A DNA stretch of 64,000 nucleotides, taken from Vezdaea acicularis (taxonomy: Eukaryota). The notes beneath the pieces were generated by a model. The model worked only from the letters and a program-made list of their open reading frames with translations, searched no databases and was not told the DNA's origin. A program made the position numbers and the translations under genes. The DNA lies in the NCBI GenBank assembly GCA_026025075.1, contig JAPEUI010000016.1, positions 1-64,000 on the forward strand, in the 5' to 3' direction. Shown here piece by piece: positions 1 to 64,000 of the stretch; position 1 is the first letter of the stretch; the number at the start of each line of letters is the position of its first letter.

Positions 1-3000
1 GAGAGATCTGCTCATCTCGGGTTGAGTTCACTTACAACCTGCAACGGTCAAAGAGGCCGGGGTCAGCCATCGATTCAACGGAGAGATCTGCTCAGCTCGG
101 GTCAAGCTCACTTACTTCCTACAACGGGCAAAAAGGCCGGGGTCAGCCATCGATTCAATGGAGAGATCTGCTCAGCTCGGGTCGAGTTCACTTACAACCT
201 GCAACGGTCAAAGAGGCCGGGGTCAGCCATCGATTCAACGAGAGATCTGCTCAGCTTGGGTCGAGTTTACTTACAAACTGCAACGGTCAAAGAGGCCGGG
301 GTCAGCCATCGATTCAATGGAGAGATCTGCTCATCTCGGGTTGAGTTCACTTACAACCTGCAACGGTCAAAGAGGCCGGGGTCAGCCATCGATTCAACGG
401 AGAGATCTGCTCAGCTCGGGTCAAGCTCACTTACTTCCTACAACGGTCAAAGAAGCCGGGGTTAGCCATCGATTCAACAGAGAGATCTGCTCAGCTCGGG
501 TCGAATTCACTTACAACCTGCAACGGTCAAAGAGGCCGGGTTAGCCATCGATTCAATGGAGAGATCTGCTCAGCTCGGGTCGAGTTCACTTACTCTCTGC
601 AACGGTCAAAGAGGCCGGCGTCAGCCATCGACTCAACGGAGAGATCTGCTCAGCTCGGGTCGAGTTCACTTACTCTCTGCAACGGTCAAAGAGGCCAGCG
701 TCAGCCATCGATTCAGTAGAGAGATCTGCTCAGCTCGGTTTGAGTTCACTTACTTCCTACAACGGTCAAAGAAGCCGGGGTTAGCCATCAATTCAACAGA
801 GAGATCTGCTCAGCTCGGGTCGAGTTCACTTACAACCTGCAACGGTCAAAGAAGCCGACGTCAGCCATCGATTCAACAGAGAGATCCGCTCAGCTCGGGT
901 CGAGTTTACTTACTTCCTACAACAGGCAAAAAGGCCGGCGTCAGCCATCGATTTAACAGAGAGATCTACTCAGAGAGATCTGCTCAGCTCGGGTCGATTT
1001 CACTTACTCTCTGCAACGGTCAAAGAAGCTAGCGTTAGCTAACGATTCAACAGAGAGATCTGCTTAGCTCGGGTCAAGTTCACTTACTCTCTGCAGTGGT
1101 CAAAAAGGCCGGAGTCAGCCATCGATTCAACGCAGAGATCTGCTCAGCTCGGGTCGGGTTCACTTACGTCCTGCAACAGTCAAAGAGGTCGGCGTCAGCC
1201 ATCGATTCAACAGAGAGATCTGCTCAGCTCGAGTCGAGTTTACTTACAGGCTGCAACGGTCGAAGAGGCCGGGGTCAGCCATCAATTCAACGGAGAGATC
1301 AGCTCGGGTCGAGTTCACTTACAAGCTACAACGGTCAAAGAGGCCGGGGTCAGCCATCGACTCAACAGAGAGATCTGCTCTGCTCGGGTCGAGTCCACTT
1401 ACATCCTGCAACGGTCAAAGAGGCCGGCGTCAGTCATCGATTCAATAGAGAGATCTGCTCAGAGAGATCTGCTCAGCTCGGGTCGAGTTCACTTACATCC
1501 TGCAACGGTCAAAGAGGCCGGGGTCAGCCATCAGTTCAACAAAGAGATCTGCTCATCTCGGGTCGAGTTCACTTACAAGCTGCAATAGCCAAAGATGCCG
1601 GCGTCAGCCATCGATTCAACACAGAGATCTGCTCAGCTCGGGCTGAGTTCACTTACAATCTGCAACGGTCAAACAGGCCGGCGTTAGCTATTAATTCAAC
1701 AGAGAGATCTGCTCATCTCGAGTTGAGTTCACTTACAAACTACAAAAGTCAAAGAGGCCGGCATCAGCCACCAATTCAACAGAAAGATCTGCTCAGCTCG
1801 GGTCAAGTTCACTTACAAGCTACAATAGCCAAAGATGCCGGCGTCAGCCATCGATTCAACGCAGAGATCTGCTCAGCTCGGGCTGAGTTCACTTACAATC
1901 TGCAACGGTCAAAGAGGCCGGCGTCAGCCATCGACTCAACAGAGAGATCTGCTCAGAGAGATCTGCTCATCTCGGGTCGAGTTCACTTACAACCTACAAT
2001 AGTCAAAGAGGCCGGGGTCAGCCATCGATTCAATGGAGAGATCTGCTCATCTCGGGTCGAGTTCACTTACTTTCTGCAACGGTCAAAGAGGTCTGCGTCA
2101 GCCATCGATTCCACGCAGAGATCTGCTCAGCTCGGGTCGTGTTCACTTACTGGCTGCAACGGTCAAACAGGCCGGCGTTAGCTATTAATTTAACAGAGAG
2201 ATCTGCTCATCTCGAGTTGAGTTCACTTACAAACTACAAAAGTCAAAGAAGCCAGCGTTAGCTAACGATTCAACAGAGATATCTGCTCAGCTCGGGCCGA
2301 GTTCACTTACATCCTACAACGGGTAAAAAGGCCGGGGTCAGCCATCGATTCAACGGAGAGATTTGCTCAGCTCGGGTCAAGTTCACTTACCAGCTACAAT
2401 AGTCAAAGAGGCCGGGGTCAGCCATCGATTCAACAGAGAGATCTGCTCAGCTCGGGTCGAGTTCACTTACCAGCTACAATAGTCAAAGAGGCCGGGGTCA
2501 GCCATTGATTCAACAGAGAGATCTGCTCAGCTCGGGTCGAGTTCACTTACCAGCTACAATAGTCAAAGAGGCCGGGGTCAGCCATCAATTCAATGGAGAG
2601 ATCCGCTCAGCTCGGGTCGAATTCACTTACCAGCTACAATAGTCAAAGAGGCCGGGGTCAGCCATCGATTCAACAGAGAGATCTGATCATCTTGGATCAA
2701 GTTCACTTACTTTCTGCAACGGTCAAAGAGGCCGGGGTCAGCCATCGATTCAACAGAGAGATCTGCTCAGCTCGGATCGAGTTCACTTACATTCTGCAAC
2801 GGTCAAAGAGGCTGGCGTTAGCAATCGATTCAACAGAGAGATCTGCTCAGCTCGGGTCGAGTTCACTTACACCCTGGAAAGGTCAAAGAGGCCGGGGTCA
2901 GCCATCGATTCAACAGAGAGGTCTACTTAGCTCGGGTCGAGTTTACTTGCATCCTGCAACGGTCAAAGAGGCTAGCGTCAGCTATTAATCAAACAGAGAG

Positions 3001-4143
3001 ATCTGCTTAGCTCGGGTCGAGTTTACTTACATACTGCAACGGTCAAAGAGGTCGGCGTCAGCCATCGATTCAACAGAGAGATCTACTCAGCCAGGGTTGA
3101 GTTTACTGACAAGCTGCAATGGTCAAAGAGGCCAGCGTCAGCCATCGATTCAACGCAGAGGTCTGCTCAGCTCGGGTCGAGTTCACTTACAAACTGCAAT
3201 AGTCAAAGAGGCCGGGGTCAGCCATCGATTCAATGGAGAGATCTACTCAGCTTGGGTCGAGTTCACTTACTCTCTGCAACGGTAAAGGCTAGCGTCAGCT
3301 ATCGATTCAACAGAGAGATCCGCTCAGCCAAGGTTAAGTTCACTTACTCCCTGCAACGGTCAAAGAGGCCGGCGTCAGCCATCGATTCAACGGAGAGATC
3401 TGCTCAGCTAGGTTCGAGTTCACTTACAGGCTGCAACAGTCAAACAGGCCGGTGTTAGCTATTAATTCAACAGAGATCTGCTCATCTCGGGTCAAGTTCA
3501 CTTACAAGCTACAATAGTCAAAGAGGCCGGGGTCAGCCATCGATTCAACAGAGAGATCTGCTCAGCTCGGGTCGAGTTCACTTACTCTCTGCAACGGTAA
3601 AGGCTAGCGTCAGCTATCGATTCAACAGAGAGATCCGCTCAGCCAAGGTTAAGTTCACTTACTCCCTGCAACGGTCAAAGAGGTCGGCGTCAGCCATCGA
3701 TTCAACAGAGAGATCCGCTCAGCTCGGGTCGAGTTCACTTACTTCCTGCAACGGTCAAAGAGGCTAGCGTTAGCTATCGATTCAACGGAGAGATCTGCTC
3801 AGCTCGGGTCGAGTTCACTTACTTCCTGCAACAGTCAAAGAGGTCGGCGTTAGCTATCGATTCAACAGAGAAATCTGCTTAGCTTGAGTTGAGTCCACTT
3901 ACTTCCTACAATAGTCAAAGAGGCCGGCGTCAGCCATCGATTCAACAGAGAGATCTGTGCAGCCAGGTTCAAGTTTCACTTACATACTACAACAGTCAAA
4001 GAGGCCGGCGTCAGCCATCGATTCAACAAAGAGATCTGCGCAGCCAAGTTCATGCTCACTTACATACTGCAACGGTCAAAGAGGCCGGGGTCAGCCATCG
4101 ATTCAACGAAGAGATCTGCTCAGCTCGGGCCAGTTCCACTCAC
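1..4143 (-). repeat. Tandem array of ~80-bp units, each a ~77-nt spliceosomal intron plus a 3-nt microexon (51 microexons visible)
   Basis: Minus-strand consensus GTAAGTGAACTCGACCCGAGCTGAGCAGATCTCTCNGTTGAATCGATGGCTGACCCCGGCCTCTTTGACCGTTGCAG|NNN. The only hypervariable position is the triplet between YAG and the next GT. Plus-strand triplets start at 36, 116, 196, 275, ... 3903, 3984, 4064. Confidence 0.93.
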
Positions 4144-7100
4144 GATGTGCCAATACAAGTAGTTCACTTTGGCGCCCTCCGCTAGCAGTAGCTTGATGAC
4201 CGCCTCGGACCCGTTGTCAATCGCCGCAGCTAACGGTGGGCCATCACCGCAATCTATCATTTCGATATCGGCTCCACTCTCCAGTAGCAGTAACATCACC
4301 GCTTCGTGCCCGTTCCCGGCTGCAATATGCAGTGCCGTCCAATCACCTTCAGCTTTCGCATCGACGTCTGCATCGTGCTCTAGCAGTTGCCGCACCACTG
4401 CTTCATGCCCTTTTTCAGCCGCCAAGTGCAGCGCCGTCTTCTTCTCACCATCCCTCCAGTTAACATTGGCTCCGGCATCAAGCATCAATTTAACTAGTGC
4501 CTCCTCGCCCATTTCAGAGGCCAAATTAAGGGCTGAAGATCTCTCGAAATCGAACGAGAGTTCCGTAAAAAGTCCTTCACCTTTAAGCCAGTCGTTCAAG
4601 GCAGATGACAAAACCTTATCAGACGGATCTTCCTTGTGGCCCAGTGCCACTCTGATAGATAAGGTTAAAGCAGTTCCATGGAGTTCGGCAAGGAGTACAG
4701 TCAGCTGATCCTTATCACAGCATGATGTTATCGCATGGTGCCACCAATTATTGCATGCATACAGAAGAAGAGGGTATGGCTTCAAGCCAGATTCTTCAGA
4801 TGCTTTCGTGTCATAGTAATGAATGTAAGCAAGACAACTTCTAAGGATAAACCATTGGCCGTCAGACTCACGAAGTCGAAACTTCGAATCGACGCTATCG
4901 CACATTAGATACTGCTTTACGGAGAAATGGGCAAAGGTTATGGCTCTATCTTGGTCAGCAGTGCTGATGGCCTCATCCTCTAAGTGAGATTGATCGTCTA
5001 TGCCAGATACTGTGACGAGTCCGGATAAGATGTCTCGAATGTCCCGCGGATCTTGAAACCTATCTTTAGGATCGAATGATACGGAACTGTCTTTAGCATC
5101 CTGTGATGGGTCGCTTGTGTCGAAAATAGCAGCTTCAGCAGCTTCGCTGAGTTTAAGGGGTCTATTTGAAAAAGCCAACCATCTAAGAACGGCGTGTGCT
5201 TCATCTTTGTAGTCAATTCTCTCAATTCGTGACAACATCCGACTGTATGTCTCGTACAAGTCCCTCGGTAGCTGATTTAGGGCCTTCTCGACATCCCGCT
5301 CTCTCTTTTTCCGCCTAAGTGTGCCAAGCTGGCACCCGACCCACCGGAACACACCATCTGCCTTTTCTGTAAGGGTTTCAATCACTTTCTTCTGCAGTCC
5401 AGGGGACCATTTCTGAAAGTCTTTAGGCACGCAGTTTTGAAGGTGTCTTCTGATGTCGTCGTTGACTCGCGACTTCTGGATTGGAACTTTGCATATCTTG
5501 CTCGGACTTTTGCTGAGTGCACTCTCAATATCCTCCTCTAGTCTGCTTGTAATCAAAATGTGCGTATTGCTTCCTGCCCTGCAAGAAAGCTCCGCTAAGA
5601 ATTTAACAACCTCTTTTCGATCCTCCTGTAACGGGCACTCATCCAGAGCGTCGACGACGATATAAGTCTCTTCGGATTCTGTCAGGACGCCTAGGAATGT
5701 TTCATTCAGGTCTTCGATCTTCGGGTCGCGTGCCGGCTGATATTTATTATATAAATCTCGAAAAGCTCTTGGAAGATGGTAGCGGCCAGGTTCCTGTGAA
5801 TCTTCACGAACGAGACTACGAACTAATTGAATCAGGAGAGAATACGTAAGACTTCGAACATCTTGTCGTTCATTTCTTCGAAAGGAGAAGTAGAAGAAGG
5901 CCAGAACTCCCAATTTTTGCCGCTCGATCTCGTCGTTAATAGTCGAGCTCAAAACTGTCTTGCCGCACCCAGCTGCGCAACGAGGAATTTAGCGAAGGAT
6001 GGGGCTGATGAGAGATAAAACATACCTTTGCCACAAAGCCACAAGAATGACCGAGGTTGCTTCTTCCACACTTCAAACTCTTCTCTAAGAAACCAGGTGC
6101 CTGTCGACTCGGTAGTACGGTTCTTTCGAGCCTCATTATGATATTCCAATGGATCAACATATGCCAGCCATTTGAGGTGGTTATCTTTGGATGTTGCGTC
6201 GAGTGGTGGCACTGCTCAAGAAAACACGAAATAAGAATCGTTATGTTTATATCTGAAATGAGAACTTCTACGTACAGTTATTAGGAGCACGAGCGGCAAC
6301 AAAGGCGTCGATGGTCTGTTTTATTTGAGGAACTCCTAAGTAGTATTCTGTCGCTGCCTCAATCTTATCGATCTTATGTTCATCCAAGCCAACCCCTCCT
6401 AAGCCTTGCTGGACATTGTATCGGAAGTAGCGGCCGCCGACGCCTCGATCTTTATGATTTTTGAAGAATCTCTTCTCGGTTTCCTCAGTTTCCGTCGAGA
6501 TAGCTTTGAGTGTCTCGACCACCTCCTTCAGGTTATCTCCAAAATCTTTCAAGTCGGGAACTCCCGTCCCGATGCTCACAAGACTCTGGATTCTAGGTCT
6601 AGCATCTGGCCAGATAGACTCTGCTTCTTCGAGCACTACTTCCACGGGATTATTGAAGCCCGTCGCTCCATCAACAAATTTTTGCCTGCCAATCTCGATC
6701 GGATCAAAGAACATAGCGGCTGCAGAGGTGGCACGAGCTGCTTGCCAGATAGTACACTCCGAGCTAGCCAAAGTATCGATCGCATCATCAGTGCTGTAGG
6801 TGCGGAGCCGTACAGGTGTGTTTAATGTTTTGGTGAAGGCACACACAAATCTGTAAGGAGAAATATTCAGTTTCGAATAGGAACGGAAAATTATGTCATA
6901 TTAATAGATATGCTGAACCTACACTTTGCAAGGTGCATTGGAGTTCCTCAACTTCGCCTCGGCATCGCCTTCCTGGGACTTGACAATATTTCTAATCTCA
7001 GAGGCGAGAGAGTCTGAAGAGTACGTTCCTTCAACCTTCAATATATCTTTTGCCTTCCCAAAGAAGTTTCCTTTTACCCTCTTGGGCTGGAATGCCGCCG

Positions 7101-7499
7101 ATGACAGCTCAATGTATTTGTTGATGCAAGTATCGACGTCCATTTGGAGCCGACCCAACATGATAGCGATAAGCCTGAAATTGGAAGGGTAAGCCATTTA
7201 TTTTTATATTTATCATTTTTTTCCTTGGTATATCAACGACAAGATGGGAAGCTCACCCTCCAGTGCTTGTCCCGCCGATTAAATCGAAATACTCGCAGGG
7301 CTTTGGGGGATTTTGCGGTCTTACTCTCTTCATCAGGTGTTTGAGAATGATAAGAGAAGAAAGCCCACGTATACCGCCTCCATCTGTAGTGAACAGATTA
7401 GCGAGAGTTACCAAATCAATACTGATTGCTCGGCATACCTAACGAGAGAAGTTTCAGTGAAGAAGGAGTAGCAGTCGGAGCAGGATTTGGGGACGCCAT
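1..7499 (-). CDS. Fungal NLR-like STAND protein: patatin-like phospholipase - NACHT - ankyrin repeats, continuing through a microexon array (3' end outside window)
   Basis: Exons reconstructed by hand: 7499-7439, 7383-7257, 7174-6923, 6850-6276, 6211-6026, 5972-4144, all joined by GT-AG introns in frame. Patatin motifs: LSLDGGGIRG, FDLIGGTSTGG, FVDGA. NACHT Walker A GKAGCGKT is formed across the 6026/5972 junction; Walker B is YIVVDALDEC. Four ankyrin repeats follow (SALNLAS, TALHLAAEKGH, TALHIAAGNGH, PPLAAAIDNGS). A GTGAGT donor at 4143 follows ...VNYLYWHI. Confidence 0.93.
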
Positions 7500-7696
7500 A
7501 ACTGTTAGTACCAAGGTGGTTTCAGTGTGCTCAGCGGGAGGTACACAGCATGCCTAGTTGATCAGATTTGAGCATATCGTCAGTTTTTATGGTGGTTTAG
7601 TCCCTCTTAGCCGGCTGTGGGGTGCTGTGGGGTGCGGTGTGCTGCTTGCTACGTGCTCTTCAGCGATAGGCTACGAGGCGGCTAAGTGTGCGCTTG

Positions 7697-7917
7697 TGTT
7701 GTGGGACAAGGCGACAGGACATAGGGGGCAGCGACTATAGAGATAGGGGCAAGGGGAGCTGCGGCATCTGGACATAAGGTAAGCGACGAGTCGCGCCCCG
7801 ACACAGGATACCTATATATAGCCGTATCCCTCTAGATAGAATAATATAACTCTTTCATGACGAACTCATAGCAGGACGCCTTGTCCCTGAAGTGTCCGGA
7901 CGCCCCGTGCCCTGACA
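7697..7917 (-). mobile_element. Solo LTR (TGT...ACA), inverted copy of the family at 8634-8918
   Basis: Reverse complement begins TGTCAGGGCACGG and ends GTCCCACAACA, like the 8634 copy. Internal TCTATCTAG...GGATAC...TATATA segment is shared. No matching target-site duplication. Confidence 0.75.
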
Positions 7918-9428
7918 TTCCTTTTCGCAGACAATCATCCTCAGTGGGAGTACGAAAAGTACGATGGAAGCATCACAGAGGTCAAAGGAGATGGAAGCCT
8001 GGTTCTCAATATCGGTTCAGCCCATGGCGTTTTGGCTGGCGATGAGTACGAAATTTATATATTGAATGTGCTGGGCACTCCCACAGCTCAATCTGCAGGC
8101 ACACTGAGAGTCTCAGCCGTGGACCAGTTGAACTCTACAGCAGATTGCTTGCAACAAGACAATGTCAATGTCAACGGCTGTCCAATCGTGCTGCAGACTC
8201 GGGTAACTAGTCATAGATTAGTCATTCAATTTGGATCCAAAGCGACGTCTAAATCAGCGAAGAAAGCTATCGACGAACTTCGCACCTGCTGGATATCCTC
8301 AAAGGGCAAAGTGCTTCCTCGGCTTTTGCCGGCTGGTCAGACACTGCAACCACAGGACCCACGTCTGGAACTCATGATTGACGTCGGAACGTCAACACAA
8401 GGTGAAGAGTACATCATTGTAGATGGCTTTGGCCAGCGACTTCCCCATGTGCCACCCCTTCCCGTGGGAAGCAGTCATGAAGCAGAGAAGGTTGTTCTCG
8501 TGATGGCGCATATTGCGCAATACACGCTCTTCAAGGTTCACAGAAACCCAGCATCGCATACGGGTCCCAATTTGTTCTCCTTTAGCCTCAAAGACTACCA
8601 AGGACAACAAAATGCCACTACGGTTACTACAATTGTCAGGGCACGGGTGTCCTAACACGTCAGGGCACTAGGCGTCCTGATATAAGATGGGGATCAAAGA
8701 GTTGTATTCATTCTATCTAGGGGGATACGCTATATATATAAGGCATCACGTGCCCGGTCACGACTGCCTGGTCAGGACAGCGCGGCAGGCGCTGTCTGTT
8801 GCAGGGCAGTCGCATGCCTCATAGCGCTGCCCCTGTAGGCAGGCGCTATAAGAAGGCTGCCTATATTAGTATCCCTACGTAGCTACTCCCTGCCCCTATA
8901 TCCCTTTGTCCCACAACAACAATCAACAAAAAGGACCACATAATCCTCCACTTCAAGAACAATCAACCCCTACCCTCACCCGACCCTCCAAATGTCCGTT
9001 ACCCGCTGCCAAAAGACACAAACTCTCTCTATGCATATTTCTTTGACTTGACTCCAAACTACGGGGTGCATCGTATGGTTTCAACTGAAAATCGCCTCGA
9101 GAATAACCTAATCGAACCCCAGCAAGAGCTGGAGGATGATTTTCCAATGGAAATTCCGCCAGAGCTCTCAGCAGATGACAGCATCCTTGACATTCTCAAA
9201 GCGATTGTCACAACTTCACTGACCGACTTTGACAGCATTGGTATGAAAGACCTCAATGATGTCGACGATCTTGTGACTCGAGGCGTCGATGATGACGACA
9301 AAATTAGTGACATTCTTGAAGCGATTCTGAATGACTCTGGAATGCGGAGTAACTCTAGCACTACAAAGGTTCAGATCAGCGACTGGCATGTTGAACAGCG
9401 GATCATTGAGACAGTGAGGAAAAGGTGA
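7918..9428 (+). pseudogene. 5'-truncated, LTR-interrupted gene; resembles the C-terminal part of fungal caspase (peptidase C14)-domain proteins
   Basis: Frame is open from 7918 (FLFADNH...LNIGSAHGVLAGDEYEIY). Removing the LTR and one TSD joins ...VTTI to NKKDHIILHFKN...LYAYFFDLTPNY...DILKAIVTTS, in frame with ORF 9048-9428. Family assignment is from remembered motif resemblance only. Confidence 0.6.
8634..8918 (+). mobile_element. Solo LTR with 5-bp target-site duplication
   Basis: TGTCAGGGCACGG...GTCCCACAACA flanked by ACAAT at 8629-8633 and 8919-8923; internal TATA-like run. Confidence 0.88.
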
Positions 9429-10755
9429 GACGTCCGATTTTGATGTAGTTTCGTAAGCAGAGGTTTCAAATGATAATGACTTGACTTGACTTGACTTGTT
9501 TCATACGCCGCAGGTGCCTCGCGGCCTGCTTGGCTAGCTCGCTGACTAATATACACGCGGCCTGTTGGTAGCGCAGGCTATCTGCGCCTGTTTCTAGGTA
9601 CTAAACTGGATGGGGAACCGCCATAGTAATTAGGCGAGAGCTCTTGAGAGCGCAGGTATCTGTAGAACAGTAGACGATAGATAATATACACCATCACTGC
9701 TTCATGAGATATATGATATTCGTGATAATCCTATCGAAGACCACATCTCGCTAGTCTGATCTGCGCTATTTGCAGCACCGGGTCGTCGCGCGACGGCCCT
9801 TTTCCCATCCAACGACTCATTCTGAGCCTATATTATTGTTTTCTTGCGGCTTTCCATTAGCTTTTTAAAATGCTCTCATTTGATAGGTGATTAGCAGAGT
9901 GTGACCGTCCTAATCTTGTCATTCGTCCTTATCTAGCGCAATTACAGAAGTGTTGCTGGTCAGGATATTGGCGTAGCAGCAGCTCATCTGTCAGGATGCA
10001 CATAGAGCGAGTCATATGGATATGGTGACAAAGAGATTAAAGCTATCGAAAGATAATATACATGGAATGAAGATGAAAAGGGATGCCGAGGCGCCAAGAC
10101 CCTAGGCTGAATCGAGCCAAGTGTAGAGCAGACCACAACACGATCGTGACACGTTCCCTTTTAAATTTGCTTTCTTCAGCCATCTCTGGAGCAGCCGGAT
10201 CAGGCTGTGCGTAGGAACAGATAGGATTAGACATAGGTAGGGTGAGCAAGAGAGTGCTCATCACCTTGGTGGGGTGTCACGTCACCCCTGCTCACCTCAA
10301 GGATAGCTAAAAGCGGCAACACCTGCGCGACGTCCAGCGGGGTACATTTCTGATGTCCTGTCCTGCCAAGCCTGCTATCTAGCACAGCTCCGCCGCTCCT
10401 GATTTTTTAAGGTATGGTGCCCTGGGCCGCCCCAGGAGGCGGCGCAGTGAGGCTGAGAACACGAACCATCATAGACACCTTGTCGTTGCGCATCAGGACG
10501 TTGTCAAGTACAGCCTTGATTGACAACGCCTAAATGGCCGTGCCGTGTAATCATGGCGGGCGCCCTGCTACGGTAGCAGCTGCATTCGGATCAGAATGCC
10601 CTGATTTGCCAGCCTTGTCGATGCCGGTGAGCAATCATGCAGTAGGCCCCCACGCAAGATGAGGCAGTTTGCTCGTTGGGAGTATAAAAACGCTTTGTAC
10701 AGCGCTTCGTCAAAAGTCTTGTGGCTCTGTATTTTCCTCACGCCCACAAGGAAGC

Positions 10756-13203
10756 ATGGCACCGACTCGCTCTTCTAAACCAAAAGCTTCTCCGGCTTGT
10801 CAAAGTCAAGAGGAGAGAAAAACCATTATTGATAAGTCATTTAGAACTGCTTTGTTACATAGCCTTGTACACATCATTCCAGTCTCAATCAGTGTGGCCT
10901 TAGTCGCCATGAGTGTGAAAAAGGTATATATCGGGCCCAGCTTAAGCTTCAGGCCATGGAGCACAGCGATTACCCTAGCTGTGTTTCAGATGTGTGCCAA
11001 ATTACAGGTTCGAAAATAATCAGTTCCGTTCGCAATTACTTCCTGATGAGACGATTCAGGAACTTTTGATGATCATAAGCATGACGCCAGTGATCATTCA
11101 AGTCATCAGACATCAGCTTTTGCACGGAGACGGCTTGCCTCTTGGCTTGGTGGCCTCAGGCTTCACCTTCACGAGACTGAGTTCTATGCGGTCCAGGGCA
11201 ATGTACACGTGGAAAGGGCTTCAAACCGGATCAGCCAAAGCCCAGAGAACGTTGGTGGTACTCTCCATCTTTGTTATTACGGCTCTCGCTACCGTGGCTG
11301 GTCCTGCGAGTGCCGTTCTCATGCTACCTAGGCAAACAGTAAATCATTGAAAATAGCTTTTAAAGTTATCAGCTAAAATATCATCCAGGATCGGATTGTT
11401 TACACGCGTCAATTTTGGCTTAATGGAAGCCTGGACGATTTATTTCCCACAACTTTAAACGCAACCCATATTGGCGACATTTCGCCTTCTGACAATGGCT
11501 GCACTCAGCCCAATAGCTTCATAGACACTGGGTGCATCTCTGTGGCCTATCAGAAGCTGCAAGCCCTATTTGATAGTGCACCGAGCATCTCTCATTGGGA
11601 CTGGACTTTCATTACGAGAGAGCCATCTTTTGCGAGGGTGGTAGCTGTCCAAGAAAAGGCCAACGGATCTAATCCCGAGACGTGGGCAAGAACTCCTCAT
11701 GCCGCTACTGCATACGTGCAAAATCTGCTTTGGTGGGATCCTAGTTGGTGGATTCGATTTAAGGAGAGTGAAAATGGTCGTCGATCCACTGTGAGGTCTC
11801 AATCGGCAAGTGTCAGGACTGCTTGCACGTGGCAAGCTATTGCAGTCAATACAACTGAGGTAAATTTCCCTACGCTAGAGGCACACAAAACTTATCTTTA
11901 CGACTTGTTCACCCCTATGGCTATTAAGCCAAGCACCTGGAGTTATGATAATAAGTCGTTCATCGGTCCAGATATAGTCAGAACGGTATGGATCGAGGAT
12001 GCACAAGCAATCGACTCTGTCACAGCGGGTTTAATGGTTCTTGCGCCATTAAAGGATCTAAAGGACTCTTCTCGGTCTGCGCTAGCATGTTTGATCGATG
12101 CGAGATGGACTGAGAGTGACCACATCCAAGCGGACGGTCTATTGGATATCGCTATCTCTTCGGAATTGGTGAAGAAACGTCATCAGAATCCTAGAAATAC
12201 GGATTTTGGCTTTTTAACGGACATTAATAGTGGCTGGCAGAGTATCAAGGCTACTCTGGACTGGCTTGAACCATTGACGCCTACTGTACCGTACCTCACG
12301 CCGTCACTTAACTTGTCCACGCCCGCATCAACGATCGGAAACCTATTGATGAAGACAAATAATACTTACATTACACCAATCACCTCTGTCACTACTGGTT
12401 ACCAGGACTCTCCATATGTCTTCTGGGAGAAATTAATTGCGGCCTACTTCGCAGACGGTGTCTCACGTGTAGGTTTTGCCCGGCAGCTAGAATCGAACAG
12501 CTTCGTCACCGACGGCTCAAAAGCAGCTACAGCTCCCTGCCTTCCTCCGACTCCGGAACGCGTGGGGGCAATCTGTCCTAGGCCTCCGCCCCAGGATGGA
12601 CAGTTCACAGCTTTAAATATCCGGGGCGTACTCACAGACAGTAGGTTGCGAACCTCGCTCCCTGGCCCCTTTCGAACTCAGATTCCCAAGCTAACAAATT
12701 TCCTTTTTTTTTTTTGCACAGTATACGCCTACCACGCCTCCGCAACAACAGACTACCTCTCCATTGCCGCTCTTATCTTCTACGTCATTATAGCCACGGC
12801 CCATCTCTCCTACACTCTGATCCGGCGGCGCAGCTCCCGTGCGTGGGAACGTCTCGAAGACCTCCTCGCTCTCGTCCATAGTTCTCGTCCTGCGCCTGAC
12901 GTGCTATCTAATACCTGCGCTGGTATGAAGGCATTGGACTGCAGAGCGAAGAACGTGAAGATTGTCATCGTTGGCGGGAAAAGTGGTGAGATAAGGCGGG
13001 ATGGCGGCGACGAAGAGGAAGGGGCGGTAGAACTTGGTGAGAAGAGAGAAGGTACCGAAAGCGGAGAAGAGGATGCGGATGCGGATGCGGGAGAAGGAGG
13101 AGGAGGAGAGGCTGTGCAGATGGTGTTCGTGGAGAGTATGCACAGACGAGACGCTGTGTATGGCATTGTGGAAGCTGGTGTGAAGTATGGAAAGATGGAG
13201 TGA
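10756..13203 (+). CDS. Hypothetical multi-pass membrane protein (about 4 exons)
   Basis: ORFs 10669-11019, 10994-11350 and 11542-13203 can be joined through short introns. N-terminal hydrophobic helices, AKLQELL and AGPASAVLMLPR motifs, and a C-terminal TM helix followed by an acidic tail, as seen in many uncharacterised fungal membrane proteins. Confidence 0.65.
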
Positions 13204-13554
13204 AAAAAATTAAAAGTTTCGTTGGGATTGATTTTGCTTTTGGGTTAGGGGTGACATAGTTGGGCTCTATACAACATAGAGTACTATAAATAACTAATTA
13301 AATTGAAATCTTCTTTGACGTAGAGATTGTAGCCTTGTTCCTTCGTGGCGTGCTAGATCCCGATACCTAACGCACTAGAGTAATAACAAGCGAGCCGAAC
13401 TCTCCACAGCGTCACTTATAAGTCAGGTTTTCCAGATGATGATCTGGCGCCTATGACCTCCTCCCGGATATCTTTCTCTCCATCCCAGCACGACGCGTTA
13501 AAGTCACTCGTGATCAAACTATAATACGCGGCATCAGCTTGGAATCGGTTCACA

Positions 13555-15158
13555 ATGACCTCAAACTACAACTCTAGCACTCGCGCTTACTCGGCTCGCG
13601 GTACAGTTCAGCCTGAGCGAGAACCAGAATTGCGAAAGCCGTTGTTCAAGATACCAGTGTTTCCACTTAGACTTTTAAAATGTCCACAGAAGTACTTGGA
13701 CCTTTCAACGTACTTGGTCGATACGGTTCCTACGTCTTTCCCCAAGTTATGCGCCAACGGCCAGATTATTGTTGGCCTCCAGAAAGAAATCGCCGCAGAT
13801 GGAAAATGGGTAGAAGCGTTTTCCTCTGAGAAACTGGATACAATCAGTGAGGAAGAGTGAATGAAGGCGCTCAAAGTCCTCCAAAACTATCAAAAACAAT
13901 GGAAGAGTGCAGAAAAAATCGTCCATTTCATAAATCTTTTACATGGTGGAGGCCCCTACGTAATACCTAGCAGCCTCAATTTGGCCGATACACCCATTTA
14001 CCACCATGACATATTTATGGCCCAGTGCTTCATTGCTCTCCTGGGTACCACTATCTTCAACAAGTGTCTTCACGTCAAACGCGATCTTGAAGACGATTTC
14101 GTCCTGGCGCTGAACCAGGGTTGCAAGCTACTAGATACGACAACTTTCAATAACAGGAAAGGCCATGATCAGAACAAGTGGAGGAAAATCATCGAAGAGA
14201 ATTACAAAATCTACGAAATGGGATCAGAAATTGAAAGTGCTCCTCTTCAAGGCCGCTTTTCAACTGAGGAATCTTCCCCACAACTCTTTACTTCCAAAGA
14301 AATTCCCAAGCAAGCCAAGCAAGCCAAGAAAGTGGAGACAGCCTGGTGCCCGGTTCTCAAAGACTTTATTCCCAAAGACAAAGGCATTGCGGCTCATATT
14401 GTTCCACATGCAATAGGCTACCGCTTGGCAAAAAAATATTCGAAGACCATGAACAGGGAAAGAGTATTGTCTTCAGTCCCCGCAACGGGTTGTGGATGGC
14501 CAAAAATGTGGAACGAGCCATGGATAATGCCCAACTCAATCTTGTTCCAAACGACACCGAGAACCTGGACTTTGAAACGCAGACGTACGACCTCAAGCTG
14601 ATGGTTCTCGACAAAACATTGCTGGACCCAAAACACAACATGATCCTGAGCGTGATGCAACCTGATAATACACAAAAAAAATACTACTGGGGAGACGTTG
14701 ACGGGACAACTCTGAACTTCCGAGAAGCGAAGGCCAGACTGGCAAAGCGATTCCTGTTCTTCAACTATCTTTTCACAACATGCCGCATCGTCGAACAGAA
14801 GCCCCCTTGCTTTGACGACCGCTTGGAGACGTTGGGAAATATGGGTCGGAGCTGGGCAACTCCGGGCAGTTATCTCGCCCGCGGTTTGCTTGACACAATG
14901 AAGGCAAGGGTGGAGCGGCAGCTGCTCCCGGCTCGTCTACACTCCAACATTGGGCACAATGAACATGACGGGCAAGACACAATTCGCCGCGCCGATCCCG
15001 CGCCCTTTGACGCGTCTTCAACACCAGATCTTAAGATTATAGCGGCAAATGAGGGGATGCAAATTGCAAGTAGCATGCTCGAGCACCAGCACGAGTTGTT
15101 CATCCCTGAGGAATCTGTTCCTGGTTATGGAAGCGAGCTGAGCGACGTAAAGTTGTAG
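13555..15158 (+). pseudogene. HNH-endonuclease-like (HNH_2 type) gene with nonsense codon and frameshift
   Basis: Motifs WCPV...AAHIVPH...FSPRNGLWM...ERAMD. In-frame TGA at 13858-13860 between abutting ORFs. Frame change in the A-run near 14430 joins AHIVPHAIGYRLA to KKIFEDHEQG. Confidence 0.7.
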
Positions 15159-16332
15159 TAAGAGTTTAGCAAAAACGAGAATTGAAGAGCAAAATGTTTT
15201 GACACAATATGGATTCTAGGGTGGGGAATGTCGGATCAATTGGTGGGTCACGGAACAGAACTCAGCCCGTTTACATACAATATTTGAAGGCTTTGTTTGC
15301 TGATTAATACTTGAGAGCAAAAGTCTTGGGCGTTTTGAGTATTATCTCAGATGGGCCAATTGTATGATGATGTTATGATCAACTACTATATTCGTACAAA
15401 ATCAAAAATCAAAATCAAAATCACTTAAACATCGACCTGCCGTTCAGGGGCCAACTCGAGCTACTCTAGAGTAGGCTACAGGATCGGATCGCTCGGCGCT
15501 GTTGTAAGTCAAAAATTGGTCTTTCTTGCCCCATCCCTTTAGGCCTGAGTCGAAAGCCCATCCATCCATCCATCTTCTGCTGACTCGATACTCTAGATTC
15601 ACGTACAGATCCACAGATCCATCCTCGGTGTCTCCAAAACCTCCTCCCGACGATCAGGTGCGCTGTTGAGCGGAGATCCCTCAAGCCGCGTGCGTCGTCG
15701 TCATCGTCGTCGAACGAACAGCTGAGTGCGCCTGCCGGTCAAAGAACTTTCGCCGCTTTGGACGGTATATATGTTTGATGCTGGCTGGTTTGGCGAGACT
15801 TGGGATTCTGACAGTGTGGGGGGGGGGCCAAACCGTTCCTTTGTAGGTAGGTAATCTATCACATTCGAGAGCGTGCTTGCTTGCTGAACAAATCAGATCA
15901 GATCCTCTCGCACATCCCATCCAATACACAACATTCATTCTTTATTGAAGCAACTTCTCGCTTTCGAAAAATGGCCGTATGTTATGTATGTATGTATGTA
16001 TCCCTTGGGTCTTGGGTCTTTCTATTGCCCGCCCAAACAAACACCTGACTGAGAACCTTGGAATAGTATATATATAAGTATGAAACGTTCACGATTTATT
16101 TATCCATCCTTGGAAACCCAATTAGTAGTGTTGGGCCGCAGAAGCTGAGGGCTCAACGACAAGTTGCAGAGCCTTGCAACGCGCCCATCCGGGAAGGCTT
16201 ACTGTACAATCTTCTCCTACTAAGCTAGCCTGGTGATGTCACCAGAGGGGCACCTGGATCTCTTTGCTGGGCTTGTTCAATTCAAGATCTGAAGAATCGT
16301 ATGCTGGTTTCATACTTGCCTCTACAGTTCGT

Positions 16333-17295
16333 TCACACTAGAGCCATTCCAAACGCATACCCCAGGCTAGCTGCGTAAGCTCTTACTTCATGCTCACTCC
16401 TTTGGACTTCGTTTTGAAGAGCATGGAGCGAAACAGATCGGATTTCGAGCTCGACAACTGCATGCCATCCTATCCTACCTTGCCGAAATTTGCCAATGCT
16501 CATGACGCTCTGCACGTTGGTCACTAAAGGACCGCTTCCCTTCCAGCAACCTTCGCGACTCTCACCTTCCAAATCCAGTGCAATGAAATTTTGAGCCTTG
16601 GACCTAGTAAGCATTGATTCTAGCTTGATGCATTGATTCAAGATCATGGTGCAGCTTCCTTGCACAGCCACATCGACATGCTGATCATACACAGCGTTGT
16701 CGCCATCCCGTACTCGGAGTCTCCACCGATCAGGTATCGAATGCCGTCCTGTACAAAGCTCACCATCCAGTAATCGAAGATCGTGGATTAGCAACACATT
16801 CGTGGAAGTGCGACCAATGGGTTCTCGCTTCAGCCAGCCGAATGCAATTTCCTTGCCAATGGTACGGCCAAGTCTCATGACAAGCCTTTCGATCAGGTCG
16901 GAGATCGCTTGAGCATCATCTCCGTTTAGCAAAGACTGGAGACTGATATCATAAAGTGCTTCCTCTGCAGAATTTGATATGTCTTCATCTTCGAGACCTC
17001 GTAAAAGTACGCTCGTGAATATTGTCTCTGACTCAATTACTTTCTTGGCGCCTTGGAAGCCAGCCGGATCCAAGGCACAGGCTGTGATCACGTTGCCGAT
17101 GAAGAGTAACTCCAGCGAGAACCAGTCTACAATGGGTGCTTCTGAGAGTGCTAGGAGACGATCGCCGCTGAGCTCTGACAAAACATAAGAAGGAAGTATC
17201 TCGGCTTTTCTTGAGTCAAGCTTGAACGGCAGCGGCTCTAGGATCAAATCACAAAACGTCTCGTCCCCATTCTGCGCTGCTGGCTCGTGAACCAC
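16333..17295 (-). CDS. Hypothetical 320-codon ORF, possibly a gene fragment
   Basis: Long stop-free frame with protein-like composition but no ATG start and no motif I recognise; abuts a transposon remnant. Confidence 0.3.
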   Translation of the reverse strand: MVHEPAAQNGDETFCDLILEPLPFKLDSRKAEILPSYVLSELSGDRLLALSEAPIVDWFSLELLFIGNVITACALDPAGFQGAKKVIESETIFTSVLLRGLEDEDISNSAEEALYDISLQSLLNGDDAQAISDLIERLVMRLGRTIGKEIAFGWLKREPIGRTSTNVLLIHDLRLLDGELCTGRHSIPDRWRLRVRDGDNAVYDQHVDVAVQGSCTMILNQCIKLESMLTRSKAQNFIALDLEGESREGCWKGSGPLVTNVQSVMSIGKFRQGRIGWHAVVELEIRSVSLHALQNEVQRSEHEVRAYAASLGYAFGMALV

Positions 17296-17459
17296 TAAAG
17301 CGTCCTAGGCTATGTCTGCCGATCGAAAAGATTGCCACGTGGGATTGATTGACATAGCAAGTCTCCTGTCTACAAAGCGCAACGCCGGAATTCTTGCGTC
17401 CACGGCGGGAGAGTCACGTGCTTGGTATTCAAGCAGAGGATGCGTGCTGGTGAACTGAA

Positions 17460-17793
17460 CACGACAGGATAGATGCTGTGGGCGACCTCTTTGCTCTTTA
17501 GAGACCTTAGTGTAGCCGAAATGATCGTTGAAAATGGCCATTCGAATGGTGGATTTTTGTCTTCCTACCGCGCCTTTGATTTCCTGATGTTTTGCTCCAG
17601 TTTTAGACATCCCTAGGATAAATTCTTTTGTGACATTATTCAATTGGGTCTCACGGCCCTGATAACTAAAGATTGAAGCCAACGGTCGTCGTGGCATGGC
17701 GCAATAGGTGGTAGAAGTAAGGTGCTTGAGAGAGAAAGACGCGTAAAAACGCAGATTTTTTTAGCGTGATACTTTTTTTGATACGTGACTGTA
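17460..17793 (-). mobile_element. Truncated Tc1/mariner-type transposon (left end and N-terminal transposase HTH region)
   Basis: Minus strand reads TA|CAGTCACGTATC (TA target plus CAGT end). ORF MPRRPLASI...KSTI...RGRPQHLS resembles the fungal Tc1-like transposase N-terminus including a GRP motif. No DDE domain seen. Confidence 0.6.
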
Positions 17794-18536
17794 CGACGAG
17801 TGGGCTCATTCTAGGTATAGCAGATAGCTCACCCGGGTGTCCAAGTCTCCAATGATTAATACAGCTTCATTCGTTGACCTTGAAGACTCCGTAATGACGA
17901 GCTTATGAAGTTTCGATACTCCAATCTTAAGGCACCGCACCGTCCAGTACCAGGAGGTTACAAGGTCAATGAAAAAGAAAAAAAATACATAAACCACCGA
18001 GGAGTTAGACCTCACGGGCGAACTAATTCAAGTAGTAGAGAGCAACATGCATGTGACTCAACCGCCAATCAACCTTTATTTACATTGTTGCGCCGTTCCA
18101 GCATCCAATAATATAGCTAGAAATGTCTACGCGGAACATTGCTATGCATCGCTCTGCTATGGCCAATACTGCTTCATCCCACGAGTAGCTGTGTATGAGC
18201 TGGCACGTGATCAGGTTTTGGACAGCAGGCATTGAATACTCGTACAGAAGAAATGAAGGGCAACTGAAGCCGGTTCAACGCAGGCAATTCAGGCTCCCAC
18301 CTGCTGCGCGCCCTGCACCGCCCCATAGATCCCTTGGTGCTCCCTTGGTGCTCTCTCGGTGCTCCCCCCTGCTCCCTCAGTGCTCCCTTTTGCTTCCTTG
18401 CTGCTCCCTCTAAAGCTGCCCTGCTCCCTTTCCCGAATCAAAACGGCAATCGCTAATTCTAAGTTCGGGGTGTATATAATATATATATATATGCTAGAAT
18501 ATAATATGAGATATAATCTATTAAAATATATTATTC

Positions 18537-18853
18537 TGTCAGGACACGGCATGGGGCGTCCTGTCAGTAAACGTTGTTTATGAAAAAGTTGTCTCATTTA
18601 TCTAGCTAGGGGATTCGTCTCTATATAAAGGGCAAAGGATATCCGGTCATAACTGCCTGGACAAGACAGCGCTGCTAGTCGCGGCAAACGCTGTCCGTCC
18701 TAGGACAGTCGCATGACGTACAAGCGCTGCCCCTATTAGTAGGCGCCATATGATTGCTCCCTATCCTTGCATCCGGGTGTCGCTGCCCTCTAGCCCCTAT
18801 GTCCAGGCAATGCTTCCTCCTGCCCAGACGCCCCTACCTCGTGTCCCATAACA
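18537..18853 (+). mobile_element. Solo LTR, diverged third copy of the same family
   Basis: TGTCAGGACACGG...GTCCCATAACA. Shares CCGGTCA-ACTGCCTGG-CA-GACAGCGC, CAGTCGCATG and AGCGCTGCCCCT blocks with 8634-8918. No TSD. Confidence 0.75.
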
Positions 18854-18894
18854 TGCCCGTCATCAGAGAACTTGATTTGTCAAATGTCTTATTC

Positions 18895-19045
18895 TCAGGA
18901 ATCCTACCGTTCCTGGAAGTTGCACAACACGTTCCTAGGAACAATGTAGTGTATTTTTGGGAATGATATGGTTCCTAAGAATTTGTATGAAGGTTCCTGG
19001 GAATGATAGAGCACATTCCTGGGATCTATACCGTTCCCAAGAATG
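18895..19045. repeat. Cluster of ~7 imperfect palindromic TTCCYRGGAA-like motifs spaced ~20-25 bp
   Basis: TTCCTGGAA, TTCCTAGGAA, TTTTTGGGAA, TTCCTAAGAA, TTCCTGGGAA, TTCCTGGGAT, TTCCCAAGAA in succession. Confidence 0.6.
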
Positions 19046-22000
19046 GCTCAATCCTACCTTTGTTTCTTGAGGGGGGCTGTATTGTAGAGACCATCAACTA
19101 TTTGACGGCCCCTCACTTCTGACTCCCCTTCCCCCAGAATCCAAGAGGCAAGATAGTGATCCCTTTTAAGACTAGATACAGGTATCCCCAGGTCTATTGT
19201 CCTTATCAGATGTTTTAAAATATCAAGACCCTATATGCACGGCCAGCAGCACGCATTCAATAAGCTGGAGATCACCAGCGTTGTTCAAAGATAAAAAGGA
19301 TCTCAAGAGACCACTGGAGATCTTGAATTTGTAATCAACGCAAGTAAGAAGAATTTCGGAGCGATTTCAAGAGGGTAGGTAAAATTGATAGTACTGGAAG
19401 TTCTCCCGCTCCAACGCATGCATAGCACCCGCACTGGCCAGAATACCCTATAATCGTGAAATACTCCTCCATATTTTTCATATACCGCTGCATAATGCTT
19501 AAATCCTTCGTAGCTCTCAAACGGTGATGCTGTATCTTAACAACGCAATTCAAAAGATCTCCCTTAATCTTCTGTTCATCCTTAGCGTCAGTGTAAGAGA
19601 TTTGGCCAAGCCGACGTCTAGTCCTTCGAGTTCTACTTTTGGGGCTTCGGCGCGAGATTTGAGCATCTTGTGGGCCGGATTCAGGTCTAGTATTGCGGCG
19701 ATTGGTGGTTACTCCTTGAACGTTGCTGTGCTTTGACCTTGGAATTTGTGCGGTGTCCTTATGCTCGTCCCAGGTCTGATCTTCCACAACGATGATGGGG
19801 CATTCTATCCATACTTAGACGCAGTATCTTATTAGGAAAGTCCAATTTCCTCACTTTTGCTATTGTCCGTCTCTGTATCTTGAGTAGAACCGAAGTCAAC
19901 AGCAGGAGGGGGAGTTGGACTTGAGATGTAATTTTCGAACATGGTTTCCACATCCTCCACTGTCAGAATAGCCGACTCGTCATTGGTCTCTGGGTCAAGG
20001 TCTTCGACTGAGAGTGCGATTGCTGACGTGGCTGACGTGGAAGGCTCATCGATCGTTCGTGGCCTCTGAAGTAAGATAGGACACTCCTCAATGGATTCTA
20101 CCGTCAGAGAGTCTGGACACGGAACGAAAGGTGTGGAAAAGCAAAATCACAGAAGGTGAGACAAGAAGCGTACTGGGACGATGGATGTTGCGTCTTAGTC
20201 AATGGCTGTTTTGAGAGATGGTTTGCTGGATACTCGACGGACATGGCCCCAAAAAGATGCCATTTGATCAACTAAGAGGATGATTGTTTGCCGTAGATAA
20301 AGTTGGTCATACAAATTGACTGTCGCTTGAATGCGACCAGAACGGATTGAGGATGGCCGGTTCTCATCAAGGGAGGAGTCCCTTCTTTTAGACGGTTTGT
20401 GGCCTACTCGATGGCCTACTCCGTAGCCTACATAGGAGGAAGTGATATCGCTCATTGGATTCCCAACGGTCGGCTGCGTTCAGCACAGGGGAAGAGTCGT
20501 GCCATCAAGATCTTTTGCCCGTCCATCCCGAGGAACTCAACACCGTCAAGTCTGTTCCGAGACTCCCATTTAGTCCTTCATCTCTGCTCGTTTTCTTGCT
20601 ATACTCTCAATGAGCCCATCACGAGAGTCGTCGAGCCTCGGTTCGCTAAGGAAAGGACATAGATACGTGAGCACCCACGTTTGAATTATCGTTGGTTATT
20701 TGCATGATGACGCTGGAGATCGAACGCTGCCTTGGACAAGGCAGAAACTACTATGCTTTGGCTGGAACAGCATAGTCAGTTCGAATCTTCACGACATGTA
20801 TACTCAAACTGAAAGTCTACTTTCTAGCTCGTTCGTGCACATGCGCTCCGAGCTGCCGAGAATGTCTTCCAATCCCATAGGGACAGGCAGACAATTATGT
20901 ATACTCTCTCGTGAATGTGGGCGTCACGCTGTCTCAATGGTATGCGCGTGTCAGAAGCAAAATATTGGATGTTCAGAAAGGGAGGATGAACCTTTAAGGT
21001 CGAGATCGATAGTTGAAGCGGCTGGCACGTCTTGACCGGACGTCCCGGTGAGCGGTCATGATGAAGTCTTATAGTCCTGGTAGGTGATATGCGATCCGTG
21101 ATCTTTTTTAGCCCTCGTGCATCTCGACCGACAATTGGTCCAATCACTACGTCGATTCCAAATTAACCCGTCTCGGTCGTGTCTCGGCGAGGCTTCTAAC
21201 AGGGCTGATCGAGGAATCCATCTTGGGCAGTGTGCCGTAACCAATCAAAGGATGTAGACTGGAAACAGGCTGCCACTCTTCAGAACATCGTACCTTTACC
21301 GCGCCAGCCGTAGCCATCACTGGTTGTTTTGAAAGTACAGCAAGAGCGCTTGTGTGTACCCGAGACTAGAGGCATTAAGCAACGATGGGTTGATCCCGTC
21401 AGTTCGATTAGAGTCTTTCGACGCTCCATGATTCGAAAAGGCGAAAGAGAACGAAATGAATGGCATGCTGTTTACGAGTCAGTCCTCTATCTTTCAACCG
21501 TCTCAGGCGCAAGAGAGAAAGGCGGACTCACGTACGTAAGGAGGATAATCATCAAAGTGCGAGCGACGTGTTCTTATCTCCCTCACAGCAACACGACCGT
21601 CCAAGCGTAGTCCGATGTTGGTACCGCGCAGGATGAGCCAACCGATCAACAAGGCATCACAGGCTTCTGACGGTCAAGCGGCTGACCGTCGAAGGTCAGG
21701 CTCTTTCATCGGCTGATCGTCGTACGATTGTTTGATCGCGGACGTCATTGAGCTGACGTAAAAAGTGAGCGGAGCGTGAGATATGTAAAAGCACAGTGCA
21801 TGCGTCAATGCGCTCGAGGGAGCGCGGCTGGAGTGGGAAATTGGACCGAAAGAATGAGATAGGTGAAATAGCGATGGATTGCAGCATGTCGTGAAGCATC
21901 GTCACCGTGGAGGTTGAGAAAGCAGCACGGTGTCATGTGTAGCGCCTTCCCCGATGGAGCGATCGCTAAACCAGGTTAGGCAATTCGCCAACAAGATTAT

Positions 22001-22489
22001 CACACTCTGAGAAGTTTGGGAGAAAAGCTGCTCAAATAGGGCCATTCCTTCCATCTTGAGAGCCCTAAAAGACGTGGCTAAGTCTGAGGGCCAGGCTACA
22101 GTATTAGTCTACTAATAGACTAGCTTAATTTGTTTTTCTTCGTCTACATTGGCCGAATGTAATATTACTTTATGAGGGCGAATATCAGCCTTATTTTGAT
22201 AGTGGTGCTATACGTCTTGCTGTCAAAGCGCAATGCGCAATGTGATGTAGGCTGACAAGCACCAGCATTGAGATTAATGTGGGTTGTATTTAATGCAAAG
22301 AGTATTTGCTGCTTACTAGGCAGGTTGCTTGATCAACCAATCGTCAGTTTTGACTGAATAACAATTGTCTATGCACATGAGGATATGGATGCTACGATCT
22401 GAGGGGATAATGATAGGTTGGTATAGCCATACGTTATGTATGGACTATTAAATGTAACATATGCCTCACGATAACTTTTGAGCAAAATA

Positions 22490-22750
22490 ACAACTGTTTA
22501 AACGACGACTGTCATGATGACGACAACTGTAATAGTAACTGACAACTTTCTTCGACTAGAATTGTCTAGATGACAAGAACTGTCGAAATAGCGTTAACTG
22601 TCTGGACGAGAACTGTCGGGCGAGGAGAACTGTCGGGCGAGGAGAACTGTCGGGCAAAGAGATATGTCTGGGCAAGATGATCTGTCTGGGCGAGGGGATC
22701 TGTCGGGCAGAGGAGAAATTGTCTAGGTGAGGAGAACTGTCTGAACGAGA
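22490..22750 (+). repeat. Degenerate ~17-bp tandem repeats (GAGAACTGTCGGGCGAG-like), likely transposon subterminal repeats
   Basis: About a dozen copies with a (A/T)CTGTC core, e.g. GAGAACTGTCGGGCGAG in tandem at ~22608-22655. Confidence 0.65.
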
Positions 22751-24421
22751 AGATATCAAATGCTGGCAATATTACCCATCAATTGCCTTAGTTTTATGGT
22801 GCTAGTAGCAAATTCTATGGTGTTGTTTAACATTCGCCTAACGTTCGCCCTCAAGGAACTGACGCTCAATGCCATAGCACCGCTCCGTAGGGACGGAATG
22901 CGCTTAGGCTGCCTTGCGCTGAGTGGGGTCTGCAAATCAATCGAAGATTGCATCTTATGACTGGTGAGGTTGTCGATGCCATGCCACGGCAGACGGAGCA
23001 AAAGCTGGCGATAGAGCAAGAGGCAACGTGTGATGCCTGGAGCCTGAAGATGGTGAAATTGAGAGCTTGAAGCTGAGTGCCAGAACTTGATCTTGTCGAC
23101 AGGATGGGTGAACTTACAAGCTCTCCGTTACCACGAGCACATGGTTCTTCTAGCCGATTGACTTCAGGGCGGCTTGTCCTGCCCTCATCTGCACCAACCT
23201 TCCTCCATTGCCCCATAGTCCTATGATCTACCGTATGAACACCTATGGTTAGGCGTTTATGCGTTATGCATTCACAGCTCAGCTCGTCGCTTCATGAACC
23301 GCCCGAATGCGAGACCTCCGATCACTAGATAAAATTCCAGTCACAAGCACGGTGGCAATGACGGGAAAAAGGTAGAGTCGCAGCGAGGCAGGCGGGGAGT
23401 GCATAGCGCCGGGACAGATCTAGGGACGAGGCGCTGGTCAAGAGCGCTGGGCATGGATCGGCAAGATGGTCACGTGTACGCGATATCCGATCGGGCGGTC
23501 TACTGACATAGGAGCGCAAGACCTGGGCGATTGTAAAAGCAGCCTGAGAATGAGTCACGGAGCATTTACGCTAATGCAACATCAATAGTGCGTTTCTGGA
23601 CCCTTAACCAATCACAACGATGTTATGCCCGCCCCAATCCTGAACCGCATTTCATTGGCTTTCGGAGGAACAGGCCCTTATAATTGGCGAGCGTGTGAAA
23701 CGCTCACGTGACACAGATACGCGAGATGCTGTGAGTGGAGAAAGTTAACACTGAAATTCCCAATGTGAATACCGATTTTAGTAATGCGTAGCAAAAACTT
23801 AAGATTCAATTGTGAATACCAATCTTTAGTAATGCGCAGCAAAAGTGCTCTCACAGAGGGTGTTTTCATACCACTAAACCACCAACGCTAATTGGACACA
23901 AAGCGAGGAACAAGTGAGAGGAGAATCGCTATAAAAATATATATATGAACTTTCGTGATCAAAGGTATGCCAACTATATTCACATCACACTTAGACGCAA
24001 TTGAGAGTTGCTATTTTCGCTATTAAGGTACGATACATGTGAGCCAGGAACCTAAATATGATATTTGACATATCAACACCACGTCAGACTAACCCTGCTC
24101 TACCTCAAGGCCCGCTGTGAAGTGGTAGCGCCTTACTACTCGCTACACCAGGGCCCCTCGATCTCCAAGGTTTGCGAGCACCGCGGTTCGACTTCACGCA
24201 AGCTCAGTCGTGAATCAATCTACTTTATCCAGTGGTTCTCTACAGTATCTAGGTCTCAAGTGTAAATCACAAAATCGACCTGGTATGCCTTACATCTGCT
24301 TCCTTCTCCAGCTTCCGATTCAAGTCAAGCTAGCATCCTTCGTAAAGCTCTCCGCAGCCTAATATATGCCACCCACTCGGCTCAAATCATCTGCTAAGAA
24401 CGCAGCAAGGCGTGGGTCAGC

Positions 24422-27400
24422 ATGTTCAGCTTTACTACATTAGTTCAAAAAGCTCAATCCTTCATTGACCCTACGCTGTCCTCATCTCAGGACCGAAAGC
24501 CCTCAAAAGCAACTCTATTCCGCCACCAATTTCATTTACCTGATTCGCAAACGCCCCTACAAGAAATCACGGCTGATCTCACGCTCTCAACTCCATCATC
24601 CCATGCTCTAAGCTCATCGCAAGGTGAAAAGGGTGATCGCAATAATCCGTACAGCGGAAAGCTCCATTTGAGCGAGAAGTTTCTCTGCTTCTCCACTCAG
24701 TCAACTAGCTTCCATCAAACCGCGAGCTTGAGTGCTTCGACCACGTACACTGGGCAGACCAATGGTGCCGGTCCTGGGGGGAATGGATTCACATTACCAT
24801 TGTGTGCTATCAGGCGTGTCGAGAGGCTTCATAGCCAGAGCTATATGTTCGCTCTTGCTATAACTACATCGAACGGTTCGAGCTCAGCAGGAGATGGTCA
24901 ATTATCTGCCATGCAACAGAAGCTGACTGTCCAGCTTGTTGGCAGCAGGCAGTCTTGTGAACGATTTTGTGATGGGTTGAAGAAAGGATTAAGGGATGGA
25001 GTGAAGGAAGTTGGAAAGCTCAAAAAGGTCGTTGCGGATTGCTATTCTGAGTACCTGCTTTCCGGTGATCCAAAGAAGGGCAAAGATGGTAAAACGAGGG
25101 ACCCTCCCGATGCAGGCCTTGGGATGGTTTTTAAATATCCTGGAGATCCACGGAAACTACGTGACCGAAGCAAGATGAGGTTGTGGGGAGAGTATTTACG
25201 TGGTAAGGTCACAACCTGCACACTAATTGTGGTAACCTCACTGAGACTCAAGCCTCTACCTAGACAATGGACGAAATGTGACACTTGTACGACAACCAAC
25301 TTTTCACAAGCTCATACGCGTCGGACTTCCAAATCGACTTCGAGGTGAAATATGGGAGGTTACATCCGGATCACTTTATCTCCGATTACAAAGCCCAACG
25401 CAGTACACCGACACGCTTTCCAAATTTAGTGGACAAGAATCTCTCGCCATTGACGAAATTGAGAAAGACCTGAACCGAAGTCTTCCAGAGTATCCCGGGT
25501 TCCAGAGTGAAGAAGGGATTGGTCGATTACGCCGAGTGCTAGTTGCTTACAGTTGGATCAATGAGGAAGTAGGATATTGCCAGGCCATGAACATAGTCGT
25601 GGCGGCTTTGCTGATGTAAGCATATCCATGTTCATTGATCTGTTCCTGGGAGCTAAGATATCTCAGCTATACTTCCGAATCCCAAGCTTTCTTCCTCCTT
25701 TCTGTCCTTTGCGAACGCCTATTACCAGGCTACTATTCGACGACGATGTATGGGACTTTATTAGATCAAAGAGTTTTCGAGTCTTTGGTCGAAAAGACGA
25801 TGCCTATATTATGGGATCATCTGGTAAAGTCAGACGTCCAGCTTTCAGTGGTGTCTCTTCCATGGTTTCTTTCGCTCTACATCAACTCTATGCCTCTAGT
25901 CTTTGCTTTCCGCGTCCTAGACGTCTTTTTCTTAGAAGGGCCGAAAGTCCTTTTCCAAGTCGGGTTAGCAATTCTCCGTATAAATGGCGAAGAGCTGCTG
26001 GATGCCACAGATGATGGTGCTTTCATATCCATCTTGAAGTCTTATTTCTTGCGACTTGATGAGTCCGCTCACCCAAAGTCCGAGAACGAGAAGTTGCGAG
26101 CAGTCACCAGGTTTCAAGAGCTGATGGTCGTGGCTTTCAAAGAATTTTCTGGCATCACTCAAAGCACGGTTTCGGAATTGCGGGCTAGGCACAAAGGAAC
26201 AGTTCTCGATGGCATTGAGAACTTTGCGAAACGAACATCAATACGAAATCTCACACCTGATAGCAAGAAGCTCGGTAATGATGACCTAGGTTTGATTTAT
26301 GACAGATTCTACACCGTCCTATATGATCATCAGCAACGCGTACAAATGCAAGACGACGAAAACAAGAGGAGAGCGAGGGCGAGTAAGAATATAGCTATTG
26401 AGTTAGTAAAAGGAATTCCAGCAGACGAGAGGGTAGAGAAGGGTAGAGTTGGCCTAGGACCAAGTCCCACGCTGATGAACTACGATGGCTTTCGCGAATT
26501 TCTAGCTGGTATCACGAAGTGGGGCGTGACTGATTCCCTGAGTTCGTCAAACAGCGTGAATAGTAAAGATGGCAATTCTTTCTTTGGCGGAAGCACGAAA
26601 GACAGAAGCGACCAAGCATGGCCTTGGGGAATCTCAAAGGCAGAGCCTGCAGATCACGAATTCATGAGAAGGTTATTTCGCGTTTGGGATACTGATCACC
26701 AAGACGGCCTAAGCCTCCAGAACGTGGTCAGCGGTCTTGCCAAAGTTAAAGGAACGCGAGATATCATGACAAGCATTAGCTACTTTTTTGAGCTTTACGA
26801 CGATGATGGAGACGGCAGAGTCGATCGTGAAGGAATACTTCGCATCTCGGAGGCACTTCTTTTCCTTTCTAGACGCGGATTGGAAGGGTCACTAATGTCC
26901 TCGACCTTGACGAGTGCAATCGATGAGCCGATTCTAGGGCCAGACAGCGATGACTCCAAAGTCAGGATAGACGAAAAGTTTCTTGGGAGCGTCAGCGCAT
27001 TCATCCGACGATGTTTTGAATACGCAGACCCCGATCACCCGCATAACCAGGATCATACGGCCAGAACCGATTTCAGCGCGAATGAAGGTGCATTCAGTAT
27101 CGGTGAAGATGATGAGGACTTACTTGAATCTAGTCCTATAGGTACGGCTCAAGTAGAATCATCGTCAGTAAAGTCCAAGAAAGCTATGGATCTCTCCAGT
27201 GCACCTATCATATTAAATGATCACGGCGTTACAGCAACCTCACGTAAGATCTCAAAGGCGGAAGCAGAATCTGCGAATCTCGCCCTTGACCCTGCAAACC
27301 CGTTGTATATTACCCTTCCTACTTTCCGAATGGTCGTCCTAGCTGACGAGCTATTGGAACAATTCTTTGAGTCTTTCTTTCCATCATCATTTCGTATTAG

Positions 27401-27908
27401 CGGTGACTCAATCGCTGGAGGCAGCACTGTCGGATCTCCGTCTAGCTTGACTACCTTTTCGAGTCTTTCATTCAGTAGATCAAGTTCGGCTGCAGCACTT
27501 CCTGCAAACGTATCTCAACTAGGTGTTCCTCCTGGGAAAGGTTTGCGGGGTGTTCTGGACAATATTGTTACTGATGGAATGCGCGTGGCCGCAGAGGTCA
27601 AACGACGAATGGACGAAGCGCAGCGTGAGATGGAAAAGAACGCGTACCCCAGAGACGATGATGAAGAAGATGAGGAGGATGGTGGTAAAGTTTCTGGCGG
27701 CTACGGAGCCGATGAAGATCGGAGGAGCGTGCGCGAAGGCGATCGAGACCTTCTCATGGGTGCCGATGCGGAAATAGGCGGTGCACGAGGAAAGTTTGCT
27801 GATTCGGACCGAGACTACGATAATACGACCTTGCATACAAATTCAAATGAGGGTCGGAAACGGAGCGTAAGCTCTACTACGCAAAAGTTCGTGGAGTTTG
27901 AGCAGTAA
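24422..27908 (+). CDS. GYP2: Rab GTPase-activating protein (GRAM-like, TBC and EF-hand domains; Gyp2/Mdr1-like)
   Basis: TBC motifs [16 protein letters not shown] and LPWFLSL; EF-hand [10 protein letters not shown]; introns near 25203-25263 and 25616-25667. Confidence 0.88.
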
Positions 27909-28957
27909 AGCTATCATGTATGCTCCGTGTCTTAGGGTCCGAAACATTCGATGACACTGAGACTTCTGTAGATGGTACCGAAGTAATTGTCCATGTCCTA
28001 CTATAGTAAGACAAGGAGCCGTAGACAAATCTCTCACTAATCGATCCAGACTCGGCGTCACAAAATAATATCCGAATCAAACATCCAAGGCTTGCCTACT
28101 AAGCGTGGTAAACTGCCTGAGGCTTCCAAAAAAAAATATAAAGTACTGGAACACAGGATTACCCAGACCTGAAGGGTGTGTAACTCTGCAAACTTTGCGA
28201 ATTTGGCAATCATCGTCATTTTGCAATTTGAATCTTCTGCAGTACACAAAGTAGAAAGCAGCTGATCGACCTTTTCAGATGGAAACCTCAGACTCGCTGG
28301 ATACAGCTACTCGGACCGTGTGCTTACTGTATTTAGCTCTCTATCTGGATCTCGTTGGCCAAAATTCAGCTGTTTCGGACCTCCTGTCCGGGAAAGTGTC
28401 TCTAGGGTACCTCTGCATTGTGAAATCACATGTACACATGTTCACACTCCTATCTATGTGAAAGATCCTAGAATTATCATGGAATCGAGGTTAGCTCCTC
28501 TAAGCGTACCAAGCTCCTCTGATCCACATGTTTATTTCTATCGGAAGTCTTGCGATAGATCCCCACATTAAGGCGTTTAAGATTCAGATCATCTTCTCCA
28601 GGAAGTGCTGGCTACAGCTCATATTCCTACTTCAAAGCATCAGCTTTTTCAGCAGCGTTCCTTCAGCAGTCTTACGTGAGAATGCATTGCATTCATGAAG
28701 TTGATGAAATCACAACCTGATGTCAATCCACGGATTTGCCGATACTCTGTGCAGCGAGCCATGGCTCACTTTAGCTTGGACTGCTCTTAATCAGCTCGAT
28801 CTACAATCCGAAACCCATAAGGATCTTGGCACTGACCTCAATCAAAAGAGGGTAAATGAGCTCCGCGCTAGGCTTTCTTTCTTTATATACACCATCAAGC
28901 CATCTCAACTTTCAAGCAAGACCTCGTAAAACTCGACATTGAGTCAAGCTTAGATCG

Positions 28958-30817
28958 ATGGCAGACAATGACCATGACGACAAGACTGAGTCTCTTGACA
29001 GCCGAGGCGGCATAGAGGTTGGAACGGTCACTGATATCAATATGGTACACCTTCAGCCCGAAAGGACACAACTACACCGAGGCCTGAAAGCGAGGTATAT
29101 CACTATGATTGCAATCGGAGGTGCAATTGGTACAGGCTTGATCATTGGCACGTGGGTCGACCACCCTTGAGATTGTCCTAAACCTCGCTGACTGATGATA
29201 TAGAGGCCAAGGCTTAGTCCTAGCTGGTCCGGGGGCCATATTCATCTCTTATACCGCTGTCGGCCTTCTGGTATATATAGTGATGAGCGCTCTCGGTGAG
29301 ATGGCAGCTTAGTTACCGTTAGCTTCTGGATTTACCGGCTACGCGACCAGATTCTGTGACCCTTCGTTGGGATTTGCTCTAGGTTACAAGTAAACACCCA
29401 GATTCCACCAAAAGTACTTCCTCTCATTGATCTGACATTGCATCTCATAGCTACTGGTTCAAGTACGTCATTGTAGTACCCAACCAGCTGACTGCCGCAT
29501 CTCTCGTCATACAATATTGGGTACCAAGAGAAAGAATAAACCCAGGCGTATTCATCGCCGTATTTCTCTTCATGGTTCTCTTTGTAAACTATTTTGGTGG
29601 AGTTCGCTTCTTCGGAGAGTTCGAGTTCTGGCTGTCCAGCATCAAAATTGCTATCGTCATCGGAGTCATTATCCTCTCACTTGTCATAGCACTTGGTGGA
29701 GGCCCGTATGTATTCAGTGTAAACCTCACCTCAATGAAGTCCTAACTTGGATAGGGACCACGATCGACGCGGTTTCAGATACTGGAAAACGCCTGGTGCG
29801 TTTGCTGAATACCTTGGCACTGGTGCTACTGGGCGTTTCCTGGCTTTCTGGTCTACTATGACCATTGCTACATTTGCATATCTCGGGACCGAGCTTGTCG
29901 GAGTGATGGTTGGAGAAGCTCAAAACCCTCGCAGGGTCATTCCGAAAGCCATAAAGCTTACTTTCTACCGAATCCTCTTTTTCTATGCTCTCTCCGTGCT
30001 CCTTCTTGATATGTGTGTACCATATAATAGTCCGGAGCTAGCTTTCGCCGCGAAGAAATCTAACTCTGCAGGTGCTTCTCCCTTCGTTGTTGCAATCAAG
30101 CTTTCTGGAATCAAGACATTGCCTGGAGTTCTGAATGGCTGCATTCTTCTGTTCGTCTTCAGCTCAGCAAATTCGGATCTCTATATTGCATCTCGCACAT
30201 TGTATGGCTTAGCGGTCGAAGGGAAAGCGCCGAAGCTCCTCGCGCGTACGGATAAGCGCGGGGTTCCATTCTACGCCTTTGGCGTCAGCGCCTCATTTGC
30301 ACTCCTTGCGTTCATGAATGTTTCAGATGATTCAAAAACTGTTTTTGGATACTTTGTCAACCTAGTGACGGTTTTCGGCCTTCTCACATGGATCTCAATA
30401 CTTGTCTCACACATCTGTTTCCTCCGCGCCCGCCGTGCCCAAGAGGTTGAGGACCACCAGCTGGCATACAAAGCGCCACTAGGAGCGGCAGGCTCGTAAT
30501 GCGCCTTGGTATTCTGTTGCTTTATCTGTATCTTCAAAAGCTTTGATGTCTTCATTCGCAAGTCCGATCATGGTAGCTTTGACTACAGGACTTTTATCAC
30601 TAGCTACTTGGGGATCCCTCTTTACCTTACGATGATCTTCGCATACAAATGGTTCACGAAGGCTGCAGGGGTCACGCCCAAGACAGCAGATCTGTTTGGA
30701 GGGAAGCAAGCTATTGATGATGAAGAAGCAGAGTTCTTGGCCCGTGAGGCTGAAAAAAACGCTGGAACCAAGAAGAGTAATTGGCTCTACAGGACTTTTA
30801 TTTCATGGCTATTTTAG
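28958..30817 (+). pseudogene. Amino-acid permease (YAT family, Dip5-like) with two in-frame stops
   Basis: Motifs IAIGGAIGTGL, FGEFEFWLSSIK and GTELVGV..GEAQNP. TAG at 29310-29312 in EMAA*LP, where Trp is expected. TAA at 30497-30499 in GS*CALVF, where Tyr is expected. Confidence 0.8.
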
Positions 30818-31381
30818 CGCAGTCGGTAGTAGATTGCGACAAAGTGGTTTCGATACGCGTTGTGGGTGCTGCGGGCATAGATTGCGCGCAGACTCGCTTT
30901 CATCCTCCAGTGATTGTGAGGCATTTTATGACACCGCGCAACAAAAGGCTTTCGCGATTAGAAGTTCTGGGAGGAGAATGAGCGGTTTCATTTACATTCC
31001 GATCATCTTCAATCAAAATTTCTTCCGAGAAGACCTCGGCGTCGACCTGAGTCGTCGGCAAAATGACGCACGGATGTTATTCCCAAGGGACGCTTGATCT
31101 TTCATTGGCCTCACCGTCAAAGGTGGCTATTAGCCTTTCCCACAAAGTCTGATCAGCATCTGAACGGTCTCACTTAGGTCCGTGAGGTCCATGTTTGCGC
31201 AGCTGCCACGTTGTACTCATTTCTTTCCATTGTTCTTAAGTGTGCGATCTGGCCGAGCAGACCTATGTTGTTGGTCGACTTGATAACCCTTCGTCGACGT
31301 CCAATCGAACATTTCCAGACCACCTCCTAGAGACCTCCGTAGGCTCAGAAGGTCATTCAGCACATCATGCATTTTCCTTCC

Positions 31382-32187
31382 ATGTTTCCCGGGCTCCTTA
31401 CGGCGTTACTTGCAACGACTCTCGTTTCCGCTATCCCCCCCCAACCCTCAAGCTCGTATGGCAACCAAACAGGCTCCACGACCAGCGGGTCCACCGGCAC
31501 TCTCCTCCTGAGCAACACCAGCACCTACAACGCCTCGCTGGAAGACGAGCCGGTGAAGAACTCATGCGGTGGCTCCTACTTCTGCAGACACGACCGCTGG
31601 CTCTGGACAACCGGCCCGCCTAATATGGAGGAGTTCCGCCGCGCCTTCCGCCGTTACGAGCCCGCCAGCTGGTACGCAGGCTATAACTCTCTCGTCTTCC
31701 ACCACGCCACCGCCATCTTCCATTGCACCGGCGTCCTGTCGGATGGTCAGCCACAGGGCTTCTATGGCAGCGAGATCCAGTTCTCTTTCAACCAGATCTA
31801 CGATAAGCAGGTCTGCGACAACTGCGGGGTTCGCTATATGGTTAGTAGTTCTGAGCACCTCTTTGCTCTTTCGTAGTTCCCCCTTTTCTCGCTTTCTTCT
31901 TCTAACTTCGCTATGAAATGTAGGAAGGCGCAGACCCCTACGGCTCCTGCTACGTCAAACTCGACTACTGCAACTCATGCAAGGATGTGATCAACGTCTC
32001 CAACCAGTACCTCTCTCCCAACGGCACCTACCCCGGCAACGGTGCCGGCAACAACACCCTCAACGCCACCGCGCCATACCCCCCTCCTCTGGGCTACGGA
32101 ACCGCCGAGCTCAACAGCACGAACTGGACGCTTAATGGAACGGTGACGGCGGTGGCTGTAACTGGGCCGACCCCGAGTACGTCATAG
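31382..32187 (+). CDS. Small secreted cysteine-rich protein, KP4 killer-toxin-like
   Basis: Signal peptide MFPGLLTALLATTLVSA; intron 31841-31923 (GTTAGT...TAG). Spliced core SCGGSYFC...GSEI...CDNCG...VKLDYCNSC parallels KP4 (CRGSSQC...GTEA...CRVCG...LTVNYVNSC). Confidence 0.65.
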
Positions 32188-32848
32188 CTTAGCTACTAGA
32201 GCGCCGGAAAGCAGGTGTGGCGGGGCTTGTAGATGGAACGGGCTTGGTGTCACTTCTCCTTGTGCATAGATTTAGATCAAACACTTGAGTAGCATCATAC
32301 GCCACGAGAGAGCTTGGACGGGGCAAACTCGTGTGGTTTCACCGCAAAGATCAATCTTCCTCATGCTCCGTGTCCTCTACAACACGCGCGTATGGCCTAA
32401 ATGTAGAGAGATACGAAGGGTGTTTGGGAAACGAGTTCCATGTATGAATCACTGCCAGGCCAAAAAGAAACCAAGAGTATACATTGAATCCTGCGTCTGA
32501 TCGTGGCACGTTCTATCCACATACGCACGTCCCTACCGCCCCTTCCGCTTTCTGATGTGAACCCAAGCGCCCAGGTTCCTTCCTGATCCAAGCCCTAATG
32601 TAAGGAGAGAAAAAGAAAAGAAGAAGAAATGATGATGTGAAGAGGTAAGGCGGAAGAAACAGGCTAGCGGAGCGAAGTATAGAAGTAGAGGACGAGAGAT
32701 GCCGACAAAGATTCTCGCACTTCCAAGCCAGCCAAAGACGCATAAACGCAAGAAAGATACATCCAAGCCAAGTCAGCTCGGGGAGATTGAAACCCAAAAA
32801 CCCAAAAAAAATTCCCATTTCCCATTTTCATTCAAGCCAGTGCGGCCA

Positions 32849-35800
32849 CTACGCCCTGGCCTCATCCTGGCGCGCCTCATTCAGGACGAGCTCGACGACG
32901 ATCTGGGTCTTCTCGAGCTCGGGGTGCTGCATGACGACCTTGACGGTGCGGCCCTGACTGCCATCATCGAGGAGCCTCACATCCTTACCGCTGACGACCT
33001 GCTTCAGGCGGCCATCGCTCGCATTGCGGATTTCGACAAACTCGCTATCGACAAGGAGGACGTAGGCGTCGTGCATGGCGGCCTGCTTGACCTTGCCGAG
33101 GAAGTGCATGACGACGCCACGGCTGACTTCGCCGTGCTTGCTGACGTAGACCGCGCACTCTTCGTAGCAGAGCAGGAACTCGTCTTTGAGGCGGAACATG
33201 CCCAGGGGTTTCTGGGAGGCCACTTGTGAGGCGATGTTGGCGACCGCGGGGCCTTTGAAGTCAGGGAGCGTCATCGGGACTTTCTTGTCGAGGGTGAGGA
33301 CCTCGAAGCCCCGCGCTGTGCCGACGCTGAGGGAGCTGTGGAAGAGATTGATGTTGTAGCATTCGGCGGGGATGTAGAACTCGTCGTATTCGCGGAAGAA
33401 CTCGGTGGTGCCTTTCCGGAAGAAGCGGGATTTCTTTTCTGTGGACTTTTGGAAAACGGGCTCAAGGACCTGAGTCGAGCAAATCAGTATATGCCGTACG
33501 AATGATATTCCGGTCTCACCAGGGGCCATACCTTAAAGACAGAGGAGGTTGTTTCTCGTTTTTTGTAGAACACGAGCGTCCGATCCTTCATCTTTCCAGT
33601 CGAGAAGAACCCCACGTCTCGGTTTCCCGAAAGCTTCTGCGGAGCCCGGCGGGCAGAGTCGTTCGGTGGAGGAACGCCACTGACAGGACAAACGACGTCC
33701 AAGTGGTAGGCAATGAGAACTCCATTTGTGATGACGAGGAAAAGGCTGAACTCCTCCAAGACGGCGATTTGCGTCACATTCTTGATGGTAATAGCCTATG
33801 ATGCGATTGTCAGTGAGGTTTGCACGAGACCGAACGTCACGCATACCTTTAACCAGCCGCGCGGATTCAACGTCTCCGAGACATATATGCCGTAGTCCGT
33901 GCCAACAGCAACCATGTGCTTCCCATAAGGCTGATCGAAGGTAGTAGCGCAATTGACGGTAGCTCGGCATACAGGTAAGGGCCGAGGATCCGCTGCCTCG
34001 AATGTGTTCTCGACTGCCCTAATAGCTCGATCGAGGGGAGTCCCGCGTATAGGGGCCACTCTTGGTCCTCCGGAATTGCTGTCATTCGCAAAGGCGGTAT
34101 CTGCAAGTATCCGCAACTTAAAGGGCTCTGCGTTCTGGGCGAAAAGTGAAGCAGCATGCTTAGTCTTTGCGAGCCGGATTTTATCACACCAGTCGTCTCG
34201 AATTGCCTTGCTGGGAGCGTATAGCGTGTAGCTCTCCGTTTTGCCGAGATGCTTGATCCTGAAGGGCCAAATGACACTTTCGTCGCTAGCCCCCTCAATC
34301 ACAGTTGTCGTGACCATTGTCTTAGCGGACGCTGTAGAATTTGTTGAGGCTATCGAGATGTCGGTACTTGCATGCTGTAGCGGTCCGGGCCGCTCATTTG
34401 TTTGGATGCTTGAAAGAGCCCTCCCAAATCCACCGGCAGAGCTCTGGCCCGCGACTGTCTTTCCACCGCGTGCGTCGGTGGCAGACTGAGTTCTACCTCC
34501 TACAGCAGCCATAGCACCCAGTCTATTCGACATAGATTTGGGCTCCGGGGGGTCCTCTTCGCCCTCTAGGACAAGAATATCCATAGAGATAGGCTGAAAC
34601 AAAATGATCAGTGACTTAGCTACCAAAACGTGACATGTTCTACTCACCTGTTTCGACACATCCAATATCTCGTGTTTGATGCCGCCAGCAGCATCTCTCT
34701 GCTGCACAGGCTTCGCAATGACCATATAGTGATCGAAGAGAATTGCATGCACTTCCACCCAAGAGAACAAGCGATTAGATCCTTTCCGCAGGAGGTTGCC
34801 ACGGAATATGATCTCCCGACCCAAGTGCGTGAGGTTTAACTTCACCTCCTCCAAGCCTCGACGGAATTTTAGCTTCTGCTCCAGCTCGATAAGCTCAATC
34901 TTCCTCTGTTCATCAGCAACTCGGGTGTCGCACTCCAAAGTGACGACCTTGATCTCATCGATCGCAGTCTGAAGATTTGTCTTCTCCTCTGTTTCTTGCA
35001 GCATATTCTTGTGCACAACGGACAAGAGCAAGGTGTAATGTTGAAGCCTGGTTATGGGGGACTTCAAGAAGGAATCCCATCCTAACCTTCTCGAGCGTTC
35101 ATTCTCTCGTGCCTGGTCCAAGAATTGGTTGAAGAGTACGTTGCGGCTGGCTTCTTGTCTCATCATGAAAGAGGCCCTTGGAAAGCCGGCGGCAAACTCG
35201 GAGTATGCCGTCTTTGCTTTCCTTATCCATTCCCGGAAAATGTCAGAGAACCCTACAAGCCAGGGGCCTTGCTCCTGCTGTCGATATTTCAACTGCGCAA
35301 GGAGGTAGTCCTCATTGACCTTCTTTATAATGTCAATTTTGCCAAACACTTCCCGCAAGAACTTCTCTACTTTGTTGGGGGGAAGTATTGAGTTGGCCCT
35401 TAGTGCATCTCGATAGAGCACTCTAAGTACATTTAGCCCGTCGATGAATTGATCCTCTCCCTGGACGATCTCATGAAGGTTGTTTTGGCGCTCTATCTCT
35501 TTCTTCGCAACACCTTCAATGTCCTCCTTCTTCAGTCGGTAGAAAGTAGCCCAATCCTCCTTCTTGCGTTGTGGTTCAAGTAACTGAGTCTGGAGGTTGA
35601 TCTTCTTGAGAGTTCTAGAGCAGTGGTGAGCATAGCAGCGGCCAGCAAAATCTTCATCGTGTAGACGCGGCGCATAGCATCCCCGCCCCGTAAGCTGCCA
35701 AAGTACACCAGATATAGTTGCCGATCCAAACTTCACCCATTCCTCCTCATGAACAAGAACGCCGGCTTGGAACATTTCTCTAACGATCTTCTCCGCCAAA

Positions 35801-38208
35801 GTTTCCGCATCCGCAACATTCATTGTTGGCACCTTGTGAGTAAAGAGTGCTACGATTCCATCGACGAGCGTTTTCTCTTTGAGATCCGTCTCGCCATCGC
35901 TCATCTCGTTCAGCCATGAGGCGATAGCACTCAGTGCCCACGGTTCTGCGCATCTTTTAAACTCTGCTGTCGACAATTTTGCGGGATTGAATCGTCTACG
36001 TCTGCCCTGAGGTATCGATGGTAAGTCAATAGTTGGCTCGGTTACAGCACTTCCGGGAATTGTCTCCATTCCAATTCCACGGGCACTTGTTCTTGAATGC
36101 CTGTTCGACTTGGCATCAGCATCGGTTTTCGCACGTTTTGGGTCTGTTGGTAGTGGCGTGCTACTATGATGATTGAGTGACGTTGAACGGGGTACCGCCA
36201 TCACACTAGAATCTCGAGGCGGAAAGAGACTTCCCGCTTGACTTTCATGCTCAAGTGAGTACTCTGAACCGTACACTGACCCCGTCTGCAATGGCGGTGG
36301 GGGAAGAGGCCGGTCAGAGGGAGAAACACCCGATCCGTAGTAGTACTCGTAATCGTCCCTAGTCGGACTTTGACTATTAGACCTCTCGCGGTAGAGTTCA
36401 ACCTGCTCGTCTTCTTCAGCATCGAAGCTTGTATGACGCACATGCCCCGGCTCCGCCAGGCCGCCGGTGCCATCTATATCCACCTGAGCGTAGGGGAGGG
36501 GAGTTGCGTAAGCCGGGAACGGATGGCTTGCATTCGCAGGCGGAATTGTCCAGTCATGTAGTCCGTTTCGGGCAGCCGGTTCAACCCTATTCGGAACTAT
36601 AGACGTTGGTGGAGGGTAGAAAGTATCGGTCCCATAAGGCATCGGAGGGAATTCTCCATCGCTACCTGATGATTCTCTCGGATCAGGCCTGTTGCCCTGA
36701 TGGGGGGGGACTGGTGAAGGCTGATACCCTGCAGCAAAAAAGTCATGATCCTCGTGGGTAAGAGCCCAGGCCCCTGCAGCTGCCTCAGGATCATTCTCAT
36801 AGTCGGATTCATGTTCCCGCACTTCTCCGTTTTCACCATGCACATATGCACCATTCATTTGAGCAATGCTGTAAGAGTCTGTCCGGAAGGGGAGGGAGGT
36901 CGAACGGCCACCATTGGTAGACGCAGGATGCGAATGAGCAAGGTGATGGGCAGGAAGGGAATTCTGCGAACCACTTCCAGCATTGTTGATGGCCGCTTCA
37001 ACGCCGGCGTAAAGCTCCTCCTGTGCATCCAATTCCGCCGATCCGCGATGCTCACCTCTCATACTGTCACTAGAGTCATCTGTATCAGATTCTGGTGGCG
37101 GCCCTGGTAGAGGCCGCCCCTCTGGATGAGTCGTGGTGTTGGCACGCTGGGGCTGATGCTGGGACTGGGGCTGATGCTGATGTGGCGGGTTCGGCGATCC
37201 TTGTTCGATCGACGAGGTTTGGACCCCATGGACCGTTTGAGTCCGAGCACTGTAGTCATATTCGGGAGGGCCGCTGTGGCTGTCTTGAAGGGGCGAGGTA
37301 TCGGATTGAGGTGTTGGGTACTGGGGTAATGACAATGGGGAGTAAGCATTAGAGCCGCGATGTTCATATGCGCTCTGAGGATCAATTTCTGGAGGAACTG
37401 GGGGAGGAGGTGGTGCTGGGGGCGTATATACAGAAGCGTAGTTATTAGAGGATGTAGGTATATGCGGCGATGCCGATTGCGCACTAGGTGGTTGGCCGTA
37501 ACGATATGGTTGGTAAGGTTGATACTGAGTGGGGGGTGTTGGTAATGGACCTTGAGGGGGTGAGTGTGCAGAGAAATAACCGCCTTGAGGAGCGGACGCG
37601 GCAAGCGGGGCGGGTGGAGATGCAGAGGCGTAACTACTTTGGCCGGGTGAGGGATAGGACGCTGTTGATGCATACAGGCTTGGGGAGTACGACCCGCGAT
37701 GACCGTCCATAGCTGTCATTGGGTTATAAGTCTGCTGGACAGATGTACGATGCCCAATATTAGTGTAGGCCTGAGGATTGTAAGTTGGCTGTACTGGTGG
37801 CGGTGGAGCCGTGGGGAACTGTTGAGGGTTGTAGATCGGATGGGTAGCGGGGGGTGATTGGGGTTGCGGAGGTTGTGCGAGCTGCTGGGAATATCCCGTA
37901 GTCACATATTGGGGCCTGGGTGGTAACTGGGCAGTTGTCTCTGCCCGTCTCATCTGCATTCCGTTGCTCTGCTGCCCATGCGCGTTCACACTACCATATG
38001 GTGGATAATTCCCCACTGCTCCAGCAGGACGAGGTCCGCTTGCGTTACCTGCAAACGCAGCCTCGTCATCTTTGTCATAACTTGGGACCCTATTGAGCGG
38101 TGGAGGGAGGTTTCCGTATTGGTCTGACGCCGCTGGGGCCGCTGGATATCGTTGCGCAGCGTTGCTGTACTGGCTTTGATATCGTGGATCGTTTGGGTTG
38201 TAAGACAT
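32849..38208 (-). CDS. Rho guanine nucleotide exchange factor (DH-PH-CNH; Rgf3/Tus1-like)
   Basis: Pro/Gln-rich N-terminus; DH motifs EIERQNNLHE and SPITRLQHY; PH region ILFDHYMV; CNH domain in the last exons; three short introns. Confidence 0.9.
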
Positions 38209-39954
38209 GGTTGGAAAGCAGCGTCACCTCCTGGCCCGCGTTCGTGACGATTTTTGGGCGCTCTTTCCTCCCAGGAAGAGAGAAAGGGTCGGAGACGGAG
38301 GAAAGCAGCAGGGCAAAAAGCTCTTGCTGTCGGTCACTCTCGCATCTGGACTGTTTCGCGCCACCATGGATCAGGCGAAAGGAGAGGGCAAGTGCAGCAT
38401 CGGCGAGAGAGCTCGAAGGCTGCGCTTTGGAGGGTCGAAACGACGTCGCGGCGCGCGGGGACTATTGGAGTGAGCTCTGCAGTCCCTTCAGGATCGGAGG
38501 CGAGTCATCGAGGACGAGCTGGAGTTATCGGTCTGCTGGGGATCGTCAACGTCGGTCGGTGATGTCGATGATGGTCAGACGAGCCTCTGGCCCGGAGGAG
38601 TAGCGGCAAAGGGCCAAATCGTTAAATTTCCGCGGTGGCTTCAACAACACCACACTGCGTAAACTGGGCAAGCTCCGGGATCTTGGCGCGCAGAGCGCTC
38701 TCTATGGGCAGCGCACGACGGTATCGGGCGAGCACGCAAAGCACATGCAAAATAGGGCCATGTCATCAAGCATTCTGCGAGGGAACCGTCGGGCTCGACG
38801 GATCTCGGGACGCGCAAGGCCTTCACTCCCCTTGCGACCCTGGCTTCAAGGCTTACCCGGCAAAGCAGCGGCCATGAGTGCCTGGCGCGGTCCAGGGGTT
38901 GGACGACCACACAATTAATTGCACGTAGGTGGTTACCTCTAGCAATGATCCACTGATCGTTTGCGAACAAAGCACATCGCGAAGTCCCGAGCAGTACAAG
39001 ATTGATTTGCGGTTCGCAAAAGCAGAGCAAAACAGGCATGCACCGCGAGATATGTCGTTCGGCCACCGTAGGCGCGCTGTCGGGTCTGGAGCCCGTCGAT
39101 GGCGCTCGGCGGGAGCAGGGCTGGGCCCAAGCCCGATTTGGGAGCCACCGCTTTCGTGGAGCAGACGCCGCAGCTTTGCCCTCCTTTGCCTTCCTTTCTT
39201 CTTCTTCGTCTTCTCCTGCTCTCACATCGACGCATGAACTACAGACCGGGGACCGTTGAACGATGACCACGCGTCGACCCTACTACTGCCAGACCTGCCT
39301 CGAAGAAAGCAGCGGCGGAAGCTCGACCTCGCCATCGATGGCATCTTCCTCGGCGTACAGTCCGATCAGTGTGCGATCAGATGGGAGCCCAGGAGGGCAG
39401 CCAATGAGAGCCGGATCCAAGGAATCAGATTCTTCGCCACACGGCCGTAGCCATGTCAATAGAGCGTCCACAGTATAGAAGACGTGCGCGGTCGTCTCGG
39501 CCTTACGCAAACTACTGGGATGTAGGCAAGGCCAAGCGTGGGCGGAATCTGCCGACTTCGCTCTCAAGGAGACGCTGCTCACCCAGTCCCCCGGTCCATT
39601 CGATCAACCCCGAAACCCGTAGCCCTCGAGAAGATCTTCATACAACTTGCCCGGGTACTTAGTTTTGTTCTCATTGGCAGTCAAAAAGGCCCTGTATCAA
39701 TGATTCCATACAAATTTTCAAAGCATCCGGGGTTCAGAGCTGCGTTTAGCTGTATTCGGAGCTTTCGGTCTTTTCGGCTGCAGTGACGTCTAGTGCCCCG
39801 CGTTCGAGCTCCTGTAGGATGATATATATCGGTGTAACGTGCCCCACTCCTCGCCCCCACTCCATACCACAACCTATGAACATTGAACGGTCCCACTGAA
39901 AGCAATATACTTGAATTGATCTTCAACCCCATTTCACCGCAAACAGTCTTCACA

Positions 39955-40746
39955 ATGGTCAAGGCTGGTATGTCTTAGTTCCCTTCCGATCTTTCTGAGC
40001 TGTTGCTCCCTGTCTTCCTCGGGGACGCTTAGGCTTGAAGATTATTCCTAAACCTCCTCCTTTAACCCTCCAATCCCGTTACCAGAAACCACTTTTTCTC
40101 TATCCTGAACTCTAGCTGATCGATGTCTTCCTATCTCAGTTGCTGTCGTCCGTGGTGACGCTAAAGTTGCTGGAACGGTCACCTTTGAGCAGACTGCGGA
40201 ATCGAGCCCCACCACGATTACATATGAGATTAGCGGAAACGATCCACACGCAAAGCGTGGAATGCATGTGCACCAGTTTGGAGACAACACCAATGGATGC
40301 ACTTCAGCAGGCCCCCATTGTATGGCCCGTGACATGTTCTGACCTATCTGAACTGACTTAATGGTGGACGATTAGTCAACCCAGCAGGAAAGACTCATGG
40401 CGCTCCTGAAGATGCAGAGCGGCACGTTGGAGACCTTGGAAACATCCAAACGGATGCTGAAGGATTAGCTAAGGGCTCGATTGAAGACAAGCTCGTGTCG
40501 CTCATTGGTCCTAACAGTGTTATTGGAGTAAGAAAACTTCTTCTCCTGATCATATTGCTTCGCCCAGCTCACATTCACAGCGAACCATCGTTGTTCACGG
40601 CGGAACGGATGACCTTGGCAGGGGAGGCAATGAGGAATCAAAGAAGACAGGCAATGCGGGACCCCGGCCTGCTTGCGGTAAGCTCTATAACCTGCATTTT
40701 ATTGGCCCCACTGATCCTCCCAGGTGTCATTGGGATCGCCGCTTGA
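39955..40746 (+). CDS. SOD1: Cu/Zn superoxide dismutase
   Basis: MVKAV..., [55 protein letters not shown] across five exons. Confidence 0.97.
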
Positions 40747-41653
40747 ATTATCTCATGTCCATTGGCATCAGCTTCTTGCTATTTCCTGAAGAATCCCTGT
40801 CTGAAGGTTCGAGGATGTGTGCGGGCATGTTCAAGAGCACTGTTTAGGCATCTTGTAGAAGCTACCTGTCAGTCTCTAGACCTTCAAGATAAGACAGGGT
40901 ACACTAGTCGTAGCTCACCTGCCCAAGTTGGATTTCGTGAAATGCGGTGCCACAAACTACGAATGGCATTTCTCGTCTCTGCTCAAATGGTCGTTTCCCT
41001 TGGAGACTAACCCCAAGATTCCATGATTTAGGGCTTGCCTTTTGAGACCACCCTTTTAGCTTGGGCAAAAAAAAGCAAGACAGTCTGAAAATCATGGAAC
41101 TTTTATGAGATTTTCTGTCCCTTCCAAAATTTCTCAGTTACAGAGACATTGAAGCACATTGATTATGTGGGGCGTAAATAAACGTCATGTCTATCACTGA
41201 AGATCGTCCCACGCGCTTAAGCCCTGACAATTCCTGGGCACCACTAGAGAAATAACATGGGATTTAGCGGAGCTTTGGCAACCCATGACATTCCCGTAAA
41301 ACCACCTTCTTTGCTCACACAATCTTGATCGTTTGACCACAGCACGAGGTATTGATCACAGTACACTTCTTGTCTCATTTCAGCGGATTTTGACAGCCAT
41401 ATGCACCACCCTACTTGAGTTTTGCGGAGACCTTTGCTTTGTGCGAGTGCTCTAGGGTACGAGATATTTCATTCCGGTCATACAATTGTCAATATAATCA
41501 TTCCCTTGCCTCAATATTCTCTACATGGAGACGGTGACAATTGGGTTCAAGTCAGAATTTGCTAAAGCTCCCAAATCTGCAGCACTTACTGAGAGCAAGA
41601 GAGAGGCTCTGATCAATCCTACCCATGCGCTTGAAGTCCAGAGGCTACCAATC

Positions 41654-44534
41654 ATGCCCTTACAACAAGCCAAGGTCAAATCAGTTCAATCGGGTGACAC
41701 TTTGGTGCTTGTGAGCGTCAACAATCCAAGGCAAGAGCGCATATTGAGTTTAGCGTACACAACGGGACCCCGTATGCGAAAAGAAGGTGATGAAGTAAGC
41801 TCGGGCCTCTACAGTCTTCCTATCTATAGAATCTGGCGTTTCGATAAAGCTCTCTTCTTTCATTCTTCAGCTGTGTTTGGCTAGGGAATGTTGCTAACCG
41901 TCATCTTAAATTAGCCCTTCGCCTTCGAATCACGCGACTATCTTCGAACCCTTACAGTGGGCAAAATTATACAATTCCAGGTGCTTTTTGACACTCCAAA
42001 CCCTCATTCTCCTACTGGCAAGCGCGAGCATGGTCGAGTATCACTTTCTACTGGGGAGAACCTACCCGAGGCCGCAATCGCAGAGGGATGGCTTAGGTTG
42101 AAAGAGGATGCCAGCCGAAGGGAGGATACCGAGGATGCGCAAGCTTTGCTAGAGAAACTTAGGGTAGCAGAAACAAAAGCCAAGGCCGAGGAGAAGGGCA
42201 TATGGGGGAAAACTCCGCCTCCAATCGAAATGCTGAAAGAGGTGGAGGATCCCAAGGCTTTCGTCGAAGAAATGAAGGGGAAATCAATAGACAGTGAGTT
42301 CAACATGAGGGATCAAGAACAGAATGGGGCTCATGAAACTTAGCAATTGTGGAACGGGTTTTCAGCGGAGATCGACTTGTTGTAAGGATGCTAGTCAGCG
42401 CCAAGAAACATGTACAGACCATCCTACTAATCGCCGGAATTCGAGCGCCATCCACCAAACGTGTCAACGCTTCTGATGGCAAGGAACAAGCTGGAGAGCC
42501 ATTCGGCGAGGAATCACAATTGTTCGTAGAGACAAGACTGCTCCAACGTCTCGTCAAAGTCGAGCTTCTTGGTGTTACAGGCCCTTCAAATCAGCTCGTG
42601 GGTATCGTCAAACACCCGAATGGTAGCATTGCAAATTTCGTACTTGAGGCTGGTCTAGCCAGGTGCGCCGATCATCACTCAACAATGCTAGGTCATAAGA
42701 TGGCCAGTTTGAGAGAAGCTGAGCGTAACGCTAAAACGAAAAGACTGGGTGTATTTCAAGGGCACACGGGAACAAAAAATGCCGGAACCGGAAATTTTGA
42801 GGCTGTTGTAAGTCGTATACAAAGCGGAGATGCAATATATCTGCGAAACAAGGCCGGTGATGAGAAGCGTGTCAACCTCAGTAGCGTCCGGCAACCAAAG
42901 TACGTATATCTAACGTATTGAATGATCAATGTTGACCCAAAGGCAGACCAACAGATCCAAAGCAAGCCTCGTATGCACCAGAGGCTAAAGAGTTTCTTCG
43001 AAAAAAACTAATTGGCAAGCACGTAAGGGTCAGAGTAGATGGCAAACGGCCTCCTCAGGATGGCTTTGACGAGCGAGAGATGGCTACTATCACATTCAAC
43101 GAGAAAAACATCGGCCTTCTCATGGTCGAAAACGGCTATGCCTCTGTAATTCGCCATAGGCGGGACGATGAGGATCGGAGCCCTATTTATGACGGACTAT
43201 TGGCTGCCGAAGAGCAAGCACAAAAGGATCAGAAAGGCATGTGGAGCGGCAAACCACCTAAAGAGAGGGCCTTTGAGGATGTATCGGTTTCGGTGGCAAA
43301 AGCAATGCCTATTTTGATACTTTTACAGCGGCGGAAAAGAGTGCCCGCAGTGGTCGACTTCGTAAAATCTGGGGCTCGGTTCACGGTCCTCATTCCGCGA
43401 GAGTCGTCAAAGATTACTCTGGTTCTTGGTGGGATTCGTGCGCCTCGAACTGCTCGAAACGCCTCAGAAACGAGTGAACCCTTTGGTCAAGAAGCATACG
43501 ATCTCGCGAACCGACGCTGTTTACAGCGAGATGTTGAGATCGACGTAGACGACATCGATAAAGTCGGCGGCTTCATCGGCACGCTCTGGGTCAGGCGGGA
43601 GAACTTTGCAAAGATCCTACTCGAAGAAGGCTTTGCTAGCGTACACACTTACTCAGCAGAGAAGAGTTCCCATGGCCGCGAATTGATTGAGGCAGAACGT
43701 CGTGCGAAGGAAGCCCGCAGAGGTCTCTGGAGGAACTGGGACCCATCTCAAGACAAAGACGCAGTAGCAGAATATGTTGATTCTCAAAAAACGAACGACG
43801 ACAACAGCAAAATCCCCCCCAAAGTGAAAGACTACCGCGACGTGATGGTTACCCACATCGATCCCACCGGCAAGCTGAAGATCCAACAAATCGGCCCGGG
43901 CACCGCAAAACTCGAAAAGCTCATGAACGACTTCGCAACCCACCACTCCATCAAAGCAAACGCCACACCCCTCCCCACGCCCCCCAAAACAGGCGACTAC
44001 GTCTCGGCCCAGTTCTCCGAAGACGGCGCCTGGTACCGCGCCCGCATCCGCTCGAACGACCGCGACGCCAAAGAAGCCGAAATCGTCTTCATCGACTACG
44101 GCAACGCCGAGAAGACGCTCTGGAGCAAACTGCGGCCACTAGCCCCGCAATTTAACACGTCCGTCCTCAAACCACAGGCCATCGACGCTATCCTCTCCTT
44201 CGTCCAGTTCCCTGCCTCCCCGGACTACACCGCCGACGCTATTACTGGCATCCACCGCCTGACGGAGAACAAACAACTCGTTGCCGCTGTGGATAATGAG
44301 GCCGAGGGAAGCCTCTACATCACCCTCTACGACCCCGCCCTCAGCAGCAAGCCCCTCGAGAGCTATAATGCGGATATGGTTGCCGAGGGCTTGGTACTCG
44401 TTCCCAAGAAACTTAGGGCCTGGGAAACGCGCAGTGAGGAGGTGGTCAAGGTGCTGCGGCAGAAGCAGGAGGAGGCGCTTAGGGAGAGGAGGGGCATGTT
44501 CGAGTATGGCGACTTGACTGGTGAGGAAGAGTAG
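41654..44534 (+). CDS. SND1: Tudor staphylococcal nuclease (p100)
   Basis: Repeated SN domains (VQSGDTL, VFSGDRL, IQSGDAI, VKSGARF) and a Tudor domain (AQFSEDGAWYRA..FIDYGN); C-terminal FEYGD. Confidence 0.95.
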
Positions 44535-44887
44535 GCTGTGACTGCGTGTTGAGGCCGGTTCTTGTAGATATGGGGACGTGAACATATGGGGCGGATGAAA
44601 AATGGGCATGATCACATGAGGCAGACCGAGACGGCTCCTTGTTGCATAGCTTGCGGCAGACGCTGGTCAAGGATTTTCTTGCCGCGGCGAATTTTCCTTT
44701 TTACAAATATGACATCTTGCATCTGGAGAGGGGGGCATGGCAAGTTGGACAAAAGCAAGTGAATAAGACTAGAATTAAAGCAGAAGAGCTCATTCCGATT
44801 TTTGTTCAAGTATCTACTATGTATTGATGAGCCCCCTCCCTGCTATAATCATTTCCCTCAGGAGTACCTCCATGCGTCGGAGAGATC

Positions 44888-46230
44888 TTACCCCTCAAAT
44901 TTCTTCCGCAGGATATCCTTGAGCGTCGTGGCATCGGCCGCGAACTTAGAGATGCCCTCGCGCAGCTTCTCGACGGCCATCTGCTGTTCGTTGAAGTCGA
45001 AGCGGAAGAGGGCCTCCTCATCGATATAGGATTTCTTCTCAATCTGTTTGCTGGCGGCGGCCTCAGCGGAGAGTTTCTTGGGAACCGCCTCCTGCGAGTT
45101 GAAGAGGTCCTCGAGCAGGTTGGGGCTGATGGTGAGGTAATCGCAGCCGGCGAGTTCGGTGATCTCGCCGACGTTGCGGAAGGAGGCGCCCATGACGATC
45201 GTCTTATAGCCGTATTTCTTGTAGTAGTAGAAGATCTCCTCGACGCTGTGCACGCCGGGGTCCTCGTGTGGGGCGAAGTCCTTCTTCAGCGAGGCTTTGT
45301 ACCAGTCCAGGATGCGGCCGACGAAGGGGGAGATCAGGTAGGCGCCGGCTTCGGCGCCGGCGATGGCTTGCACGAGCGAGAACATGAGCGTGAGGTTGCA
45401 GTTGATGCCGTGCTCCGATTGTAGAATGCGCGCTGCTTGGATGCCTTCCCACGTCGAGGCGATCTTGATCAGGATCCGGTCTTTGGAGATGCCGATGGAT
45501 TTGTAGAGCTGTGCGGGTGTTAGTGGACATTTCAAGAGCGCGTGGGGGGGTCAGCAAGTCATACGTCGATGATGTGCAGAGCTTTCTCGACAGAGGCCTT
45601 GGTGTCGAAGGAGAAGCGGGCGTCCACTTCCGTAGAGACCTTTCCAGGTACGATCTTCAGGATCTCCTTACCGAACTCGACGAGGAGACGGTCGAGAGTG
45701 GCGTCGACTTGCTGGTCAAGATCTTTACCCTGGATATTCATCAGCTTATATACTCTCAAGAGGGACTCATACGCGAAAGCGCTCGAGTGAAGTAACTAAC
45801 ATGACCTTTGCCATACTCGATCGCTACGTCCATAAGCTTCGCATATTCTGGTTTCTTTGATGCGGCGAGGATCAAGGAAGGATTCGTCGTTGCATCTTGC
45901 GGCTTGTATTTCGAGATTGCTTCTCCAGTGTCAGCTTTCGATCTTGTGTTTCGGTGTAGAGTAAGAGGCTCTGGAAGCTTGGGATATAGGCCAGGCAAGA
46001 AAGATGGAAGTACTGACTTGCAAAGTCACCTAAAAGCCTCAATTAGCCTCTAGTACGCTTCACGATTAGACTGTTGCTTATCTTACCAGAGTCACAGACA
46101 ACAGTCTAAGATCAATTGAGACCGTCAGCAAAACTGTAGAGAGTGTGGCGCAATTGGCGCAAGGAAAGTTCTGAGGCGGGGCAAAACTTACTGTGCCAGC
46201 AGCTTTGAGCTGATCTAAGGAGCTAGACAT
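44888..46230 (-). CDS. TAL1: Transaldolase
   Basis: [19 protein letters not shown] split over two small exons, [43 protein letters not shown]. Confidence 0.97.
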
Positions 46231-46846
46231 GGTGATAACTCAAGAGAGGCTTGTCTTTGTAGATGGATACCGGATCAGATAACCAGAGGTGATGGCCGAC
46301 TTTATACTTATATTTAAGACGTAGAGGGGAAGCTTTCTATTCAGAAAAGCATGTGGCGATGGAGGGGTTTTTCATTAAGATGACGGGCGGAGGGCCTCGG
46401 ATCGGGAGGGGCACCATCCTTCGGAAATTTTCGTAAATGGCCAGATGATTAGAGCACTCAAGACATTAGATGAAATTTCTCAGCTTTTCTATTCCTGTCA
46501 GACACGCGCACCAGAGATACTCACCATATATCCGAAAATAAGATATTAGTAACATACCAAGTAGCACAGAGAATGCAGTCGTTGCCAAGCTTTGGTTGTC
46601 GGTGCGTTATGAGACATTGGCTTTCAAGCTCTTAATCATTTTAAGCATCAGGAGCTAGTCAGGTTGTATGATGATTGTAGGTCCAAATGTGCAGGAATTT
46701 ACAGAACACAAATACCAATTAGCTAATCAAAAACTCGGGTGCATTGCACTTGACTGGATGTTGCGTCTAGAGAATCTCAAATGAATTGCCAAAGGCGCAT
46801 AAGTCATCCAGTGAAGTACAAGTGCTCAGAGCAACACATCATCTAG

Positions 46847-49800
46847 CTAAAGGGTTTGAAGCCCGTCGGTCGCTCCAGCCGCAGGTGTCTGATCTCCATC
46901 ATAGTCCAATTCATCACGCTTCGTGAAATCGCCCATCCAGTGAACATTCTCGGGGACCATGGCAGGCAGGACATGGCGGCAAGTTAAGGCAAAACGGAGT
47001 TTGTCTGAGTGGGCAACCGCATGCTACCTCTAAAGTCAGTAACGGTCATATAAAAGGGGAAAGTTCATACCTCGTAATGCTTCTGGATCCCGGCGCCGTG
47101 CATGACCATAATATCACCATGGCACAGCCGCATTTGCAAGACGACGGGGCCGGCAGCTCTTCGACGCTTACCCGGACGAGGGAGCGCTTCCACCGCGACT
47201 TTTCTTTCAGCTTGGCTCAACTCGCTCCATCTCGCGTTCAAGTCGCTGCGTGCGGCGTGATTGTGACAGCCAGTGACCAAGGGCCATTCCGGTTTGTATA
47301 TACTGTATGATGGGTTAAATCCGGTGAAGCTTTTCGGCTTCATTCGGAAGTACATAGTCGCTTCGCTCCCCAAAGACAGACTTGCAATAGTGGAGCCGAG
47401 CTCCTTCTCACCGTCATCATGATACTGCTCCCATATTTATTAGTGCTCGGTGTGGAGGACATATCGAAAGCCTGACGACTTACAGCAATTTTATCTTTCT
47501 CCATGTAGCCAAGGATAAGGAGCTCGTTAAATTCTCTGAAGATCTCGCATGTGGGTTTTAGGTCAACCGCTTGTTTTCCTGCCCAGCTCAATCGATGAAG
47601 TGCTCTCATGATGGTATCCGGGGCGTCGTGGAAGCTCTTCGAGGCTGTTGCGACTGCGTATTTGTATGGCATCCCCTGAGTAAACAATAATCAGAACCCT
47701 AGGAAGTAAATCAATAGGTATATTCTTACGAAGTTGAGGGAATAGAACTGTGATAGCATGCCGCCGACAACTACAATAAATCAGCACGGGACTTTGAATA
47801 TAGTACGGGAATAACTCACGTTTATGGGTCGCGCCCTGGAATCGCTTTAAGCCTACGCCGTTTTCCTGAAGATCCTTGAACATGTCATTGGGTCCGCCGG
47901 ATCGCTCGTTGACCGTGGCATTTGCCGCAAAATGGATGACGGTGCCACAATCAGGAATGGTGAATATGTGAACAATATAGTTCATGAAGTGTGCCTGGGT
48001 TTTCAGAATGCCTGAATCTTCCCTGATAGTGTATAAAGGCTGTGGGTTGCTCGCAGCCTCAGGGCTCAGGACAGACTGTTTTACAGACCACTCTAGACCA
48101 CAAGTACATTTCCAACCCTCCCAATTGATGCGTATGTTGCAACGTCCACATCCCACACACACAGAACCCTTACTTGCGCGGCTTGAGACCGAGTACCCGA
48201 CTTCCTTTTCATCGTCGAATGGAGCTTGCGCGGGTCTCAAGTTTTCAGTATGCTCCTGAGACCACTTTGTGCGTTCTTCGATAAATGCTTGTGCATAGTG
48301 AAGTTCTCCGAGTGGCTCGAACCCGTTGATTTTCCAGAAAGCAGAGCACTTCTCGTCCAGGCACATCCAGCCTTCAGCATAGACTTGAGGCTGGACCACC
48401 CTACATTTTTCGCAGCTCTTACGGACTGTTCGACGACTGAAGGATCTAGGAGGGGGATCTGCGCCCTTCACAGCCCACCAGCTTCGGTCTTTGATGTTCA
48501 TGCGTTCAAAGCGATACATGTACATCGATTTTTCGCTCTGCCTTTGGCACCATACGTGGGTTGGCATAAAGAAATCCAGAATACAGTACGGATGTGGGGT
48601 TGCGACTTGTAAGCAAGGATTCTTGCTCCCTAATAGACGGACTATTAACAAAGTTGCTGCATAGAAGAGACCAAGTAAGATACTCACCGACTATGACAAC
48701 AACAGGGATTTCTTTGTCCATATTACGCTTAAAGTCGAACACTGTTCTGCTATCGGACTTTTGGTCGTGAGTTTGCACATATGTACCATCATCCTGGAGT
48801 TTAAGTCCACCCCCACTATTATCAGTCGTTAACATCTCTCTTCCAGACCTAGCATATACTGGATACAACTCACGCTCTAGTAATCAAGATGTCTTCATCA
48901 AGCCAGTCATATTGACTAGCCATTTTATCAACAAGAAAGCCGCGGCTTAGCAAGTCTGATGTATAGTTGCTTCTCTGATAAGAGTTGTAATATGGAAGTG
49001 TTTCGCACAACGCTTGACGCCCCTAATCCTTGTAAGCCATTACAGTTTACCGTAGATGATGTAATTAACATACATCAGCCCAGACTAAAGGTGCCCCATG
49101 GGGCTGAGGTCGTTTATCGCTTTCTCCAAATCGTCGTTGCCTGGGAGCTGGCAAGACCATCCCAGATGCAACGTTTTCAGCCAGCTCGAATGAACTGTCC
49201 TCAGTATCAAACGGCAAATCACTCTTGGTCAGGCTCGTTCTTGCTTCATTGCCCAATGCAGCAGAAGTATTCTCAATTGGCTCGCACGTCTGCGCATCGC
49301 TAGCGGCTGACTTGGGATATTTCGAGAGGTATCCATCGCTCTCACCCTCATCCTTGTCGCTCTCACCAGTGTAGCTCTCATTAGTGGCATTACGCTGGCC
49401 CTCGACGAGCGTAGGCAGTTCGTTAATTGTCAGAGTGTTCTTAGCCTTCTTAGTTGCTCTGACAAGAGTAGACTCTATGACGCTCTCATCAGCTCCACCC
49501 TCAGACAACGCATCAGCTTGCCTAGAGATCCTAGCTCGCTTCAACGTTAAAGGAGGTTTAAGTGGATTTTTCGCCGCCAAGGCCCTAAACCTTTTAATGA
49601 GCAATCTAGTAAAAGTAGAAGTGATTTGGGTGTCAATCACCTTTTCTTAGCTAAAATGGGGCGCGGGGCGTTGTCTGTGAAGAAGCGAGTAGGCTCTTTA
49701 GTAATTCTCTTGGATCTCCGAGGACTTCCCAAGCTGGTCGCAGCAGAAGCAGCAGCAATCGCCGCATACTCAGCGATAGAAATATCGAGGCTTATCAACT

Positions 49801-51029
49801 CGCGATCCATCTTTGATTAAAGAAAGCTGGTTGCTAAAAATCGTGAAGATTCCGCGTCGCGTTCTACAAATCAAAGCGATAACCTCAGCAATCTTCCAAC
49901 CTCAGAAATAAACTTGAGAGGCAATGACCCAAGAGCAGTGCTGAGTGACTGTGCTCGTAAAGTAAAGCAGCCGAGGGTTTCAAGGTGCATGATCCGCAGG
50001 GTAAGAGCGCCTGCGTGAGGCTAGAAGGTGGGACAAGAAAGCGATTTACACCCCTAGACTAAAAGAAAAGAAGCTCTCATTTAAAGAACTGAGAGAACAG
50101 AGAAAACTAGTGGAGTAGTCTCGACAGATAGGCTATGCTACAGAGTGCGTGAAGAAGGTCAATAGAGTGGAGGGGAGAAGACGAGCGAAAGAGGACGGAG
50201 AGAACACAAGATGTGCGAGTGAAAGTTCAAGAACCTTCGCCAAGCGAAAAAAGTAGTCACAGGACTTACCCTTGATGACTTGGTTTCCCGTGACTAGATG
50301 CCGACAAGGCGGGCTCTCCCATGCTGACTTTGCCTTTAGTTCAAGTAGACCATGCTTGCTCAGAGCAATTGTGACCACACTACTCTGAAACGCAATTGCG
50401 CCACTTTCCCAAGAAAGAGAAGACTCTGACTTCCCACTCTGATCATTTAGATCCAACCTGTCGAGCCGGCCTGCCGCTTTTGTCCGCTCTTGATGTGCTG
50501 CCTCAGATGCGTCTCCCAATCCCGCTCTCTTTTGAGACTCATCTCTCAATAGATGATTCGGCCCCCACTCCCTATCAAATGAGGATAATTCTGTCCAATT
50601 GGCGGGTGTTCCAAACCTCAAAGAGGGAGATCTTTTCCTTTTAGTCCCGAGTGAATTGTCGAAGCCAGGAAACCATACTTTCAATTCTTCAGCAACAGAT
50701 CTATTCCTCACTGTTATTATCCCGCCCGGAGCAAACGTTCCCTTAGAAATATCGTCATCTACCTCGCTCAGATCCAAGTTATCACTATCTTGCAAGCCTG
50801 GGGACATCGAGAGAGAACTCAATAAAGAATCAGAATCAGGGGGTAGATTCCATGAAGTGCTCAGGTGATTAGATTCAATAGCTTTGGTGCAAAGCTCACT
50901 GCTATATAACTTAGCGCTAATGGGAGAATCAATTTCGAGCTCATATCCGGCGTATGGTGCACTGGGCTGAGATACGTCCGTTTGTGAGGTCTTCTTGGTC
51001 CGGGGATCAGTGGCATTTTGTGTCTCCAT
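46847..51029 (-). CDS. Fungal AlkB-like 2OG-Fe(II) dioxygenase with Cys-rich region and long disordered N-terminus (5' end uncertain)
   Basis: C-terminal FNELL..GYM, YHDDGE (HxD), HGDIMVMHG..QKHYEH and RFALTCR; CxxC...WMC and C..CGRC..R..W.GWKC clusters; P.VWAD..QALCE upstream. Whether ORF 50133-51029 belongs to this gene is unresolved. Confidence 0.7.
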
Positions 51030-52980
51030 GATGATTACTTCCAGGTGCGTTGAGCTTCTCGATAGGTTATAGCAAACTGTGCGCAGATCGTATAGATGCT
51101 AATCCCTTGAGGATTGTCTTTGTTTCCTGGGACTCGGGATGGGTAGATCATTTGCTTGGAGCAGCAAACAAGGTCTTCTTCTTCGACTGCACTGTATTGA
51201 AGGGCTCTTGACCGGCTCTTGACATTTTCGATACGGTTCGCTAGTGGTACGGGTTTGGTAGACAGGTTATTTTACAGGTCTAACTCTGGGTTATCCTTCG
51301 CATTCCTCGATGCTGAAAGGTCCAGTCTTAATGGATACGAAAAGGCTCGATGCTGCTCTACACAATAGCTTACTACGTAATATACTCTTCAAAGCATACC
51401 CGAAAGGTCCCTCGTTTCTACCGGGATGTGTTGTACGAAGCGAGTAGCGGGGCAGCCAATGAGACCAAAGGGCAAAAGCAGGCCATGAAGATTGCATAGG
51501 GGAATCTTCATGTCTAAAAGAGGAGCAGCACTACGAATTGAAACCAGTATGTAAATGTTTGCCTCGGCTAGCTCGAGTTGATCTCGAGCTGCGCCAGGGA
51601 CAACTCCGACATAGTCGCAGTTACGCTCACTCGTAGCACGAAACCTAGAATTAATGAAAAGGATGCTCCGGTCGGCCAAGGCTTATCGTTACTTGGAGTC
51701 TCTCCAAGGCCAACACTGTTGAGGGGGCCGTCTTATCATTTTCCGGGAAGAGCAAGCATTCGTGAGCAGTGGTGAGAGCGAGTTGAACAGCATCTGGGAA
51801 GGAAAATGTTTTTGGGGGAAGTTCGGGGTTCGTTGTTGTGAAAGCGCGATCATTCTAGCCAATCACGGCACGATCTCGCCGCGAACCTAGCTAGAAATCA
51901 AGCTTCTGGCCGAAATTTGCGAACGAAGGGGAAATCGTTAGAAAGCTGTTACCTGCTCCATCGTAGCATATACAACTTTGATATTAGAGTTAAGCCTGGG
52001 GTGTCATGAAACCCACCATTGATTCTGATCCCGGACTCGGTCCTCAGCCTTGGTAGGAGTCTCGTCCAGGCTACGGTAAAGGCCAAGGACTCTAAGCCCT
52101 CCGAGTGAATTGATCTCTGCTACTGTATATCGTGCGTATAATCTTAAGCTATCTTGTTACAGTGCAACATGTGCATGGCCAATGCACATCAATTTCCTAT
52201 TTCTAGTTTTCCAATTCTAGGATCCAACGTTATGATGAGTCCCGTTCATAGCGACCCCCAAGTCATACGGAAATGGGGGGTGGATAGATCGAATCAGCCT
52301 AGCACTAAATATGAGAGCGTGTCTTGATTTGGATCGAGGGCACAATATCTGTACTTTGGCATCCTTCGAAAGACCATGAGCTCTACGAGGCTGGACGATG
52401 GTCAAAATTTTCATCGGAAATCATTTTGACTACCACCAAGATTCGAACACACGACCTTTAATCAAGATAGAACCTTTGGTACGACTCTCCACGTACTCCC
52501 CTGTCAAGAACTTATCCACCACGCCTAGCAACTCTTATTTGGGCTACCCTTTACGACTTTGACAAGGTCAAAAAGATGACAAAAAACGTGGCTCATTGAG
52601 CAGTTACCAGCCGCGGAGCGCGGCAGTGGGGGATATGCTACCAGAAACCCGTTGGGGCCCCTTCGGGAACGGAGCAATTCAACTTCCAGTGGTTCTGACA
52701 TTGCAACTGATAACCAACTCGGCCACACGCCTCCCCAAGCATTCGCACATTTGTCTGCCAAATAGAATTATAACCCACGAAAATTGGCTTCACCAGATTA
52801 GGTTTACCACTCAATCAACACCTGCGCCAAATTGACGGACACTCTCACAATGCAAGACATGATGTTGTGCTCTCTATATGAATTGATCGCACGCCTTTTG
52901 CAAATCTACAATATCGTAGCTTCGCAGCCCATTTTCATTCTGCCAAGCTGCTGCAACAATGCATCTCACGTCCTTAAAAA

Positions 52981-54629
52981 TCATTGCACCTTCTTCGCCT
53001 TACCCTTCCTGTCCTCCTCGCTGGGTTCGCAATAAAGCCAAATGCCCACAAAGCTGATCCACGCCACCACCGTCGTCCACACGCCTGCAATCCACGGCCA
53101 CGCTCCACTGATCGCCCAACTCCGCGGCCACTCATCGTGCGCGAAATGCCTTACTGTCACCGTGTGTTTCTCGTCTACAGTGGTAAGGAACGGCCGCTTG
53201 TAATTGACACGGAAATTGAAGATACCGTGCTGGTCAGGTAGCCTGAACTCCGCGCTGTAAGAGGTGGAATTTGCAGAGGAGCTGGGGAGGGGTTTTAGAG
53301 GCAGTCGATGGAAGGGCGACAACATGCTGAACTCCAGTTGCAGCTCGTCCTCGCCTGAAGGCGTGAATGGTGACCAGTGGGTCTTCATGTACTCGGAGAG
53401 CTCGATCGTAAAGATCTAGAGGTTACAGTCAATTAGAGATTCGTAGAGAGAAGCTGGATTGACAGTGATTGACATACCACGTCGTTCTTGATCCTGTACA
53501 TCGTAGGGTTCTTTACTGGGCCGCTTAATGTCACATTGCCTTTACTTTCATTGCCACTTTGTACGAGATTATGCTGCACCCTTCCTACCTTCAAGACGCC
53601 AAGTTCCATGAAAGTCCATTGACTAATCTGCTTTGCGAACTCGCGATTCGCCGCCTTCGTCTTCTTCGCATTCTTCCCAGCTCCGTCCACGCCTGTGCTT
53701 TGCTTCACACTAGTATCGAACCATGTATTCTCGAGCATTTCTGCGGACCCTAGAATAGTGAACCGTGCAGAGTTCCTCGCCTGCATCACTGATATAAGGC
53801 TGAGCTGCGACCCAGCAGCGAATGGATCTTCTGAGCTCTCTGGCTCGTCTTTGGGGTTATACGCATATGCGGTTGAGGGTGCTCGGAGCACCGGCGTCAG
53901 CAACGGGCTTGCGTTTCCAAGCAGATGGCCTACGCCTCTAGGGAAGGCAATGAGGTCTCCGTTAGCACCTGCGAAGAAGTTTTTGACCCCTGAGCGGAAA
54001 GACGTCGGACGAGGTAAGAGCACGACATCGTGCTTCTCAGCGGCAGATAATGTGTCATAGTTGAAGTGGTCCACAACGATTGAAGTACGGTCTGCAGGGA
54101 GTTGGATGTCAAGTTCGAGGAGGAGAGATGAGATCGCTGAGGGCGTGGGGGATGTGGAGGAGAGCGTTAATAGGATGTTCCCTTGCGCATTGAGGAAGTC
54201 AAGAAGTATATTCGGAGCCAGGGCTGGCCCAAGACCTATGGCCCATGGTTAGCAGATTGTTATCTTGGTTGACGACGTAAGAGGCAGACCTTTGGACTTA
54301 GGTGGGAGAAGTATAAGGTGGTCATAAGCTCGAGCTCCGTGCTTGAAAAGGGAGAGCTTTTCATTCTTGGGGGACTCGAAGGTGATTTTGTAGCCACGGT
54401 CTGCCAGATATCCGTTAGCTTATGCGCAGAAAGTGGGACGCAGTGTATGTCGCTGCAAGGCCAGAATCGCCCCCTAGACTCTCATACCTTCCAGGTCTCC
54501 CCAGAATTTTGAGAAGCGCGACTTTTCCCCCAATTCCTCTAATACCACTAGAAGCCTATCCCCTGAAGTGCTGACAGCCTGCACCAGTCCCAGTAAGGCT
54601 GCTACTACGAGCGTGAATAGCCAACGCAT
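52981..54629 (-). CDS. WBP1: Oligosaccharyltransferase subunit Wbp1/OST48
   Basis: Signal peptide MRWLFTLVVAALL; QARNSARF, QLEFSMLSPF and LPDQHGIFNF motifs; C-terminal TM helix with KKVQ di-lysine end. Confidence 0.95.
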
Positions 54630-54728
54630 CTTTACTGTGGTTGAAGCCGAGTTTCCACTCTGCCTCCATTCGCCAGCTTCCTGCCTCGCAAGGTGTCCAG
54701 AACTTCTCCGACGTCTCGGCCTCCCTAC

Positions 54729-54738
54729 ATCACGTGAT
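54729..54738. promoter_or_regulatory. ATCACGTGAT palindrome (E-box/bHLH-type site) in the ~300-bp divergent promoter
   Basis: Perfect 10-bp palindrome between WBP1 ATG (54629) and the complex I subunit ATG (54930). Confidence 0.35.
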
Positions 54739-54929
54739 CAAAACCCTTGGGCCAATTGTACCAAGTCGAAGCTTGTCAAGCTTCAAATTAGTACCTCTAG
54801 AATCCCTTTCGACCAACCCTCCGGCTTCGAAGTTGAGAGCTGATATAGTCACTCACTAACGGCTCGGTATTGAACAAATTCCATGCGCTAGCTCTCTCCT
54901 TAGACTCGAAGTCTCCTTCAGCCTCCGCA

Positions 54930-55215
54930 ATGGCAACCTCAATTCCTCGATTCTTCTCACAGCCACTTCGCTACATACGTTGGGCATCACACGAAAAGCC
55001 TGCTATATTTTATTCGGTTGTCATTGGATGCATTGGCCCCATCATGGTGCCAATAGTTCCACCCGTTAGGGCAAGATTCGGCGATGGGCCAATAGAGCCA
55101 ATTCCATTAACATATCCAAGTAAGTGAGAAGAGGGGAAAGCTTCGTTGCATGTGGCTAATCAATCAAGTACCGCCGGGACCACGAAAAATACCAGAAGGA
55201 TTTGATGATTCTTAG
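54930..55215 (+). CDS. NADH:ubiquinone oxidoreductase 9.5 kDa subunit
   Basis: PRFFSQPLRYIRWASHEKPAIFYS...IPLTYP, one intron, then IPPGPRKIPEGFDDS*. Confidence 0.9.
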
Positions 55216-55837
55216 CCGTAAGGGAGCAAACATGGTTATTTGATAGGTACCGACGGAGTAGGACTACTACCACCCCGGCAATGCGAACTAGGATCGTCGT
55301 GTGATAGATCAAAGCGCTTTTCACAACGATCTCAAGCATGATTGACCCTCTGGTATCCATCATGTTTGTGCGGTACATCGTGCCTGGGATTGAAGACCTT
55401 GAGCCAAGTGGAAAATGGATTGAAGCCTACGTAACCATTTGGATTTTCAAGTCGAGCAATGTCCAAGGCATCACCTCATCTATCAAGCAATTCAAACAGC
55501 GATGTTTACTTTGCATTTTCGTCACAATCATGCTCGCCACTCTTGCTTAGTCCTCTGATCTCACTAGAAAGACATCTGTACTTCTTTCTTCTTGCCACTT
55601 ATATAATGTCATAACGTACCATACATTGTCGACCGCAACTAGTCTAAACTTTTACACATGCCCAATATAGTTCTCTCCATCAATTTGTAGTCCGATCAAA
55701 CACTATTATTCTGACGACTTTCCAACAGGACAACTTCATTCTCCTTGACATGCCCTTCGGGTACCTAACCCAAAGACTAGATACTGGAAAACGAGCCATA
55801 GACCAGAGTAGCTATCGTCAAGATCCGACTGGATGAC

Positions 55838-57846
55838 CTATGGTTCATACTCATCGTCATCATCCATATCTCGCCTGGACTTCGACTTAGATATCTCGCG
55901 CCAGTCTTCCATTGCGCCCTCGGTCAGCTCCTCTGGAGCCTCGCTTTCCACTTCTAGGACGTACCATGGCAAGTCGGACTTCTCAATATTCATGAAGGTA
56001 AGGTACGGGAGTGGCTTGTGCGCTTCGTCGAGCATGGTGTTATCATGAAGGACCACTTCCACCCACTTCGCTATCTCGTACTTGAACATCTGGAGGTGGC
56101 CCCACAGACAGGCTTTCCCCTTACTGGTCATCGGAAAGTACGTGTGAAAGTCAGTCAAGCTATCGCGGCCAAGGTACGCTGATCCCCCAGCTTCGATCCT
56201 GCGGTACAGAGCGCATCCACCGTCTTCGCCATGTCTCCCACGACCTTCCACGATCTCCTGGGCAAACCAATGACGAAAGAGGCAGACGCACATCCAGTCA
56301 TAGATGTCTTTACCATACTCTCCACGACCAATCTCTTGATCAAGGCTTTTCGGCATCGAAGCTTTGTAATGCCCGAGCATGCGAATATCAACGGCGTCCT
56401 TGATCATGTTGGCCTCGCTAAACTTGCGCTCAACAAGTTCGCGAATTTCTCTCTTCATATTCACTACAGCCGTCTCTTTGATAGCACCCCATTGTCCAAC
56501 AACATGGACGACAGCTTCACGGAAAATCTTTTCAGACTTAATACGGAACCCCAAGTCAGCCCATCCAATACAATTAGCAGCTATGGACTCATAGATGGCC
56601 TGATGATGACGAAGAAGTTCAAGCTCAACGCTCTGTACAACAATGTGAACAGCTTTGAAAGACTCTGCAAGTTCGACCAATTGGAACAAGTCTGAAAGAA
56701 TCGCTGCGATGCCGCCACTGAGAGCCAAGGGCACGGTGTACAGTGCTCGGAAGAAGTTGTCGTACTTTCTATCAGAAGCATTCATGTCGCCCTTCCCTCT
56801 TGGAAGGTGGTCCAGAAGACTGGTAGGAAGGGAAGAGGTTTTCTTCTTGCTGTTCTACGAGTGAGAACAGTACGTCAGTACTTGAGATGATTGGACAGAT
56901 TGAAGCGATTTAGATCACACCAATCGCTTTAAGCCCTTTGGCCGAGACAGTGGAAGGAGAAACTCACATTGACAATGAATTGCTTCTCCTCAGCAAATCC
57001 CCGGGAATTGACTAGATAGACGAACCATTTGACAGTGAACCCCTCTTGAACCATAGCTTTGGTCAGATGCTTGGCATTCTCCGCAGTGAGAAGATCAACG
57101 AAGGCTGGTATGGCGCGCTTCAAGGTGACTGAATGCAATTTGTAAGTCGCAGCAGCCGAGAGCACAATACTAACATCTCCATCAGGGTAGCTTGGGAATG
57201 CTTGGTCTTTGGTGATGGTACTGGCTGCTTTGATGAGTGGAGCAGCCTGAGCATTGGTCTTCAAAACCTTCTTAGGACGAGCATTTTCAACATCTTCGCC
57301 ATCATCCTCATCCTCATCGTCAACGTCAACGTCATCATCAGAGATGCTGAGAATTGTCTGAACCACTCTAGGAGCCTTAGAAGTGGAATTCAAAGTGTCT
57401 AAATAGGAAGGACCACTGTCCGCGATCCGTTTGGTCGATATGGTGATTGGTGCAGCCTGAGCAACAAACCTCGAAGCCCCAGAAGTACGAGGCCGCAGGA
57501 GTTTTTTGACATTCACTGGTTGGGCGCTACCGTAGTCGCATGACTCTACGTCACGACCTCTTTTAAGGAGTTTGGTAGTGCGCCCTTGGGAATTTTTGTC
57601 AGCTTGGTACCCTTCACTATCGGCATGATCTTCGACGTTGCCTCCAGGGATTTCTAGAGCTTTCACTCGTTCGTTCCTCTTGCCCATAGGTGTTGAGGTA
57701 GCCTCTACAATAGGTGAGCCAGGAAAGTGAAGGCGTGCCTGATCACTGCTGAGAGACTGGCCAAGATTAGGTGTTAGAAGACTTCGGATATGGTCGGGCA
57801 ATAAGGAGGTCGCCCTTCCCTCAACTGGTGGAAATTTTTTTCCCAT
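55838..57846 (-). CDS. Hypothetical protein with BTB/POZ-like segment
   Basis: Two long ORFs (56929-57846, 55838-56785) joinable by an intron near 56970-56870. DGDVSIVLS...YKLHS..L and FREAVVHVVG motifs are typical of fungal BTB-like proteins. Confidence 0.65.
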
Positions 57847-60385
57847 GAGGAGCTTTTCCGTAGGAATTTAACTCAAGTAATCGGAGGTATTCAGTTGTGT
57901 AGAAGTAGTGTGTCAGAAAACCCGGGGAACGTGAGGTGAAATGAAGGTATTGGGTGGGTGGAACGTGGCGACAGCCGTATGAAAAATCTTGCTTTAATGT
58001 TTAGAGGAATAGTGCGGGGCCTGTGTCCTAGACGTTTGTACAATAGGAAAAGGTGTGGGAAGGGAGAGAAGAAAGTTGAAGGTATGGCGGTCGCCGCGGT
58101 TAATTTATTTTAGGGCAGTGAACGAGCTTCTGATCAATGAATGCACGAATAATATCCGCCAACGAGTACTCTCAAGATACCTCACAGGTGTAAACCATGA
58201 GGCTGCATGTACTCAATTTCCAGCGGCAAGTGATGCTTGAGATTTTGTCATAAGGTAAGAAAACCCTTTGTGCGTCCGCTAGCCAAGGGGGCAGTGTTTC
58301 CCTTACCCAACCCTGCTCATGTTCCATTCCATGGCATTCGCAGGCTGAGTTCACCTCCGCATGCTGACTGAGTGGCGGCGGCTACTGAGGATATTCCCAA
58401 CCCTCACCACCCGTTTTGTGGCGATCATCAGGTCCGTCACATCGCTCTCACCACTCGGAAACTTGACGTTTACCGGCTACGTACTATCTGTCTTGACAAC
58501 CCAGTAAGGGCTGGAGACTTTACTGCCCTTGAGGCTTGCTATAACCTCATCGGACTCTTGTGTGTCCCTCCGGTACACGGAGATCTCCTCATTCGATTCG
58601 CACTGCTAACATGCTTTCTTTCAGATTATGCACCCTTGAATAATCCGAAGTAAAGGTTCAAACAAAGGTAGCTTTTCCCCCGTTGAGACTTTTTCCCGCA
58701 TCAGGATGTTGGAAATGAGGTCCAGGAAAGATATCAAAAACAGGTTTTCACAGAACGACTCCACACCACGTTCTGTGCCAGCCACTTAAGTAGGAAATTA
58801 TAGCCACAAACTTGAGCATTTTTGTGATACAATCATGCCACTTTAGCCCACGCGCACTTGTCAAAAGGAGCAAAAAAGACGGTCCAGGTTCCTAGATGGG
58901 GATAGAACTAGGAAAGGGGAGGTATTTCGTTCTCTAACCCAAGCAGAGATAGAAGCAATCCCTCTTGAGCTCTCCTAGCTGTAAAAGTGTTCCAGTCTCC
59001 TGACTATTCCACTCCTACGCTCCTTCACCCGTAAGAAAGTAAGATACGGCCGTTAGTGGGCATGCTAACAGAAAACCAGAGAACGAGAAACGAGAAGAGA
59101 ACGTGAAGCGCTAAACCAGGCTAGCAAATGCGGAACAATCGGGTATCCCTCAAGCTTTTCGCGGTGCAAATCAATTGATGGGCAGAACGTTAGTCTGTCA
59201 GCCAGCCAGCCAAACGAGACTTAACTTTTGCAGCTAGACCGCGACCACAAAAAATCACGGGGCCTTAGCAAGCGGCCAGGATACGTAGGCCGATCAAGGG
59301 GAAAATTACATGGACTTTTATTGCACTTCGTCCATTTTGAAGCTGAGTTCCTAGCATAGAGAATCGCAATGTTCGTATTTTGATCAGTCTCAAACCTGGT
59401 GTGGACGCTTCTCCCGAGGGCCAGCGGGCTGATCTGATGATCTGCATCCTGCAGAATCGTGGAGGGTGGCAGACCCAACCCATCTAACGTGCATGGGTCG
59501 GATTAAGGCTGCATGAGATGTGCGCCACGGCGCTGCGAGGGAAATTTCCGCTGAGAAATGGTACCTCAGGAGCTACAAATCCATAACTACAGCAGTCCGG
59601 CCATACACTGAAGGTGGAGCAGAAAAAGGTGAGTCAAGCGGACAAGCAGTCGCCGATGAGGTTGAGTCAGGGAGCGCCCCGTCCAACAGCCTTAACTCCT
59701 CGCCGGGGGAGGCTAAAGTCCAGGCCGCTAACAGGCCGCTATCGCCAAACTGCGGCTGACGATAACTTCCCTTCAAGTTACTTCAATGCCCGAGCAACCT
59801 TGGGCCGCTGGAAATGGGGCAAATCAAGGCAGCGTGGCTTTGACATTGTAAATGAGGCCCTGAGCGAGTAATTGTCACCTTGAAATCACCATTGCGCTCC
59901 TCAACATTCGCGGCTCCAAACTGAGGAATATCGGGGAGTCTGACACACCCCGAGATGGAATATTGATTCTAGCTTGCTGTCGATGATATTGCGTACACGT
60001 CGAGCGAGAAACATTCTAAAAACAATAGCGCCTATCCGCTATGCCCAGCAGTAAGCCATCTATGAATGCCTCGCTGAAGAAAGACAAAAGAGAAAACGCC
60101 TGCAATCTAAACATCAGAGCATAAGGAAACAAGTGCTATGAATACCAACAACCGCAGCCTCTGAAAGCCTAGCCAATATATCTACGAAGACGGTTCACAT
60201 TCATCAAACGCTGGTGCCATCTGACCAAGTTCATGCTTTGAACATCAATAGATTTCCGGCAAAGGGGGGGAGATATGCAACTACATAAAGAATTGTCAGT
60301 CTCCGTTCACCGCCAATGGAAAGCCTAGGGCAAGTAATTCACCTTGACAGTGCCCTTCGCAGAAGTGCAAGTACCATAATCACCC

Positions 60386-60814
60386 TTAATAAGTACTGCA
60401 GCGCTTGCAAAAGTGATGACCGCAGTCCAAGCACGTCACAACGAGTGTTAGAGAGTTGTGCTCACAGCCACATACGTGGCAGATCCACATCGGGTCGTCG
60501 GGCTCTTGAGGGTGCTCCGGCCTACTTGGTCGACTTTGGGCTCTTGCAGATGATTGCCCGTCGTACCTCACTACTAGACATTCTGCTTGAGGTGGCAGTA
60601 ACTCGGGTGGCTGATGGAAAGGCTTGCCGAAGGGAGGTTGTTCAGGGTGTGCTCCCTGACGGGAGGTCTGGAGAGCGAAGCTTGCAGGGTGTGCCCGGTA
60701 ATGGCAGTATTCGCAAGGAACATGGCTGCACCTTTGACAGGCTTTGTCGAATTTGACGCTGTTCTCGACATCATCGTTACAGCACCTCCAGGAGGTGGCT
60801 TTGACTTTGGGCAT
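60386..60814 (-). CDS. Small Cys-rich putative zinc-ribbon protein
   Basis: WRCC...CQRCSHVPCEYC and WICHVCG...CLDCGHHFCKRC repeats. Confidence 0.6.
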   Translation of the reverse strand: MPKVKATSWRCCNDDVENSVKFDKACQRCSHVPCEYCHYRAHPASFALQTSRQGAHPEQPPFGKPFHQPPELLPPQAECLVVRYDGQSSARAQSRPSRPEHPQEPDDPMWICHVCGCEHNSLTLVVTCLDCGHHFCKRCSTY

Positions 60815-62595
60815 CTTAAAGTAATGAATTAGGGATGTTGAGCAACAGCGTCGAGGACTATGGCCCTTTTATGTGTCGGTCGATCGATGTGAGGCGCGGA
60901 AAGGCGGTATGCCCTGAAAGAAGATTAAATCCAACCATCCTTCCATCCGGTGTGTAAAAGGGGGGCTTGCGGTCGCAGCGATGCCTCAAAGGGCCTTGAG
61001 GCCAGCTCGCAGTAGCCCAACCAATAGAGAAATTGGTGCCATACTTTGTAGCCGGCGCTTTTGTCAAGCACAGTTGATTTCTCCTAACTAGACGAGCTGA
61101 GGCTGCGAAGGTTAATTGGAACCACCGGAGAGGTAGACAAACCGGCCAGTCGAGGCAGGGGTAGACACATATCCAAGGCGAGATTTTTAGAGCAAAAATG
61201 CGAGTTTGAGAAATAGTACCGTCTATAACGAAAGGAATGAGACGGTGAAAAGGCTTGCATTGGTCTTCAGTACCAGGAAGTAAGGAAGGGGTACATTAGA
61301 AGAGGCTCCGGCTAAACACGCCTTTTTTATAAGGCCGGAAGGGCGCAGCTGTCTTGTCCGGGACAAAGTACAGTCGGAACCTCAAGGCGGCTTGCAGGCC
61401 GTCAGTATCGTGTATGGATTAGGCCTGAAGGTGCAGCGCCCGGCTCGAAGGGCCTCTCTTCACAGTCAGAGCCACATCTGCCCAATACCAAGGCCGCCCT
61501 TTACGGAGAACCGATTGCTTGGAACGCTCTAAAATGCTGTTACAGCCCGCTCGCCTCGCGGTATTGGGATGGTCTTGGTAGGGCTGCGCTCTTGTCCTTT
61601 GAGGCCCTCAGGAGGGACCGCTAGGTTGCGCAAGGATGTAATACCAAATATTCATATTGTCTCGCTCTCGGGACGGACTATGATGAAGCTTGGGGAGGTG
61701 GAGTGAGGTCTCTTTATAGCTTCAACCTCCACACCCTTTGACCAAGGCTCTTGCGTCAGCATTAAGAAGTCAAGCTGTTCCCGTCATCTTCAATGCATCG
61801 TGACCAATCTAAGCACAGCACGATGGGATTCGTTACTCGGCTAGAAGAATCGGCTTCTGCGTTGAAAGAGAATGTCGCAGTCCCCAATGAGTTGCGGACG
61901 TGCTCCTGCACTGAAATCCCCATAGAAGTCGGGCGAGGAAAGTCGGAAATTGCCTGCATTAGTGCGCTTTAGGACGTGTAGCTAAGTCTCGCTATTGGTC
62001 TTAGGAACGAGATGATGCTTTTGACCGTGCCTTCAAGCGCGGCCATCTGATGTGCTCAGCCGGAGTGCAGAGCCGCGAGGCTGTCAATGAGGCTCAAGTG
62101 GCATAGCCCCTTCCGGTGCTGACTGAGGTATGATGTTTCCACTCAGCCAGCAAAGCCCTACAAATCCCTAATCTTTGATACAGTAGCTTGGCACTATCAG
62201 ATTTGTACAAATAAAAGGCTGATCAAGCTGTATGATGCACAACAGGTGATATTGAAATTCAGTCAGCCAGGCATTGCGCCTAAGAAAAGGGATGAGATAT
62301 ATAAGACCATAAAGGAGTATGAATAAAATTGATTAAGTCATCAAGTTATGAGTATCCGTAAGGACTCGATTTAGTCACGTGATATTGGAAACGCAGGGAA
62401 ACTCGTCATCGAAACCAAGCGAGATATGAATGCTCAACCTCTTTAACGACGAATACTTAGAGAAGCATGATGCCAATTTATCAAGAGATCGGTTGCCATA
62501 AGCCCAAGTCCACTTTATCGACGCCAGATACGGCGTGTGGAAGGCTGCGGTAATCACATCAGAAAATCTCCACCAATTCCGCCGAGATAGATACG

Positions 62596-64000
62596 ATGAA
62601 CGAAGATGGCACGAAGATGGCGTCGATCGTTGTAGCGCGCGTCATACCTATAGTCCTTGCAGCAATTGTAGTCTATTCAACATGGTCATTCACCTCACCG
62701 TTATGTGGTAAAGATCCGAGCCTCGATCCAACATGATCGATGAAGCGTACTAATACCGTTCAGTTCATTATCTCCTGCGGCCCTCTCCAGCTTCAGGTCG
62801 TGTTCCGAGGACCAGCATAGCAATAGGCCTTCTTGTGGGGCTCTACATCCTCCTGATAGTCATGGTTATTACTTACATCCGGCTATTTGTTGAAATTCTG
62901 ATTAACCCGGGCTATATCCCCCGGTCCGCGCGATGGTACAAAAGAGCAGAGGATGAGCGGGAAAGTAGATCGCGTAAGAAGCACAGTAAAAGATTCAAAG
63001 GCAATCATCTCGTGCTCAGGGATAAGCAAAAAGACGCTGTACAGGAACCCGATTTGGAACTGGGCCATGGACATCAAATGCGAAGACACAGTCATGAGTC
63101 TAGAGAGCCCGTCTCACTTTGGCCGGATTTGAACGCTCCACCTCCAGGTATTGAACGGTTTTATGAGAAAGATGTGTTTGTCTGTGAGGCTACTGGTCGC
63201 CCTATTTGGTGCCATTATTGTCTTGAATGGAAATCCGACCGAGCACATCATAATAGCGAATCTGACCGGTGCGTCAGGAAGCTTGATCATTTCTGCCCAT
63301 GGTAATATACTTCTCTTTCCCTAAATCTCTGCGTACTTTTCAGTCCGCTCTTACGCCTGGAGGCCGTGAAAATTACTTTGCTTTTTCCTAGATACAGCTA
63401 CGTGACGTAAGCTTCATTCATTTGGCAGCGGCAAAGACTAACCACAGTCTGCAACAGGGTGGGAGGCGTCCTCAGTGAGACCTCATTCAAATACTTCATA
63501 CAATTCACGACGAGCGCAGCCTTGTTTTGCTTATACGTAATGGTTGTTTTCTCCACTTTTATCGCCGAACGTGCCCACCATGTAGGTTCCCTAGCTTTCT
63601 GATCAAACTCGTCTAAACCTCCCCTGTCCCATAAGGTGTGGGGGCCCAAAGCACTGCCGAAAATGGCGTTTGTCAGCGTTTTGGGTCTCGCCCTTCTGAG
63701 CCAGGCTGAGCGGAAGCCCTAGCACAATGTGAACGAGTTTATTCTAACGTCAGTTGATGGAATACTCTCAGTCTGATCTCTCAATTTCCCGATATCTTTG
63801 CCCCTTCTCCGCTTTCATCAACGCTTTGCTTGCTGCTTGATACAGCATATGTTGAATCGTTTTAAGATCATCAAATCCATCTTCGTTCATGACGAAGATG
63901 GCAAGCTTGGGCACTACTAACTAACAGGGTTTATAGGCATCCTTTCCTAGCGCTCACTGGATTGTAGCGCTTGTCTTGTAGGTTTGACGCTCCTTACTTT
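62596..64000 (+). CDS. DHHC palmitoyltransferase (Pfa5-like), 3' end outside window
   Basis: DVFVCE..GRPIWCHYC..WKSDRAHH.SE..RCVRKLDHFCPW then VGGVLSETSFKYF after an intron; N-terminal TM helices. Confidence 0.9.

What the first reader, a model, noticed from the sequence alone, without database searches (positions are those of the whole stretch)
1..4144. Array of at least 51 single-codon (3-nt) microexons between near-identical introns inside a fungal NLR gene
Seen in sequence: on the minus strand every 80-bp unit is a full intron (GTAAGT donor, GCTGAC/GCTAAC branch, pyrimidine tract, YAG) followed by exactly 3 nt. The first donor (GTGAGT, 4143) falls at phase 0 after ...VNYLYWHI of the patatin-NACHT-ANK ORF, so each exon is one whole codon. 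In transcript order they read YYEEEGRLPGRFLYDGNKLLLLDFPKVILFILDDLPDRREVERRVEVFVEV: 16 codons, 12 amino acids, no stop codon. The triplet is far more variable than the flanking repeat. Inference: any subset of exons can be skipped without frameshift, so one locus could make a very large set of receptor variants, a Dscam-like diversity generator at single-residue resolution. Known precedent, from memory and to be verified: codon-sized alternatively spliced microexons were reported in the NACHT-ankyrin family of Tuber melanosporum. A homogeneous array this long on a patatin-effector NLR may be a new or independent instance, and gene predictors would miss it.
Basis: partly seen in the sequence, partly recalled or inferred. 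Interest (0 to 1): 0.96.

Follow-up and report, generated by a model that had tools for sequence, protein, structure and literature searches.

The report
Codon-sized microexon array in lichen-fungus NLR
An immune-receptor-like gene of the fungus Vezdaea acicularis runs into at least 51 tiny three-letter exons, each separated by a near-identical short intron; this rare layout was known only from the black truffle and could let one gene make many receptor variants.

Summary
On the minus strand, 4143..36 holds 51 units of one canonical fungal intron (77 nt in 41 of 51) plus exactly 3 nt. The array starts in phase 0 after the last ankyrin codon of a patatin-NACHT-ANK gene and runs off the window's left edge.

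The three exon positions are by far the most variable columns of the repeat. The gene is identical to a public Vezdaea acicularis protein whose model ends by reading into intron 1, so the annotation misses the array.

No RNA data could be obtained, so support for splicing is indirect. Eighteen of 21 relatives, including Geoglossum, Trichoglossum and Glutinoglossum, break at the same junction into a similar intron. Two close relatives carry 53 and 85 in-frame residues there instead.

The kind is known: the Tuber melanosporum 'nank' family (Iotti 2012, seen only through citing papers). This is a new lineage and architecture, not a new mechanism. Alternative splicing and combinatorial diversity remain untested.

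The parts
36..4143 (-). Array of 51 complete units, each one spliceosomal intron (72-91 nt, mode 77) followed by one 3-nt exon. The first intron is 4143..4067, the first microexon 4066..4064, the last complete microexon 38..36.
1..35 (-). 5' part of a 52nd intron of the same family, cut by the window edge. The array continues to the left of the window.
4138..4143 (-). First donor, GTGAGT, in phase 0 directly after the last ankyrin-exon codon (ATC, Ile).
   Evidence: Junction position shared by 21 of 21 aligned relatives.
4120..4143 (-). Read-through of intron 1 (VSGTGPS plus stop) that the public gene model uses as the C-terminus.
4144..5973 (-). Large exon encoding the NACHT NTPase, a winged-helix/linker region and ankyrin repeats.
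5974..7499 (-). Five upstream exons (7499-7440, 7384-7256, 7173-6922, 6849-6277, about 6212-6027) encoding the patatin-like phospholipase N-terminal domain. Their ordinary introns are 53-82 nt and unlike the array introns.
957..987 (-). 14-nt internal duplication that makes one of the three 91-nt introns. The same duplication lies at 1447-1476 and 1940-1969.

Best explanation
This is a genuine array of at least 51 codon-sized (3-nt) microexons in the patatin-NACHT-ANK NLR gene of Vezdaea acicularis. It is of the kind described for the Tuber melanosporum nank family.

Shown here:
- Each unit is a complete, ordinary-sized fungal intron (strong donor, CTRAC branch about 24 nt from a YAG acceptor) plus one codon.
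- The array begins in phase 0 at a junction in the loop after an ankyrin repeat.
- The array grew by tandem duplication of intron-plus-codon cassettes. Higher-order periods of 160 and 240 nt match better than 80.
- Nearly all the sequence diversity sits in the codon.

Inferred:
- The introns are recognised one by one by intron definition.
- Flanking spliceosomes cannot sit on both sides of a 3-nt exon at once, so the introns are removed sequentially. Each ligation places the next GTAAGT behind the growing exon, much as in recursive splicing but leaving one codon each time.
- The result is an insertion of about 50 or more residues, probably unstructured and hypervariable, between the penultimate and the last (capping) ankyrin repeat of the sensor domain.
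- The patatin phospholipase is the presumed cell-death effector.
- Any donor can pair with any later acceptor without changing frame, so exon skipping could create many isoforms. That last step is taken from the Tuber reports only.
For: 1. Anatomy. 51 of 51 exons are exactly 3 nt while intron length varies from 72 to 91 nt. Splice signals are almost invariant. The gene's five ordinary introns are 53-82 nt, so 77 nt is a normal size here.

2. Variability is focused on the triplet. It holds the three highest-entropy columns of 80. For 16 unit pairs whose 70 flanking nt differ at 0.024 per site, the triplets differ at 0.354 per site. For 122 pairs at 0.061 per site, the triplets differ at 0.585 per site.

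3. The codon repertoire is non-random. 0 of 51 triplets encode A, T, S, M, W, Q, H or C, which make up 31% of the adjoining exon. The third base is T 28, A 18, G 4, C 1, against an even spread in the exon.

4. Relatives (21 aligned).
- 18 break at the same junction into read-through that resembles the window's own intron. These include public models from Trichoglossum, Geoglossum and Glutinoglossum and environmental ORFs. Their tails (VSDLHPDPSY, VSELNP.., WLTPASLAIA) compare with the window's VSELDPS* and WLTPASLTVA.
- One partial model stops at the junction.
- Two go on in frame. P0002 has 53 residues and then a read-through matching the array intron's 5' end. P0040 has 85 residues, then a weak ankyrin-like repeat (Pfam Ank E = 0.015, below cut-off) and a normal end.
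- P0040 and P0002 are 74% identical over 251 residues up to the junction and unrelated after it.
- P0002 still reads through the upstream ordinary intron. I judged this by eye against the window ORF 5936..6277. So its source looks like genomic DNA in which the microexons are already joined, as expected after recombination with a spliced cDNA.

5. Related arrays are widespread. The antisense ORF of the array hits 36 cluster representatives (19 at E <= 1e-10) from environmental assemblies, again with variable residues at the triplet position.

6. Precedent. Citing papers describe the same architecture with alternative splicing in Tuber.
Against: - There is no transcript evidence for this gene or species.
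- The downstream exon is outside the window and no genome is held. This copy could be truncated or dead.
- The absence of stops is not significant (P = 0.09-0.22).
- Only 16 codons occur, and runs such as four CTG units in a row show that part of the 'diversity' is duplication history.
- Two donors are weak variants, GTCAGT and GCAAGT.
- P0002 and P0040 are known to me only as proteins. Their contigs could not be fetched, so the reading that each extra residue was once a microexon, and that the source is DNA, is inference.
- The Iotti 2012 paper itself is not held.
- A metagenome-assembled tandem array may be wrong in unit number and order.
Confidence: 0.78

Rival explanations
1. The array is real intron material but is normally removed wholesale or nearly so, with the donor at 4143 joined to a far-downstream acceptor. 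Few or no triplets would reach the protein, and the repeats would be a by-product of intron duplication.
For: Every donor can pair with every later acceptor in frame, so complete skipping is mechanically possible. No RNA is available to exclude it.
Against: It does not explain why variability is concentrated about 10-15 fold in exactly the 3 nt between acceptor and donor. It does not explain why the triplets avoid eight amino acids and G/C at the third base. It does not explain why two close relatives carry 53 and 85 in-frame residues at this junction.
Confidence: 0.08
2. This particular copy is a decaying or truncated member of a functional kind. The array is no longer followed by a usable exon, or the gene is a pseudogene.
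For: The array runs off the window and the end is unseen. Three donors deviate from GTAAGT. NLR families turn over rapidly, which I state from general knowledge, supported by the passages.
Against: The upstream 1010 codons are intact across six exons. All 51 acceptors are intact, and of the 51 donors 48 are GTAAGT and three are usable variants. No triplet is a stop.
Confidence: 0.07
3. The array is a non-coding minisatellite in the 3' UTR or intergenic DNA that happens to contain splice-like motifs, and the protein ends at VSGTGPS as annotated.
For: That is the public model. Tandem repeats are common, and the absence of stops is not significant.
Against: The same junction and intron family recur in 18 of 21 relatives from several genera. 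The hypervariability falls on the triplet only. Intron-less joined relatives exist. The protein would end in the loop after an ankyrin repeat without the capping repeat that P0040 has.
Confidence: 0.05
4. The plus strand of the array encodes a repetitive protein.
For: Plus-strand frames carry only 15-24 stops per roughly 1369 codons, against 107-128 on the minus strand. There are ORFs up to 380 aa, and similar ORFs are called in metagenome catalogues.
Against: The ORFs are broken into 32 pieces of at least 50 aa across all three frames. No Pfam stretch passes on its own. Ten of the 36 hits were looked up and all come from environmental assemblies, none with an informative name. The variable positions fall in a different frame in each unit, which fits a codon on the other strand.
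Confidence: 0.01

Closest known systems
Tuber melanosporum 'nank' (NACHT-ANK) family with tens of codon-sized, alternatively spliced microexons. Iotti et al. 2012, Fungal Biol 116:261. The paper is not held and is known here only from passages in PMC4986451, PMC3689799, PMC9815663, PMC10197012 and PMC13449251.
   Same: A NACHT NOD plus ankyrin sensor. Dozens of 3-nt exons between introns in the C-terminal recognition part. The proposed role is diversification of an NLR sensor.
   Different: The host is Vezdaea (Vezdaeales/Lichinomycetes), with relatives in Geoglossomycetes, not Pezizomycetes. The N-terminus here is a patatin domain; whether nank genes have one I could not check. No Tuber protein appears among the 89 + 90 named hits of the two searches. 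So close homology is not shown, and the intron sequences could not be compared. Alternative splicing is documented for Tuber (per the citing papers) and is untested here.
Fungal NLR repeats with high internal conservation (HIC): WD40, ANK or TPR repeats that are near-identical except for a few positively selected sites and are shuffled by unequal crossing-over (passages in PMC9815663 and PMC13449251).
   Same: Tandem, near-identical units with variation focused on very few positions in the sensor part of an NLR, and growth by unequal recombination. The unrelated metagenome NLR loci fetched here show such 99-bp ANK arrays.
   Different: Here the repeated unit is an intron plus one codon, not a protein repeat. 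The conserved part is removed from the mRNA and only the variable part is kept.
Recursive (ratchet-point) splicing of long Drosophila introns and Dscam1 alternative exon clusters (recalled, no call).
   Same: Step-wise removal of intron segments at juxtaposed acceptor-donor sites, and very many isoforms from one locus.
   Different: Recursive sites leave no exon nucleotides, whereas here 3 nt stay each time. Dscam1 uses mutually exclusive whole exons guided by RNA pairing, and no significant RNA structure was found here (z = -0.54 to +1.78).
Introner-like elements of fungi: near-identical introns multiplied within a genome (recalled, no call).
   Same: Many near-identical canonical introns of one sequence family.
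   Different: Introners are dispersed among unrelated genes, whereas these are tandem within one gene family. In the other 60 kb of this window the 35-nt intron motif has no match on either strand.

Membership tests
nank-type NLR with a codon-sized microexon array (Tuber melanosporum) | NACHT nucleotide-binding domain followed by ankyrin repeats | tested here: met
   Pfam: NPHP3_N 7.1e-27, NACHT 8.5e-07, Ank_2 2.7e-23 and Ank 4.5e-23 in window 4120..5988(-).
nank-type NLR with a codon-sized microexon array (Tuber melanosporum) | Tens of 3-nt exons flanked by canonical introns within the coding region | tested here: met
   51 of 51 units have a 3-nt exon between a YAG acceptor and a G(T/C)NAGT donor, starting in phase 0.
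nank-type NLR with a codon-sized microexon array (Tuber melanosporum) | Microexons are joined in mature mRNA | tested here: inconclusive
   No RNA run was listed. The support is indirect: relatives P0002 and P0040 carry 53 and 85 in-frame residues at the junction.
nank-type NLR with a codon-sized microexon array (Tuber melanosporum) | Extensive alternative inclusion of the microexons | not testable with these tools
   This needs cDNA or long-read RNA. The single run search found no RNA holder.
nank-type NLR with a codon-sized microexon array (Tuber melanosporum) | Sequence homology to the Tuber nank genes or their introns | not tested
   No Tuber sequence was available. None of the named hits is from Tuber, but those searches score only the candidates sharing most words.
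Patatin-type fungal NLR (patatin-like phospholipase effector domain + NOD + repeats) | N-terminal patatin-like phospholipase domain on the same gene as the NOD | tested here: met
   Patatin 4.5e-09 in 6268..6900(-). The public six-exon model joins it to the NACHT exon. The precomputed domains of P0001 list PF01734.
HIC-repeat NLR sensors | Near-identical protein-coding repeats with few hypervariable residues | tested here: not met
   The near-identical part is intronic. On the minus strand every frame is full of stops, 107-128 per roughly 1369 codons. It works in a similar way but is not a member.

The most novel reading that the evidence does not exclude
Codon-sized microexon cassettes are not a truffle oddity. 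They would be a conserved, dedicated intron family that builds hypervariable loops in ankyrin NLR sensors across distant Pezizomycotina: Vezdaeales, Geoglossales and many uncultured soil fungi. Individual spliced isoforms would be repeatedly written back into the genome by reverse transcription, giving intron-less paralogues with frozen 53- and 85-residue loops (P0002, P0040) whose sequences are unrelated. Splicing would then act not only as a somatic diversifier but also as a source of heritable new receptor alleles.
Probability: 0.3. Interest if true: 0.85.

Novelty: new member of a known kind. Interest (0 to 1): 0.72.

Why it matters
Fungal NLRs are candidate immune receptors whose ligands and ways of diversifying are largely unknown. 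The microexon mechanism has rested on one species and one paper. As late as 2026 it is grouped with 'lineage-specific strategies' (PMC13449251, passage).

Finding the same architecture in a different class has several consequences:
- The intron family is recognisable across genera and in environmental contigs, so the mechanism becomes a general and comparative problem.
- It gives concrete primers and loci for testing it.
- Public gene models of these fungi systematically truncate the receptors at the array. All 9 public models inspected from Vezdaea, Trichoglossum, Geoglossum and Glutinoglossum read into the intron.
- The intron-less relatives offer a natural record of which isoforms were once made.
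- For splicing biology, runs of 3-nt exons are an extreme test of intron definition.

Tried and rejected
- RNA evidence: the look-up of sequencing runs on 4100-7400 listed no RNA holder.
- Whole genome: none is held, so the left continuation of the array and the downstream exon could not be read.
- Fetching relatives' DNA: the one metagenome scan, with alignment A1, used generic NLR motifs. It returned 79 loci at only 23-33% identity. TRF on them found only coding repeats of 99-378 bp and no roughly 80-bp arrays.
- A degenerate intron motif scanned in genome contigs gave 11 single matches in bacterial contigs and no arrays (after two unanswered tries). The viral-contig scan was not repeated.
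- RNA structure as the reason for intron conservation: five introns gave z = -0.54 to +1.78 and a four-unit stretch gave z = +0.49, so no signal.
- Stop-codon depletion as evidence for coding: not significant.
- Plus-strand coding: rejected.
- Protein atlas on the P0040 linker: best score 0.84, uninformative.
- Earlier findings of this scan: nothing for this genome, this sequence or 'microexon ... NACHT'. The eight hits shown (of 27) for 'microexon' concern unrelated cases.
- Literature: Iotti 2012 is not held. Searches for 3-nt or codon-sized exon arrays found no fungal NLR case other than Tuber among held papers. Supplements were not consulted.


Full report
**What is there**

The minus strand of 1..4143 is a tandem array with an 80-nt period and 51.4 copies. 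Walking from the last ankyrin codon, which ends at 4144, a strict parser finds 51 consecutive units. Each unit is an intron (G(T/C)NAGT ... YAG) followed by exactly three bases and then the next donor. A 52nd intron is cut by the window edge at 35..1.

- Intron length is 77 nt in 41 of 51 units. The rest are 72-78 nt or, in three units with a 14-nt internal duplication, 91 nt.
- Donors are GTAAGT in 48, and GTGAGT, GTCAGT and GCAAGT once each.
- Acceptors are CAG in 34 and TAG in 17.
- A CTGAC or CTAAC branch motif lies 24 nt from the intron end in 47 of 51.
- A 35-nt intron consensus matches 42 times with at most 3 mismatches, only on this strand and only inside the array. None is expected by chance.

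The only correction is that 10 of 51 units are not exactly 80 nt.

**The gene and the organism**

Upstream lie a NACHT plus ankyrin exon (5973..4144) and patatin exons up to 7499. The translated exon is 100% identical to a public 1017-residue protein, KAI9862173.1, 'MAG: hypothetical protein M1824_001554 [Vezdaea acicularis]'. That model ends ...VNYLYWHIVSGTGPS, so it reads into intron 1 and stops.

Vezdaea belongs to Vezdaeales, placed in Lichinomycetes by PMC12238968 (passages; NCBI lineage). Tuber is in Pezizomycetes. The gene's five ordinary introns are 53-82 nt long, AT-rich and unlike each other and unlike the array introns. The rest of the window holds ordinary fungal genes: RabGAP-TBC, an Rgf3-like RhoGEF and Tudor-SN.

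**Is the triplet special?**

Yes. In an alignment of the 51 units, the three exon columns have entropies of 1.89, 1.74 and 1.40 bits. The highest intron column has 1.23 and most are below 0.8. The donor, branch and acceptor columns are invariant or nearly so.

| Unit pairs | Flanking 70 nt, differences per site | Triplet, differences per site |
|---|---|---|
| 16 pairs with at most 2 flank differences | 0.024 | 0.354 |
| 122 pairs with 3-5 flank differences | 0.061 | 0.585 |

Recently duplicated cassettes have therefore diverged 10-15 times faster in the codon than around it. This is the signature described for hypervariable sites of high-internal-conservation NLR repeats (passage in PMC9815663).

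The triplets are also not random.
- None of the 51 encodes A, T, S, M, W, Q, H or C, which together make up 31% of the adjoining exon.
- The third base is T or A in 46 of 51, against an even spread in the exon.
- This points to constraint from the adjacent donor, to founder effects, or to both.

The lack of stop codons is not significant by itself (P = 0.09-0.22), and I do not count it as evidence.

**Are the triplets spliced into mRNA?**

Direct evidence could not be had. No RNA run was listed and no genome is held. The indirect evidence comes from relatives. I aligned 21 family members.

- Eighteen break at the same junction into a read-through tail that looks like the window's own intron translated in phase 0. 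The tails are VSDLHPDPSY, VSELNP.., VSETGPS and VSEPGSS, against the window's VSELDPS*.
- Where models read further they show WLTPASLAIA or RRLTPASSAIA, matching the window's WLTPASLTVA from the intron's 3' half.
- These eighteen include all 9 public models inspected from Vezdaea, Trichoglossum hirsutum, Geoglossum simile, G. umbratile and Glutinoglossum americanum.
- One partial Elaphomyces model stops at the junction.
- Two close relatives from JGI/IMG assemblies continue in frame.

P0002 is 69% identical to the window protein. It has 53 extra residues (685-737) followed by 13 residues that match the array intron's 5' end at 11 of 13 positions, if the window consensus is read with a one-base shift. 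I made that comparison by eye.

P0040 has 85 extra residues (240-324), then a weak ankyrin-like repeat (Pfam Ank E = 0.015, below cut-off) and a natural C-terminus.

P0040 and P0002 are 74% identical over 251 residues up to the junction and unrelated beyond it. Both insertions lack alanine and are rich in Y, E/D, G, P, F, R and V, as is the window's peptide.

P0002 also reads through the ordinary intron upstream of the NACHT exon. By eye, its N-terminal stretch parallels the window ORF 5936..6277. Its longest contig is 30 kb. Its source is therefore most likely genomic DNA in which the first 53 array introns are gone. The simplest origin is recombination with a spliced cDNA, which requires that such mRNAs existed. 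This is inference, because I never saw the DNA.

**Where the insertion sits**

An AlphaFold2 model of P0040 built on alignment A2 gives these regions:
- Confident ankyrin repeats at residues 70-235 (10-residue block means 86-98).
- A low-confidence stretch at 239-321 (pLDDT below 50).
- A helical tail at 322-370 (10-residue block means 64-87).

The microexon-encoded segment is thus an insertion in the loop between the penultimate and a terminal ankyrin-like repeat. It is predicted neither as a domain nor with any confidence.

**How widespread**

The plus strand of the array is almost free of stops (15-24 per roughly 1369 codons, against 107-128 on the minus strand), so gene callers for prokaryotes call ORFs there. 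A 380-residue ORF of this kind (1039..2181 +) finds 36 cluster representatives among 1.84 billion proteins, 19 of them at E <= 1e-10.

The ten I looked up come from environmental assemblies (JGI/IMG, ENA and a soil catalogue). Most of them repeat the motifs that flank the triplet, with changing residues in between. So arrays of this intron family occur in many uncultured fungi.

In held papers I found no report of such arrays outside Tuber. A 2026 paper groups the Tuber mechanism with 'lineage-specific strategies' (PMC13449251, passage).

**Mechanism, with shown and inferred steps marked**

Shown:
- Canonical, normal-sized introns.
- Phase-0 codon exons.
- Cassette duplication. Periods of 160 and 240 nt match at 83% against 75% for 80, and there are near-identical distant units.
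- Diversification focused on the codon.

Inferred:
- Recognition by intron definition.
- Obligatory sequential removal, because a 3-nt exon cannot hold two spliceosomes at once.
- Possible pairing of any donor with any later acceptor, giving in-frame skipping.

No RNA secondary structure stands out (z = -0.54 to +1.78). The presumed output is a variable loop in the sensor of a receptor whose patatin domain would act as a membrane-damaging effector. That last point rests on general knowledge of patatin-type fungal NLRs and is recalled, not tested here.

**Rivals**

- Wholesale removal of the array (0.08).
- A dead or truncated copy (0.07).
- A non-coding minisatellite with the protein ending as annotated (0.05).
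- Plus-strand coding (0.01).

The first three fail to explain the triplet-focused variability together with the joined relatives. The last fails on broken frames and the lack of any family match.

**Verdict**

It is a new member of a known kind. It extends the kind to a new lineage and domain architecture, adds a cross-genus intron family, and adds unexpected intron-less relatives. The claim of Dscam-like combinatorial output is untested. Unit number and order in a metagenome-assembled repeat should be treated with caution.

Noticed in passing
window 1-4143, plus strand: All three plus-strand frames of the array are nearly free of stops: 15, 19 and 24 per roughly 1369 codons, against 107-128 on the minus strand. 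This gives ORFs up to 380 aa. Such antisense ORFs of related arrays sit in public metagenome protein catalogues as 'hypothetical proteins' (36 cluster representatives).
   Followed up: yes
P0002 (residues 685-737) and P0040 (residues 240-324), JGI/IMG proteins: Two close relatives carry 53 and 85 in-frame residues where the window has its intron array. The two insertions are unrelated to each other although the flanking ankyrin repeats are 74% identical. This suggests two separate intron-loss (cDNA write-back) events.
   Followed up: partly
P0094 (Glutinoglossum americanum), P0014 (Geoglossum simile), P0009/P0010/P0090/P0092/P0093 (Trichoglossum hirsutum), P0018 (G. umbratile): Public gene models of these homologues all end in, or wander through, intron read-through at the same junction. 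By eye, the P0094 model then continues in what looks like frame-shifted ankyrin coding. The receptors are systematically mis-annotated.
   Followed up: partly
P0019 (Elaphomyces granulatus, partial): A patatin-NACHT-ANK homologue (48% identity) from an ectomycorrhizal Eurotiomycete ends exactly at the junction (...EVNYHYRHK). It may hide an array too.
   Followed up: no
window 957-987, 1447-1476, 1940-1969: The same 14-nt duplication (a GAGCAGATCTCT-type motif) occurs inside three separate introns, making them 91 nt. Indels are tolerated in the introns while the exon stays 3 nt in all 51 units.
   Followed up: partly
loci L011-L078 (metagenome contigs): Unrelated environmental NLR genes (23-33% identity) carry long arrays of near-identical 99-bp ankyrin repeats, for example L049 with 27 copies at 82% matches. 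This is the classical high-internal-conservation way of diversifying NLR sensors.
   Followed up: no
window 18330-18409 and 22608-22741: Two short tandem repeats, of 11/21-nt and 17-nt periods (about 7.5 copies each), unrelated to the array.
   Followed up: no
window 25620-27908 (+), 33796-38223 (-), 42936-44534 (+): Ordinary housekeeping neighbours: a RabGAP-TBC protein, an Rgf3-like RhoGEF with PH domain, and a Tudor-staphylococcal-nuclease protein. Seven other ORFs of 254-608 aa had no Pfam match at 1e-5.
   Followed up: partly

Follow-up and report, generated by a model that had tools for sequence, protein, structure and literature searches.

What is the tandem repeat that follows an NLR-type gene in Vezdaea acicularis: a neutral minisatellite, or a part of the gene itself? 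The window analysed here is a stretch of 64,000 nt (contig JAPEUI010000016.1 of assembly GCA_026025075.1, positions 1-64,000), and the array occupies its first end. Read on the minus strand, the 80-nt unit consists of a 77-nt intron-like body (GTAAGT...CTRAC...YAG) and a 3-nt spacer. We propose, with a probability of about three in four, that the array would be the coding continuation of a patatin-NACHT-ankyrin gene of NLR type, in which U2-type introns of 77 nt alternate with phase-0 exons of one codon each. The features on which the argument turns are the following.

5989..7499, minus strand: upstream exons with a patatin-like phospholipase domain (6268-6900) and the start codon (7497-7499)
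4144..5988, minus strand: last ordinary exon, with the NACHT/NPHP3_N NTPase, a winged-helix region and ankyrin repeats (ORF, Pfam, 100% identity to protein P0001)
4138..4143, minus strand: first donor, GTGAGT, at a codon boundary (phase 0) right after the ...YLYWHI codons of the last ankyrin repeat
4120..4122, minus strand: stop codon that is read only with the first unit unspliced; the public annotation ends here (...WHIVSGTGPS)
1..4143, minus strand: tandem array of 51 complete units and a unit cut at 1-35, continuing past the window start
3105..3110, minus strand: variant donor GTCAGT
2945..2950, minus strand: variant donor GCAAGT, of GC-AG type
1763..1767, minus strand: the only variant branch motif, CTGAT, which is still CTRAY

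The host gene is annotated in V. acicularis as one protein of 1017 residues (P0001). It has Pfam matches to Patatin (4.5e-09), NPHP3_N (7.1e-27), NACHT (8.5e-07) and Ank (4.5e-23), and the parts expected of a fungal NLR, that is an N-terminal effector-type domain, a NACHT-type NTPase and C-terminal ankyrin repeats, are found in one gene. Comparison of the DNA with the P0001 protein gives five ordinary introns of 55, 82, 72, 64 and 53 nt, with the donors GTATGC, GTGAGC, GTAGGT, GTACGT and GTATGT in the same order; the 77-nt body of the array unit lies inside this 53-82 nt range. The NACHT-ankyrin ORF meets the first donor at a codon boundary, which makes the entry into the array phase 0. Short DNA contigs of relatives, from three runs, cover parts of the gene and of the array, and one contig links the ankyrin end to an array unit.

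Tandem Repeats Finder reports a single array at 1-4136 with period 80 and 51.4 copies. Note that the window edge cuts the array, and its size is at least 51 units. The first-pass annotation had described the splice signals as nearly invariant, and our recount agrees with it at each point. All 51 acceptors are YAG (CAG in 34 units, TAG in 17). The branch motif is CTGAC in 39 units and CTAAC in 11, with the lone CTGAT making up the rest, and the branch A lies 24 alignment columns ahead of the G of the acceptor AG. In all 51 units 3 nt separate the AG from the next GT, as had been claimed for the exon length. Donors are GTRAGT-like: 48 of the 51 are GTAAGT, and GTGAGT, GTCAGT and GCAAGT occur in one unit each, the last two where they had been placed before. 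The variant donors had been taken for functional ones, and they do appear to be of a functional type, since GC-AG, GTGAGT and GTCAGT, like CTRAY and YAG, keep to the known consensus. A plus-strand open frame of 380 codons (1039-2181) gave Pfam matches of which no stretch passes alone; we consider it a by-product of repetition.

From substitutions and small indels in the bodies, set against constant signals, the first-pass annotation had argued for purifying selection on the splicing of each unit and against a neutral minisatellite, and had proposed that variability be compared column by column. The bodies do vary: divergence between them is 13% per site and 10 of the 51 carry indels (unit lengths 75, 77, 77, 78, 79, 79, 81, 94, 94 and 94). 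Taken together, the 12 critical splice columns have 4 minor letters, compared with an average of 4.44 in each of the other body columns, and column permutation gives P=1.5e-5 for this low variability. With a second, HMM-based alignment none of 20,000 permutations was as low as the observed signal variability. Body variation is dominated by CpG/CpA transition bias, and the kinds of change differ, being mostly transitions in the bodies and mostly transversions in the spacers. When only columns outside CpG/CpA contexts are taken, the signal columns are still depleted (P=4.8e-4), so the lower variability at donor, branch and acceptor stays significant with the bias allowed for. Variability is highest in the three spacer columns (1.89, 1.74 and 1.40 bits, the next column having 1.23). 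Variation is not spread in the way that mutation alone would spread it: the signal columns are depleted of variants and the spacer columns have an excess, and the earlier argument against a neutral minisatellite holds. The inference of purifying selection for splicing is supported by this column test and by the metagenome arrays described below, where signals vary less than bodies in 21 of 22 cases. Our results support the conclusion that selection keeps the splice signals of the array units intact. Such selection says that the window units probably are spliced now or were so recently; it does not imply a role for the product.

Could the array nevertheless be an intron-derived satellite that evolves neutrally, in the 3' UTR or downstream of a gene ending at 4120-4122, with its intron-like look kept by youth and mutation bias? 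The public annotation does terminate the protein at that place. Body variation consists mostly of CpG/CpA transitions, and GTAAGT has no such site, so that a part of its constancy is to be expected. But the comparison outside CpG/CpA contexts is still significant, and bodies that differ at 13% of sites mean that the array is not very young. Moreover, this intron is present at the same codon boundary in homologues from other genera, and in the related metagenome locus L038 the array is followed by an ankyrin repeat in frame. We consider the neutral satellite very improbable.

Do the spacers behave as codons? In the window there are no in-frame stops among the 51 spacers, with 1.5 expected, which taken from this array alone is weak evidence; frame +1 of the joined spacers is likewise open. 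A larger sample came from metagenomes, which were scanned with a pattern that consisted of GTAAGT, YAG, a gap of 3 nt and bodies of 55-80 nt and was otherwise blind to sequence. The scan gave 45 analogous eukaryote-like arrays with varied spacers. Their 663 spacers contain 3 in-frame stops, as compared to 39.7 expected from position-specific composition (Poisson P=6e-14) or 31.1 under a uniform model. Counting each distinct spacer type once leaves 3 stops among 354, with 16.6 expected (P=6e-5). Two stop-rich repeats, L049 and L097, were dropped from this count post hoc; with both included there are 13 stops in 677 spacers and 47.8 expected. Frames +1 and +2 of all 47 arrays hold 24 and 75 stops, which is no depletion by a composition-based estimate. 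These counts show that the spacers of this class of arrays behave as codons.

Conservation of the signals is seen in other arrays too. We re-aligned 22 unrelated metagenome arrays without any signal requirement, after removal of the three perfect units that the search pattern demands. The lower variability of signals noted above reaches P<0.05 in 16 of the 22, and the spacers are the most variable columns in all 22. The same scan of prokaryote genomes gave CRISPR-like matches with constant 'spacers' and variable bodies, the reverse of the signature of the eukaryote arrays.

Several of the metagenome arrays stand next to genes of the same kind as the host gene. There are NLR-type ORFs upstream on the same strand at L027 (NPHP3_N 5.3e-42) and L044 (NPHP3_N 1.3e-25), and at L044 an ORF of 526 codons meets the first donor in phase 0. 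Upstream ORFs with Ank lie on the same strand at L065 and L026, and tblastn finds ankyrin upstream on the same strand at L069. At L021 the first intron is at the homologous place, after ...GAKIDFRYKL. Units related to those of the window occur in L065, L073, L052, L038, L021 and L028. L038 has units 78% identical to the window's, and an ankyrin repeat (Pfam Ank 4.6e-11) comes in phase 0 after its last intron; further downstream the frame of this locus breaks. Two arrays have spacers of coherent residue types, which look as if chosen as codons. In L070 they encode only I, L, V, F, M and T, and a protein-kinase domain lies 0.7 kb downstream of the array. L016 begins with ATG AAA, intron, GAC, intron, CCT and continues with A, L, P, T and V codons into a 125-codon ORF in phase 0. 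The evidence from flanking phase-0 ORFs is confined to the clear cases L044, L016, L067 and L038, the ends of the other arrays being poorly defined. P-loop GTPase matches upstream of L005, L033, L043 and L045 were under the Pfam cut-offs and were not counted.

These observations bear on a second alternative, in which a terminal intron has expanded as a minisatellite into one composite intron. Splicing would join the first donor with the last acceptor, or arbitrary donor-acceptor pairs, and the spacers would be mostly skipped and non-coding. All donors and acceptors are indeed interchangeable, and any pairing of them is in frame. The array also has recent block duplications of a minisatellite-like kind, as seen in pairs of units, some 319 nt from each other, whose bodies are identical or nearly so and whose flanking spacers agree, and in Tandem Repeats Finder the periods 160 and 240 score higher than 80. 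What a composite intron leaves unexplained is the protection of the internal signals, the exact 3-nt spacing despite indels in the bodies, the avoidance of stops in one frame of the spacers of similar arrays, and the coherent residue types in L070 and L016. On balance it is unlikely.

Of the 74 homologues, 12 end in a read-through translation of the homologous first intron (VSDLHPDPSY and similar). A Geoglossum simile protein has a tail that can be aligned with the translation of the window array (E=8e-11); 13 of the residues are identical to the translation of 1572-1610. Homologues in other genera have the same intron at the same codon boundary. One homologue, P0002 (69% identical), has no intron at the site of entry into the array; there it has a stretch of 54 residues rich in Y, H, D, F and P, after which it reads into a unit-like intron. 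Judged by its protein composition, P0002 may be a copy whose array has in part been replaced by spliced sequence.

How the array arose is a separate matter. We propose that an intron was duplicated together with a codon. Alternatively, copies of one intron might have been placed at successive codon boundaries of a pre-existing coding sequence, in which case the spacers would differ because they were never copies of each other. Identical 77-nt bodies are found with unrelated spacers, and spacers differ at 0.63-0.73 per site even where the paired bodies differ by 3-6%. L065 has almost identical bodies separated by GGA, GAA, AGA and TTT. The hydrophobic, membrane-helix-like stretch before the kinase domain of L070 would be hard to build by duplications of single codons, and P0002 has an intron-free stretch at the very place of the array. 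On the other side, no known mechanism puts introns at exact 3-nt steps, and any offset would be neutral, yet all 51 units here keep to a step of 3 nt. Multi-unit block duplications in the window have copied spacers along with bodies. The founder intron position is common to outgroup homologues, so that P0002 more likely represents a loss. Placement of introns, which concerns the origin only, is a doubtful but serious option.

If the units are coding, removal of all introns would join the spacers into a stretch of at least 51 residues after the last ankyrin repeat in the window. The joined window spacers have low complexity (mostly E, R, V, L, F, D and Y), and no known domain matched this stretch. 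By analogy with L038, one more ankyrin repeat probably follows the stretch outside the window, and we infer from the sequence that the product of the stretch would be a variable loop, or a tail, of the ankyrin sensor domain. Splicing of the units and its order are likewise predicted from the sequence. With no more than 3 nt between neighbouring splice sites, the introns would probably be removed one round after another. The array would grow and shrink by unequal recombination, one unit per step. As one unit is one codon, changes of length never break the frame. Selection would purge the units that lose a splice signal, alter the 3-nt spacing or gain a stop. A length of 3 nt is at the lower limit of the exon sizes that the spliceosome is known to handle, and to our knowledge 51 such exons in succession are without precedent.

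Among known systems, introner-like elements are near-identical short introns that are dispersed singly in unrelated genes and for which stable secondary structure is predicted. The present units resemble those of fungi in forming a family of near-identical short spliceosomal introns with related units in several metagenome loci. Unlike them, the window units are in tandem, and pattern and HMM searches of the 64-kb window found no further copy outside the array, hence no solitary one. Neither does the unit fold better than shuffled sequence (MFE -17.3 kcal/mol compared with -15.8 +/- 2.8, z=-0.54), a value that also leaves a small-RNA or hairpin reading unsupported; positions 1-4400 had no match to Rfam families at E<=1.

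The ANK, TPR and WD40 repeat domains of fungal NLRs are highly variable through repeat gain, repeat loss and diversifying selection. Here the gene class and the domain are the same, and tandem repetition again would allow fast change of length and sequence in the presumed sensor; in those domains, however, the unit is a coding repeat of 33-42 residues without introns, whereas here it is the intron that is repeated. The repeat-per-exon genes of Ectocarpus are similar in being candidate STAND/NLR immune receptors with a variable C-terminal domain, and in having equal-length phase-0 exons in series that are gained, lost or shuffled without a break of frame. Their exon is an LRR of 24 residues or a TPR of 42. 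In the window array the putative exon is a single codon, and it is the intron that is repeated and conserved.

Single 3-nt microexons are known, also in animals. A full-text literature search, with most subscription journals outside its coverage, returned no description of tandem introns with 3-nt exons between them. In the lipS genes of the ascomycete Dactylellina haptotyla two 3-nt exons have been inferred (PMC5639578). Exons of a single codon, with ordinary GT-AG introns on both sides, do exist and are spliced, in Pezizomycotina too, which is what we propose for our array. Those exons are isolated and the introns around them are unrelated, whereas in our array repeated introns stand in tandem. 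Intron gain by tandem genomic duplication, in which the duplicated segment supplies a new donor-acceptor pair, has been described for example in potato RdRp (PMC4974935). It shares with the proposed origin of our array a head-to-tail duplication inside a gene and a spliced message that is in frame. Known cases are single events, unlike the at least 51 units of one codon each considered here, a class that recurs in many loci. In Zymoseptoria, tandem duplication within a gene is reported to account for <1% of recent intron gains (PMC4457414).

If the units are spliced, one gene would have dozens of consecutive one-codon exons, which would extend the range of exon size and density known so far, and splice sites 3 nt apart would pose a hard problem for spliceosome assembly. 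Such exons would escape standard gene finders altogether, and translated intron would then form the end of the publicly annotated protein and of at least 11 more homologous proteins. Fungal NLR-type genes would have a new route to variability of length and sequence in their presumed sensor part. The arrays would also serve as a natural experiment in intron evolution: the bodies are kept alike, unlike the single codons that separate them, and phase 0 prevails in nearly all arrays. Neither the likeness of bodies with differing codons nor the prevalence of phase 0 is predicted by current models of intron gain.

A bolder possibility, which we think improbable, is that arrays of one-codon exons are a general, unnoticed gene architecture that acts as a diversity generator. 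Exons are frame-neutral and any donor can pair with any downstream acceptor, so one NLR gene could yield a large repertoire of sensor-loop peptides through combinatorial exon skipping, and could also change fast and heritably through unit gain and loss. If this were true, it would be a fungal counterpart of the splicing-based receptor diversification of animals.

Not all arrays are in good order. In the metagenome set 63 junctions are unmatched by the pattern, and they comprise real breaks as well as variant donors. Some of these arrays are clearly decaying. L016 sits among transposon remnants.

On its minus strand the window array reads as a chain of intron-like bodies set 3 nt apart. Tandem Repeats Finder reports a single array at window 1-4136 (period 80, 51.4 copies), comprising 51 complete units and one truncated by the window start. 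Each unit has a 77-nt body that starts with GTAAGT and ends with CAG or TAG, then a 3-nt spacer and the next GTAAGT; CTGAC or CTAAC sits 24 columns before the body end. Unit length is exactly 80 nt in 41/51 units. Indels occur in 10/51 bodies (75-94 nt; a 14-nt internal duplication, in three copies, is among them) and in the spacer and adjoining signals of none (0/51). We think it likely, at a probability of about three in four, that each unit contains a genuine intron and that the spacers serve as one-codon exons of the NLR-type gene, judging from sequence. The first-pass annotation had placed the deviant sites GCAAGT, GTCAGT and CTGAT correctly.

Signal variants in the window array
2945-2950, minus strand, variant donor GCAAGT
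3105-3110, minus strand, variant donor GTCAGT
1763-1767, minus strand, branch-motif variant CTGAT
4138-4143, minus strand, donor GTGAGT of the first unit

Two more short tandem repeats are present in the window, at 18330-18409 and 22608-22741 (periods 11/21 and 17).

That splice signals are selectively conserved across the array, as the first-pass annotation had claimed, is borne out by per-column variability, signal columns being significantly less variable than the rest. Minor letters were counted per column of the 51 aligned units, taking 12 columns as critical (donor positions 1-6, four branch-motif letters C, T, A, C, and the acceptor AG). These sum to 4 minor letters, as compared to a mean of 4.44 per other body column, and a sum as low occurred at a frequency of 1.5e-5 in 200,000 draws of 12 random body columns. 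Body variation is mostly C-to-T or G-to-A at CpG or CpA/TpG sites, with a mean of 8.3 minor letters per column at such sites and 2.8 elsewhere. Since these sites dominate the variation and GTAAGT contains none, the draw was repeated in 'cold' columns only; the critical columns are still depleted of variants (P=4.8e-4). In a second alignment, where units were located by a profile tolerating broken signals, 0/20,000 draws were as low. Such signal variants as exist would preserve function by the accepted consensus. The transition bias resembles that of methylation or repeat-induced point mutation; the metagenome array L016 shows it strongly too.

No other column varies as much as the three of the spacer (1.89, 1.74 and 1.40 bits; the next column has 1.23). 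Units differ by 0.132 per site in bodies and 0.662 in spacers, spacer changes are predominantly transversions, and unrelated spacers occur beside identical bodies. The 16 distinct triplets include no stop, which is weak evidence alone because only 1.5 were expected. Some unit pairs, spaced about 319 nt from each other (others by 240 or 315 nt), share bodies that are the same or nearly so and are flanked by the same spacers, indicating that array length changes by unequal recombination of unit blocks, one codon per unit. Sensor repeats of fungal NLRs are under diversifying selection. Introns of this kind would probably be removed stepwise, because splice sites as close as 3 nt could scarcely be occupied simultaneously.

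The gene entering the array has the following domains.

Domain search of the window gene
4120-5988, minus strand, ORF with NPHP3_N/NACHT and ankyrin repeats
6268-6900, minus strand, patatin domain

Its product is 100% identical to an annotated 1017-residue protein from a Vezdaea acicularis (Ascomycota) metagenome-assembled genome. After ...NYLYWHI the frame arrives at the first donor exactly between codons; the public annotation runs seven codons into the first unit, to a stop at 4120-4122. A 77-nt body is ordinary for this gene, because its five ordinary introns, read from the DNA against the annotated protein, measure 55, 82, 72, 64 and 53 nt. In contigs of a relative (metagenome run X3), an ankyrin exon end connects to an array unit across 8 other letters (window 4153 / 515), and in another contig a unit connects to the beginning of the last ankyrin repeat (window 4225 / 1119). 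These joins hint at a possible placement of arrays between consecutive ankyrin repeats.

A translated intron (e.g. VSDLHPDPSY) ends 12/74 homologues at the homologous position, eleven recognised by pattern and one (P0010) by eye. These share just 52-55% identity with the window's protein; the intron is therefore better conserved than the surrounding exon. A Geoglossum simile protein reads through two units; its tail aligns with the translation of the window array at E=8e-11, and WLTPASLAIAACK in it is the same as what window 1572-1610 encodes. The metagenome homologue P0002 (69% identical) has no intron at this place and continues after ...CLYRLI with ESFLYYHHDHDCCRYPFPYDDHYFHSKLCVYPPDRDGDDHFYYYYFPNDLRRDVSETRPKLSRSLY. 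The last 13 residues of that stretch equal a translated unit, and the 54 residues before them resemble, in composition, what joined spacers of other arrays typically encode. The simplest reading is that P0002 may be a copy in which spliced sequence has replaced the first part of the array.

A scan of public metagenome contigs for three GTAAGT and two YAG with 3-nt gaps and 55-80-nt bodies, nothing else being fixed, gave at least 113 stretches. Among the matches listed, 47 arrays have at least 5 chained junctions and no single spacer accounting for more than half, a filter fixed beforehand. Two, L049 and L097, were dropped from the stop count after inspection as AT-rich repeats in which TAA/TGA account for most 'spacers'. 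In the remaining 45 of the matches listed, in-frame stops make up 3/663 spacers, where 39.7 are expected from position-specific composition and 31.1 from a uniform model; with each spacer type counted once per array the figure is 3/354 against 16.6 (P=6e-5). With L049 and L097 kept, the 47 listed arrays have 13/677 stops against 47.8 expected. In frames +1 and +2 of their joined spacers there are 24 and 75 stops, as compared to about 29 and 84 by a hand estimate from pooled composition. C stands at the third spacer base in only 16/663 (the same 45 listed arrays), and phase is 0 in nearly all arrays.

From the listed matches, 22 arrays with enough units were re-aligned without requiring signals, the first three perfect units being removed. 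Signals are less variable than bodies in 21/22 (P<0.05 in 16/22; not significantly conserved in L010, L024, L053, L067, L080 and L101), and spacers are the most variable columns in 22/22. Among the listed matches, body length departs from the modal value in 233/551 single units and junctions show a gap or insertion in only 13/399. The old array L045 has bodies drifted to 57-86 nt with the 3-nt spacing retained. Alike bodies with differing spacers recur in every array. As a control, the identical pattern in prokaryote genomes also finds arrays, many in cyanobacteria, in which the 'spacer' does not change (GGA, TGA, AAG) and the bodies do; they look like CRISPR arrays. In prokaryote contigs L112-L233, units contain YAG-GGA-GTAAGT and the 55-80-nt bodies vary.

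Parts of the published record describe single 3-nt exons, two of them in one ascomycete gene (PMC5639578), intron gain by tandem duplication (PMC4974935), introner-like elements (PMC4457414) and repeat-per-exon receptor genes in a brown alga (PMC3341825). Full-text literature searches found no description of tandem introns separated by one-codon exons; one may exist in print outside the collection covered.

Same-strand NLR-type evidence lies upstream in 5/14 metagenome arrays whose contigs extend 1 kb or more before the array.

Upstream matches on the same strand
L027, DUF676, NPHP3_N (5.3e-42), winged helix, Ank
L044, NPHP3_N (1.3e-25)
L065, winged helix (5.2e-9)
L026, Ank (2.4e-10)
L069, ankyrin, by tblastn only

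The first donor of L044 is entered in phase 0 by a 526-codon ORF. Outside this set, L021 and L038 are short arrays homologous to the window's. The first intron of L021 follows ...GAKIDFRYKL, the place homologous to ...GAKVNYLYWHI in the window. Units of L038 are 78% identical to window units, and its last intron leads in phase 0 into TPLSRAA..., recognised by Pfam as an ankyrin repeat (E=4.6e-11), which places the array in the loop before the ankyrin TPLH motif. The window's gene probably continues past the window.

L016 starts ATG AAA, intron, GAC, intron, CCT..., with A/L/P/T/V codons and then a 125-codon ORF in phase 0. It lies between transposon remnants (4275-5375 and 10245-10625), with an opposite-strand ORF resembling a DDE (Tc1/mariner-type) transposase by eye and an RNase H match (4.2e-08). 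Spacers of L070 encode I/L/V/F/M/T only, and a protein-kinase domain (Pkinase 2.1e-26) follows about 0.7 kb downstream; L070:1-2997 is very AT-rich (17% G+C) with 83-110-nt units, and the spacer-encoded stretch is membrane-helix-like. L005, L033, L043 and L045 have AT-rich arrays with introns of polypyrimidine-tract type, upstream ORF tails that are alike, and weak P-loop GTPase-like matches 1-2 kb upstream (Arf/MMR_HSR1, E about 3e-4 to 8e-4, under Pfam cut-offs). This suggests a second gene family bearing such arrays. Downstream of the L033 array are retrotransposon gag and zinc-knuckle ORFs.

Follow-up and report, generated by a model that had tools for sequence, protein, structure and literature searches.

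Predicted codon-sized microexons in tandem lead into the last ankyrin hairpin of a patatin-NACHT-ankyrin gene of Vezdaea acicularis

Codon-sized mini-exons in NACHT-ankyrin genes are already known from Tuber melanosporum, where, according to the sections of the cited papers available to us, an expanded family of NACHT-ANK genes is diversified by dozens of 3-bp mini-exons and reviews report extensive alternative splicing of them (PMC4986451, PMC3689799, PMC10197012, PMC9815663, PMC13449251). The available part of one review cites this mechanism as a lineage-specific oddity (PMC13449251). In Podospora, NLRs of the HNWD and NACHT-ANK types, whose repeats are highly similar, are described, in the portion seen, as shuffling whole repeats in DNA, with diversification centred on the hairpins and the concave face of the sensor (PMC4986451). 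In the brown algal NB-ARC-TPR/ROCO genes, as summarised in the review section available, alternative splicing diversifies a repeat sensor and each exon encodes a whole repeat (PMC13449251). Among engineered proteins, the available descriptions state that DARPin libraries randomise the beta-turn (PMC4384111), and that the added randomised loop of LoopDARPins, short and of fixed length, gives binders on an ankyrin scaffold (PMC4384111, PMC9611651, PMC6356946).

We analysed a stretch of 64,000 nucleotides (the window) that starts at base 1 of contig C68 in the 18.9 Mb genome of Vezdaea acicularis, an ascomycete of uncertain placement. Pfam searches and exon mapping showed that a gene on the minus strand encodes a patatin-NACHT-ankyrin protein, and a protein search returned P0121 (Vezdaea acicularis M1824_001554) as 100% identical to it (Table 1). 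As in Tuber, with which the comparison is by description, this is a NACHT-ankyrin gene with dozens of 3-bp exons (66 units observed) affecting the C-terminal sensor domain; unlike Tuber, there is one gene, with a patatin effector, in another lineage. A whole-genome scan for the tandem-microexon pattern showed a single such gene and no expanded family or paralogue array: 55 of the 57 matches fell within this gene's array and the remaining two were single, at the level of the reversed control (3 and 9). The Vezdaea exon is one codon rather than a whole repeat as in the algae, single residues rather than shuffled repeats would be strung into one hairpin by the predicted splicing, and in contrast to LoopDARPins the Vezdaea-type insert is natural, variable in length, at least 86 residues long in its largest form and confined to the last hairpin. 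What we add to the known mini-exons is thus a mapped and conserved hairpin site, a wider fungal range, inserts of 53 or more and of 86 residues, and arrays in other types of gene. Neither the insertion point nor such arrays outside Tuber were found in the non-subscription literature searched; the Tuber primary study may already give the insertion position.

The NACHT and ankyrin domains lie in the open frame 5988-4120 (minus strand), with the patatin domain on exons further upstream. The patatin catalytic motifs GGGIRG, GTSTG and DGA are all intact, as are Walker A and Walker B of the NACHT domain in exon 6. The gene therefore has the parts of a fungal NLR, namely a NACHT domain with Walker A/B, an N-terminal effector and C-terminal repeats, and patatin is among the effector classes named in the NLR sources as far as these were available. 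Elsewhere in the window, we observed two diverged copies of a non-coding stretch (8656-8816 and 18540-18715) about 9.9 kb apart, and a similar, inverted-looking stretch at ∼7700-7920; the two copies are possibly the ends of a mobile element. The neighbouring long open frames (7891-8655, 11377-13203, 14268-15158 and 16333-17304) gave no Pfam match.

Table 1. Features of the gene on the window and on contig C117 (the boundaries of exons 1-4 are accurate to 1-3 bases)
Feature	Position	Strand	Evidence
Exons 1-4: patatin-like phospholipase domain	6277..7499	-	P0121 mapped on window; Pfam Patatin E 4.5e-9; motifs
Exon 5: start of NACHT region	6027..6209	-	P0121 mapping
Exon 6: NACHT, helical domains, ankyrin repeats; phase-0 donor at end	4144..5973	-	Pfam NPHP3_N, NACHT, Ank; P0121 mapping
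Ankyrin stack as far as last hairpin	4144..4545	-	Pfam Ank_2, Ank, Ank_KRIT1; repeat register
YLYWHI, fixed N-terminal half of last beta-hairpin	4144..4161	-	Sequence and 22-protein comparison
First array intron, 77 nt (gtgagt ... branch point ... cag)	4067..4143	-	Sequence; P0121 mapping
First predicted codon microexon, TAT (Tyr)	4064..4066	-	Splice-unit parse
51 predicted phase-0 3-nt microexons in ∼80-bp units, running off contig start	36..4066	-	YAG-NNN-G(T/C)NAG(T/C) pattern
Junction to rest of gene (on G000:C117)	window 1..234	-	Overlap with C117 end
15 further predicted microexons	C117 19170-18023	-	Splice-unit parse
Last intron, 53 nt, ends ttag	C117, between 18023 and 17969	-	Splice-unit parse
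Final exon, starts TPLSHAA, 66 codons then stop	C117 17969-17772	-	Splice parse; Pfam Ank

The earlier note on this DNA had placed the start of the array directly after LLLAEGAKVNYLYWHI, and we confirmed this. The peptide is encoded at 4191-4144 (minus strand), the long exon ends after GAKVN-YLYWHI, and a phase-0 donor (gtgagt) follows at 4143, with the first microexon at 4066-4064. Reading through the first intron instead yields the annotated C-terminus of the public model, VSGTGPS, with a stop seven codons past the donor. The 51 units of the window are mostly spaced at 80 bp; the introns between them are 72-91 nt long (77 nt in 41 of the 51), and each of the 51 has a CTRAY branch motif 12-35 nt upstream of the AG. 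Within the array, the strict pattern YAG-NNN-GTRAGT had 49 occurrences on the strand of the gene and none on the opposite strand, against 1 and 2 on the two strands of the remaining 59.8 kb. When all 66 units were compared, variability peaked at the three exon bases (1.9, 1.7 and 1.3 bits, versus 0-1.26 at 50 flanking positions), and both AG bases and four of the six donor bases were invariant. Stop triplets were absent (0 of 66, with 2.2 expected), which is not significant alone (P 0.11). We are confident in reading the array as predicted spliced coding microexons.

Elsewhere in the genome, the array repeat was found only at the end of contig C117, in matching orientation. The final 127 bases of C117 are the same as window 108-234, and window 1-127 is the same as window 320-446. 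The proposed join of C68 and C117 is based on this 127-base overlap, on the restriction of the unit to these two places and on the orthologue P0172, rather than on a spanning read. Since we take the overlap as a loop of the assembly graph, the true copy number would be 63-67 or more. The final exon on C117 reads TPLSHAAVRRNRTVVKLLLNHC and matches Pfam Ank positions 4-27 (E 0.0029, below the curated cutoff); judged from its sequence, it opens as the start of ankyrin helix 1. Consistent with what the earlier note had expected, the downstream exon thus resumes with an ankyrin motif (TPLSHAA). The outcome that the note had set against its own proposal, a non-ankyrin exon or an immediate stop after the array, does not apply, because a 66-codon exon that starts with TPL, an ankyrin helix start, follows. 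Alternative acceptors past the last donor on C117 gave short non-ankyrin frames or a shortened version of the TPL exon. By eye, the last intron and first codons of the TPL exon (C117 ∼17990-17960) resemble the middle of the 80-bp unit, and the same holds in the metagenome locus L104. The resemblance on C117 suggests that the unit grew out of the original intron-exon boundary.

The spacing of the repeats is informative about the insertion point. Each of the three repeats before the last hairpin has seven residues between its xAxV/I-N/D/E motif and T/P-A/P-L, and for the last hairpin itself exon 6 supplies six fixed residues; one microexon would therefore restore the canonical spacing, zero would leave the hairpin one residue short, and more than one would make an insertion just before the T. 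The repeat with this fixed half (the signature repeat) was present in 22 of the 103 proteins examined. All 22 have Y or C at positions 1 and 3 of the fixed half, and 17 have P at position 5. In nineteen of them, among which is P0121, the sequence continues as VS or VG once 6-7 hairpin residues have passed; those with names come from Glutinoglossum, Trichoglossum, Geoglossum and Fusarium. Judged from the protein sequences, this ending is read-through of the donor. In an Elaphomyces protein, the chain stops after six residues. Tuber sequences were absent among the matches listed in the protein searches. Queries with ankyrin-containing proteins mostly returned long ankyrin proteins, and none of the six loose motif matches among newly listed proteins carried the signature; the ESM Atlas returned generic ankyrin clusters only, and a relative of P0172 was not found in the viral contigs searched.

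Two contiguous natural forms were found. The JGI protein P0172 has the same upstream repeat, then 92 residues in the hairpin (6 fixed + 86 variable, versus 7 in its other repeats) and then TPL, and so joins both halves of the gene in one frame. Its upstream part matches C68 at 75-78%, and its residues 325-369 match C117:17838-17972 (71%, E 2.6e-13; 32 of 45 residues identical). Rather than an mRNA, P0172 may represent an intronless copy in the genome. The second form, P0122, has 53 residues past the fixed six and then runs into an intron of the repeat type. Read-through of the upstream intron at its N-terminus, together with a longest contig of 30 kb, makes it look genomic. The retention of the upstream intron beside a 53-residue microexon-like string in P0122 hints that spliced strings are written back to the genome.

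We built an AlphaFold model of P0172 from a 19-sequence alignment. In this model, a bridge connects 237-238 with 324-325, after which come three helices (327-369); pLDDT is 71-89 for residues 321-370 and <50 for 241-321, and the upstream repeats are confident. In a wide structural search, the ankyrin chain 6ndz_B aligned with all of its 190 residues over model positions 71-346 with 86 positions skipped (Z 26.3, rmsd 1.6 Å), and 189 residues of Notch (1ot8_A) aligned over 68-344 (Z 23.5, rmsd 1.4 Å). As both structures align across the insert, the model predicts an insert looped out of the hairpin, with the last repeat stacking and continuing the solenoid. The best Foldseek matches and most of the narrower structure matches end before the insert, and folding P0172 from its sequence alone gave a poor model (mean pLDDT 53, and <50 at residues 234-336). 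The low pLDDT of the insert says little, because the insert has no alignment depth.

To look at the pattern more widely, we scanned metagenomes for tandem microexons, which gave at least 114 loci, of which 80 were fetched. Twenty-eight passed as varied arrays; the other 52 did not, many of them being simple repeats. In 27 independent arrays only one of the 360 triplets was a stop versus 18 expected, and the stop filter had removed none. Five loci share the junctions of the window gene: the donor lies 5-6 fixed residues into the same hairpin in L084, L106 and L144, and the last acceptor is followed by TPL in L104 and L125. As parsed, one array triplet of L106 is a stop; either a parsing error or a terminating microexon might account for it. 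With a repeat end upstream and a TPL helix start downstream, and with the metagenome junctions, P0172 and its model in agreement, it is in our judgement very likely that the insertion point is an ankyrin beta-hairpin, as the earlier note had claimed, and specifically the one linking the penultimate and last repeats.

Arrays were also present in other genes. At L092:4074-6971 the host is an alpha/beta-hydrolase-NACHT-ANK gene in which the break apparently falls ∼4 residues further on, within the helix start, and at L091:2827-4711 it is another ankyrin gene, with the array apparently at a position other than the mapped hairpin. These two loci speak against a universal site. Five loci (L069, L098, L107, L114 and L116) have 10-32 varied triplets near the 3' end of a multi-exon gene family with a GxxNAGKTT P-loop and without ankyrin repeats, to which L073, L127 and L129/L130 were assigned through similar flanking exons. 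Matches of this family to Pfam MMR_HSR1/Arf are weak and below cutoff; we take its members to be basidiomycete GTPase-like genes, and arrays in them were not found in the literature searched. At L115:3427-5715, 31 triplets stand directly behind a NACHT exon with no repeat domain preceding, and more varied triplet arrays were seen at L080, L085, L087, L095, L120, L133 and L137. Prokaryote genomes scanned for the pattern yielded chiefly chance pairs (chains of two or fewer in 70 of 80 loci, and one chain of 8).

A binding role for the variable hairpin loop is plausible by analogy, given the use of hairpins by ankyrin proteins, the selected sites in Podospora and the DARPin precedents. In ankyrin complexes, interactions are reported to be enriched in hairpins, 15% of binding residues are insertions, and insertions fall mostly in hairpins and between helices, as far as the available text goes (PMC4687027); positively selected sites of a Podospora NACHT-ANK protein lie on inner helices and hairpins, according to the part of the review seen (PMC4986451). 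The hairpin position alone, on the other hand, proves no binding, because the same partly available survey finds that hairpins tolerate insertions best (PMC4687027). We would put the chance that the loop itself contacts the recognised molecule at about even. In LoopDARPins the extra loop is reportedly placed in the beta-turn. The earlier note had likened the variable peptide to an antibody CDR loop grafted onto the sensor domain, and this picture survives in part. The variable peptide would lie in a sensor hairpin, as it requires; however, typical CDR loops are much shorter than the natural inserts, the insert has no confident modelled structure, and the fixed half of the hairpin is a special YxYxP-type strand and not the usual ankyrin turn. 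The insert lengths are nearer to a small variable domain or a flexible bait than to an ordinary CDR.

On the whole, we lean slightly towards the view that this patatin-NACHT-ankyrin gene is a fungal NLR in which the last ankyrin hairpin would serve as a programmable insertion site. In the DNA, the fixed hairpin strand is followed by an estimated 63-67 predicted phase-0 codon exons and then by TPL, the final repeat and a capping helix. Since the exons are whole codons in phase 0, any subset of them would keep the frame, adding one residue each. As P0172 and its model show, a long string can sit in the hairpin while the final repeat still stacks. By analogy with Tuber, the microexons are probably included or skipped combinatorially, and the units may also be reshuffled at the DNA level. 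The concave binding face would thereby carry many loop variants, most likely widening the recognition range of the sensor, and binding would, as NLR architecture implies, release NACHT oligomerisation and patatin lipase activity.

Instead of a shaped binding site, the insert could be flexible and serve as a target that foreign enzymes cleave or modify, or it could tune NACHT autoinhibition. The natural inserts fit this in being long, compositionally simple, without confident structure and just before the capping repeat. However, aromatic and charged residues abound in the inserts and in what the arrays encode, a composition common among binding loops. The site also lies on the face where fungal ANK sensors are reported, in the accessible portion of the review, to be under positive selection (PMC4986451). 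We consider such a bait or regulatory role rather unlikely. Somewhat less likely again is near-constitutive inclusion of the microexons, which would give one long loop per allele, altered by unequal crossing-over of the 80-bp units and differing between individuals and not between transcripts. The 86 variable residues of P0172, equal to or more than the whole array, would agree with it, as would the exact block duplications within the array and a 12-residue piece of P0172 that resembles the microexon order of C117 (2 of 2000 shuffles; in the other of the two tests, the window part showed no resemblance, 837 of 2000). Against this stand the extensive alternative splicing that the reviews, in the parts available, report for Tuber, and the fact that skipping would need whole-codon phase-0 units such as those present. 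Neutral or selfish proliferation of introns at an insertion-tolerant site would account for near-identical tandem units and for the tolerance of hairpins (PMC4687027, in the available part), but most of the variation falls on the three exon bases, arrays of this kind turn up in unrelated types of gene as well and stops are purged from the metagenome arrays, which makes it improbable. An untranslated minisatellite, with the protein ending in VSGTGPS as P0121 and most relatives are annotated, is more improbable still in view of the invariant splice signals and branch points, the conserved TPL exon and the contiguous P0172.

The programmable hairpin may be one instance of something broader. It is possible, though we hold this combined view only tentatively, that codon-microexon arrays are a widespread, reusable generator of diversity in fungi, a random peptide library built by the spliceosome on one surface loop of an immune receptor. 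Such arrays would have entered the ankyrin NLRs of several classes of ascomycetes as well as unrelated P-loop GTPase-like and NACHT genes, and spliced strings would occasionally be written back to the genome (P0122 and P0172) so that a selected loop becomes heritable. Public annotations stop these genes at the donor, and the VS/VG read-through end is therefore a simple marker by which they can be recognised. We know of no ligand for most fungal NLRs. With a single gene and all of the variation in one mapped hairpin, the question of sensor diversity becomes testable in Vezdaea.
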